Positions 1 through 64,000 of a stretch of 64,000 nucleotides of DNA are shown here, one piece after another (position 1 is the first letter of the stretch; every line of letters starts with the position of its first letter). The stretch comes from Marsupella aquatica (lineage: Eukaryota > Plantae > Marchantiophyta). The notes below the pieces were generated by a model. The model did not search any database and was not told the origin of the DNA. It saw only the letters and a program-made list of their open reading frames with translations. Location of the stretch: positions 6,968,963 through 7,032,962 of the forward strand of contig OZ316893.1 of the NCBI GenBank assembly GCA_973895155.1. The letters run 5' to 3'. A program made the position numbers and the translations under genes.

Positions 1-2475
1 TCTATCCTGTAGTAACAACCGATCGTGTTACTTCCTCAATCCTGTGCGTGTAACAAGCCGGTCTTTTAAAACCGTTGGTAAAGTTCTTACCATTGCACAG
101 ACCCGGGACCTGTCGAGACTGCACCCTAAAATGTGCGCCCAATCATGTTGGTCCTCCGAACTTCCTACAATTTTGATAGTCATGGGCTCTTCTTTAGTTC
201 GTGCTGTGTATTTCATGTTCTTGGAATGTAAGATGTACGTGCAACACTTCTGTCCCGTTTTGGGTTTCCCAAGAAAATGATTCCTCTTTCCGTTTGCCGT
301 CAAGGGTGAAACTTCAATGTTGTCATGGAGGTACAGATATTCTGCTGAGACACGAAACCTGCTCCTCGCAAGTTTAGGAGATGTCTGTTAACTACTGTTT
401 GGTCATTCTGAACAGTCCACTTTGACAATTAGAGTATGATCGTGACTGCATCAGTTCCACAAGCGTCATTGGTCACTTGAGCGAATCCCGAGGGCCCGGG
501 TCTTCGGTGGAACAATCGCTTTTTGATTTGCACGAATCAATATGTCGACTAGCAGTTTGCGCGCATTGAACACCAAAGGTCAGACTCCCTCTCGAAATCT
601 CATAGATCCTGCCAATATTCGGAACCGACCTGCCGTCGAGCGATTGACTATCCGAGACAAAAGCTTCAGAAAATTAGAATCCTAGAACCACAAACGACAT
701 GGAATGAGCAATTTAGAGAGCTTGGTACTGATGTACTTTATCTCCGAGCGTACGGGGGAACGATAAAAGATCCGGGAGACGTGGTGGCTATCTTTACATA
801 TGTCAATACATAAGTGGTACACGCCGAGCAACGCGGCTTCTTCCCACGCCTGTATCTGGATTGGTACAGCTATGATCACATGTCCTGATGTCCAGGTGAG
901 ATCTTGGCTGTGCGCTTTTTGATATTTAACATTAGATAATCTGCGGATGTACTTTGACTCGCACTATTCACCTAATGTGGTAGATGAAGGTGAAAACGAA
1001 GCTCGGTGATGTCGTCTAGAAAATGTGCGGAGGATAATAGAAGACCACCTACGGCCATGGAACATTGCTTATGTCTGGGAGCTTTGCATGAAAAGTACTT
1101 TTGCTTTTACTTTAATGTGTGCTTTGATTCGACGCTTTTTAGTAAATTTGGTACTTTTCCGTTTGAAATTGCTGGTGAAGCGCTTTACCCTTTCCCTCAG
1201 TCACAGTCTCTCGAGTCGTCTGTCTAACGTGAGGATCCAGATTCATCTGCTAGGAAGTCTGACGTGGAGAGGCACGTGGTCTGTGTCATGAGATAAGACA
1301 GAAGCGTAGAATCTATGCCTCTAGTTGAGAAATGGAGACTAGACCGGAAGGACGGAGACGTTGAGCACACTTCACTCCCAGGACCCCAAAAATCACTACC
1401 CAATGCTCACCATTATGCTTAGATGTCCTTCCACAGCTCCCAGCTCGCAATGAATTAAGGTCGAAGAAACAACGAAGACACAAATCAATTGACAACATCG
1501 ACACATCCAAAGAAGCAGCAGCCGGAAGCTTTAATGAAACCACTTGACACTCTGCTATTATTACATAAACGTTAATGATTCAAAGAATATCAGGAATCTG
1601 AGAAGTTAGCTCCCGGGAGAACTGGAGGTTGCCTCGATTGTTGTATCGCGTGTAGTGCCGTTCTTCGTTTGTTCATAGAGGGAGCCCCGACCATGCCAGG
1701 TTACTAATGCGAAATTTCAGGCTACAGCAAATCTCACGGCTAAACTCAGCCAGGAAGGGGACACTTCACGAGAACTGACAGTGCACAAATCGATGTTACA
1801 CCAAATAAAATCTCTGAAGTCAATGAATAAGTCGACAATTTACTAACTCATAGCAATTGCCAATGCACAACTTCGTGTTACAGCGACTCGCACGAGCCGA
1901 GACTTGAAAGTTGTGAAGCTCTATAGACATAAAAACAATATTAACTTAAACAAAGAATCATGATTCGAGTTCATAAGAGCCAAAGCTCTATTGAACATTT
2001 ACCTGTGAAGAGTCTGGAATACAGAATCGTGCACGTAGAAGATGAACTCGTATCCTAGAAAAAATATGCCATTGCCTGGCATTTCTTCACTTTCCCAAGT
2101 TTTTATCCTCTGTTCGAAGTTTTAACTAGAATGCGTATGAAAGTACTTTCGGCAGGTCATGTAATTTAGGGTACCAGCTAATAGACAGACAAAAAATAAC
2201 AGAGCCCCTATCTTGAACACAATCATGAGGAAATCCCCGTACCCTCGTTGATATTTGAAGGCCTTGGAACCATTCAAGACCAAAGTCGGAAAATTAACTG
2301 CACGTAGGTCGGTACTTCCCGTCAACAGATAGATCAGGAAACGAAGCTTGAACATCCGTATAGTGGAGTACGACTTGCCGCGGCAGTATTCACAGGATAT
2401 GTGAAAAGCTCTCCACAGCTTATCGTGACCTAATTTGACGAAAATGTATCAATAAACTTGTCGTTAGGATGACGA

Positions 2476-3579
2476 TTACGTGTCCGACTTGGGAGGCTGA
2501 TCCCCGAGGTACTGCTGATCATAATTCCATAAGGACCCTGAGTACTTGATGGAGTAGCTATCGGACTGACTGGCTGTGGCCAAGCTGTCTCCTGCTGGAC
2601 TCCAGAAATTAGGATATTCATAAAACATCTGGTCGAATGCAATCTCAGCTGCAGGTAACCGAGAAATTATTGGTGTGTCAATCTCAACACTGAGGCTCTG
2701 AAACTCCTCGTCGATACTAAGGTCGATGCCGTCTGGCTCCTGCTGCTGTTGCTCTTGGGATGGCTGGACAGAACTCTCAGTTCCTGAAACTTCCTCTGTC
2801 CGTTCGCAGTGAACTTGCACGTCTCCCAGTAGCCCAACGTCAGTAGCAGGCACGTCTGGACCAGTCCTCCAATATCGATCGACAACAGTTACAGAGACCT
2901 GCTCTTCTTCTAAATGAACTTGGACCCGATCGCTACCTCTCCTCGCAGTGCTGCTGCTAGTGTCTGCCCTCAGCCAAGGTACCAGTGCCACACTATCCAG
3001 ACCAAAGCTGTTCGACGGGAACGAATCATCCTGCGCTCGTAGATGGCTCTGTACCTCACAGGAATCCGAGGCTCGCTTTCTGTGTGCCATTGGAGGGTCT
3101 GAGAGAAGTGGAACGTCACCCAACGGGGACGGCCTCGTCATCGGATTACTGATTTGCAGATGCTCATGGTCGATAACAGACAATTCTGGCCCGGAAGAGC
3201 TGAAGCAAGAGGGCCCTGGTAGTCCCAGATTGCCTGATCCGCTCGCACGGCTCACTAGTGATCGAGCATCGGAAGTGACTGAGACGAGTGATTTGGTGTG
3301 CTTCCCTATCGCTGGTACAGCATTTCCAATTGCGGCTGCAGCAGCAGCAGCAGCAGAACCCACCGACTGGTACGCATCGGGAAAATTCAGCTTCGCATTT
3401 TTCCCTCTGAAATCGATTGCTGCTTTGTCATATGCTCGAGCGGCTTCCTCGGGAGTATCAAACGTCCCCAGCCACACTCTCGTTGCCTTCTTGGGGTGCC
3501 GAATTTCTGCTGCCCACTTTCCCCATGCCCTTCGACGCACTCCTCGAAATCGCTTTCGCTGCGGTTGAGGATCGGTCAT
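2476..3579 (-). CDS. AP2/ERF transcription factor, single AP2 domain, most like ERF group X (ABR1/ERF109-115 type)
   Basis: AP2 domain [57 protein letters not shown], followed by poly-Ala, Ser-rich and acidic C-terminal segments. First in-frame ATG is at 3579 (the ORF-track start at 3693 is TTG). A candidate acceptor (TTGCAG at ~3633) and donor (GG/GTATGT at ~3912) suggest an upstream exon or UTR intron, so the true start is uncertain. Confidence 0.92.
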
Positions 3580-3785
3580 GCTTGTCCCACTCGACTCCAC
3601 ACTCCCTGCCGTAATCGAAGTCTCTGACGACACTGCAACATTGATAGCGAGGCAACGCGTTTTTATCAGTGCGCAAAATTTTCCTGTGCCCAAAACGAAG
3701 AGGACGATCTAATGCTTGCCACATTCACAGAGACATCGATACGATCGATCAATAAACTGTAGGAAACACCCGCTCAGCTTTTATC

Positions 3786-4582
3786 CTTTGTGCACATCAG
3801 GCTGAGATGTATGTGACCCGCTTTTATTTCTCGACATGCATCCAGCAGTCAGATTTGGAGAAACCACCTCCGATTAAATCAAATGGCCTTGCTCCCCTGC
3901 CTGATCACATACCCACAGCAGATTAGAATCTGGAGCCTAAGGAACGACATTAGCAGGACGGATCACTAGGATTAGACCACTCGGAATGGGCAGCTAAATC
4001 TGGCAGGGACAGCAACAGGAAACCTGCGCTTCATGAGACGGCTTGAAGGAAACGGTCGTCGCACCACGGTAGTTGACGACTCTATCTCGGGTACTGCCTG
4101 AGTGAAGAAGTAACGGAGGACAAAGGTGGATTTGCAGACAGTTAGTAGAATAATGTACATTCTCAAACTATCCTTGCCAATACGTAATGGTGCACTTACT
4201 GGGATGTCTTGAGAGCTCCACCAGTGACCTGTTCGGAGATCACCCCACAGCTCCATCCATATCCATCAGTGTTTTCTGCAATGTAGAATGTAGGTTTACA
4301 TCAAGACCAGTCCACGAACTTGAACTTGGCTTCCTGCTCCCTCCTGGGTGGCTTCAACAAGTGCTGCAGGGCACAGTCGCACAGTAGTGGACCCTTTGTA
4401 GGTTAGCTCCGCAAGTAGTCTACAGTCGCTACAGTGAAAAGAGTTGTCGAAGGTTAGCAGATGACATGTGGTACGATGTCTTGCTATTGAAATGATTTGC
4501 ATCGATGTACCGCTTAAGCATGGTAACAATGGGCAATCGTTGGTCGTCATTTTTTAATTCTTTGATTGAAAATTTACACCAG
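3786..4582 (-). repeat. ERF upstream region; arm A of a ~800-bp inverted duplication
   Basis: The reverse complement aligns colinearly with 11506-12305. Shared blocks include ccatgcttaagcggtacat, gatatggatggagctgtggggtgatc, gtcctccgttacttcttcactcaggcagtacc and ctgatgtgcacaaag. Confidence 0.9.
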
Positions 4583-4857
4583 AACAGACTTCTCTGATTG
4601 AAATTTTTACACAGAGTGCGACATACTGGGTTGAATCAACCTTGCATTAAGGTTCACCAACCTTTTCTCTCCGTGATTACAAAACTGTCTTCAAAATAAT
4701 AATCTACTCTCGCATGAAAACTAGTTCGAAGTATGTTATGACAGAGCTATCTTTCAAAGTAAATATAGTATCATATCCGAACTTCCTTGAACTATTGCAC
4801 AAGATATGTTATGACGTTTGAATGACTTCTGCATAGTAAGTTCTTTTTCGCATTTGA

Positions 4858-5360
4858 ATATATTATAATAATATAATAATATTTATTTTTATATAATTTG
4901 ATAAAAATCTTTAAACATATCAATTCAAAATAATTCTTCATAAAGTGTCATAATAAAAATTTTATTTTGCTTATAATATATTATTATAAAATTTATTTTT
5001 TAAATAATAATATATATTATATCAAAAACATATATAATATTTTTTATTAAAATTAAATATATTAAAAATTGATAAATATTTTTTAATAATAAAACTAAAA
5101 TTATTATAATATATTTTTAAACTAGAAATAATTTTTTAATAAAATATTATAATTATAAATATTTTTTATTTTTTCTTGTTTTCAGTCAAAGATGTAGATT
5201 TTTTTATAATTATAAATTATTTAATTTATTAATATAATTATATCAAAATATTGAATAATAATAAATTTTAAAAATATTATAAATTTTAATAACAATATAA
5301 TAATTTACCATGTTTATTATATTTATTAATATATATAACCTTATAAATTTAATATAGGGT
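4858..5360. other. extremely AT-rich low-complexity tract
   Basis: Almost only A/T for ~500 bp; a similar tract lies at ~6765-7060. Confidence 0.8.
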
Positions 5361-5584
5361 TTAATATTTGAGAGACCCAAACATACACCAATTTATTTAG
5401 TATCTAATCCATTTCAAGTTTTTGGAAGCATATGATTCATTTTTAATTTTAATTAGTATTAAAATTGGTCTCAAGCATAAACTCATGCATATACATTTTA
5501 TGCAAAGCATATTACTCTTGTAAGTTCACAAGTACTTGCAACATTAATTGCTTGTAGCAAGGGATGATTGGGACAGACTATGAC

Positions 5585-5730
5585 CAACAATGTTCAATAC
5601 TGACAAACCTATCTTGGGTCAAACAAAGAGAACAACAATGTTCAAAGCTGACAAACCTATCTTGGGTCAAACGAAGAGAACAATAATGTTCAATGCTGAC
5701 AAACCTATCTTGGGTCAAACAAAGAGAACA
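5585..5730 (+). repeat. 48-bp tandem repeat, 3 copies
   Basis: Unit caacaatgttcaa..ctgacaaacctatcttgggtcaaac(a/g)aagagaa starts at 5585, 5633 and 5681. Confidence 0.95.
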
Positions 5731-8700
5731 TTTATAATCAAATACTCAAACTCTAGTTGATGGTGTACTCTATGATTTCTTTTCAGGGTTCTAATTAGAA
5801 CATGTTTCACAATTGCAGCATAGAGATTTGAAAAATCCCATCATGAAATTTCTCTACGCAAAAAGATAATTTAGATTACACATTCAAGGCCTTTATAGAT
5901 GCATGCCAGAAATTGTAAGAATGTATCCAGGAAGTTTGTAGCATTTGATGAATGGAAATTGAATTCAAAAAATGTGGAAAGATAAAAGGAGAAGGTGCAA
6001 TGGCATTGGGGTTTACCTTGGAATGATGGTTAAAAATGGTCTGATGAATTGAAACTGTAAAAGGTCTATGAATCTTCTCTCCGGATTCTCCATGCTAGAT
6101 TGTGAGCATCACTAACAGTACTTTGGTCACATACAGGCGCGGCAGATCCTAATAACTAGGGAGTTGTGTCAACCTATGCTGGCCATGATATCAAATGTAC
6201 ATTACTTGTGAAGCTCAAAGTCCCTCGAGTTCAGTTCACCCCATCCTAAGAAGTCACAAATTGACAAATTGGTCCATGTGTATCAGATGTTGGATCCACT
6301 TTATACATGGCAACTCCCAGATCTTACATGGAAAAAGCTACTCTTTACAAATTACACTAGGTGGACTTTGCAGTCACATTTCTTGCTTCCATGATAAAAT
6401 CCAATGTGATTGTTGTAGATTTTTATGTTTGTTTTTTTTACTCTTTCCACTATAGGTTTTTGGGGTGACTTGCCCTCCTCTTAAGTTAGGTGTTTGTCAC
6501 ATGTGTATCTCTTTGCCTATTATTCCCTTCTACTTTGTTTGATTCACCTTTTTTAGTATACATATCCGTTTTCCACCAAAATACTATTGACCAAAAAATA
6601 TTGAAAATATTCAAAGCTTGGTTGGGCACAAAAAAGATTGATGTTGAGAACTACTTTACACAAGGTTATGCAATTTTTGTACATGAGTTTGAAAGCCTTA
6701 ATTTTTAGTGGCATCAAGTCTTGGGATTTGACTGTATAAAAATATAGGAACCACATGTGATCCAAAAATTTTATTTTTGATAAAATTAATAGAATTTTGA
6801 AAAAATAGGAGGCAAAAAAATATAGTATAAAATCACATTCATATAAATTTTTAACTTCATATTTAAATAAGCTAAAATAATAAAATAATATGAAAAATAT
6901 AAAAAATTGAAAATATCATTGAAATAAGGTATTGAAATAAGGTTTTTATAAAAATATATATATTTATAATATGATAATATTACATATGATACACAAAATA
7001 TATACTAATTTAACCGGGAGTTTGAAATACACACAAATATTAATACTAAAAATATATACAAACAAATGGGTGGTTTACAAAGCCCTTCAAGGTGGATTTG
7101 ACCTTCAAATCAATTATTTTCTTCATACTTAAAATTAAAATTGAAAAAGCTTGTTTAGAGTTTTTTTCTCTCTCACTATTTTTTTGGGATTTTTTTTTAC
7201 GTGGGGGGGGGGGGGGAGAGAACAGTTTTTAGTTGCGAGAAACATGGTCTGTTAGCATATGCTTTCAGCCCGTTTGGATAAACTTGACCAACCACAAGCG
7301 AAGAACTACTGTACTTGTCCAATCTGACCAGTCCAATTGTGCCAATCAATGGCCTTAGACATCCTCAATGGAATCTCTGGCGTACTTTTCAGCTGTTCAG
7401 CAGTTCAGTCGCTTGCAAGTCTCCAGCGGGTGAACCTTTATGTCGAGAGAAAGAAAGTGGGCTGGCTTGCAGACATGGCACTTGGCAGTAAGCTGGTCGT
7501 TCAAGGCCTCCCAGGATGCCACGTAGGAAAAAGGGCCACACTTGCCCTACATTCGTGGAGGGACACTTGGCCGAGAGGCTGTTTGTCCTCAACCGAAGGC
7601 TACGGTTTCATGGAAGGGGCAGAGAGGGTAAGTCAGCTCTAAACCCCAGAATGGGCCATTTCTTTTGGGGCAAAAATTAGCCAAATTTTTACTCCACTTT
7701 GTGTGCTCCTATTAATGAAATTATTGCTCAGATGTACCATTCTCATGAACCTTGCAACCGGGATGAACCAGATCACTTTTGATCCAAAAAAGGTGTACTT
7801 TTGACAACAGAATACACAATCTGAGTAAAACTACTGTACTTTTTCTTTCGATACATCCAGGTCGCACTGGTTCATACCATCATGTTTTAAAACATTGCTG
7901 TCCATGGGGCATCAGGTTTTGAGATTTTTACAAAGGAAATTGCAGGAGATGTTGGGACCTAATTTGCTAATTTGGTCCCTCCTAATCCTAATATGGTCAA
8001 TTTGCACAGTTTGACAGTTCTAGTACTGCAGCAGAGCAAAAATTGCCAATTTGGGAGACAAGATCTCAGAGGCAAGACACCCAATAAAGGAGAGATCACA
8101 AAGGAGAAATCCAAGAGGACCCTAGTATTGGCTGAACAAATATTAGTTGAAGTGATGGGGCTCAAAACGTGATCCCAAAATATATTGTCGCCAACAGATT
8201 GTAGAAACATATTTGAAAAGACTAATGGCACGACGCTCTAATGGCACTGCATCTTGCCCAAAATTTCCTAGATCCCTCGGCACATAACACTGTCGTTGCG
8301 CGTAGTGTAATGTAGTAGGTTCTTCGATTGTATCATTGGGTTTTCTGTCGCCAAGTGTGCGGCAGGGCATATTCAAGTTGGCTTCAGGGCTTTTTTCGCC
8401 TTGAAATGGTGCTCTCGTTTGTGACTATGTACTCAAATCAGGTCTAGAGATGGGATGGAAAATTAATCACCTCTTGTACTTTCAATGGCTGTTTCTCATC
8501 ACGCGATCAATGATTTTGATCTTTCCCTATGTGCAATGACGATTGGGTGAATGTCTTTGCTCGCGATGTTCAATTTCTCTTCTGTCAAACTTCATAATTT
8601 TTATGGCAATCAATATCCAAGGTCGTCGTTTGCTCTACTGTGCTAAGGTTGTTGCAATGTTAAGTTCAGAATCTGGTTTTCAGAACTTGAATATGGTTCG

Positions 8701-10397
8701 GAACAAGGTTGATTTTCCGTCCGATGTGTGTTCAATGACGCTGCAAGCACCTGCATGTATGCTGGCGAGCCACATTGCCTGCCAGCTGCAGTTTTACCTT
8801 CCCTTTATCACAATCCTGTGACAGAAGCTGTAACATTCTTCATCGGACTGATGGCTTGGATTATGGCAGCTGAAACTCTCATTATTCACAATTCCACAGG
8901 ATCTCCCAATCCGAATGTCGTGCACTTTATACCGTCCCACCTTTGGCTTGTGAAGGAGTAAAACTTTAATTTGTAGAGACTTTGCTTTAACATGCTCCAC
9001 GGCCCCTTCTAACAGAGGGACGAAATCACTTTCTTACATAGAATATAGATATAGATATATAGATATATAAGTTTTAGCATAATCATGTAAGAAATTTCAT
9101 AACCGCCACGGTACCTTTTTGGTCATAGTGCAATAAATGCATACCATTGAATATGAAGCGAACCAGGAGGAGGAAAAGGTAATTGACTCCAGGTCTTGTC
9201 CCTCTCGTCAACAGCGAACAGGAAAAGCCGAAACGTGAACTGAGCAGGAAAAAACAAAACATAAACTATGGACGAAGATATAATCAATCAATAATAATAG
9301 TTTTTCAGGAGCTTCGAAAAGCGGAATACCCGACACCTGCCAATGCCTTCACTCTGGTTTCTCCTTTCGGACAATGTCTCATAGAGCTTGTCAATCAACT
9401 TGGACCCAAGGAAACGAGCGAGGAATCTACTCACTTTTCCCGGGCGGCGGTCCCACGTAATTAGAAGCTTTCTCGATCGAGAGTCGTGGAAGGTATTGAT
9501 AAGCTAGCTGATCCTACGCGTTGAATCGAAAGTGACGCAATGTTGATCCCACTTGACCACGGAGTTTTCAGCCGCCAATTTTGTTTGAAGCTGAAGTATC
9601 TCCCTATTTTGGGTTTCTTCATACGCACTTCAAAATTCCGAGCAGCCGACCAGGGGATAGTTTTACTGTACAGATGTCCATAAAATTCATTAATTACAGT
9701 GTCAACCCTCACCTTTATTTGCGCTAGACAAACTCCTTTCGCATTGCGCCATGATGTATTTCGATATAGTGAGTTGCTGCTTGAAGCCAGAAAAGGGGTA
9801 GACTCCACTATGAGCCTATGGGAATGCTTCCTTTTTCCACAGTGTGAGCTCTATTCCAATTTAGTCATGAACATAGTGCATCAATGCCAAATTTGGATGA
9901 TCTAAAGGACTCAAATTTTGACACTACTATATTCAGCTTTTTAAGATTTGTTGTAAGGATATATATTATTATTATTTCAATGTGCCATCACAAGGTGCGT
10001 CTGATTTAGATTATAAATTATTATGGCACGCCCCTCTAGATGTTTTATATGTTGCTATCCTAAAGCTCTCCTTCCCATTACATTTAGTTTTTAATCCAGT
10101 GCTTCCACCCACTACTAGAAAATTGTATGAAATTTCTCCCAATTCTAGTGAATGAGAAAAATAATTTATATTTTGGGATATGGACACCTCACGTCCTCTT
10201 CATATTTTTGTCTCCTAAGCTTATGGTTTTTATTGTCATTACCTGAGGCATGGGAGTATTCTGTGCACAATGCTTGATTGATTTCAGTGTTATTAGAGCA
10301 AGTGAGAACCTACCTTAATTATGTACACAAATTTTCAAGACTTGTGCACTTGTACTTTTACTGGTCATTATATTTATTTGGTATGTGTTGGACTTCT

Positions 10398-10720
10398 CCC
10401 ACTCAATCAGATCAAATACTATGTTATTGTCATTTACATATCACCACAAGACAAAAAAATGAAGCATGCCCCACTCAATCAGATCAAATACTATGTTATT
10501 GTCATTTACATATCACCACAAGACAAAAAAATGAAGCATGCCCCACTCAATCAGATCAAATACTATGTTATTGTCATTTACATATCACCACAGGACAAAA
10601 ATTGAGGCATGTTCCAAGATGAACATGCTATAATGGCGATCAAATACTATGTTATTGTCATTTACATATCACCACAGGACAAAAATTGAAGCATGTTCCA
10701 GGATGAACATGCTATAATGG
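10398..10720 (+). repeat. 72-bp tandem repeat (3 near-perfect copies plus a rearranged 4th) inside a dispersed repeat
   Basis: Unit ccactcaatcagatcaaatactatgttattgtcatttacatatcaccacaagacaaaaaaatgaagcatgcc. Its flanks (10180-10400) are homologous to 26000-26120 and 26669-26880. Confidence 0.93.
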
Positions 10721-11087
10721 CCATGCGCTAACGGCACTGCATCTTGCCCTTAGTCTATCTTCACCTTATTGCTTTCCCAAGGAAGAAAATGATGTGAGCC
10801 ATTGACTCTGGATGGATGACCCTGTACAAAGAGTTCTATGAAGGCCCTGAAGGGAGATAACACTAAAAAGGAGCAAACCGCCAAGTGGTCAGATGTGGAT
10901 GTTGCAACTCAGTATCTATTAAATCATTAAGCTAGATGAACTGAGATAGTTAAGCAACCACAATATAGCCCAATTCCATTGAAAAACAAACAGTGGTTAT
11001 TTATGCCTGCTGTCCAGTGAATTGATCCGATTGAAGGAATGGTAGAGCATTGGGTGGCATTGCTATTATTATAACGAAGCCAACGAG

Positions 11088-11089
<2 letters not shown>

Positions 11090-11123
<34 letters not shown>
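11090..11123 (+). repeat. (GA)n microsatellite
   Basis: Direct reading. Confidence 0.9.
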
Positions 11124-11505
11124 TGGGGGCCAATGGGTTATCTGCACCTGCAGGAAAGCGTATGTGTCAAGGCTGGAGCTCCAGCTTACGGGTAACGTGT
11201 CTGCTAGACTGCAGGCTCAAGACAGTATTTCCAACTTTCTGCCCAATAAGGCCTTCACATTCTCTGGAACTATTTTGAGCTTTGCAGCACGAGCTAGGAC
11301 ATTCTGACGTATGTCCTCTGTTGCATCATTGGCAGTGAAACTTCTCCACTCTGGGTGTGAATGGACTCGAATGGTGACTGTAATCAAGGTTCTGCTCTGC
11401 CACAGAATTTGGGCAGAGCTGCAGGACTTCAACGTGGGCCGATTACAGGTTACCAACTGAACACTGACATTAAATGTAGAGCCTTCAATTTAACCTGGTC
11501 TCCGC

Positions 11506-12305
11506 CTGGTGTAAAATCTTCAATGAACTAGAAAACGATGAGCAACAAATGCTTAGTGCACCATGCTTAAGCGGTACATTTATGCAACTAATTTCATGAG
11601 CAATAGATTGTTCCAAATGCTGATGTCATCTGCTAACCTCCGACAACTCATTTCATGGAAGCGACTGGAAATTACTTGCGGAGCTACAAAGCGTCCACAG
11701 TACTCTGCAGCAGTTGTTGCCGCCACCCAGGAGAGAGCAGGAAGCCAACTTGGTGGGCAGGTCCTGATGTGCATCTACATTCTACATTGTAGAAAACTCC
11801 GATCGATATGGATGGAGCTGTGGGGTGATCCTTAAACAGGTCACGCGTGGAGCATCATAGGCAACGACATTTTCAGAATGTACATTATTCTACTGTCTGC
11901 CAGTCCACCTTCACGCTTCAGGATTGCATTTCGTTTTGCTGGCAAGACAATTTGTGCGCGTCCTCCGTTACTTCTTCACTCAGGCAGTACCAGAGATACA
12001 GTCGTCAAGTACCGTGGTGCGACGACCGTTTCCTTCAAGCCGTCTCATGAAGCGCAGGTTTACTGTTGCTGTCCCTGCCAGACTTAGATGCCCGTTCCGG
12101 GTGGTCTAGTCCTAGTGATCCGTCCTGCTAATGTCGCTCCTTGGCTCCAGATTCTAATCTGCTGTGGGTATGTGATCAGGCAGGAGAGCAAGGCCATTTG
12201 ATTTCATCGAAGGTGGTTTCTCCAAATTTGACTACTGGATGCCGCGGGGATGCATGTCGAGAAATAAAAGCGGGTAATATACATCTCAGCCTGATGTGCA
12301 CAAAG
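11506..12305 (+). repeat. inverted, diverged copy of the ERF upstream region (arm B), with no ERF coding sequence downstream
   Basis: Homologous to the reverse complement of 3786-4582. Homology stops abruptly at caaag (12305). Confidence 0.9.
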
Positions 12306-12309
12306 TTCA

Positions 12310-14700
12310 TTCAAGTTTTCTGCTGATGTAATTGGGTCGTAGGTCCTTCGTCCCAGGCAAGTGGATAGGCATATTACAGCCGCTTCCAGTTCAGCTCCTT
12401 TCCAGAGAATTTTCCATTCAACTTCTGGAACCGTTCAGCATAACAGATCCACTTGCATATCCGTTTGTTTTTAGATTGTCCAAGCCGTTTACTGAATTGG
12501 ACCAGCTCTGCATCTGGAGTTTGGCATCACCTTACTTCTCCCAGATTTTGATGCCAGCACGGCTACTGAGTAGCAGATCCCGCAATACTGGAATGACCCT
12601 TGTCCGCACCGCCTTGTGTGACCTCGAATGACCATTGTACCTGTCCTGCTTGCTAAAATTCTAAATTGGTCCACATGTCACAATGTCCAAAATTTATAAT
12701 TTTAGCAAATAGGATAGGTTGTTTCCCCCAGATCCATGCAAGCTTAGAATCGTCTCCTACGCCCCAATTTGGGAATCAAATAAATTCAAGGATTCAGAAT
12801 GAGAGATGAATTTGACTGAGTTTGACCCAGACAAGTTCTTGATACGAGTAAAGATTTGAAAATCCAAAGTCTTGGAGCCTAATTAATCGACTGCTTGCAG
12901 TTCAAACCTTGACGATAGTCTTGTTTCTTCCTTTTCGTTTTCCTTCCCTTTGAAGATAATCCAGAACGAAGAAACCATGGCACTCCGTTTGGGACTCACC
13001 ATCCTGAATGATTTAATTCCAGTAATGTGAAGAGCACGAAGCCGTAAATTTATGCCAAGCATAACTAAACCAGTTGTCTTTGAACATCTAAAGTCAGAAC
13101 GCATCATTCTTGAAGTAGGCTCACTTTGACGTAAATTTTCTGAAGAATTTTCAGAAGAAAATCCTTGTCGAACAAGGAAATCTTCCCTGAAGTGCTACAC
13201 TCAGTCCACGCTTACTCTTCTTCTTACTCCATTTTTCCTGACTGCTTCTAGTGAATTCTGTATGTCCGCAAACCGTGAATATTTGCTATGCTTATAAGGA
13301 TGAAAATAACCAGCATACAGACGGTCACACATTTATCAGAATAATTTCAAGTACTTCAACTCAAAAGCATTCATTCAAGAATTTTAAAGATTCAAATGTT
13401 TCCTGATCCTGATTCTGGTGGTGTTTCCACAGTATAGACTTTGTATCAACAAGATGTGCACCATTCTAGTTGGCGAAGTTTTTCAGGGATCTAGCAGGTA
13501 GCCTAAAGTCCAATATTCTTGCAGCAGGCAATATTCTTGCAGCAACCAGTAGGGTTTGTAACTTCCAGCCTTCCACCCATCTCGACCCAGGTTAGACTGA
13601 TACCATAATCTCTGTATGAGCCTTCCGTAAACAGTAAGCTTAATCTCATGATCGTCAAAATACGTTCCGTCAAAGTGGACACTGCAGGAATAAATCGATT
13701 ATTCTGCAATTCATCCTACAGGGCCAATGGAGGCAAGGCCAAGGATGTTAAACGTTTTCTCATAGACTGTTTCTGAGGGTTTCGGACTTGCGCACAAAAT
13801 TCTACAGCCAGAAATGCTGTAGAAGGCTTACTTCCTTTATGAGGTCGGCTTTTTTATCATCAGGTCCCTTTAGATTAGGTCAGGTGTACAGGAACTCCTA
13901 TCTATCCTGCTACACTGCTACAGAGCTTTCACTTGGTCATTATAATTGGTGTTAAAGTGCTACAACTGTCAGAAGTCCTTTCCGAAAGGCTTCTTACCTT
14001 CTCCTTAAGTGGCTGTCTCCCTATCACCATGTTTCCTCTACAATAGACGGCAGGAGAATTGGGATCGCAGTAATCCCTCCAGGGTTGACTTCTAATTTAA
14101 GACGCCCACTTGGTATACTGTTCAGCATAGCGCAATATACTTGCCAGTGGACACCATTTTATGTTTCTCTGACAGTCTTCTGGAAAAGTTCACTTTACGC
14201 TGAGGCAAGCTTAGACATGACCGTATCAACTGTCACGTTTGTGGGGAAACGAGCAACCATTACACCACCGGAGAGAAAGAATCAATGTACAGTGGCTAAA
14301 TTTCATGAGTAAACAAGCATGTAGGCAGCCAGATCGATCTGCATGGTTAAAATCCTATGAATGACTCAAGGACCCCCGTACCCAATATTTAGCTAGAATC
14401 TTGGCAGTAACGAAATGAAACTAATTGTGTACATCATATTTTCCGCTACTCCAAAGATTGAGAATAGATGTCATGCTAGTCCACCTTGACATGCAATTGT
14501 CACATGGCCTTGGAGTCAGGGCTCTTCTTCGTGTAGAGAAGTGGATGAGAAACCAAGGCCAGAAAAATTGTCCCTTCAATCTGATCATGGCACTGACAGA
14601 AATGATTGGGCAGCTAAAATACTTTGTAGAAAGCAGTTTAGGAGAAGTGGTACACCTTTCAGTATGAGGGGTTGTACAGCATTGCAATAGTGTACAGCAC
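12310..14700 (-). pseudogene. possible degenerate protein-coding relic of unknown family
   Basis: Minus-strand frames give protein-like pieces broken by stops and frameshifts, e.g. SCSVHFDGTYFDDHEIKLTVYGRLIQRLWYQSNLGRDGWKAGSYKPYWLLQEY and MFKDNWFSYAWHKFTASCSSHYWN. Family not recognised. Confidence 0.3.
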
Positions 14701-15174
14701 AGCTTCGCTAAGGCATGCCTCTCCGAAGTTTCAGTGTGAGCTTTTTATCTGGAAGAGTTAGTGACTAACTAGTCACAAAGATGAGTTTATAGCCATTCAA
14801 ACAACTCTAGGTTTACACGATAGGATACTAACCATGCAGCAATTAGAAGCCACTCGCAATCGATGATGCTCGTCGTCGCACGCAACAGAACATCCTCGTT
14901 CCCTTAACAAAAGAACAAATTTATTGAAAAAGGGCAAACAAAGTAAACTTTACAAACAAAACTTAAGAAAACTTCATCATATCAAGTACGGAAGCGAAAA
15001 ATGAACCAGCAAGATTTGTATTCGGCCTCGAAACTACAACATGCTTCTCCACAGATGTAGCCCAGCAGCATACAGTATGTCGTAAATGTCCAACTGAGCA
15101 TGCCAAAGACAAAAGACTAGCACAGTTTCACCAGTAACTTTACCAAACCCTGCATCATGAAATTCGTCTCGGAG

Positions 15175-15328
15175 GTGATTTACGAATACACCACTCAAGA
15201 ATTTTATTGAAAATTGTTGCGGGACATATCAACCGCAATTACTGGATCCCAGTGATTTACGAATACACCACTCAAGAATTTTATTGAAAATTGTTGCAGG
15301 ACATATCAACCGCAATTACTGGATCCCA
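15175..15328 (+). repeat. 77-bp tandem duplication downstream of the GDSL stop codon
   Basis: gtgatttacgaatacaccactcaagaat...ttactggatccca occurs twice with one mismatch. Confidence 0.93.
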
Positions 15329-15571
15329 AAGTTAACTAAAGGTCATACTAGATCACAGCCCTCAACCTGAGACTCGTGTGTTAATTTCTCTGATTCGATC
15401 TACCTTCTTGGTTGTGAGCCTTTGCTAGCGATGCAGGTTAAAAGCGTTGCCCAATGAGTCTTCCAAATTCAAGATAAAGGGATGTGTGATTTTTTCATAT
15501 CCTAATGAATGATCACTTGTGGACGAATTCTTCAAAATTCCATCCGCAAATAAAATACTTCCCATATCTAT

Positions 15572-15798
15572 TTAGGCGGCAGCCAACTGTCGAAGATTGA
15601 CTGGATAGATAACTGATGTGTCACCACTCCAGAGGGAGTCGGCAATTATGTGATAGGCCCTCTCTGTTAGGTGGGTGAAGTCCCAGTATGCGTACTGTTC
15701 CACATTTTTGCAAAGAGTGTAGTTCCCCACGCCGCATTGAGGAATTCCTCCGTCGTACAAGCCACTTCCACAACAAGCGGTGTTTCCTGATGTAAATC
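15572..15798 (-). CDS. GDSL lipase exon 5 (catalytic DxxH)
   Basis: Acceptor ttacag; FTSGNTACCGSG...YWDFTHLTE...YPVNLRQLAAA*. Confidence 0.93.
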
Positions 15799-18700
15799 CT
15801 GTAAAACACACAAATTGTTACACGTCCGTTGTCCTAGTGAAAGACATCAGATGCGCGCGTCCAAGTGCACATAACGTTTGATACCTTCGTGCGAATTCAG
15901 TGCTCATAGCATGCAACTCAAAAGATTGGGTCATTCATTTGGTTTTTGCGAGGCAAAAAAGAAGAAGATTGGGTCGAGCTTGTATATGTGGTTGATAACA
16001 ACTTACATTTACCTGGGGACTCTATGATCATACAAATCTGAAATCATGAAGTTGAATGATGAAAAAAGATTGGTTCGCCTACATAAATGATGTACAGACG
16101 GCCCGACGCATCTTTTAGAAATGAAATGGTTTGAGTGGATACCTAGGACAGTGCCGTTTTCAGTTATTGTGTAGGCAAGTTGGTACGTTGTCCCCAAGAC
16201 GATGCTCTTTGTCTTCAACTTCGCGTTCATAGCCTTCACGTAAGTCAACAAGCTAGCGTCCACTTGTCGGGAAATGTTATTCAGGATTTCCAAACATGCG
16301 CCTTTTGACCCTATTGAAGCTAACGCCCGAGGTACACACCCAATGGGTCCCATGCCCCCGATGAATATTTTCTGTGCTCCGGTATCGATGACGGTCTGCA
16401 CCCGTAAAAGACAATGTATATAGTAATGTCCCGTTTATATGGGATACAATGCCCCCAGGAAAGAGAGTTCAGCTCGAGTTTAGAGGGGCTACTATTGCCC
16501 ATAGTGCTTTGGAAGCAGGTCTTTATAGACTTAAATTCATAATAGATTTTGACTTTTACTAATTTTAGTGCAAGCAGAGGAGGGTCCTCCTAAAGTGATC
16601 GAATACTTGACCGAATGCGAAAAATCGAAAGAGAGAAATCAGGAAGGGCATTAGAATTAATAGATATATCGATACTTGTAGTCCCCATAGCGGGCCTCAT
16701 AGGAGCGAGATGGCCAGATCTTCACGAATCTGACAGCGCAGGTACAGGTGTGCAGTCCCGTGTGCAGTACTTCATGAACGTCGTCATGAATGTGGAAAGG
16801 ATATCACTGCATTGCAATTTCGGAGGCAAATCTGTGGAAATGAACTCGCACTTCTTGCCCTGTCGGACTACCGAAACTGTTGTTGTTAGGCTAAACGTTG
16901 TGAACTTTTCATGTACAGGCATGATGGCATGGAGTTCTCAATGACGAATCAGGAACGGAATGGGACGCTGCACCGATCAAACTACTGAGCTACCTTACGA
17001 ATTGGAATGAACTCCCACGATGTTGTCTTCAGCAGTGATGCCCTAGAAGGGCTGTTCCCTTGAATCGGAGCAAGATAGCGACACAACAACAGTGGATAAG
17101 TTGCGTCATACAACTCGAACAAGAAATATTAATTTGGAGAATGGTACGTTCAAGTCGAGAAATGAATGGAAAACGACAAGCAGGCCTAGTACTCTCGGTA
17201 CTTCTGTGTAAACCTCCCAGAATTTGTACCTGGATATCTGTTTGGAGTTTGGAGACGAGCAACGAAACATATTGTTCAACCGAGTATTGCGCTTGTAGGG
17301 TTGTGTTCGAGACGTACTCCGAGACATCATTGTTGCCCGTAACGAAAACGTAGAGTGATTCCTCTAAGATTTTAGAAGTCTCATCATGTCCAAGACTATT
17401 TTGGAGTTCTGCGATAACTTTCAAGTAACTTTTCACCTGAACTGACAAATTGATCACACCCTGCAAGGAATATGACCACCGGCACCCGCGTTAAGGACTA
17501 AGGTTGAGAGGAACTTCAGCAATTGATGTAACATTACAGCGATCTCAGTACTTGGTGTTTTGTAGATCGTGATTGTAACATGATCAAAAAGCAACTGTCG
17601 CCTATCGACACAAATCCCAGTGTGAGCACCACCTAAGTTAGCACAGTGCTTACAAGGAATGCCATCACTTGGTTTAACTGAGAACCGAATATAAATTACC
17701 TCCCATAAAAATGTGCTGTCCAAAATTCCGCTTCCTGCTGATGCAAAATTGACGCCTTTTTTGAATCTAGTAGGATCATCCGAGTCGGGCATGAGGTATG
17801 GCTTAGGAAACGGCAGCGAGAGATACTCCGCTGCAAGACCATCAAAACAACATCCAATTCAGTGCATGAATACTCGAAAATTGTAGTCGATGCGCGTTAA
17901 ACATTCGCACCATCGATTTACAGGTGATAAATAAAGAGGCTAAGAACAACGTCCCATTTTCGTTGCTCATCATGGAAAATGAGCAACGAAAATCGCGCGC
18001 GACAGCCATCACTAAGTCCCCCATCTCGCGCGACAGCCATCACTAAGTCCAACTGCCGTCCTCCAAATCGTGCACGAGGTGGTGAGTCCATCACCTAATT
18101 AATAGAATAATAGCACCATGATAGCAAGCCCTTGGTATTTCAGGATCACGCTGACTTAATTAGATATAGATCTGAGTACAGAGATCCCAAAATAGACAAC
18201 ATTGCAGTTTCTTAGGCAAATTAGGAAATGGAGCGAAGTGGATATCCTTGTCCCTCCTTCAGTTCCCCTGCATAGTTGAGAATCTGATTTCGGAAAGTAA
18301 AACGTCTAATTCCATAATTGAAATCATTTTAAATCTGTGTAAAACGTAATCCTAAAAATACCTGTACCTAGTGGGAGAACAGGCAGTGAGCAGTTGGGGG
18401 AATAGACCAAGCTCTTGAATTGTTAACTAAAATCGAAATCCGACCCGCCAGCAGGCTTTGAGTCCGTCAGTTCTTAACTAGTAGACTAAGCACTGTTGCT
18501 ACCCAAGGATATTAAAGTCAGCTAGTCCAGATGCGCATGACTCCAATAGATGTATATCTCCGACACAGTTTGTTAGGACTGGAACACATCCACCCTTGCC
18601 TTTCTATCACGCACCGTTTTAGTTCGCTTCATAGGTCTTGCCACACGGACTTGCCAATCACATCCTTGAAAACTCTGTAGTTTCGGAACGGAGCTCATGA

Positions 18701-18985
18701 CTCACCTATGAAGTCGAAAATGAGCCGGCCATTGCACCATCGCCCAGTGGGTTTGTGAAAGTATGTCTCTCCATATGGAACAAAATTGGCTACTGGAAGG
18801 AGTGGGAACCCTTTGATATAATTGTTGTTGCCCGCGTCTACAACAGAATCCCCGAATATGAACAAGGCAGGAACTTCACATTCCCACTCTTCCAGAGAAC
18901 GACTCTCGACAGCTACTCTAAGATGCAGAAGGCCGAACAGGAGCAAAACGGCTGGCAGAGAACTACCCAATCTCATCATCTTCAT
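15572..18985 (-). CDS. GDSL esterase/lipase (SGNH hydrolase), secreted; 5 exons: 18706-18985, 17700-17830, 17230-17460, 16143-16395, 15572-15798 (373 aa)
   Basis: Hydrophobic signal peptide; FIFGDSVVDAGNN (block I), GRWCNGR (block II), GVNFASAGSG, TGNND (block III), CCGSG and WDFTHLTE (block V, DxxH). All four introns are GT-AG and the exon lengths sum to 1122 nt in frame, the classic plant GELP 5-exon layout. Confidence 0.95.
16143..16395 (-). CDS. GDSL lipase exon 4
   Basis: Acceptor gtgcag; TVIDTGAQKIFIGGMGPIGCVP...ENGTVLG; donor GTATCC. Confidence 0.92.
17230..17460 (-). CDS. GDSL lipase exon 3
   Basis: Acceptor ttgcag; GVINLSVQV...TGNND...LQTDIQ; donor GTACAA. Confidence 0.92.
17700..17830 (-). 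CDS. GDSL lipase exon 2
   Basis: Acceptor ttgcag; AEYLSLPFPKPYL...GVNFASAGSGILDSTFLWE; donor GTAATT. Confidence 0.92.
18706..18985 (-). CDS. GDSL lipase exon 1 (signal peptide, GDS motif)
   Basis: MKMMRLGSS...FIFGDSVVDAGNNNY...RLIFDFI; donor G/GTGAGT. Confidence 0.93.
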
Positions 18986-20854
18986 TGCTGCACACCACAG
19001 ATGATTGTTCACGCAGAATTTATCCTCGCCTTATATGTAATCTCAATCCGCCTAGCATATCAATTCTACCCCGTCCCTCGATCTAAATGTGGAAGTTCAC
19101 CCTCCCGCAGACGAGAATTTAGCTCTTCTGAGGATACCTCAGCTCAGTGCCTCTGAGAGTACCAATGTCTGGAAGAAAGCGATTTACCCAGAGACCGTCT
19201 CGTGCAAAAGTCAACAACGCGTACGTTCAAGCTAGGCTTCTAGATTTGAAAGTGGCTTCCTATCATGGCGACTTTTCAATGACGTGCCCGGAACAAGTAG
19301 CTCGTCCCCACGTAGGGGACGGGGTAGGGGATCCCTTTCCTTGGCCAAATTAATCCTGTCTAGTGGTGCAAGCTACTGTACTGCGTGAACGCTATTTTAT
19401 TCACTCGTCAATAAGTGAACCGAAAATCCTGGGCGGGATTTTGGGTCATTCACGAAGAGATCCTTCTGGTCCCACCGGTTCCTCCACGCCCACCATGAAG
19501 TGCTCCCAGAGTCCCAGCTCAGGAGGTGAGGCTACACTGCAGAATTGACCGACAGAACTGAAAGTCTGCCATGGACACACTGTGAGGTACCCGCCGGTGT
19601 CGCTCCCGCTGCTGCAGTTTAGCTGCCTTGTCTTTGGTCAGTTCTCTCCTGGTCCCGACCTCACCGGTTTTCTTGGCACCACGACCTTCGGTTCATCCAG
19701 GTACGTCTTGTGTTCTACTGTAGCTTTTCTATAAGAATCTCAAATGAATTTTCCGAGAGCTGAGATTTTTCGATTTTTATTTTTATGGGCAGCAGACAGC
19801 AACAGGTGAAGGACTGAAGGTGATTACAGTAAACATACTGAGTGAGTGGAAGGGTAAGGAACCTCTTAACTAAGCCCAATGAGTAATCTGCCACAATTGA
19901 AAAGTAGCCGGTCATTAAGGAATGAGGCTCAGCGGGACTCTCCAGGTAATCCGGTGATTGCAGGATTCGGGCGAAAGCCGAAGGAACCGGTTGGCGATGT
20001 GTCTCAAATCTTCATAATTGTAGATGACTTCACAGTTGTAGAGGTGGCTTTTGGCCATACACAAATGATCATAACTTATTTGCCACAAGGCTGTATAAAA
20101 GTTTTTTTTTGTTCACTAGCCACTACAGTGACTAATGGTCAGGGCAATTGACCAATCTTTATGGCAAAAAGGGGGATTATGAATTTTGTCATCCACAACT
20201 GTTTATGAAAGTAACCTTTTGAGATTTCGAGACAACAGCTATCACGCTGCCGCTCATTCGGGGGAATGGGGGTGAGTTGGACTCTGCAAGTGCGTAGCAA
20301 TGAAACATTGAATTGTCCTGACTGCCTGATTGATGCCAACGCCGCTTTGGCATATGCCATCAATCATACAATCTGCTTTTGCCTTTGAAAGCTGTAACCA
20401 AGACCGTTAAAGTATGTGGAGACCTTGGGGCCTTGGGAGTTGGGGGGAATGCCTCTACTCGTCGTTTATGATAACTTCCTGTATGTCCCTTCCGCTGTGA
20501 AGGCTTTGGCGTCGTTAGTTTGACATTGTTCCTGGTTGACTGTTTGACTTCGAAATTTTGTGATTTTGTGACGTTCGCGCAAGTTCCTTCTTGGTTCGTT
20601 TTCGGTTAAATTTTCAATCTACTGCGACTCCTGGGCCTTTCCCACCTTGTGCTTTTTCTGGAAGTGCAATTTCACTCTTGACAAAGGTATCTTGAACTGG
20701 GCACCTTCACAACAGCATAACAGAGTTCAACTTAGGCGCATGAACTTTCGTTAGATGATTCAATTTGCCAAATATAGTCGTTAGACTATCTTTGTATATT
20801 AACATACGCTATCAATATTTTGAGTTTCGATTTGAGCATCACTGCCCAAATCCT

Positions 20855-21420
20855 CTTTTTTTTTTACTCGACAGAACCAAATGAATTCCATTCAAATAAC
20901 CAACATACAAAAAGGTGGGCCCAAAATAGGACACCAGCCCAGGGGACCCAGGGTCGACGTGCTAAGACGGGAGAGGCCGGAACCAGGGAAGAAGCTGAGT
21001 CCTCCAAAGGGGACAACTACTGTAGGCAGGGATTACAGACTACAGCAAGAGCAACAAACTCCTAAAGACCTGCCAGTGATCAGGTTCCGGCAGGGTTCCT
21101 ATCACTGGGTCCGTAACATAGGGCCGCAAAGGGTAGGACCGACTCCATGCGAGTTGGCCCTTAGACATTCAAATGTAAATCATACATTATGCCGTGACGA
21201 AACTCGGAGGGAAAGAACAATATAAAAGACAACTACAACTATGACAACTTTAGCGATAGTTCAGAAAGTTGGACCGAAAGACACCAGGAAGCTCAACAAT
21301 TCCAGAGCCCAGTCAACACAAATGTCCAGGGCAGAAGACTCGTGATTGAAGAATCAAACGTGGGCTCAATGGCTCCAGCCCGGAATTTGCGAAGCACGAG
21401 CCTAAAGTTAGGAGTTGACA
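20855..21420 (-). mobile_element. possible 3' remnant of a LINE/retroposed sequence
   Basis: A T-run at ~20856-20865 would be a minus-strand poly(A) tail, followed by UTR-like sequence. No diagnostic domain or TSD found. Confidence 0.3.
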
Positions 21421-23277
21421 ATGACTTTACATAAAAGCGAGAGGTCATATTAACAAGAAATCTCACCAGTTTACATGGCCCGAGAGTTACTTACTACATG
21501 GGAACCTTTTTTCCCTACATTACTAACTTGCCAATTTGTTAGTTAATTAGTATATCAACACGGTTTTGGGGATAATTAACCATTTACAGTTTAACCTGAG
21601 ATGATCCAATGGCCGAGTTTGATCTGACTGATAGAATTGATCTCAGACTAACTCGTCCCGTATTTGGGTTCAATCTCATGCATTCTTGTCCACTGAAAAT
21701 CAAGCTTGTTGACCACTGTCTGCATTGGTAGCAACTCAGGATTGTTATGGATTAGCATCAGTTGGAGCAGGTCAGGGAGGAGATGGACCACGAGAAATAG
21801 CAATAGCAATCACATGTTTGCAATTCATGTAGAAAGTTAACAAATCCCTTAGCAGTCCAAGGAAATACTAAATACCAAATTAGACCAATTTAATGAAAAA
21901 CAAAGCAACGGCAGACCACAATACCTTAGCAAAAGCTTGTCGTACACCACTAGTACATTTGGACCCCATTTTCCAACTCTCTCCCCATTGTACGCCTTCG
22001 CAAAATATCGGCAGGAAAAACCACCGATCCGATCCTCACAACATCGTAATTTGCCTTGGCTACTGCATCGGATAACAACAATCGGATACTTATTGGAAAC
22101 TCAAATTCTGAGAGAGACGGAACCTTCCATTTTCTGCCCATCAAAATTATGCCATCCAATTATGCCCTCATCGGATGGGCTTGGCAAGGGTTTAAACGAG
22201 AGAACCCTTATTTAATTCAGATCCAATGTTCTCTCTCTCTCGAAAGAGCCTAATATGAGCCACTAACGACTCATATGGCTGAGCCTCTGGTTATACGTCA
22301 AGACAAAAACGAACCATGATATCCTAACATAAGGATATGCTACATGATTGCAATACATATACTTATACCCTGTCACATACTGCAGGGCTGTGTTTAAATT
22401 CAGGATAACCAGCCCATGGCTCCCCGCATCCGTCTAGACATTGCTCCAGAACCATGGGACTAGAAATCATGTGTATTGCAGCACGCTCTCGATCCGGTGG
22501 CAAGGGCTGAAAGTGGATATGTGAATTTTTTCCGACATTGCTATATGGTGAACACTTTCTACCTTATTTTGTCTTATTAGAAATATGAGTTCTGAATTTT
22601 CTTTTAAATCTGGCCTAGTGTATCATTTCACTTTGTATTGGGTTGAATTTAACAAATTATCTAACCCCTTTAATTATTTCAAGTTTATGATTTTCATTTG
22701 ATTTGATATGTTTTACTGTGATAGCTTATCATGTATTTGATGAGATTGTTTTTCTGCCATTCATTCTCTATTGCACGAGATGGTCAGACTCACCAGTTTG
22801 CACCCAGTACAAACACCAGAGATGCCCTGTAGGTTATATGTCCATTGGTGAAAAACTTTCCAACCCTTATGGTTTAGAGGTTAACAGGTTTCACCTAAAT
22901 AGTGAATCTTTCAATAGGGCCTAAAAGTAGAATACAAAGCTAGAGTATAAAGCTAACATACTTCTCTGTCAAACACAAAATACTATACAGACCTCTAGGG
23001 TACATCTTACAAGTTATGTACTTGTTTTTCACCTAAAAAGTGTGGTAAAGGTGTGCATTTTTATCCTATTTATTTATTTGATTCACTGTTTTAATGCATT
23101 TGAATACTATGCTATTTGATAAATTATTTAAATTAATTGGTAGTTTACATAGGATACAATTGACATTATTGTCAATAAGTTAAAATAGTTGTGTCTTAGA
23201 ACGAACATGCTATATGAATGGATATAGTCCATTTCGTTCCTGAAAAAAGAATAAGGCCTATACTCAGTGCTATGGAC

Positions 23278-23740
23278 CCCGGGTATGCAACTCCCCTTTT
23301 ATAAGGCAGGTTTATCCAATTGACCATGTGAAGTTTCATTTTATATCCAATTGACCATGTGAAGTTTCATTTTAGTCTACTAAAATCTTGTACCTCTCAA
23401 CTCAAGGAATCCAAAGATGTAACTTTTTAAAAAATTGAACTTGTTTTCATATGGAAAAATTGATCAAAACCCAAATATATGTTTTTTTAATATAGGGGTC
23501 TACAACCAAATTAGCCAGCTTTGGGGATTTTTATTAAAATTTTAAAATATTTTAATAAAAATTACAAAAATTTTAGGAATATTTTTTAATTTTATGTGGA
23601 AAAATAAGAAAACCAAACCTTTCCTAAGACTTAGAAAAACTTTTTAAGTGGAAAACCCAAGTGAATTTTCTTATAGCCAAATTTTTAGTCTATATAAAAA
23701 TGTAGACTCCTGCCTATTATACAAGAGTCGCGTACACGGG
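23278..23740 (+). mobile_element. MITE-like element, family A
   Basis: Imperfect TIRs CCCGGGTATGCAACTC / GAGTCGCGTACACGGG around an AT-rich core containing gggtctacaaccaaattagcc. Relatives at 48338-48786, 51310-52070 and 58686-58780. Confidence 0.75.
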
Positions 23741-24012
23741 CTCTGGACACAGCAATTGAGTACTATTGTCACAAAGTAGCACCCAACACTGAAATAAATC
23801 AATTGGGTAACTATCCATCAATATGTTTTGAAAATGGAGTATTAACATGAAACAAGAGTGCTCGGGGGTTGACTATCAAAAATCTTAGGAATCACGTGCA
23901 ATCCAAAATAGTTATTTTTTGATAAAAATTAATTAAAATTTTAAATAGCGTAGGAGGCAAAAGAAGGTATTATAAACTCATGTTTATAGAATAATCCATA
24001 ATTATACATCAT

Positions 24013-24393
24013 TTGAAATTAAAACCGAGATAGACACAAACTTTTGAGAAAAAGCCCCGATGGACAAACACAACCTGGATGGACACAGATTAAACCTAAG
24101 ATTGTGCTTGTATAACAAGCTTTTCACTTTGTGCTCTAATGGTGACCTGTAAGGAGCTGTCTGACCGGGAGCATGAGGTTTTTGGTTGTTTCTTCCCATA
24201 GTCTGTCCAGGCAGGAGCAACAAAGGAGGTTAAACATACTTAATGTAATGTCTACATCTCGGTTAGCTTCTGTTTATAAGACACCTGTAATCCACTTTGG
24301 GTATCATTAGGGATTGGTGTTACAATGTCAACAGGCTATGTCCATCCATTTTGTCCCTACAAACACTTGTGTCTATCCCGACTTTAAGTTCAA
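24013..24393. mobile_element. MITE/foldback-like element with ~55-bp imperfect TIRs
   Basis: ttgaaattaaaaccgagatagacacaa...gatggaca matches the reverse complement of tgtccatc...ttgtgtctatcccgactttaagttcaa. Confidence 0.55.
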
Positions 24394-24905
24394 GTAATAT
24401 AGGTTATTAATATTGAAAATTGATAATATTCTTGGAATATTTTCTTTATAAAATAGTTTCATTTGTATTAGGTTAGGATTACACGTGGTACCCCAAAACA
24501 TACACTTATTTAATGAGTGTTGCAAATGATTAGAATGTATTAATTATGCAATAATAAAAGATGCATGCATTTTTGAGTCTCTTATGTGTGGGGATGAATT
24601 ATCATTACTTTGTATTTGTTGGATGATGAATCAATGAAACAGCCAATCAATAAGTGATAATAAGACCTGATAATTGCAGGATCAATTTTTAAGTATATTG
24701 TCACTTAATATGTTTAAATGTACCACACTAACACTGATTTTTTTGTATTTACAAAAATGCCACGGTTTCCGTATATGGTTCCCCGGGTTATCTTGGTAAA
24801 CTTGTCAATCATCCATATATTTAATCATGGCAATTTTATAAATACCCAAAAAACATTGGCAGTATTGTCAATTAAAATATCTTTAGTGGCAAAGTACTTA
24901 AAAGT

Positions 24906-24907
<2 letters not shown>

Positions 24908-24943
<36 letters not shown>
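24908..24943. repeat. (TA)n microsatellite
   Basis: Direct reading. Confidence 0.9.
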
Positions 24944-24946
<3 letters not shown>

Positions 24947-24949
24947 TAT

Positions 24950-25511
24950 CATAAATCTTTCCTTCATCTCAACATCTTTTTATCATCTTTACATCTTTTT
25001 CTTGCCTTGACATGTCTTTCTCTCATGACATATTTTTTCACCTCCACTTTTTTTTCTCACGTGTACATCGTTTTCTTTTATTGACATCTTTTTCACATTG
25101 ACATCTTTTTGTCACCTCAACTTCTTTCGTGTAATGCATGGGCATCAGGCTATAGATAATAAAACAATGGGTGTCTAAAACATACTTGAGATGTACATAA
25201 CCCTCATTTCTCAGAGAAAAGGCAGCCAAGCCATTCCGTTGCCCCAAGGGATCATGGCATTGGGGCGGCTAGAGCCAAGTAAGCTTCATGACATCTTGGG
25301 CAACACGACATCTTTGTTCTTCACAATTATTTGGGTGTGTGACACGACAACTTTTTTCTTCCTGACATCTTGGGCAACACAACATTTTTTTCTTTCCCCT
25401 ATTTCTTTCATGACATCTTTTACTTTCACAACATCTTGGGTGACACGACATCATTTTGGGCATCATTTTTCTTCACAACATCTTTTGTCCAACGCATGGG
25501 TATTGAGCTAA
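24950..25511 (+). mobile_element. two degenerate non-autonomous Helitron-like 3' remnants
   Basis: acatcttt-rich minisatellite ending in hairpin-like termini: cgtgtaatgcatgggcatcaggcta (~25152) and ccaacgcatgggtattgagCTAA|T (25511). Confidence 0.6.
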
Positions 25512-26122
25512 TCTTTACATGATGTCAAGTTTATCATACACGATTGATTCAATCTGTGATGAAAACAGTGACAATATTCTAAACACACTAATTTTGCCTC
25601 AAAAAGGTTACCAATTCGCAATGAATCTTGCCCAAAAAGGTAGCAATGGAACAATTTGCAGTTTTACATGGATTATTTTCAGTCATGGATTGGACGGGTC
25701 CCCCAAATTTTGACACTGCTATATAGCCAATTCACTTTTCAATGATTTGTCTTACTTAGAACTTTTGTCATATAGTTTTACTTTATGTGCTTTAACAAGG
25801 TGCACCACCTGTGTATCATTTAGACTTTAGATTACTTTGGAACCCCAATGAGGGTTTTTCTATCTTCCTATGCTAGAGCTCTCATTCCCCACTGCATTTA
25901 GTTCTCAACAGAGTTCATTCACCCCCTTTAACAGATTTTATGGAAGATTTGTCAATTCTAGTGAATGAGAGAGAGAATTGATAGTTTGAGGTGTGGACTT
26001 GTCTTGCTTTAAGTCCTCCTCAAACTTGTATTTCCTAAGCTTATGGTTTTTATTGTCATTAGCTAACACAAGGGTGTATCTTTTGTATCTTATTTGCACA
26101 ACTTTTGATTGATTTGAGTATT

Positions 26123-26668
26123 TGTCGTGACATATAGTATCGTAGCCATAGTGTATTGAAAACATACAAGGCACCGACAATGCACATATGCAAGCTGCTA
26201 GCAACCAACATGCATAGAAAAAGTCACATCACATTGACAAGTGCCAAGAAAAAGCAAATGAGGTGGTATGTATGTAGTGGAGGTGTAAACCTATGTATAA
26301 ACCTTTGTACATAAAAGGCGTAAGAGAAACAAGCGTACTGAAATCGAATCAAAAACCGGCGAGATGCCAAGATCGGCCGGGAGCATCTAACGAATCCCTG
26401 TGTGAATCCGGTGTATGGAACTGACGAGCACTGTCTGAGCTCTGTCAACAGCAATTCAAGAGGAACTGAAAAACGGCAAAGAAAGACATGCCCTAAGTAA
26501 GCCAAGTCCAAGCGTCACACTAACAACCACGTTTGCTTCAAGAACTGCCCAGACTTGCTACAAGAACATGTCGCTAACTCAAGTAGTACACTAGCCCTAA
26601 CTACATACCTAGCGGGCATGCGAGGGACATGCCGATGTGCACAAGAGGGATTGTCCCTCGGCATGACA
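26123..26668. mobile_element. solo LTR (546 bp) with 4-bp TSD TATT
   Basis: Termini TGTCGTG...CATGACA flanked by tatt on both sides. Removing the insert restores gatttgagtattattaaagc, matching the uninterrupted paralogue gatttcagtgttattagagc at ~10280-10299. Confidence 0.8.
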
Positions 26669-29247
26669 TATTATTAAAGCAAGTGACAATCTGTATGTAC
26701 CTTATATACACTATTTTTCAAGACTTGTGCACTTGTACTGGTCATTACGTAACATGTACTATTCTTTGGCATGTGTTATATATTTCCCACTCAATCCTAC
26801 CAAATACTATGCATAAATGGTTTACAAAGTGACAATATAAAACATGAAACATGTTCAAGGATGAACATGCTAATGCTGATGTGGACTTTAACTTTACAGG
26901 ATGTTGGGAGACCACGTTTTAAATGTACCTGTTTTCAATCATGGATTGGAGCAGGTCCCCCAAAATACTGATCTGGACAAACTTTAACTTTATAGGAGAC
27001 CATGTATCTTTTACATAGACAAGTGGCTTGTACAAGAAATCCCCCAATCTTAGAGTCAACTTGCAGATGAGTAGCCTTTTGTTTGTGACCCTCAAATTGT
27101 TGGCCCTTAGGTTTTACATGAAGGTGGGTGTCATTGACCCATCTTGCGACTACTCTCTAGCCAAGAAAGGTAAGGCGTGGAAGTCACCATCTTGGGAAAT
27201 TGGTCAGAAGCCAGATTCCATGACTCAGAGATGAGCACAGTCTAAGTCAGCCCAATCGTACCTCCTTAAGACAAATCCGCAACAAATGTCAAATCTTATG
27301 ATATGGCCACTTGAAGTCGAGAGCAACTCTTAGGGGTTTCACTTCCACAAAAATGACACATCACATGCGACAAAGTATAGAGTCATTTTATTGGTTCAAA
27401 GGGAAGACTTCAGAATTTTATGAGAAGAACAATAGGGTTTTTTTAATCAAATTTTGAGACTTATAAGAACATTAGGGTCCTTATAACCAAATTTTTAGAA
27501 TATTCCAAGAATATTCCAAATTTATAGGGGTTGAAAAATAAAATTCTTACATTTTAGGGGGTCCGAGGCCTAAAAACGTCGTAGGTGATGGGGAGACATC
27601 CATATAGTGAGACCCACGAGGAGCAACTTAGGCGCCCCAGCCCGCCTAGACTGAAGTGCCAGATCCAAGGCACAAGCACAAGGGATGCTTGGACCACTTG
27701 ACCCAAGCACTAAGTTGGTCATAACGTCTGGCTCCAAACTCTATTCATGGACTGTGAGACCTTGTTGCGATCAATGATTTGGCACCTACGTGCACATAAG
27801 AGAGCGAGTCAAATGGACCTTGTTATGCCTTCCAATTGGGGGCCAAAGATTTAGGGTTGGAAATTCTCCAAAAGCATATATGAGGGAAGTACCCTTTATT
27901 TGTCAATCAAGGAGCTTGTGATCACACTGATTACTCCCCAAGTCACTACCTATGCTGGTGCAAGGGACTTGTGGAAAAACCCTTGGTTGGCATGTAACTG
28001 GAAATGAAGGGAGGTTAGTTGGCTTTCAAAGCTCAAGTTACACAAGCCAGGGGAGGTGAGTGACCTTGACGCCAGGGGATGCTAGTGTCACTCCCAGTTT
28101 GGTATGTGTCAAGGACCCATAGTCAATAGCTGAGCATTTGGATTTATAAGCATGAGGCCTACGTGAGGTCAGCTTTGTGCTACAGGACCCATACGCTGCA
28201 AAGCTAGAGACCCAACTAGAGACATGGGAAATAAGGTGAAATTTGGTTCCCTTGGAAAGGGGATGGTGCATAATAATGGGGGCCTTCTGTTTCTCTCCAT
28301 TCAACGCAAATGAGAGGGCCAGTTGCATCCACTATATAAAGTTAAAATGCAAGCCAAAATGTGTCAAGTGTGGAGCTAACAGATGCAAGACCCTGATTTG
28401 AAACAGTCCCTTGGGCCATTCTTGAAGAAGGCCTCAAGAGGAGGTCTAAGTTTGTGACAAAAACACATGTAGACATCAGCAAGAAATTTAAAGGATTCGC
28501 AACTGAAGGGGCCCATTGGCATATGAGAAGGCTCTTTAATGGTTTTGTCTCATTGTGCCCCTGAGTTCATGTAAAGTGAAGTCTGACCTGTTCCCACAAT
28601 TGATTGGCTACGATGTATTGCATCTCATAAAGAGAAAAAAACTAAAGGGAACAGTCTAGCTACCAAGATTTATTGTAATCTACTTTTGTTGACACTGTAA
28701 TTTCAGCCAAACTTAAGTTTAGAAACCTCTTAAGGATATATTTCGAGATCTTTCTATCCAGAAGCAAGACTTATGATTAAGAAGGAAGGGCAAGATCAAG
28801 GCCCATTATGTGACTGTCATACAAGCTGCCAGCCTTTGCTGCCCATCGGATGCAATTTTTTCTATTAAGTATAAAAGTGAATTAATGAACCCCACTTTGG
28901 GGTCTGTTCACCACCTAGCATGGGGTCAGCTATGGTCATCCCAACTTGTGCTATAATCTGGATCTGGTGGCAGGAGACGGCCGCTACACACAAATTAATG
29001 TGATGAGTATGAATCTTGCCTCTCGTGCTTAATCCCTTATGAGCACTAAGATGCCTCTCAGCAACAAATGTTTTGTATGGTCACATTTTGAGCATTACTG
29101 TATCTTTGACCATTAGATCTATGCATGTGCCCACTTCATGACCATTAGATCTATGTGACCACTTCACAGCAAACATTGCAGGGTCATATTAATTATGACA
29201 GTTAGATCTATGACCATTAGATCTATGTACCCACTTCACCTGGTATA

Positions 29248-30125
29248 CAGTGAACTTTGGATAAACGCATCCTCTCGGAAAGAAGGATCTGGCGTGCACT
29301 AAAGCAGGTGTTGCATGACTTGATAAGCGCACGTCCCACTAAAAGTGTTGTAATAGATAAGTGTGCTTAATTTGGGATCCTTTGTTAAATGTGTAATTAT
29401 CCAGGGTTTCCAGGTATTTGAGACCAACTTGTGTGGGCGATGGCAGATTGAGCACTACCAAGTGAATGAACAATGATATGGACTCCAAAACTCACCATGC
29501 ACATTGTAAATACTACAATATACCCAGATCACACCAACATTCTGTGAAATCAAACTTTATTTCAATATGACAACAAATTTTATTTCAAAATGACAACATT
29601 ATGTCCGATGCATAGTAAAAACAAAAGTGGACTACAGTTCCTACATTGGGCCTACACAACTTCTTTAGTACCGACGGCATTATGGATTGAGTAGTCCCTT
29701 CAACTAAGGAGCTTCCTGCCTGGTCTACTTCACCCTCCACTGCCTCAGCATTGTATTTTCCTTCAATATAGGTCCATCTTCCATCTGGACTAAAAGACCC
29801 CGTAGTCAAACTCGTACCTTGATCCCTGCCCTAATTCATTGCCCAAACTCCTTAAGTGCATTATGTACTCTACTAATGGGCATGCCTTTATCAATAAATG
29901 ACATTTCTGGAGTTTATACATTTACATATAAGCGCATTCAATCACTTATCCAAGGTAAGTGCTTAGAAAGTTGTCGTTTAGCGGAATGATTTTAGCCCTA
30001 TGTGCGCTTAGAAAAAACACTTAAAAACCGCTTATCCCATGTAAAAAAAAAGGGAAGAACAAGATGGCATGCAATAATCCAGGGTAAGCGTTTATGGAGT
30101 GTGTGAGTTTATCCAGAGTTCACTG
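29248..30125. mobile_element. Tc1/mariner superfamily (pogo-like) non-autonomous element
   Basis: 19-bp TIRs CAGTGAACT(T/C)TGGATAAAC with one mismatch, TA on both sides, no transposase ORF. Confidence 0.85.
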
Positions 30126-30564
30126 TAGTAGAAAATATGCAATAAAAGACTTGATGGGGCCCCTCTAGGTAAAGATATCTCTGACGAGCCCTCACTTTTC
30201 AAAAATACTTCCTAGGCTCCCTTGAGCCCTGCAACCCCACTTCATGACCTGTGTGATTATTTTTCCCTTTTCTAATTCGAACATCTTACGTACATCTATG
30301 TATGTCAATCATTGAGGTGTACTCCTTGGAAGTATTTTTCCATTTATTTTTGTTTGAAAATACTAACATATAATACAGTCCGTCATACTTAGACGACCAT
30401 GTCACTCCCTTATTCATTTTATCCTTATTTTTAAGTACTTTTTGTCGGACTTCTATACAGAAACTTGTAGGGAATGCTTTGGCTTTTTCTCTGACTTGAA
30501 AAGAAGATTTAATTTTTTGGAAGTTAGTTTATTTTTAGTTATCTTGCTACTTGTGTTCCAATTT

Positions 30565-31142
30565 CTATGTGCAACGCACAGGTTATAAAACACCATCACA
30601 ACAACTTTACCTTATCTAAGTGAGATGTTCTCTCATCTTGCCATTTTATCTCACATTCACATTTTTTATCTCACCATGACATTTTTTCTCTCCCTGACAT
30701 TTCTCACCTGGCTTAACATCTTTTCCTTGACTCTACATCTTACCTTTTGCTCACCTTGACATCTTTGTCTCACTACAATATCTTTCCATCACCCTCAATT
30801 TCTTTTCTCTTCTCGATATGTATATTTTCTCTCCTCGACCTCTTTTTCTCACCTTGTTATCTTTTCTCTCCTCGACCTCTTTTTCTCACTTTGACTTAAT
30901 TTCCTCAGCTCAACATCTCTTTCTCTCATTGACATTTTTTTCACCTCAACATCTTTATCTCACCTCCTTGTCTTTGCCTCTCCTTGACATCTTGCCCTTG
31001 CCTCAACATCTTTCTCTCACCGTCCTCCCTATCTTTTCCTCACCTGGCCGGACATCTTGCCCTTGCCTCAACATCTTTGCCTCTCCTCGACATCTTGCTC
31101 TCATCTCAAAATCTTTCATGCAACCCACGGGCATCAGGCTAG
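30565..31142 (+). mobile_element. non-autonomous Helitron-like element with pyrimidine-rich minisatellite
   Basis: Ends catgcaacccacgggcatcagg-CTAG|T; an internal gtgcaacgcac hairpin at ~30568-30578; degenerate gacatctt repeats between them. Confidence 0.65.
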
Positions 31143-33127
31143 TTGTAACATAATACATAAAACTATCTACATCGATCAGTCCACCAGATCTACTCTCTAG
31201 AGTGTACTTCTGTGTATGCAGTATTTAGCACTTGTCATTCCCACCCGCATTCCCATTTATTTTTTATTCATGTTTTAAAACACTTCTGCAAGGTACATAT
31301 TATTTACTTGGTATGTAATGCTCACTCTCTTTAGTTGTTCCATGTCAATTTTTTGAAGTACTAAAGCTTGAAAGTATTTCTCCAAGTATAGTCTTGCCTT
31401 AACTGTTGTAAGGTAAACCAATGGTTTTGGGTGCTCTTTTTTAAAAAGTCATTTTTGGCAAATAAGTCAAGTGGGACTTAAACAATTCTTTGATGTTATT
31501 TTTCCAAAGGTTTTTTTGGAAATAAACATTTCAGACTTGAGCATTTCCTTGGTGTTATTTTTGTGAATTTTTAGATGTGAGCACTTAGGTGGAGTATTTC
31601 AAGCAATTTAAGTAACGCCGCTTAAACAACAAGTTTTATTCGCTAGCTATTCCCAAGGCATTAATTGAACTTACAAGGCATCTATTGAATCCATGAAAAT
31701 GAGCATAGAGCATGCACATAGTAACAAGTGAATAATAAGTTACATGACCTTAAAAATTTGAGCTCATTGGTTGGCGCAACAACCACAAAATTAGCTATCA
31801 AATCATACTGCAATTCACATCTATGTGTTTACTCAAGTGACAAAAAATTCAGTTTGTGTGTCCCACCCTGTGACCACAATCCAATCTGTAAAATGTACCT
31901 ACAAAGACATTGACAAGTTCAGCATGCGGCTTCACTCCCAAATCCTGCTTATTTCAGTTCTACAAAAACATCACAATCTTGAACCAAGACTTTAGTCTAC
32001 ACAGTACTATCAAAGAGACAAATACCCTCATATATCTTAGAGGGGGGGGGGGAGATGTCCTACATCACGTGCGACATTTCAGGGTTTGGACCCCCTGACT
32101 TTCAAGTGAATTGTTTTTGCGCCCATGCACCCTTACTTTCTGAAAAGCGAGCATATTTTGGATGATTTACCCCTAAAAATCTTTAAGTAAAGTTCTATTA
32201 TGATTTAAAAAATGCCTATTAAGAAAAGTAAAATTCCTCAATAGTGTAGACCCATGTGTTTTGCAATGGTGCAAATTCATCCGCCTTTCCATTGGATGCG
32301 ATCTCTTGTAAAGTCTATAGACCAACCATGAAGTTGAGTATCTTGTAAATTTCATTCATGATCATCCAACAACTACTTGTCTTATTCACACTTGAATAGC
32401 GAAGCACGGTGGGTGCCAGATACTATGAATAGGTAACCAAACACCATTATAGGTTACCTATTCAACTGAAGGCAGCGTTTCTCTACCTTGCTTCACAAGC
32501 TCCCACATGATGATGTCCACATGATGGAGGGGAATTGAACTTCTGACTGAGCATAAATCTCAATTTTCCAATCCGTCATCCCCTACTCTACTCCCTCCCA
32601 CTAACCCTAGGCATGCATCAGATGTGAAGTATACACACATCACCTAGTACTTTGAAATAAACAATACTCAATTATATATCACAATTTACTCACACTCTGA
32701 ATGTATATATGTGGTCAGAGCCTACAAGTCACTTGCATCTAGGACATATACACTCTATCAACTATCCTAGACTTCATTCTCAAGTTCACATTTGAAATTA
32801 CCATCTCTCTTTCAATCAGTTGCCCATCCGTTGCATCATAAGTAAACAAAATTTTGTTGTTAACGGTAGATTTGTACCAATAACACTGCAAGCAACACAA
32901 ATTTCCATTTTTTCCAACTACACGCCTGATTGCACGTACAGGCCTGTCCAGCAGATCTATTACATTCCGACATCTAACCAATGTGAGCCATTTCTTTGTA
33001 TCATAAACTCAATCCTACCCAGTTAATTACCCTTAATCATTCTTTCTTTATAGGTATTGCCTGAGCAACAACAGGTTGTTTCTCTCTTCCCTTCCTTTTC
33101 TTTGACTTATGATCTGGTAGAATGACC

Positions 33128-33472
33128 TGTTGAGCATAGACGACAATTGCAACGGCAAGCCCATGAACCATCCAACGCACAGTAGTCGACATAGAGAGAT
33201 ACGTGGTTCACCTCCACATGAGGCTACGTCCACGGGAACACACATGAGCTTTACTGCACTCTAGGCCGACCGACCATACCAAGCATCCACAGCGCAAGCT
33301 CTCTCTATCTCTCAACTAGCTCCGTAACAATGAGCCTGAGTTCCCACTCTCCAAGCAAACACCGCTTGGTTATAGAGGGTGCACAACATGACTAACCTAA
33401 CCAAGTCTGCGACTAAGGTTAGCCTTAACTACGGTGCAGTCGTGACTCTAGACCTAAGAGTAAATCCTAACA
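33128..33472 (-). mobile_element. solo LTR (345 bp) with 5-bp TSD TGACC; same family as the LTR at 63034-63377
   Basis: TG...CA termini with tgacc on both flanks. The reverse complement aligns with 63034-63377, e.g. ttcccgtggacgtagcctcatgtggaggtgaa and gtcgtctatgctcaaca. Confidence 0.92.
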
Positions 33473-34944
33473 TGACCAACCTTAGCAACAGACTCATACA
33501 AAACTGCTATATCACTACCAATGTCAACCAATCAAGTCACATAGTCACCATTTTCCTTCTCCTTATTTACCAGTAGTGTTTTAGGTCTTCTGGGCTATCC
33601 TAGTTAGCCTATCAGTGGTGGACCTTGCCACCCAGTGCCCTCACCAATCCCAACACTCTCGCCTAAGTGCCCTTGGTGCCCAAACACCTACACGGAACTC
33701 CTTGAGCAAGCAACTTGGTACCTGTAGCACCTTCGGCGCCAACTCCCATACGAAGCCGCACTTGCTAGACTTTAACTTGACTGTAGCTCAATGGTCTTTA
33801 CAATTTTCACAAGCAATCGAACACCTAAGTAAGTAACCCGCAGGATCTAGGAACTCCAAAACTAGCGTCTCAACTCAAGCTCAACAGACTTTGTATTTAA
33901 GTAGATTAGCGAATATAACCTATGGGCCAGCGTGGCCTTGCCATAAGCCAAAGCCCAAGCTGACACCCATTGTTCGTCCAGAACTGCCCCTTTCAAGGTC
34001 GCCCATGCTTCCCCACTTCCTATTCGTCACTGGTTGACCGTCTTCCCTCTAGTAGGACATGCTCATGGCCCAAATAGTTCTTTAAAGTGGACCAAAAAAT
34101 AAAGCACACCCATTGTTCTTCCACAAATCTTTGGAATTATTCCGCCAAACCCATTTAAATTGGCCTATACTTCTTTGCACGGGCCCACTCTCCCTCCCCC
34201 CCCTGGGCCCCCAGCATTATTAATAATGGGTTGGACGTGCGAACGGATGAAGGGTGCAAAAAATCTGATTTGAGATTAATTTTTATAATTGGCTTAGAAA
34301 TATCAAGGGATGGTTTTATTCAAAGAACCCTTTCTAACTAATATAGGCTTATATAAATGTTGCCCAAGTTAATATGCTTCAAGAGGTGATGTAATATGGA
34401 TGTGACACGCGTCACAATAGGATTGGTCCTTGTGGCCACCCTTTATTGGAACATGTGTATATGACATATAATTATGCTTGCAACATCTATGATTCAGAGT
34501 AGTTTAGGACTTTGGAGCTTTTGAACCCTGACTACCCTGCCGTGTGGTTCAAAAATGCCCCAAAGTTGAAGTTTGGGGTTAAAGGGTCACGAACACAAAA
34601 ATGTATGTACCCAAAACCCTTCCAAAACACTCCCGTCAATTTTAGTACCGTGTGCAAATGATGAATTTATAACTTTTCAAGGCTTTCATAAATGGTGTAA
34701 AATGTGAAATTATAATATCTCAAAGGGGCAGATTTATTCTCCAAAATTAAGTTTTTAAGAATAACAAGAGAAATTTTTATAGGCTTCCAAAAATAATAAG
34801 GGGTACTAAGGAGGGGGGTGTACGCACGTATACCTCTTTAGTTTACAAAGGCTGGGGGCCCAGGCCCCCCCCCCAATGAGACCCTCATACCTGGAATTCA
34901 TCAATCCAACCTAGTACTTAAAAATAAAGAGAATAAAATAATTT

Positions 34945-35300
34945 AATGTCAATTCACTCTACTTCCCGGCTTAGTGCTTGCTCCCTGCCAAAAACCATTA
35001 TGTCAAGTAAATCTTTTCACTTTCATGTTCCATTCCAAAATGTACTCAAAATAGATCATAAAATTATATATTTTCACTTTAATGTTCCATGCCAAAAAGT
35101 AAACTACAAACTACAAAATAACTAAAGTAACACATTCAAGTACTCTAACATAAACTTACTTTGTAGTATAACTTACATACTTACCTTGAACTATAACTTA
35201 GAGCCAATTTTAGTTACCCATCTAACTCAATCCAAAAGCCTTAAATAATTCTAGAAAATATCTTATGGCTGAGCATGGTTCCCTCCTTTTTCATTTTTTT
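34945..35300 (+). repeat. dispersed AT-rich repeat, direct paralogue of 53450-53812
   Basis: Shared blocks tcaagtaaatcttttcactttcatg, ctacaaaataacta, ctcaatccaa and gttccctcctttttcattttt. Confidence 0.85.
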
Positions 35301-35358
35301 AAAGGCACGATTTGTTATTAGAATAATAGATTAAAGAAAGGGAAAAATAATCACACCT

Positions 35359-35814
35359 TGTCATGAGAAAGGGTTCCAGGGACGGGGCTAGTCAGGTATA
35401 TCTTTACCTAGACTGAGGGGCCTATCAATTATTTTTGCTGAGCAAATGTGTTAAACCTGCACGGAAAGGAAACACTGGTGCTTTCATCTGTTTCGACGTC
35501 ATGTGCTTGGTTGTGGGCTGCATCAGTTGCATCATTGTGTTACTGGCTCTCCTCATTTGATAAAGTATTAAATGCTCTACCCAATCACCTGAAGTACAAA
35601 TGGACCTGTGAATCATGTATGGTAACACGCAAGTGACCGTCAAGTTTTGTCAGTTTCTTGTCCCCAATACAGTGGTCAATTTAGTGGGACATGGTAAGGG
35701 TGGCTCAAAACCCGGCTGAGGTCACGACGGGACCAGGTGAATGGGGGAGGGATCCCTTCCGAACGACGTGTCATCATGCAGCGCAATGCGGCGCCGCCTC
35801 TAAGAGGAGTATCA
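35359..35814. mobile_element. probable solo LTR (456 bp) with TSD CACCT
   Basis: Begins TGTCAT, ends GTATCA, with cacct on both flanks; GC-richer than its surroundings. Confidence 0.6.
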
Positions 35815-38304
35815 CACCTAATCCGAGTGGATGGCACAGACAGACAGATGACAAATTGTTTCTAGTGTAATTTTATGAAGACCCACAACTTAACTTATGG
35901 TCTACGCATCGCTTTTCTTACATTGCAATCGCTTGTCTCGCTCGAACAAATTTTGCCTCGAAAAAACCAATTGAATTTCATTCAAAAAGTCAGCATTTCA
36001 CGTATCTTCTTCAGGGCAGACGCAGGCCTGACTTCGCTTTGCATTCCGGGGATCAACTTGGAGGGTCTTGACATGGGGACATTTCTTAATTGTATTTTGT
36101 GACAAGAAGTCCCGTGTGCTCTCTTTCACTCGACAGAATCGTCAGTCGACAAATGTTATTCGTTTACTTTCAGGACTTGTCACAGTGCTGTCTTACAAGT
36201 ATCACTGTGCTGTCTTACAAGTAATTTGGGTATTACAGTACATCTCATCCAACTGACTTTGAGTAACAGGCCCGAACTGTAAAGTATTGGTTAAGATAGC
36301 GACCAATCAGCTAATGCCATTTGGCCCACAAGACTCAAATTGAGACGTGCCTGACTTGAATTCAGTCTAAGTCAGTCTCCTCTGGTCTCTTGGCCCTGAA
36401 AAGCTTCATGCCCTGTTAATAAAATATATACTCTCGTATATTAACGTTTCTTGCAGATCACTAATCATTAATTCTCTCGTAGAGACAGTACTCGTGCAAG
36501 CACATTGATTCTGATTCTAATGTATCCATGTACAGGTTCGAAACATTCCCGGAAACATTTTGTGATGTGTACGTACTGGTTGAAATTTAGCATTCTCATG
36601 CCACACTTAACGACCACGTGCCTCCACGTAAGCTGTTACGGACATGAAAACAGACATTAGAAATCCATGGGGGACCAGCTCCCATGTTCCCTAGGGCTTG
36701 GGTGTCTTCTGTAACATATGCAAACACATTGGCCCATTTCCTCATAACACTAATGAAAACAAGTATTCCAAATTTGATTAGGTGATGCTTGGCGGTAAAT
36801 CCTTTGGCTTCTCTCCAAGAATTGCACAAAAGAGAACTCAATATCGGACCTACACCCAATATACAATCAATGGATTGATCAGGAATGTTTTCTTCCAGGC
36901 AGTTGTCTGACAATTAGACTATGCATATGAATTGGATGTCCCAATTGACTCCCACAATAATCTACTTGCCACTTTATTATCAATCTTTTCACATTGGAAT
37001 ATCCAAACAAGTTCCAGACAAACCTACGTAAAACAGTTTCTTGTATATTTGTCTCTGTTCTTCATAGCAACTAGGCATAAAAAAAACACCAAATTTGATA
37101 ATCCACGATGGAGTTGCTAGCCGCCATATATTATTGCACGTGCTAACCTGAAACCGGGCCTGAATCTAATTCCCGCCAACACGAACCCGACTGAGATTGA
37201 ACACCAAGTCCAGGGATAAAGTCTATGAATCGAAATGGGGCTAAGTTTCCAAGGGAGATTCCAGGCCTTAAGCATCCGATTTCTGTAGTGTCTTATGTGT
37301 TGTGAGCTTCACGCGCGTGTCAAGCTCATGATTGTTTGCTCCTCTTCCATGGTAACCATACTCTCTTGTCTTAACGTGTGTCTGAACCCTCAAAAATAAC
37401 CGTTCAATTAAAGTGATGGACCTTTTTATCAACTGGTTTCGTTTTTGAATCCTTTGAAAGGGCCATCTCGGGTTTGTTGTTGTGAGAATGGGGGTTGGGG
37501 TAGTTTTTGTTTCCCTTGGTCCAACCCATTTCCCGATTATCATCTGCAAGAGCCTCAGCTCAGCTCTTCCATTTGTATCGCCTGGGAAAAAAATGTTTAG
37601 CTTGCAAAATGATAATTGCAGATGCGAGATAAGTGCAGCGTGTCCACCATGCATACTTTTGTATGTATGTGCCTGGGGAGATCTATGTCTTGGACCCAGC
37701 CTCCGATCAACTGAATGAATCCAGGAGCTTCAGATGTTAGGGTGACTAGAAGATCCGAATTGTTCAAACAACTTTACCGATTCGGTTTGTATTATTGCTC
37801 GCTAATGTGGTGTATTGTATGAACACAGGGTTGGTCATTCTGACAACCACGTATCGAGATGCATGTGCATATGGCGCCGGGGCTACTCGTGTTTCCTGTG
37901 ACCTGTGTGGTCTGTTGCCCCGGGCTTCTATGTGGGGAGTTTGATGTTGACTTTTGAGCCACACGAAACTCCGTTCATTAGCCGGGATTTGGTGAGGACG
38001 GGTGTAATAAAAATAATTTGCATTTATTCGTATTTGTTCCCAAATCTTACAGGCGATGGACTGTGATGCATTGCATCTCGGGTGGATAGCTATCGTAGAC
38101 TCTGCAAGTGGAAGTGTTTAGTGCATTATGGGCCCGTACTACAGCTTGGTCGAATCACCACTCTTTACTAGATAGACCTGTATGTTCTCGTAAGCACCAG
38201 TTAAACTCAATTGTTGCTGACAACTGCGAGAATTAATTAATCAACCCCTTGTGAAAGCCTAATTGATCTCCCTCAATTGTGCTCCTTACTTCTAGTGAGA
38301 CCAC

Positions 38305-39395
38305 TCAATGTGATGTACCAACTTGCCAGCATTGCAAGGCACTTATACCTTTTACAATCTGATCAGAGACAAAGAGGCTATGTCCAAAATTCAAATTTGC
38401 AGAACTTCGCTGATGGTAACTTACTATGGTTATCCTCGATTCCAAAGAGCAAACCCGGGAGGGCAAATTTCTCATTTGAAACTCTCCCGATTTGTAAGAA
38501 GGACCCACACAATGTCTTTGGGTTTGTTTGCATTAGCACAAACAAATAATGTGAAAACGTGTAAAGCTTCTCTTTAATGCTCTTACTTGGATCCTTCATC
38601 AAATTCATTGAAGTTATGGACCCTTAGGACAGAGGTACTTCACTATCGAAGATGCGTTGGATTGATCGGCCAATACCCTGCCCAGAAGTTTCGGACCTTG
38701 TCACTTGATGAAATAATCTGGAGACTCGAGAAGTTTGTTGTACTCGTCAATGAACAAATCATAATTCTCTATAAGATAGCAACAGTGGACTTGTGTGTTG
38801 TCATAAGAAGATATTCAAACGTTACGAATCCGTCAGAAGCCACTTCAAAATTTGGGTGGTTCATGTACGGCAATAGCCGCTTCTAGCTGCCAGAATCCAG
38901 CAGAAACCGAGCTACATTTTGGTCACGAATAGACGCCCAAAGCACAGTCCCATAGTGCAGGGCAATGTGTAGAATTCCATGCCCTGTCATAGCAAGATCA
39001 AGTAGGTCCATGTTCTTTTCCAGAAAGCCACCCGCAATGAGAAGTGAGTGCACTGATTCCCTTTGCAATATACTAGAACTTGCGCGGCATCTTTTCTTGC
39101 CTCCAAATTAATGTCGGGAACGCACTGAATCATCAGCCTGGTCATATTTCCTTTTACAATTTCTATGAAGTAACTAGGTGAGCGCATAGACGTGGATCTG
39201 GCTCTACTCTGGGCTCGACTTCATTGCTTCCATAGAGAATTAGCTTCATGACATATATCAAGGTTCCTGGTCAACTCCGTCAGCTTCTCCCATCTATTGG
39301 GGTCTCTACCAGCAGGCGATGAAAAAGCTGTCCATGTCAGCAGCTGCCATGTAGCTTTGACGAGCTCCTGGCTCGTTCTTCGATACACACCTCAT
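38305..39395 (-). pseudogene. MO25/CAB39-like intronless pseudogene
   Basis: Colinear MO25 motifs ELVKATWQLL, EKLTELTRNL, MKLILYGSNEVEP, NLEARKDAAQV, IALHYGTVL, HPNFEVASDGFVTF, ENYDLFIDEYNKLLES, MNLMKDPSKSI, EALHVFTLF..NKPKDIV and DQIVKGISAL, with many frameshifts and stops and no intron-sized gaps. Confidence 0.9.
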
Positions 39396-39699
39396 TTTTA
39401 GGTCCTTGTCTTCTGTTTGGGTTGAATCCTTGACTGATCCTTCGAGTGTAATAGTTTACTTCTTCGTCCCTCTGTGCAACCTAGGCGATTCAAAATTCCA
39501 CCAGAGCTTCAAACACTTCTCTGACTCGTCAAAATCAACACTTTCTTTACCACACCCGTGAAGTTCTGCTACAGCAGCGTTGAACTTCCGAAGGCAAAAA
39601 TCTTCTGCTATGACAATGATTATGATGCAGTAAGAACCTTATGTCCTTAAATGACACTATCCTTTGATTCGTGATTTGTGCTTGGCTCACAGGCTCTTA

Positions 39700-40100
39700 G
39701 TCTCGCAATTCGTGAAAGTTGGGTCTTCCATGCAGTACCGTGTTGGCTAGCTGGATCCTGCAGGTTTTGCAATGAGCCCCTGTTTGTAATTGTAGCTAGG
39801 CAGCTTCTCCTCCTTGCGTCCATAGTCAACCTCGCTATACCTGCTGAGCTTCGAAGCAAGTGCAGGATTTTACCCTTGAATCCGTCTAGTTCCCTTTGCA
39901 ATTTGGTAGCGTTAGCTCATTCCAGGACAGAGTGCTCTTGACGCCCTTTGGACCGCAGAGACAGAAATGATCGACAGCGAACATCTGATAGCCATCTTAA
40001 TGTCGTTCTCACTTCCCTACAATCCTTCTTTGAGTTTTCAATCAGATGATTTACACACTGCTCCATCGATGATCATGGACAAGGTCCTTGAACCCCGTTT
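39700..40100 (-). pseudogene. highly degenerate receptor-like kinase fragments (subdomain V-VIa-like)
   Basis: Frame-broken pieces LSWNE..RYQIAKGT and EEKL.SYNY.NRGSLQNL...AWKTQLSRIA resemble the RLK consensus EKLLVYEY..NGSL...LDWKTRL.IA. Confidence 0.35.
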
Positions 40101-40347
40101 GAAATCGTACGTGCTCTCTCACAGGTGTGCGGTTTGCTTCATTGTGTTGAATATAAAATCTCGAGCCCAAGTCGTAGCCAATTCATCGTTTGTAACGGGT
40201 TTTCCTCCATTTTCATGGCGTTAGATGTTGAGGCAGCTGGCGTTGCCAAGCTGCGGCTTGATTATTCCTAGGCTTGCCTCCACACTCGTGCATGCTTAAA
40301 CTTTGCTATGTTAGATGTGACGCTTGCCGAAACAACTTTAAGTGATG

Positions 40348-40538
40348 GGCCCTATGACACTTTGGTGTTAGATTGTAAAAATTACTATAAGGTGTTTTAG
40401 CTTATACTATCACCAATAAGAGCTACTATGAAGTTCAACGTAGACCCCTATGACACTTTGGTGTTAGATGTTCTTGTAAAAATCACTATAAGATGTTTTA
40501 ACTTGATACTATCACCAACTATGAAGTTTAGGGTAGAC
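40348..40538 (+). repeat. ~97-bp imperfect tandem duplication
   Basis: ccctatgacactttggtgttagat...tactatcaccaa...ctatgaagtt...gtagacc occurs twice. Confidence 0.8.
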
Positions 40539-41645
40539 CATGCATAAATCATAAACTGCGTGATAGGGAGGAACTGTGGATTTGGCTCCCATTGCGCAAG
40601 CTGCAATGTATATATAACTTAAGTGACGACAATAAGTATTATTCATGTCTTCATGTCTACAGGTTTGAATTTCTCCTTTAGCCTCTTTAATTAGGTCATA
40701 TACCTTCAAGCAAACTATGCATGCGGTTTTCACAATGTTTTCTTTGTGTCTTTGTCTAAGTCTGGAAAGAATACTCTCTTTTGGCTAATTGCCCCTTCTA
40801 CAATGTTCAAAAATAGTCCAAATGTGGAAAGGCAGATAATGATGCTCTTCTCACATCCAAACCCCAAAATTGTCTAAGTATGTAAGGAACAAAGGATCCT
40901 CTACTTTTGGCTGTTCGCCACTGTTGCAACTCTCAAAAATTATCTCTGCTAACTGCCAATGCACAATTCCTTCCATGATAAAAAAATTGGGAACCTATCC
41001 AAATTGATTGCAACAGGCAATAAATAATAAATAAACCCCTAAACTATTTTGAAATCTTGTAAACCTGCAGAACTCCCCTATGATGGGAAAACCTGACAGA
41101 TCCCCTAGAACCCTATAATTATATGAAGACATGATAATTATGTTTTCAAGCATAGATGTACACTCATGGGACTATGACCCAACACTTGGTGAAGTGCAGT
41201 GAAAAATGCACAATGGACCGTGCAGTTAGGCATCACATAAGAATCATAAGTAAGGAACCTATTGAAGTAAGGGGCCTAGTTTATAACAAAAAAATTATAG
41301 GGACCCATCACCTAAATTTCTCGTGGCAAGGGTCTCATGAAGCATCAATGTATGTATTTTGCCTTCAACTTCAGATCTTGGATCCAGTGTGACTTTGCAT
41401 GACAACCCCAATAAATTGTAGAAGCTAAAAGGAAGTGACAATTTCTGCACAAAATCAATGCTTAATTGTGTGGAAGTATCGATCGGTGCACCGCGTTGCC
41501 AACTCTGATGGCTAGCAACTTGTTGAAGACAAACGTAAAAAGTTACCGTTCGGCGGATGGAATCTTCGACGGACTGCCGAAAACACGCTCTCTGTTTTCC
41601 TTGAATATTCTCGCACAGAGAAGCAGGGCTCACAAGGGGCCGTTC

Positions 41646-41971
41646 TGTAGAGGTTAACTCAGTCTTGGGTTGAACTATGGTTAAGATGTTAACTAGGGTT
41701 AGAGTAAACCCTAGTTGAAGAGATTGATCCTTATCTCTTCAACTTGTATGTGGTGTGAGAACACACACAAGAGAGTTCTCAAGAGAGAACACAGGGATAT
41801 AGCAAGAGATGAGAGCTTGAAGAGAAGAGAGCTATGGTGATGCTTGAGTACACACATAACCGCTAATAAAGCTTGGTCTTCCCGTGGACGTAGCCAACCT
41901 TGAGGCGAACCACGTAACTATTGAGCACGTGCATGTTTGGAGTGTTTTTCCTGATCTGATTTCTCCCCACA
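41646..41971 (+). repeat. copia 5' LTR
   Basis: TGTAGAGG...CCCCACA; identical by eye to the 3' LTR. Confidence 0.97.
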
Positions 41972-41973
41972 AT

Positions 41974-41985
41974 TGGTATCACAGC
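41974..41985 (+). other. primer-binding site (tRNA-iMet), one mismatch
   Basis: TGGTATCACAGC versus canonical TGGTATCAGAGC, 2 nt after the LTR. Confidence 0.9.
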
Positions 41986-43146
41986 TCAGATTTTTTTCAG
42001 TCGATTAGGAACTCCATAGAACTTGCTTCAAGCAAAGCGAACAGCGGATGATTTCCTCTTCAAAGCGGAGCTATTGGAAGAAGATCGGACTCAATCTTCT
42101 CACAAGTGTGGAGCACACAACCAGGGGCTCATTTCAGTGAAGCAATGAAGGCTTGAGGTCAAAAACGGAAACAATTGTAAGTGACGGTTTTCAATTTACG
42201 TTATCGGGCAAGAGATAAGGTCAATTTCTCAGATTAGTCTTTTTGATTGTTCTATCGGGACTTGAAACTGAGACACGCTTGAGCGCCTCGTCTTTCTAGA
42301 CGTTTTCGATATCAACATCACTGGATTTCGTCAAACGGTTGAGAAGTAATCTTAATTTCAATTCTCGTTTTTTTGAGCTCGAAATTTTGGCTATGGCAGA
42401 TAATTTAATATCAGTCACTTTCAACGAATCGTTTCTCCCTCATTACTCCACCATTTTGCAAGTTCTTTATATCAATCTTGATGCCCTCGAAGTCTAGTTT
42501 CTGAATCTGAAATCAGAATTGGATTTCGTCAAAAACTGAGACGGGAATTTGAGTGAATCCGCCGAGGGGTACTTTCTGCCGCGAGTAGTCGCGACTTCCG
42601 CGGACGCGCGAGGAGGTCAAAAACTTCGAGGAGGCCTTTTAGGGCTCGACAGGGCTCGGGCAGGGGGAAGTGCCCCCTGTGAATTTCCCCCACAGGGGCT
42701 GTACAAGGGCGGACAGAATTTCCCGAAAAGATTCTTTTTCCAGAGGCTTAAATTTTTACCGAAGGTCAAAGATTCCGAGCGGCAAACAAAATCGAATCAA
42801 CTTCAACTTTTGGAGAGGTGTACTTGGGGAAGCTAGGCAAGCATTGGTGTGCTCAATTTTGGAAACGCATACTAGTGAAATCTTTGGCATAAAAGATTCC
42901 CTCAAGGGGTATTTATTTCATTTTTTACCCCCCTCCGGTCAGAGTAAAAATTCTCGGCACTCGAGAGTCCGTTTGACAAACCGTTTTCAGCATTTGGAGC
43001 GTTACCTTGTGGGCTACACACAGGAGTGATCAGTTTCAAAATTCACCAACTTTCATTTTTGGCCTTATTTTCACACCCCGCATCTGAGCATTCGACGTTT
43101 ATTTCTTGTTGGAAGGCAACTCCACACTACATTTGGCATTCTAGCG

Positions 43147-46100
43147 ATGGCGACTACTAGGATTGGAGGTCAAAGGTTGAGGTGGAAAAATTTGATGGTC
43201 GGATGGACTATACAATGTGGGAACGTAACATGAGGGATGCACTTAGGGCGATGGGCCTAGGCAAGGTACTAAGATCTCAACCCAAGGAGATGGAAGATGA
43301 TGATTGGCATGATCTTCAGGATCAAGCGGTAAGCATTGTTGGAATGTACCTGAAAAACAATGTGAAGAAGCAGTTCGAGGAAAAATCAACACAAACGGTG
43401 ACGGACTTGTTTCAAGCATTGTGCAACAAGTACTACAAGAAGGAGATGTCAAACCGAATGTATGCAAGCCTGAAGCTCATGCAATTCAAAATGGCTGATG
43501 GAGTCAAGATTCAAGATCATATTGATCAGTTCAATGATCTTGTGGTTGACCTAGAGAATTTGGGGGAGCATTTGAGCGAAGAAAAGAAAGCCTTACAACT
43601 CTTGAGCTCACTACCACCTTCGTACCAATCTTTGTCTCGAGTTCTTCTATTCCGTGATAAGATAACTATATCCTACAATGATGTGGTGAGTGCCCTGTTG
43701 ACCGATGACATGCAGTCTAAGTTGGTTTCTTCAGCTCATCCTACCTCAACCTCATCATCAACAGCACTAATGGTAGAAAGAGGCAAATCAAGGGAGCCAT
43801 CTCATGAAAACAAAAGGTTTAACCCACTTCCCATGGAGCGAGGAAGGTTCCACGACCGATCTTTTGGTAGGAGGAGGTTTAGATCCAGATCTAGATCTCG
43901 ATCCAAATCACCATCCAAGTCTACTCGTGAGATAAAGTGTTGGAAGTGTGATAAAGTGGGCCACATGAAGAAGGATTGTCGCGTCAAAGACACATTCAAG
44001 GAAGTTGCCGGTTCTTCAGCCCAAGTAGTTGTTCGAGAAGAGGATAGTGAAGGATTTGCATTGTGTACCACTTCCCAAGTTGAGGATTGTCAATGGATTT
44101 TGGATTCCGCTTGTTCGTATCACATGTGTTATATGCGTGAATTTTTCTCATCCTACACTCCTATCAACGGATCTGTTTTGATGGGAAATAATCATTCTTG
44201 CAAAGTTTTAGGGATTGGATCCGTAAAGATTTAACTACCTGGTGGCAAGTACGGTACTCTATCAAATGTCAGACACATTCCAGAAATGTGTAAGAATTTG
44301 ATTTCTCTTGGCTACTTGGATGCGAAGGGTTATCAATAGAGTGCAACTGATGGGGTGTTAATAGTCACGCATGGATCAACTGAAGTTCTTATTGGCAAGA
44401 GGAAAAGAAACATCTATGTCTTGGAAGGCACCACCCTTCCTACCGAAGTCAATTTGGTCACATCTCAGGAGGAGAAAATCAATTTATGACATGCTCGGCT
44501 TGGTCACATGAGTGAAAAAAGTTTGGAAATTTTACACAAGCGACATCTCCTACCAGGATTGCAAGCATGCAAGTTGAGTTTTTGTGATCATTGCATTGTC
44601 GGCAAGAAAACAAGAACTCCATTTCCTACTGCTATTCATCATTCTAAAGTTGTACTTAAGTATATTCATTCCGATGTGTGGGGTCTTGCTCCGGTTTCCT
44701 CACATTCATGCAAACAATACTATGTATCATTTATCGATGATTACTCAAGGTTTGTTTGGATTTATTTCATTGCCCATAAGTTTGAAGTGCTTTCCATCTT
44801 CAAACAATGGGTAGCTCAAGTTGAGACACAGACTGCAAAGAATGTGAGATATCTACGATCAGATAATGGTGGTGAATACACCTCTGGCGAGTTCAACACG
44901 TATTGTGCAAATAAGGGAATTACTCACCATCTCACAACTGTGTACACTCCTGAGCAAAATGGTGTTACTCAGCGACTCAACCGCACATTGTTGGAGCGAG
45001 CAAGGAGCATGTTGAGCCACTCTAAATTGCCACAAATCTTTTGGGCGGAAGCTGTGAACATTGCTGCTTATCTAGTAAATCTCTCTCCTAGTCGAGCAAT
45101 TACTTACAAAACCCCCTTTGAGTTATGGCACAATCGACCTGCTGATTATTCAAAGCTTAGGGTTTTTGGCTGTGAAGCATATGCACATGTTCCTAGCAAC
45201 AATAGGACTAAGCTAGATCCTAGAGCCCAGAAATGTATTTTTCTTGGTTATCAGCGTGAAGTTAAAGGTTATCGATTGTGGGATCCAGTTGATTGCAAGT
45301 TACTTGTTAGTCAGGATGTATCCTTCAATGAAGAAAAATCATTGAAGGAGGGGGAGATAGATCAATTCCCTACTACTAACAAAGAGCAATCTCCTCCTCT
45401 AGAGGATTTAAGGGGAAAGGATGTGTCAGATGAAGAATATGTTGACACCACTGTAAGGCAAAGCACACTACAATCAGATCAGCCAGAGTCTTCAGTGCGA
45501 AGAGGAACTCGCAAACGTCAAGCCCGAGAAAGGTATGGAACTTGGCTTCCTTCTGATCAAGTGGATTTGGATGAAGAATCTATTGATGCATTGGTGACAG
45601 AAGATGGAGATCCATCCTCATTTTGAGAGATCCTAGCTTCTATGGAGAAGCAACAATGGCAGGCGGCGATGCACATGGAAATGAAATCATTTCATGATAA
45701 CAAGACTTGGGAACTCACAAGTCTACCTAGTGACAAGCAGGCTGTTGACAGCAAGTGGGTGTATATAAAGAAAGATGGACCCACGGAGGATGCTGAGAAG
45801 ATATTTAAGGCTCGGTTGGTAGCCAAGGGTTTTACTCAACAGAAAGGTATAGACTACAATGAGGTTTTTTCACCCGTAGCAAAGCATTCAATAATACGTT
45901 TGCTATGTGCTCTTGTAGTTTTATTTGATCTAGTTTTAGATCAAATGGATGTTGTCACGGCATTCTTATATGGATCGTTGGATGAGGTGATTTACATGAG
46001 GCAACCAGAGGGTTTTGTACAAAAGGGCAAGGAAAATTTGGTATGTAGATTGCTAAAATCCTTGTATGGATTAAAGCAGAGCCCAAGGCAGTGGAACAAG

Positions 46101-47179
46101 CGTTTTGATGAATTTTTGAAATCGCTTGGATTTGTGCGAAGCGTGTACGATCCATGTGTTTACATCAGGCGTGTGAACAACACAGGTTTTAAGTTTGTCA
46201 TCCTTGTACTTTATGTGGATGACATGCTCATTGCAGCAAAGGATAGGGGCGAAGTTGATAAGCTTAAGGCCCAACTCAGTTCTGAGTTTAAGATGAAGGA
46301 CTTGGGCATAGCCAAGAGGATCCTAGGCATGGAGATTGTCAGGGATGTGAACAAAGCCAAACTTTGGCTAACGCAAAAAAGATATGCAGAGAAGGTGCTC
46401 TCAAAATTCAACATGGCAGATGCTAAGGCTGTGAGTGTTCCTTTGGCAAGGCATTTCAATATTTCTGCAGCATTTTGTCCATCGGATGCAACAGAAAAAA
46501 GTTTGATGTCCAAAGTTCCTTATGAAAGTGCTGTGGGCAGTTTAATGTATCTCATGGTATGCACTCGACCAGACATAGCTTATGCCGTTAGCAAGGTAAG
46601 CAGATACATGGCAAATCCAGGAAAAGTCCATTGGGAAGCAGTGAAATGGATTTTGCGCTACATCAGAGGTTCCACTAAGAAAGGTTTATTGTTTGATGCA
46701 AGTTCAAACAATATGAAAGTGCTTCAAGGTTATGTGGATGCAGACTACGCAGGTGATCTGGATAAGAGGAGATCAACAACTGGATATGTATTTACACTTG
46801 CTGGTGGATGCATTAGTTGGAAGTCTACTCTCCAAAAGTGTGTTGCAAAGTCTACTATGGATGCCGAGTATGTAGCGGCAGCAGAAGCAGCATCAGAGAC
46901 CATTTGGTTGAAAAAGCTTGTCAAAGAGATGGATTTATCACAAGATTCTGTGTATCTTCATTGTGACAGTCAAAGTGCAATTTACACTGCCAAGAATTAG
47001 GTGATGGATGGCAGGGAAAGCACATTGATGTCCGCTATCATTTCATCCGACAGGCATTATCGGATGATGAATTTGAGCTTGTCAAGATTGATGGAAAGCT
47101 TAATCCAGCGGATGCTTTTACCAAAGTATTAGACTCCAATAGTTTTTCAAGGCATTGTAATTATTTACAAATATTGTAA
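43147..47179 (+). pseudogene. disrupted copia gag-pol polyprotein
   Basis: EKFDG gag start, CWKCDKVGHMKKDC zinc knuckle, WILDSACSYHM protease, IHSDVWG and RSDNGGEY integrase, LYVDDM RT, YVDADYAG RNase H. Stops at 44232, 44337, 44487, 45624 and 46998; frameshifts near 43175 and 47017. Confidence 0.95.
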
Positions 47180-47360
47180 ATAGAGTTAACCAAGAAAATG
47201 TCTCTATATGAGTACTCCATCCGATGGCTTATCGGCTACGGCTTAGTTCTAGTTAACTCTTGCATTAGGGGGAGGGCCTTTTGGCCTTACTGTCTTGAAC
47301 TTCCCGCGGAGGAACTTGTAAGGAAAAGACAATATTATGAACCCTCCCAAGACGTGAGTC

Positions 47361-47369
47361 AAGGGGGAG
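47361..47369 (+). other. polypurine tract
   Basis: AAGGGGGAG, 2 nt before the 3' LTR. Confidence 0.9.
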
Positions 47370-47371
47370 TT

Positions 47372-47697
47372 TGTAGAGGTTAACTCAGTCTTGGGTTGAA
47401 CTATGGTTAAGATGTTAACTAGGGTTAGAGTAAACCCTAGTTGAAGAGATTGATCCTTATCTCTTCAACTTGTATGTGGTGTGAGAACACACACAAGAGA
47501 GTTCTCAAGAGAGAACACAGGGATATAGCAAGAGATGAGAGCTTGAAGAGAAGAGAGCTATGGTGATGCTTGAGTACACACATAACCGCTAATAAAGCTT
47601 GGTCTTCCCGTGGACGTAGCCAACCTTGAGGCGAACCACGTAACTATTGAGCACGTGCATGTTTGGAGTGTTTTTCCTGATCTGATTTCTCCCCACA
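47372..47697 (+). repeat. copia 3' LTR
   Basis: Followed directly by the TSD CGTTC (47698-47702). Confidence 0.97.
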
Positions 47698-48337
47698 CGT
47701 TCCCCCTGTCCAAACGGTTAAAGCGGAGGGCAGTAGGGGCCCGGATGCAGCAGCCAATGAGGAGGGAAGAAAAGAGATAAAAATAGGGCCTAAAGGGGGT
47801 CCGGAAGGGGGTTTAAAACCCCTTATAAATCAGGCCTATGTGGGGCAGCGTACCGGATGGTATACGCGGTCAGGGCTGGGGTACGTGTATGGCTGGGCCG
47901 CGATGCAGCCGGGGAGTGCCAGGGCCGGCGGGACCTGCAGCCGGCATTCAAGGCAGCCGGCCAAGGGGCTAAAGACAGGCAAGGGCGGGCCATATGCGGA
48001 CCCGGGGCCGGCCGGAGAGGGAAAAAAGTGAGGGCGCGGGCCTGTCAGAGCTGCAAGCCGCGGTCGGGGCTGCCGGGAAAGAGGCGTGTATGGAGGCATT
48101 CAGGGGGGAGGGGGGTCGATTGGACAAGGGGGCTGATAGGTTTTTTGGGTTTTCATGGAAGACTGATACAATTTGTGTAAGCCTGATTGTTTAAAACCAA
48201 TTTTGAGATTAGAAGAATTATAGGGTTAAATTAGGAATATTCTAAAAATGTTCCACAAAGCTAGAGAAAACAATTCAGATAAGTTTTTGTGCTCATTTGA
48301 GGGTGTTTATTGCCCAAAATAATGCGCATGATATGGG

Positions 48338-48786
48338 CCCCTGGTTATGCAACTCTCCTATTTATAAGACAGATTTTTGATTCCTTACAATGGCCTTTTG
48401 TCCAATCAACCATGTTAGGTTTAATTTGTCTACTAAGCTATTGTACCTCTCAACTGAAGGAATCCAAAAATGTAACTTTAAAAAAATGTGAACATGTTTT
48501 CATGTGAAAAAACTTGAGCAGAACCACATTAAATGATTTTTTTAATACAGGGTCTACAACCAAATTAGCCAACTTTTAAGAATATTTTAATAAAAATGAC
48601 AGCAATATTGGGAGTTTTTTATTTTATGTGGACAACAAAGAAAACCAAAGATTATGTGACTCAAAAAGAATTAAAGTCGAAACCCCAGGTATTTATAAAT
48701 TTTATCTTTTGTTATAGCCATCCCAACCTCCTAGTCCATATAAAGATGTAGACCCCTGCCGATTATACAAGAGTTGCATACCCGGG
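48338..48786 (+). mobile_element. MITE-like element, family A
   Basis: Termini CCCCTGGTTATGCAACTC / GAGTTGCATACCCGGG; colinear with 23278-23740. Confidence 0.75.
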
Positions 48787-50019
48787 TATGGTCCCCCATT
48801 GGAGTGGGGCCTGGAGTGAGGTCCCCAAGATCATCCTCAAAATTATTTTTAAAGCCCAATATGCACTTTGTTGCACGTGGTGGGTTGATTCCATGGGAGT
48901 CCCCCATCCCATTATTTTTGGATTCAATGCACAACTTGAGAAGGAAACAATGCTCCCATACTTTACTGGTTTTGGACATCTGATCGACACAGATTAAAAC
49001 GTTAACCATAGGTAGCAAACCTTACCACATAAAATTTACTTTCAACAACAGTCTCCAAACATAATAGGTTGACTTAGCCTAGCACCTGGTATACACTAAC
49101 AATCAGGACCTGAACATGAGCATGAAAAATGGCCCAAAATGGGATACTAGGTTCTTATCTCCTATATAACTTATCTAATTGACTGGGTATAGCGCAATCC
49201 CCCTCCATTTTTAAGTTTGAATCCAACTTGGAAAATGAATACGGGCTCCAAATCCTGTTCATTACTAAAATCAATCCAAGTATTCACTTTATTCGTCAAA
49301 TATCCTAAACTATAATACGCACTTGTGCCACTTTTTAGAGTGGTAGTCATTCAAATTTGCAGTGCACAAAAATTTAAAAAATCTGGTCAAAGGGTAAATA
49401 ATAAGGGTAAATAATAAAACCAAAGTGTGAATTGAGTTTAGTGTGACACAAAAAGTTGCACCATTTTCCAAGACAAAACAAATCATCTCACGAGACACCC
49501 AAAAAAGCTAAACTTTAATCAACACAATGCACAAGAATCAATGCACTACGATCAAGGACAAAACTTCCTCCATGATCCATGCAAGTAAGTATTGTATTTA
49601 CATGTAAGTAAGTATTCAACATATTCAATATTGTGTGCAACATAATTTTGTATAATAGTGGTAAGAGGAATTTAATTGTTAATAATATTTTAGTCACTTG
49701 ATCAATAAAATATTATTCTCCCAATATTTGTGGTGATTTTTAGAGTCATTTGCACTGTCATTTTCAATGCCAAAAAATAAAAATAAGGCCCAAAGACATA
49801 GTGAAACGTATGGCACGGGCGTTGATGGCAAGGTGTCGAGCAAGGGGCACACTTGCAATGTAGGGCAGCCCCTAGAAGGGCTCCAGTCGCGCATGGTTGG
49901 GGAGGGGGGAGGGGAGTGATGGTGAAATGGGGAAAAAGGGGAGGTTAAGGTTTAAAAGGAACATATTAAGAGATAAAAGGTTAAAACGGGGGGGGGGACA
50001 CCTCTCATTTCGTTATACT

Positions 50020-51062
50020 TTTGTGGTTGTCATAGCCAGTGTTTTGTGCAATGATATCTTTTATCCAAGAATTGTTCTGTGCAAGGAGAAAAAGGAAAAA
50101 AAGAAAAGGGACTTTTGTGGCTGCCTTAGCCAATATTTTGCACAATGATATCTTTCACTCAACAAAAGGTTTTGTGCAATAATATATTTTAACAAATTTA
50201 TTTATTTATTCAACGATATCTTTTGCACCATGATCTATTTCTCAACAACATCTTTAACCAAACAACATATTTTATGCAACGCACGGGGATTGAAAGGATA
50301 GTGACAGAATGGTCATCTTTGCTAAACCCTAAACCCTAAACCTGAAACCAATAATATAATGTTGCGCCAATGTATACAGTGGTCGCCAGTCAAACGCGAG
50401 TACATTTTGGGTTAAAAAACAAAACAAAGAAAAAGACTTGCTCCTTCTCTCCTTGACTTATTACTTCATAACATCTTTCACATAACGACAACTTGGGTGA
50501 AACAACACCTTTTTTCTTATAACATCTTTTACTTCACGATATCTTTGGTAAAATGACACCTTTTTCTTATCAACATGTTTCACATAATGACATCTTTGGC
50601 AAAATGACTTCTTTTGTCTTAACAACATCTTTTTACTTCATGACATCTTTCCATAACAACATCTTGGGCGACACCACATCTTCTTTCTTAACAACATCTT
50701 TGTGCAACGCATGGGTATTTTCCCTCTACAATGTCTTGGTCGACACGACATCTTTTCCCTCAATGACATCTTTGCCAACATGACATATTTTTTCTCAACG
50801 ACATCTTGGCTGACATGACAATTTTTTCTTGACGAGATCTTGGCCGACATGACATCTTTTTTCTCAACTACTTCTTGGCCGACACGACATTTTTTTTCTC
50901 AACAACCTCTTGGCCGACACAACATCTTTTCTATCCACGACCTCTTGGCCGACATGACATCTTTTCTCTCAACGGCCTCTTGGCCGACACAACATTTTTT
51001 TTCTCAATGACATTCTGGCCGACATGACTTCTTTTGTGCAATGCACGGGTATATTGAGCTAG
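50020..51062 (+). mobile_element. non-autonomous Helitron-like element with ~33-bp minisatellite
   Basis: 3' end gtgcaatgcacgggtatattgag-CTAG|T; internal hairpin copies at ~50275 and ~50702; array unit tcttggccgacacgacatcttttttctcaacgac. The 5' boundary is approximate. Confidence 0.72.
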
Positions 51063-51309
51063 TGTATATCATAATGACACTGCTATATCAGAGTGAGAGG
51101 TGCAAGCAAGTTAAACGTCCATCTTGAATTTGGCCTAATTAGTACTGGGACCCCACTTTTTTATCTAATTCCCAAAATGGAGGACCAGATGCACATTGGA
51201 GTACATCAGACTCAGTGGGCATCAGAATATCCACTTTATCTTTAAACTATCAATTTGACTGTAGAGAGTGCCCCCCCCCCTACCCCACATCCCCCCCACC
51301 CCAAGTATC

Positions 51310-52070
51310 AAGTATAAAAGTAGGGGGGTCTACATTTATATGGACTAGAAAGCTTGCTCGAATACAAATAAAATTTTGCAAAAGTAGGTCATATGTATTA
51401 AATTTGGCTGGTTTTCTTCCTTTTCCCACATAAATTTAAAAGTTCATAAACTTGTTGCAATTTGTTTTGAAGGATTTTTAAAATTTCATTCAAAATCTTA
51501 AAATGTTTAGCTAGTTTGGCTGTAGACCCATGTATTAAACAAAAGCCATGTTTGGTCTTGATGAAAGTTTTACACACACAAATAAAGCGGAGTAGGTTTG
51601 TTTAAAGTTAGATATTATATTTTTGGATTCCTTGAGTTCAGAGGTACAAATTTTTAGTAGACTAAAATGCTATTTGACACTATCAATTCGAGATGATTGA
51701 AGTAGTCATAAGGAATTAAAGTTTTGCCTTATAAAAAGAGGAGTTGTATACCCGAGGTCAAGACAGAGGGTAAGTCCGGTGTACACAACTCTCGTATTTT
51801 TATATGGACTAAAAGATTGGGTCTATTAAAAAGCAAAAATTGGAAAAAGCTGGGTTTTCCACTTTCAAAATTTTGTGGGTCATATTTAAGGTTTGACTTT
51901 CTTATTTTCCATGTTGGATTAAAACCAGTTCATAAAATAGTAATAATTTTTATTAAAAGGTTTTAAATTTTTTAATGAAAATCACAAAAATCTGGCTAGT
52001 TTGGCTGTGGACCCCTATATTAAAAAATGCCATATACACTGGGTTTGATCAAAATTTTCTATATGAACAG
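51310..52070 (-). mobile_element. two MITE family A copies/fragments in reverse orientation
   Basis: Contain ctagtttggctgtagaccc, ttttagtagactaaaa, gagttgtatacccg and ccggtgtacacaactc. Confidence 0.6.
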
Positions 52071-52090
52071 TTTTGCTTTTTCTTTAGTTA

Positions 52091-53365
52091 CTAGCTCAAT
52101 ACCTGTGCGTTGCACAAAATAATTTGTGTCGGCCAAGATGTCATTGAGAAAAAATGATGTGCGTTGCACAAAAGATGTCATGTCCGCCAAGATGTCATTG
52201 AGAAAAATGATGTAGTGTCAGCCAAGAGGTCATGGAGAAAAAAGATGTAGTGTTGCCTAGGAGGTCGTGGAGAGAAAAGATGTCGTGTTGCCCAAGAGGT
52301 TGTGGAGAGAAAAGATGTCGTGTTGCCCAAGAGGTCGTTGAGAGAAACGATGTAGTGTCGCCCAAGAGGTCGTTGAGAGTAAAGATGTCGTGTCGCCCAA
52401 GAGGTCATTGAGAGAAAAGTAGTTGTGTTGGTCAAGATGTCATTGAGAAAAAAAGATGTTGAATTGGCCGAGAGGTCGTTGAAAGAAAATATGTAGTGTC
52501 AACCAAGAGGTCATGGAGGAAAAAGATGTCTTGTCGCCCAAGAGGTCATTGAGAAAAAAAGATGTCATGTCGGCCAAGAAGACGTTGAGAAAAAAAGATG
52601 TCGTGTTGGCCAAGAGATCATTGAGCAAAAAAATGTCATGTCGGCCAAGAAGTCGTTGAGAAAAAAGACGTTGTGTCGGCCAAGATGTCGTTAAGAAAAA
52701 ATTGTCATGTTGGCGAAGATGTTGTTGAGAAAAAAACGTTGTGTCGGCCAAGACATCGTTCATGGAAAATACCTGTGCGTTGCACAAAAGATGTTGTTAA
52801 GAAATAAGATGTCGTGTTGCCCAAGAGGTTGTTAAGTGAAAGATGTCACAAAGTAAAAAGATGTCTTAAAAAAAAGTAGTTTTGCCAAACATGCCATTGT
52901 GTGAAAGATGTTATTAAGAAAAAGGTGTCATTTTGCCAAAGATGTCGTGAAGTAAAAGATGTTAAAAGAAAAATGGTGTTGTTTTACCCAAGCTATCGTT
53001 CTATGAAAGATGTTATGAAATAAAAAATCAAGGAAACTAAGAAGGAGTAAGTCTTTTTCTTTTTCTTTGTTTTTGTTTTTTTACCCAAAATGCCCATGTA
53101 TTTGAATGGCGACCACTCTACATTGGAGCAACGTTATATTATCGGTTTCAGGTTAAGTGTTTTAGGGTTTAGCAAAGATGACCATTCTCTCTATATCCTT
53201 TCAATCCCCGTGTGTTGCATAATAGATGTTGTTTGGTTAAAGATGTTGTTGAGAAATAGATCGTACATGGTGCAAAAGATAATCGTTGAATAAAAATAAT
53301 AATTGTTAAAATACATTATTATACAAAAACTTTTGTTGAGTGAAAGATATCATTATGCAAAATAG
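52091..53365 (-). mobile_element. non-autonomous Helitron-like element, inverted paralogue of 50135-51062 with a longer minisatellite
   Basis: Plus strand reads a|ctagctcaatacctgtgcgttgcac, i.e. a minus-strand hairpin plus CTAG|T. The non-repetitive part 53040-53365 is the reverse complement of 50135-50450. Confidence 0.75.
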
Positions 53366-53449
53366 AAATTGGGGTCCCTGCAAGATAACTAAAAATTAAC
53401 TAACTTCCAAAGAGTTAAATCTCCTTTTTAAGAGCAAAAGCCAAAATAA

Positions 53450-53812
53450 TATAATGTCAACCTACTCTCTTCCCCTTAGTGTTCGCTCCCTACCAAAACC
53501 ATTATCTCAAGTAAATCTTTTCACTTTCATGCCCCATGCCAAATGTACTCTAAATTAATAGACCATAAAATAATATACTTACACTTTAATGCTCCATGCC
53601 AAAAAGTATTATATGCAAGCTACAAAATAACTACAATAACACATCCAAGTACTCTCTGACATATTATATCTACCTTGTACTATAACTTAGATACCTATCT
53701 TGTACTATAACTTACAGCCAATTTTAGGTTCCCATCTCACTCAATCCAAGAGCCATAAATAATTTTATAAAATATCTAATGGCTTAGCTTTGTTCCCTCC
53801 TTTTTCATTTTT
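53450..53812 (+). repeat. dispersed repeat, paralogue of 34945-35300
   Basis: Colinear similarity with 34945-35300. Confidence 0.85.
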
Positions 53813-54195
53813 GTAACCGGACGAAGGATTCGTTATATAGCATGTTCATCTTGGAACATGCCCTCTTTTTTGTCTTGTAAGGATACGTAATTCATTTAAT
53901 TTGTTTTATGACAAAAGAAGTAGGTACATGTAAAGTGTATGCTAAGAAATTAATATCTGTTAATTAAGTGTGAATGACATAACACACAACCATAAGTACA
54001 CATGCAAAGAAAGCACATTATGACTTTGAATTAAAATACACAAGAAAAGAAGTTTGAATAAGACAAAATACTGGAAGATGGATTCACCATATAGCAGTTT
54101 CATTCACGAAGAAGGATTCGTTATTATAGTACTAGATAGATATGTTTGGATTCCATGAGTTGCGAGTTCTAGGTAAAGAAACAAATGTTTTTCAA

Positions 54196-54835
54196 GACTT
54201 TCTTCTTCGGTTTCGGTAGGGTGATTTTTCGTGACGGTTTCGGGACTCACCATATCTCCCTCAGTTTTTCTCGGAATTTGGATCTGTCAACTGATTCGGA
54301 AAGCTCTTCTTGCGGCGCTTCAAATCGACCCCAAGATCAGCCCAAACGGTCAAGTTTTGCCACAGTTCTCGTCGGATTTGATTTCGACTTTCTTTTTCGG
54401 TTTCGGCAAGGTGATTTTTTGTGACGGTTTCGGGACCATATCTCCCTCAGTTTTTCTCAGAATCTGGATCTGTCAACTGATTCGGAAAGCTCTTCTCGAG
54501 GCGCTTCAAATCGACCCCAAGATCAGCCCAAACGGTCAAGTTTCGCCACAGTTCTCCTCGGATTTGATTTCGACTTTCTTCTTCGGTTTCGGTAGGGTGA
54601 TTTTTCGTGACGGTTTCGGGACCATATCTCCCTCAGTTTTTCTCGGAATCTGGATCTGTCAACTGATTCGGAAAGCTCTTCTTGAGGCGCTTCCAATTGC
54701 TCCCAACATCAGCCCAAACGGTCGAGTTTCGCCATGGTTCTCTTCGGATTTGTTTTCGACTTTCTTCTTCGGTTTCGGCAGGGTGCTTTTTCATGATAGT
54801 TTCGGGACCATATCTCCCTCAGTTTTACTCGGATA
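54196..54835 (+). repeat. 186-bp tandem repeat, ~3.4 copies, at the 5' end of the RLE retroelement
   Basis: Unit starts (gactttct..ttcggtttcgg) at 54196, 54386, 54572 and 54758; copy 1 carries a 4-bp insertion. Confidence 0.95.
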
Positions 54836-55049
54836 TTCAGCAGATGGATATTCACTCGCGTCGACTCCCCAACAGACACATCGACGAGTGCTTCAGCTTT
54901 GCTCCTTACTGTGCGTGCACCTACTCAACGGTTTCCTAGGCTGGCGGTTGGTGCCGTTTCTCGACCTGATGTGGTGGGCTCTCTCCATCGCCTCCCCTTT
55001 CTTTTCACATGCCTTGGTTGGGCCTTTTGTTGCTTCTTGATCGCTCGTC

Positions 55050-58000
55050 ATGTCTGCATTGAGAGTGTTGGCGCGGGGCAAGCGCCCAGCCCCACCACCC
55101 ACTTCTCCCCCGTCCTCCCCCCCCCCTCGTGGTCGTCTTCGTGTTTGCTCTTCTTCACTGGATCTCTCTCATCTTCGTGATGACCCCCTGCCCGATGCTC
55201 TGCCAGTCCCCCCAGTCTACTGCCCACCCCATCGTCGCCCTGGCTCCTCTCCCCACCCCATTCCCCCTCCACCCATTTCCCATCCTCCTCCGGCCTCCTC
55301 GTCCACATCTCTTCAACCCCCACCTCCTGTCCAATCTTTCCCTGCTCCCTCCCCGGATGAGCATCCCCTGCATACTTGTCATGACTGTGGATGGGTGGGC
55401 ATCTCCCTCCCTCATCATCGCGGGCGGGGGCGGTGCCATCGTCGCCAGCAAGCACAATCCCAGCCCCAGCCCCCTATTGACCCTGTTAGCTCTGCCCCTC
55501 CCTCCTTGGAGGCTCCCGAGCAGGCATGGAGTTGGGTTCGCACTCTAGACCCCCTTCCAGCCTATCATCCAGGGTACATTAGACCTCGCCTTTATAACCA
55601 CGTTCCTCTGGCGTTGCGCCCTTTAGTTCGGTCCTCCTTGTTGCAGCTCATGCAACTTATCTTGGCGCATCCTATGGAGGTCTCCTACTGGTCTTTACTG
55701 ATGCTTTTTCCACAGTGGACTCTTACCCTCCCTAGTCATGGTGGTCGTGTGGGTCACTGTGAGACTGCTTCTCGTATCCATCGTTTTTTGTGGGGAGATT
55801 GGGCGTAGCTTCAGGAAGAGTACTTTCGTCGCGCCCGGTCTTTTACCGCCCGTGCTTTCTCTGACCCAGCTCGCCACTCTCATCCTCCTGAGCATAGACG
55901 TCTTTGTCGCTCTTGTCGTTTAGCCCAGGCTGGTGAATATCGTCGGGCTGTCCAGGCCCTTTCTCCCACCACACCAGCCCCCCTAGCGAGGCCACCTCGA
56001 CGGCCCTTCAGGATCTCCATCCGCAACCCCATGATCAGCTCCCTTTGTTCGTAGAGGATTTTGAGCCTGAGGAGGATCTTCAGTTTAGTGGAGACCACTT
56101 CATCTATGCCTTCCTCCATGCCCCTCGTTGCGCTGCTGGTGGCCGCTCCGGCTATGTCTTTGAGCATTTTCGTGATTTATTCCCCCCTGAGGATCCTCAG
56201 TCTGGTTTTCCAGTCTTCTCCTTTTGCCAGTGTATTGCAGCCGGTCGTTTGCCTTCTTCCGTCTCTCGGCTCTAGAGTGCTTCTCGTTTATTGGCCTTGG
56301 CTAAGTCTTCACCGGGTGTTCGGCCAATTGCTATTGGGGAGGTTTTTCTTCGTCTGGTGTCTCGCACACTTTCCTCGCAGTTTCGCTCTGCACTATTGGA
56401 TCATCTCTCTCCACATCAGTTTGCAGTGGGCGTTCCTGGCGGTTATGAGATAGTTATTGCGGGTATTCGAGCTACCTTGGACCTCCACCCTGATTGGGTT
56501 GTCCTCCAGGTTGATGTCTCTAACGCTTTTAATACGGTTTCTCGGGCAGCCATTTTTCGTGCTTTGAGGGCAGCGGATCCAGACATCCAGTCCCTGATCC
56601 CCTTTGTCCATTGTTTTTATGGACTCGAGGCCCCACTCTTCTATAGTCATCACTCCTCTACCGGAGTGTATACCACTCTTTCTTTTGCAGAAGGTACACG
56701 TCAGGGTGACCCTTTGGGTGGGCCTCTTTTTGCCATTGCCCATTTTACAGCTTTACGGGAAGCCGCCATGGCCCACCCCCAGTGTATCTTTCCCTCCCTT
56801 TCAAATGACACCCACATCATTGGTCCTCCTACCGCGGTTACTTCTGCCCTCGCCACTCTTTCCACCCATTTGATGGGCCTCGGTTTACGAGTTCAGCCTG
56901 TGAAGAGTCGTGCATGGAGTCCAGCTGGGTTACCCTCTGATCTTGCGCTTCCTCCAGGGTTCTTACGTCTAGCCGATGGTCTTCGGGTCCTTGGCTCTCC
57001 AGTCGGTACCGCCTCCTTTTGCTCATCTTTCATCGCTGACGCTCTACAGGCCGCCTTAGCCCCTACTCCTATGCTCCCTAAGTTAGCAGATTCTCAGGCA
57101 GCATTTGGGATGTTGTTGAGGTGCATCCACCCTCGTGCGTCTTATCTAGTTCGGACGCATCCCCCTACCAAGGATCTTTGTCTCCACCTTCGAGCATTTG
57201 ATGTCTCCATTCGTGAGACTCTGGCCTCTCTTTTAGGGCCAGGTACGTTGCTCTCATCTCCGTGGCTTCATCGACAACTCGATCTTCCTATTTCGCAGGG
57301 TGGTTTTGGTCTTACTTCCATTGAGAGCCTTGCACCTTTGGCCTTTTTGGGTGCGTGGGCGGCCGCCTTCTCATTGTTGGCCGATCGTTTCCTTACTGAG
57401 GATCGCCCTTTTTTACTTTCATCTCTCATGGAGGTAGAGGAGGGTTCCCTCCCGTTTCAGGTTCATTTGCGCGCGGCGCGATCATCATTACCAGATCCCG
57501 TTCGCGCTGCGTTACCTTCTTTTCAGGAGTTTTTATCCTTGGATCCCGTCCGTCTTCAGGCAGACCTCGCTGGGCGTATGCACGCTTTCACCCTTTCCAG
57601 CATCCTCTCCGAGGCACCTGACACAGACCGAGCTCGGATTCTTTCTTCCGGAGGGAAGGGCGCAGGAGGTTGGCTTTAGGCCAATCCAGTCATTCCTCAT
57701 TTGCGGATGTCTTCAGCGGAGTTCTCCACAGCCATGCGTCTTTGTATGGGGCTGCCCCACCCACTTCTTGCAGGTTTACCTCCTTCTTGCACTTGTGGGA
57801 AGCCTTGTGATGCCACAGGTGTCCATCTTCTTCGGTGCAGTTTGGGAGGTGAAACCATTACTGTTCACGATGCGGTGCGCGATGCGACTGCTCAGGTTCT
57901 CTCTGGCTCTTTGGTATGCGTGTGACGGGAGGTGGTACTCGAGTTACCTGGTCCTCCATCCCAGCGGTTACGGGTGGATCTTACTATGGTCCGTGAGGGT

Positions 58001-58441
58001 CAACGTACTTTGGCAGATGTAGTGGTGGCAAACCCATTGCGCCAAGACATCCTTGGGACAGCGGCAACAACGGCAGGGGCAGCAGCATCACGTGCGGCAA
58101 CAACGAAGGAGGCCAAATATGCTACACAAGCTTCATCCGACAGCTTCCTCCCCCTTGCTCTGGAGCTCTTCGGGCGTCTTCATCCTCAGTTTGATGGGCT
58201 TCTTCGGCAAGTTTCCCGGGATGTTCATGGCCGAATGGGTCCCACCGGACCCCCGCTATCTATTTTGACCACGCACTTTCGCCAACGCATTTCAGTCACC
58301 TTACAGCGTGCTCAAGCTCGGGCCATCTATCGTCGATCTCTTACAGTGGGTGCTAGTGTGCCTCCGCAGCGGCTAGCTCCCCTAGAGGATGTTCCAATCC
58401 CACTTGTCGATCTAGTTTTGACCCTTGATGTGGACCATTAG
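55050..58441 (+). pseudogene. disrupted ORF of the CRE-like element: Pro-rich N-terminus, C2HC finger, reverse transcriptase, CCHC knuckle, RLE
   Basis: Motifs CHDCGWVGISLPHHRGRGRC; VRPIAIGEVFLRL; HQFAVGVPGG; VDVSNAFNTVSR; GTRQGDPLGGPLF; PSLSNDTHIIG; LPISQGGFGL; CTCGKPCDATGVHLLRC; HDAVRD; RVDL..TLADVVV; KEAKY; FLPLALELFG. Stops at 55806, 56273, 57677 and 57923; one frameshift at ~55980. Confidence 0.9.
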
Positions 58442-59035
58442 CTTTTTGTCACATTTGCTACGAATGATGTGGACCTTGGTCCGGTTGGGTTAGTTTTAGT
58501 CCCTCTTTCTTGGTTTTTAGGGGTTCCCTATTGCTCATTTCTTATTTTTAGTTCCTCTTTTTTGGTGTTTTGAGGTTCCCTTTTGTTCACTTCTTTTAGG
58601 TTTGGGTTTGTCCACTTGGACCCTCTTTTGTTTGTTCTTGTGTACAGTGTTTGGTCCCTTTCTATAAAAAGTGTGTGTATATTACTTTAGTAGACTAAAA
58701 TTTCACATCGTCAATTAAATACAAAGTCCTTATAAAGATTGACTGGCTTGTCTTATAAGAAGGGGAGTTGCTCACCCGGGCAGTAACTGAGGTATGGCCG
58801 GGTACATAAGTATATATAATAATTTAATGGTTCAGAAAAATCCTTACAGGCTTCAGTAGCTACCTACACATATGCCCCACGTGCATAGGACGTACACAAA
58901 GTCACACCTATATATATATATATATATATATATGACCTCCAAAAGTCAGCCATAAGATCTTGCTGATAGGAGCACTTTGACAAGCCCTTCCACCAAATCG
59001 AGAAAGGAAAAACCTCCTTACAAATGAGTTTGAAG

Positions 59036-59160
59036 CTCATCCCTCTAGCACGGCAGAGATAATACCTCCTTATAAATTACTTTGATCCTCATCCCTCTAG
59101 CACGGCAGAGATAATACCTCCTTATAAATTACTTTGATCCTCATCCCTCTAGCACGGCAG
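59036..59160 (+). repeat. 52-bp tandem repeat, 2.4 copies
   Basis: Unit ctcatccctctagcacggcagagataatacctccttataaattactttgatc. Confidence 0.92.
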
Positions 59161-60911
59161 CTATGAGAGCATAAGTTTTTTTGCCTTGACAACCAAAAGC
59201 AGGCCCATCCAACAAAATCAGGAGCATGCATTTCTATGCAGGGTAGACAGGATAAGTTTTTGTTTCAAAGGTCCTTCTTAGTTGCTTTGGAGCTATTTAT
59301 TTTTTACTCAAATCAACTAAACTTTTTACCGTAAGTGTTAATGCAAGAATTAGCATTGATGTTACTAACACTCATTTTGATAAAAGAGATTTTGAGTCCA
59401 AGTAACACTAATTTTTGTGGGTTTTTCAAAATTGTTAGTTTTCCACTTTTGTGTAAGTTGCTAGTAGAACATGGAATGATTCTTGTATATTTTGGAGTGG
59501 ATTTTGCAGAATAATTTTTTTTCCTCTATGTTTCCACTTTTGAGACCATAATAACACTAATTCATATGCACGGAAATAGTGTTAATCTCATAGTATACTA
59601 AAACGCAATCAATAACTGTGGGTCCATTGTCTAGTCCATTATCTAGAGTGCAGCCTTTACAGGTGCCTCTAAGTGAGGGCATAACTGAAACTGCCTGCCT
59701 ATATGCGCCTATATGCAAGAGTGAGGGTGCAGACAAAAAAACATGGATGGGCGATGATGGGCCCAAAGATAAGCAGGTACACTTTCTAACTAACATAACA
59801 TGATCTTTTGTCTTCTTCTCTATTGAAGTTCAAGGAACAAGGAAAATCCTTTGTTCTGCCGATTTAATTTTTCTCCTATCTTTATTTGCATTGGAGAAAC
59901 GATTTTTTTTCTTGATGGGGTAATCAGGCTAGTTAAAATAATAAAACTTCGCCCAAGTCAACTGTATGATGTGGTCGGTGTATCATCTTATCGGGGTTGG
60001 GGGTCGGCGGTGTCCAGGAACGGTTCAACATGTAGCGAAGATGTGCCACAACGGCACAACTGTTCACCTCCAGCTTCTTCCTCCCTCAGACTACGTTCAC
60101 ATGGCGAGCGTAGACTGTGTCACTTCCCGGCGCTGAGTTTACCACCATGATTTGCAGCTAGAGGAGCTCCATGCATCAATTCGGCTGCGCCAGCTTCAAC
60201 CCTCGCCTGATTCTCCGCATGCACGGAGTAAGTCAAGCTTGTTTTCTCTCGGACAGCAAGAGATATATTGCAAATGACAAGATTTATTGCACATGCCCAC
60301 AGAGCGCAAAGGAGAGTGGAGAACCACATTTCCAGACTGCACTGAGGCTTGCTATATGTATTTCTGTCCTCAACTCGATCACATCTGTGAAGTTTATGAT
60401 GCTCATTGTTAGTCCTCCTGTAACCAAAACATTGCACCTTGAGAGTTCCCGAGTCTCACATCGTTACTGCCCAATGCCCTCGACTCCTCTGGGGTTTACA
60501 AGAAAAACTAAAACCCCCAACAAAAATAACGAGTCCGCTAGGGAATGAAGGTGAACTTTATTCAAAGTTATACAGACATTTTCCTCTGCTTCGAACCGAG
60601 GGTAGGATGGTCGGATTGCGTGGGGGAAAGGGCCGAGACATCCTACACACATTCACATGGTGGGCAACAGAGAACCATAATCTCCAATAGATATGAAACA
60701 AAAATACGGAAACAAAGATTTGTGAGAAGTAAAATGGTCTCAAGGAGCGTCCCCTGCTATCACTAACCTCGAAACCTTGAGGGCAAACAAAATGGACAGT
60801 CTTCTGAAGGAGCCGAACCAAGAATTCAGGTAGGCTCTCAACGTTGCGGCTCTGTCAGATTACTGTTCATTTGACAACATTTCTAAGGAAAACTGCAAGT
60901 TGTTCATTGAC

Positions 60912-61847
60912 CTACTGATATAATTCTGCTAGCGTAGCATCCAACCCCAACTCAAACGGGCTCCTCGTTTGATTCTTATCTAGCACCAGTAACTTCTGCA
61001 TCAGCGCCTGCGCCACTGGAGTCGCAACCAAAGCTGGGAAAGCAGCCAAGTCTGCCGCAATCACGCTCGCCGGGGGATTTAGCGATTGCAACGCGACCTT
61101 GGTCCCATGCAGCCCTTGCTCCGGCCTCAAGGCAATCCTCTTAGCCAACGCCAAAACAGTGTGCTCCAACTCCTTCCGGGTCCGAAAACAATCATTGAAC
61201 AAGCCAATCTCCTTCCCGGTCTTGCAGTGGACGCTATCCCCGGAGAGGAGATACTGCATAGCCCTCCCCTTGTTGATCAGCCGACCGAGATACTGCATCC
61301 CGCCTGCGCCCTGCGTAAGGCCAAGTGACGTCTCCAGCGACCCCATACGTGCTTTCGGGCCTGCAAATCGCATGTCCATCTGAAGAAGCCACTCACTGCC
61401 GGCGCCGGTTGTTTCCCCATTGAGTTCCCCGATGAACACAGTAGTTGTCAAATTTTGCAGTAGGCCAATCCCAGCCGTGTACAGTTGCAACAGAAGAGCC
61501 TTCTCAGGGGTCGCAGGGGCCAGAAGCGAGTTGATGTCGAGATGCGCGATGAAGAGATCAGGATCGCCGCTGCGAAAGATCACCACCTTGGGCGGTGGCG
61601 TGGTGCGGTTGGACGGATCTAGGGAGATTAGGAAGCCAAACAGATCCATAGCGACCTTCATGTCGAAGAGGTTAATTGGCGGGTTGTAGATAACTACAGT
61701 TGTTATATTGCCGGATGTGCTAATGGAGAGGGTGCCGTGGGGACTGATAGTGGGGGCCGTCGAAGAAGAGGCGGGAGGGAGGAGAACAAGGGCCACGAAC
61801 ACGAGTACTGCGAGATAAGGGAAAACTGGATTGCGATGCTGATCCAT
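60912..61847 (-). CDS. enoyl-CoA hydratase/isomerase (crotonase superfamily) protein with N-terminal signal peptide, intronless, 311 aa
   Basis: ATG at 61847 gives MDQHRNPVFPYLAVLVFVALVLLPPASSS. Crotonase motifs NPPINLFD, KVVIFRSGDPDLFIAHLDI, GETTGAGSEWLLQMDMRFA, LETSLGLTQGAGG and GRAMQYLLSG. Confidence 0.9.
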   Translation of the reverse strand: MDQHRNPVFPYLAVLVFVALVLLPPASSSTAPTISPHGTLSISTSGNITTVVIYNPPINLFDMKVAMDLFGFLISLDPSNRTTPPPKVVIFRSGDPDLFIAHLDINSLLAPATPEKALLLQLYTAGIGLLQNLTTTVFIGELNGETTGAGSEWLLQMDMRFAGPKARMGSLETSLGLTQGAGGMQYLGRLINKGRAMQYLLSGDSVHCKTGKEIGLFNDCFRTRKELEHTVLALAKRIALRPEQGLHGTKVALQSLNPPASVIAADLAAFPALVATPVAQALMQKLLVLDKNQTRSPFELGLDATLAELYQ

Positions 61848-62409
61848 TTTCAACTTCAGCGCAAGCGGCTGTTCCCAGTTAGTGCGAATTGAACGACACT
61901 TGGAGCTTGTTGCGTATCGCTGGAATCTTGTGAAAGCGTTCTCTAAATCTTGGTCAGAAGCCCTGCGAAGCAATCGGAACAAATCAAGTGCCTTGTCACT
62001 ACATAATTCACAAATTCAAATTCAAATTCATAATTAGACGAATTGGGCATTCTCCCGGCCGCGTAGGCTGACAGTAATAATGTAGCATCAAATATATCAG
62101 ACATCGATGGAAATTGCTACTTGATAATGGTGCTCGATCTAAGTGATCCCGGCCATGAAGTAATAAAATAAGCAGTCACCCCTCTGCAGCCTACACACCG
62201 CCTTACCTCGAACTGCAGCAACACCTGAGATCCGAGCTGTACGAGTCTGTTGGGCCGAAGCGCACTCGAAGCCTTGCAGAGATTTTCGTGCGCAAAATCC
62301 CGAGAACTGGTTCACACTTTCGAATCAACTTGAGAGAGTGACCGTCCTTGGACGAGGGACAATTCTAGACTGGCAGCTAATGGAAGTGCTACACTGACAG
62401 GTCTGTTAT

Positions 62410-62507
62410 AAGTAGCTCTTTCGCAGCCTCAAAGAAAAATATTGAAATTTATTATTACAAGTAGCTCTTTCGTAGCCTCAAAGAAAAATATTGAAATTTA
62501 TTATTAC
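62410..62507 (+). repeat. 49-bp tandem duplication upstream of the crotonase gene
   Basis: aagtagctctttcg(c/t)agcctcaaagaaaaatattgaaatttattattac occurs twice. Confidence 0.92.
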
Positions 62508-62745
62508 TCAATTCTGTTACGTCAGGAATTCAGGTTATGGGCATGTGAACATTTCTTGAGCCACTTGCTATTCAAATAATCTGCCCTGAACAAACTTTTT
62601 TGGGGTTTGGTACAGGGTTACTAGCCTGCAACCTATGATCAGAAAATGAGTAAATTGCAGAAATGCAGACCAGGAGCAGTTACTCTATGATCATAAAGTG
62701 AGGACATACAGACTAGCAGCAACTGGAAAGTTTATCTGATCTATG

Positions 62746-62969
62746 TGTGAATAGGTTTCAAACTAGAAACCCAGCCCAAAGAGTCATTATCATGTGTAAT
62801 AGTTGTGTGGGAAAAATATTACCAGGTAAGACTTTCCGAGCATAGGGTTATGGAAATGTGAATAGGTTTCAAACTAGAACCCCAGCCCAAAGAGTCATTA
62901 TCATGTGTAATAGTTGTGTGGGAAAAATATTACCAGGTAAGACTTTCCGAGCATAGGGTTATGGAAATG
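62746..62969 (+). repeat. 111-bp tandem duplication
   Basis: tgtgaataggtttcaaactagaa...gcatagggttatggaaa occurs twice, near-identical. Confidence 0.93.
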
Positions 62970-63033
62970 ATAAGACTGGGTAACCTTTCTTCTTGACTGG
63001 AAGTCCTTATTATAATACATGTTTGAGCAGGGG

Positions 63034-64000
63034 TGTTAGATATTGCTCTAGTCTTGTGACTCATGAACTAACTACAGTTAGGCTAACTTGGGTTGGGACT
63101 TAGCTAATGTTAGCGGTAGTGCTGTTGTGCATATAGCCAGGGCTGATACCAGACCCTGGTGGAACTTAGGCTCATTGTTACGGAGTTAGTTGAGAGATAG
63201 GGAGAGCTTGTGCTGTGGATGCTTGGTATGGCCGGTAGGCCTAGAGTGCAGTAAAGTTCTTGTGTGTTCCCGTGGACGTAGCCTCATGTGGAGGTGAAAC
63301 ACGTATTTCTCTGTGTCAACTCTTGTGCATTGGATGGTTCATGGGCTTGCAGTTGCGAATGTCGTCTATGCTCAACAAGTGGTATCAGAGCATGCCTAGG
63401 AGGTGACGAGGTTTTCTCATGACAGGTTCTTTCCAGCGTTCATTGTCGATGGTACATTCGGAGTTTCGTCGCATGAAACTCGAATGTGTGTGGCTGTGCG
63501 GATAGGTTAGTGAGAGGGCATTCTAACGGTGGTTAGAACTCGTTGATCGGTATCCGTGGTGCGGAGGAATTGAAGTTTGCGTCGTTCAGGGGTTATTCAT
63601 GTTCGACTTTATTTCGGGGGAGAGACCAGAGTTTGAGTTTTTCAACGGTGTGAGCTGTGCGATGCAGGAGGGATTGCACAATATAGCTCAAGTTGAAGGT
63701 TTATGCGAGCTGATCATTTCAGTAGCTGGATTGCTGCCGAGTTGTTACCGAGTGCGTCGTGACGAGTGAAGGAGACGTTCAGGTTTATGGAACTTGTTCT
63801 CATCTGAACCCGGTTTCTCTTCGTGACGTCCTACTCGATGAAAGAAACGCGAAGTGCTATGGCTCAACGGTTCAATTTCCTCACTTAAAACGGCGGCAAT
63901 TAGGTGAGTCTTTTCTTCACTTTTCCCGGGGGAGTATTTTTGGCATTTTAAGGGGGTTTAAAGGGCCAATATTTTTGTTGTGCACTCCCTCCCTTCGGCC
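63034..64000 (+). mobile_element. 5' part of a second LTR retrotransposon (probably copia): LTR 63034-63377, PBS 63380-63391, UTR running off the window
   Basis: TGTTAG...CAACA followed by a perfect TGGTATCAGAGC; the LTR is homologous to the solo LTR at 33128-33472. Confidence 0.9.

Follow-up and report, generated by a model that had tools for sequence, protein, structure and literature searches.

Well-supported fungal descent of a predicted secretory crotonase in the liverwort Marsupella aquatica

Crotonases are textbook intracellular CoA enzymes, and a leader-bearing subfamily with predicted glycosylation and both catalytic glutamates stands out among them. A gene of this kind lies in a 64,000-nucleotide stretch of the genome of Marsupella aquatica (contig OZ316893.1, positions 6,968,963 to 7,032,962; hereafter, the window). 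How did a liverwort come to carry it, where does its product reside and on what does it act? A preliminary description, made from the DNA letters alone, had reported an intact single-exon reading frame with two hydratase glutamates, the motifs NPPINL and S.DPD.FIAH.D and no C-terminal PTS1. All of these observations hold. The frame runs from ATG to stop in one exon of the minus strand and encodes 311 aa; E152 (in GAGSE) and E172 (in SLE) are present, as are both motifs, which mark a subgroup found in fungi and soil bacteria, and the C-terminus, ELYQ, is not PTS1-like. The protein matches Pfam ECH_1 (PF00378) with an E of 9.5e-16 and 58 bits, against a cut-off of 27. Among the 25 of 56 NCBIfam models listed, it reaches no cut-off, the best score being 66 versus 371 bits. 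An AlphaFold model, built on a 21-row alignment (pLDDT 87.5), has the crotonase fold, and its structural matches are crotonases throughout. The features of the window are collected in Table 1.

Table 1. Features of the gene, its predicted product and the surrounding DNA, in window coordinates.
Feature	Position	Strand	Basis or remark
Crotonase-fold gene, fungal descent well supported	60912..61847	-	one exon, 311 aa, ATG to stop
Predicted signal peptide, residues 1 to ~28	61764..61847	-	hydropathy
Span with four N-glycosylation sequons (N47, N80, N132, N292)	60966..61709	-	sequence
Oxyanion-hole loop FIAHLDI, residues 99-105	61533..61553	-	alignments to 2ppy, 5zai, 5z7r, 3pea
GAGSE motif, Glu152 (rat ECH Glu144 equivalent) and second oxyanion NH	61392..61406	-	alignment
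Glu172 (rat ECH Glu164 equivalent)	61332..61334	-	invariant, 195/195 aligned rows
Cys208 and Cys220, sole cysteines of the protein, candidate disulfide	61188..61226	-	row alignment
AP2/ERF gene, not part of the crotonase system	2476..3579	-	65% identity over 100% length to Calypogeia fissa
Multi-exon GDSL lipase-like gene, ordinary plant gene	15572-19030	-	weak Pfam hit E 0.008, one exon
Ty1/copia element	43203-47000	+	gag, integrase and reverse transcriptase, each in a frame of its own
High-copy host repeat, non-LTR-like ORFs (55050-58441, +)	54900..58850	.	no Pfam hit at E 0.001
LTR retrotransposon start, very high copy	63034..64000	+	LTR ~63034-63377; sequence and depth

The gene is set in plant DNA rich in transposable elements, as first described: high-copy host repeats flank it, and a copia element lies at a distance. 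Its neighbours within the window are repeats, the GDSL gene and the AP2 gene, with no secondary-metabolite cluster. The only full-length match of the AP2/ERF gene is in Calypogeia fissa, while matches in Marchantia, Riccia, Selaginella and angiosperms cover mainly the AP2 domain. As a host marker, this gene, with one annotated leafy liverwort for comparison, indicates that the host is likely a leafy liverwort other than C. fissa. Beside the LTR, positions 63380-63391 hold what we take to be a motif of the primer-binding-site type. Short tandem duplications lie on either side of the crotonase gene (59012-59160, 62406-62507 and 62746-62969, with units of 52, 49 and 111 bp), and arrays of 35-bp units at 50734-51035 and 52170-52847, apparently inverted, resemble the subterminal repeats of transposons.

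The gene is joined to these flanks by two contigs of the public run X1 that match the window perfectly. One (59394-60960, depth 12.8) reaches 49 bases into the 3' end of the gene, and the other (61698-62454, depth 14.7) crosses its 5' end. Other unique flank pieces in this run have depths of 13.8-15.9, and the adjoining host repeats are hundreds to thousands of times deeper. No single piece among the contigs listed spans the whole gene stretch. The gene also has kin in a second liverwort: C. fissa carries 12 family models on 7 contigs of 5.8-46.8 Mb. Given these models on megabase contigs and the flank-bridging contigs at the depth of unique DNA, contamination, which the preliminary description had raised against its own proposal, is very unlikely. 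One X1 contig begins with 744 bases that have no counterpart in the window left of 59394, and run X5 contains near-identical gene pieces (60997-61587) with almost none of the unique flank; together, they hint at recent copies or structural variation.

The C. fissa models include two tandem pairs. Near-identical pairing among the models suggests some six loci, each represented in two subgenomes or haplotypes. In the read data, many contigs of less than 95% identity stack on the coding region of the window gene, indicating that paralogues are present in the same samples. The two species are only loosely syntenic: on two C. fissa contigs, AP2 orthologues occur together with a tandem crotonase pair that is some 110-120 accession numbers away, and this AP2-linked pair is not the closest paralogue of the window gene.

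Homology searches retained 120 homologues from 7,739 candidates, and those named to species came only from C. fissa (6; 60-68% identity) or ascomycetes (37-50%). The best fungal identity was 54%, to the ericoid fungus Oidiodendron, and the best bacterial one 32%; a search of 1.84 billion representatives, whose matches carry no species names, left this ranking unchanged. Deeper members of the family occur in Oidiodendron, Pseudovirgaria, Peltigera, Xylona, Xylogone, Fusarium and the basidiomycete Mycena. Shorter relatives, among the 120 listed of 675, were fragments of 28-43% identity, none clearly liverwort-like. Arabidopsis MFP2 matched with an E of 3.8e-6, versus 1e-87 for fungal matches. 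This gap and the starred nesting in fungi reported below bear, indirectly, on the green-plant ECH clade that the preliminary description had set against its own proposal. Among prokaryotes, a scan with a eukaryote-weighted alignment found no relatives among 51 pattern matches; a bacterial-type query gave 573 matches, from which 80 loci were kept, and revealed a subgroup widespread in soil bacteria.

Relationships were reconstructed with FastTree (219 rows of 230-420 aa) and, under a mixture model, with IQ-TREE (46 rows: 8 liverwort-clade, 27 fungal, of which 21 are named and 6 were labelled by their FastTree placement, and 11 bacterial, of which 7 are named, one further bacterial row having escaped the ORF pattern; native plant crotonases were too distant to be drawn in). 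The two topologies agree. In the IQ-TREE phylogeny, the liverwort rows form one clade (100/99) within starred fungal clades of 23, 26, 30, 31 and 32 rows. Constraining the fungi to be monophyletic changed the likelihood by -69 log units and was rejected (AU p=0.00016). Thus, the crotonase gene was very probably transferred from a fungus to an ancestor of these liverworts. The horizontal transfer suggested in the preliminary description is well supported by the tree and the AU test; of the two sources it had named, fungi and actinobacteria, the phylogeny agrees with the first, narrowed to ascomycetes. Support for the sister group of the liverworts is weak (87/61), so that the donor can be placed only as a filamentous ascomycete. 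Oidiodendron, in spite of its highest identity (54%), is the sister group in neither tree. Ascomycetes colonise Calypogeia species (PMC7062687), which provides an opportunity for transfer without pinpointing the donor. A bacterial origin is not needed to explain the intronless state, since most fungal relatives are intronless as well: at 11 of the 14 loci checked (24 fetched), the match lies within one frame.

The competing accounts of this distribution are fungal contamination or mis-assembly, a vertically inherited plant gene lost elsewhere and a transfer from plants to fungi. They would draw on the ascomycetes that inhabit leafy liverworts (PMC7062687), on the fact that, among the contigs listed, none spans the whole gene together with a diagnostic host gene, and on the absence from other plants being the result of a word-based search. 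Against them stand the independent C. fissa assembly, in which the large contigs with the 12 models also bear AP2 orthologues, and the contigs that bridge gene and flanks at unique-DNA depth. Moreover, the liverwort clade is a tip in a deeper radiation of fungi, among them a basidiomycete, and the Marchantia, Riccia and Selaginella proteins in the searched database gave no homologue matches. We consider these accounts, taken together, highly improbable.

The transfer of fungal genes into liverworts is well documented and common, so the event itself is the less surprising part; a bryophyte species carries, on average, about 229 genes gained horizontally (PMC12513842). The liverwort genes RDS1, YANB, EUPF and FBT and the microbial terpene synthases described by Dong et al. 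2025 (PMC12513842) are fungus-derived, as the crotonase appears to be; the genes of that set are intron-poor, lie in LTR-rich DNA and often belong to specialised metabolism or defence. The words 'enoyl' and 'crotonase' are absent from the main text and one supplement of that study, and this transfer may already be tabulated in its HGT lists. A literature search, mostly outside subscription journals, returned no paper on a signal-peptide crotonase family, a characterised member of it or a liverwort crotonase. Uncharacterised crotonases have been noted in maleidride clusters (PMC8851701), and one is listed for an Aspergillus flavus cluster (PMC8618995); both are compared here by description only. 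What we describe is, therefore, a well-supported transfer of an uncharacterised, predicted secretory crotonase subfamily from fungi to liverworts.

The hydrophobic leader noticed earlier has the layout of a signal peptide, with a short n-region, a hydrophobic core at about residues 8-23 and a c-region of small residues; cleavage presumably occurs near residue 28, as placed by the small-residue rule. The Kyte-Doolittle maximum of the core is 3.5 over 11 residues, and all 19-residue windows past residue 35 are at or below 1.68. With its hydrophobic core, the leader does not resemble an organellar transit peptide, the outcome that the preliminary description had set against its own reading. To place these traits in the family, we aligned 11 liverwort-clade proteins, 111 from the fungal clade (Met-initiated, 280-365 aa) and 73 from the 80 bacterial loci. 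A hydrophobic leader was found in all 11 liverwort rows and in 97 of the 111 fungal rows, and in one of the 73 bacterial rows. Sequons followed the same pattern, averaging 4.2 per protein in liverworts, 4.2 in fungi and 0.2 in bacteria. No PTS1 or HDEL/KDEL C-terminus occurs in any of these liverwort, fungal or bacterial rows. The signal-peptide call is based on hydropathy together with these sequon statistics, and on this basis the crotonase is predicted, with good confidence, to enter the secretory pathway. Leaderless fungal members also exist (L098:6593-7525; protein P0159) and may be cytosolic.

As leader, sequons and intronless state are already found in the fungal relatives, they were inherited with the fungal gene. 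Of the secreted plant crotonase proposed initially, then, the predicted leader stands, but it is no innovation of the plants. The family that encloses the liverwort gene consists of ascomycete signal-peptide ClpP/crotonase proteins (Oidiodendron, Acarospora, Talaromyces, Mollisia, Pseudovirgaria and lichen fungi; 40-54% identity), which likewise have a hydrophobic leader and about four sequons and are mostly intronless. These relatives differ in lacking Cys208 and Cys220, and several of them belong to polyketide clusters, unlike the window gene with its surroundings of repeats. The cysteine pair occurs in 11 of 11 liverwort rows, in none of the 111 fungal and in none of the 73 bacterial ones, and is a liverwort novelty within the aligned rows. 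A disulfide between the two residues, suggested by the sequence, would suit an oxidising compartment.

Both active-site glutamates are kept in 9 of 11 liverwort, 110 of 111 fungal and all 73 bacterial rows. Work on rat ECH assigns catalysis to Glu144 and Glu164 and the oxyanion hole to Ala98 and Gly141; the CoA adenine moves the Gly97-Ala98 peptide to its functional position, and the CoA phosphates are held by Lys92, Lys101 and Lys282 (PMC13126182). The two backbone-NH positions of the oxyanion hole, in loop 2 and at the start of the active-site helix, are matched in the alignment by Leu103 and Ala149. His102 occupies the Gly position of the AGAD loop of CoA-dependent hydratases, so that the loop here reads AHLD; this His is found in 10 of 11 liverwort, 98 of 111 fungal and 73 of 73 bacterial rows, and Gly in none of the 195. 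Being common to the leaderless bacterial members, His102 is a marker of the subfamily and not of secretion. Lys is absent at the equivalents of rat Lys92 and Lys101 (mapped by counting from the motif), likewise in the leaderless bacterial members, and the CoA-dependent 2ppy, 5zai and 5z7r also lack it at the 101 position. Consequently, neither the His nor the missing Lys shows a loss of CoA use. More suggestive are three basic residues near the ligand site, at positions 107, 145 and 147. They are present in 65, 72 and 73 of the 73 bacterial rows, in 1, 84 and 4 of the 111 fungal rows and in 0, 2 and 0 of the 11 liverwort rows, and this stepwise loss of bacterial-type arginines would hint at a weakened use of CoA.

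The best matches in both sequence (E 3e-28 and 8e-22) and structure are 3h0u and 3gkb from Streptomyces avermitilis, which superpose on the model with Foldseek TM 0.77-0.79 and rmsd 2.1-2.6 A (VIA Z 31.9, rmsd 2.2 A over 265 residues). They share with the liverwort crotonase the PPxN motif, the H-x-D loop and the two glutamates, but are only ~30% identical, have neither leader nor sequons and are labelled 'putative' enoyl-CoA hydratases by their depositors. The C-terminal helices of the model are apparently 3h0u-like (rmsd 2-3 A), unlike those of 2ppy, 4fzw and 5z7r (rmsd 15-17 A). Canonical enoyl-CoA hydratases (rat ECH, E. coli PaaF; EC 4.2.1.17) are alike in fold, oxyanion-hole positions and both glutamates, but they have the AGAD loop, while the liverwort protein has AHLD, is predicted to be secretory and falls far under the NCBIfam cut-offs. 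A further fold match, at rank 30, is 6-oxocamphor hydrolase (PDB 1o8u; Z 24.9, rmsd 2.9 A, 240 residues aligned, 16% identity). Enzymes of this type are CoA-independent members of the fold that act on a free diketone by a retro-Claisen reaction with their own catalytic residues; they are a precedent for non-CoA chemistry, and 6-oxocamphor hydrolase is not known to be secreted.

The neighbourhoods of the relatives give further indications of substrate. In fungi, 58 of 90 ORFs from 7 loci were scanned, plus 7 more ORFs, omitting near-duplicate loci and three repeated PKS ORFs. Three contigs (L081, L095 and L096), with ~65-80% DNA identity to each other, carry a cluster of P450, BBE-type FAD oxidase, SDR, crotonase, 2OG dioxygenase and reducing PKS. 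At locus L091, the crotonase abuts the ketoreductase end of a PKS. A P450 and MFS transporters lie near the crotonase of L094, a P450 lies ~5 kb from that of L086, and the ORF scan found no secondary-metabolism neighbours at L098 and L101. In sum, of the 6 fungal locus types, two are beside a PKS, two have a P450, in one case joined by MFS transporters, and nothing further of this kind, and two have no such neighbours; the PKS-linked loci are not the nearest relatives of the liverwort genes. The cluster from P450 to PKS, at about 200-16800, was also seen in L085, and the N-terminus of its BBE-type oxidase is leader-like.

In bacteria, 33 of the 80 loci were considered, with 132 neighbours. An alpha/beta-hydrolase was found in 14 of the 33 and an epoxide hydrolase in 6, counts that come without a background control. 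A 3-hydroxyacyl-CoA dehydrogenase was a neighbour in 2 of the 33, and no match to acyl-CoA ligase, acyl-CoA dehydrogenase or thiolase was detected among the neighbours of these loci. Bacterial H-x-D crotonases (L018, L054, L057, L066, L073, L079 and others) are often beside epoxide and other alpha/beta hydrolases; isochorismatases, thioredoxin-like genes and cytochrome P460 genes are further frequent neighbours.

Taking these lines together, we give about an even chance to the liverwort protein being a tailoring hydratase or lyase of the secretory pathway that acts on a non-CoA specialised metabolite. The predicted leader would take the crotonase into the ER, where it would be N-glycosylated, and it could be delivered to the ER lumen, the cell wall or the oil body. 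There, Glu152, Glu172 and the oxyanion hole might act on a specialised metabolite activated by a carbonyl group, to which water or a proton would be added, or from or within which it would be taken away or moved; candidate chemistries are hydration, oxa-Michael addition, isomerisation or retro-aldol cleavage of a free enone, lactone or polyketide-like product. A fuller history, in which this branch left CoA chemistry, became a polyketide-tailoring enzyme of the fungal secretory pathway and was then captured by leafy liverworts, is proposed only tentatively. The oxyanion hole of ordinary ECH forms only with the help of the ADP part of CoA (PMC13126182), which gives cofactor-free chemistry a biocatalytic interest, and the subfamily is a good hunting ground for cofactor-free hydration or cyclisation. 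It also offers a candidate for missing steps of leafy-liverwort chemistry and for a gene without an assigned role in the conserved polyketide cluster of fungi.

The fungal origin and the secretory location would also suit an enzyme that, within the lumen of the ER, still acts on an acyl-CoA or another thioester and serves lipid or polyketide processing like any ordinary hydratase or isomerase. Both glutamates and the backbone positions of the oxyanion loop are retained, the superfamily mostly acts on CoA thioesters (PMC13126182, PMC8851701) and the maleidride-cluster crotonases, likened to ours by description alone, were proposed to act on acyl-CoA (PMC8851701). However, the protein has neither an HDEL/KDEL signal nor a second membrane segment that would retain it in the ER, the basic residues of the bacterial members are gone and the cell wall is not expected to hold free CoA esters; we regard this reading as rather unlikely. 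Another is that the protein acts outside the cell, at the plant-microbe interface, as a detoxifier or quencher of microbial enones, epoxides or fatty-acid signals. This would fit the hydrolase-rich bacterial neighbourhoods, which lack acyl-CoA ligase, acyl-CoA dehydrogenase and thiolase, the DSF synthases RpfF and DfsA, which turn up as fold matches level with many others (Z 27-28), and the ascomycetes living in Calypogeia (PMC7062687). Yet the bacterial relatives are only ~30% identical and have no leader, and the fungal members in PKS clusters appear biosynthetic, not defensive, so that such a role seems unlikely. The signal-lipid modification at this interface put forward in the preliminary description found no direct support, the fungal neighbourhoods favouring the tailoring of specialised metabolites.

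A non-catalytic secreted binding protein, or a duplicated family in decay, is a further reading, and the liverwort paralogues bear on it most directly. The codons of the paralogue contigs were counted in the best-supported contig rows only, leaving out three rows beside an indel pair. In this small and biased sample, 30 codons differ, of which 17 change the amino acid, a count that this reading can draw on, but 13 are silent, 16 of the 33 base changes fall at third positions and no stop codon occurs. Some C. fissa models are short and 2 of the 11 liverwort rows have Asp in place of Glu152; on the other side, Glu172 is invariant and the cysteine pair and sequons are found in all 11. Loss of catalysis or decay, therefore, appears quite improbable. 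For a tailoring enzyme of the secretory pathway, the paralogues may instead be diverging in substrate. Their variation is highest at residues 61-70, 101-130 and 261-280, segments that we infer to line or cap the acyl pocket. The two C. fissa proteins with Asp at the first catalytic Glu are CAM6085824.1 and CAM6091933.1 (P0007 and P0400), and the replacement may mark a change from hydration to isomerase-like chemistry in this pair.
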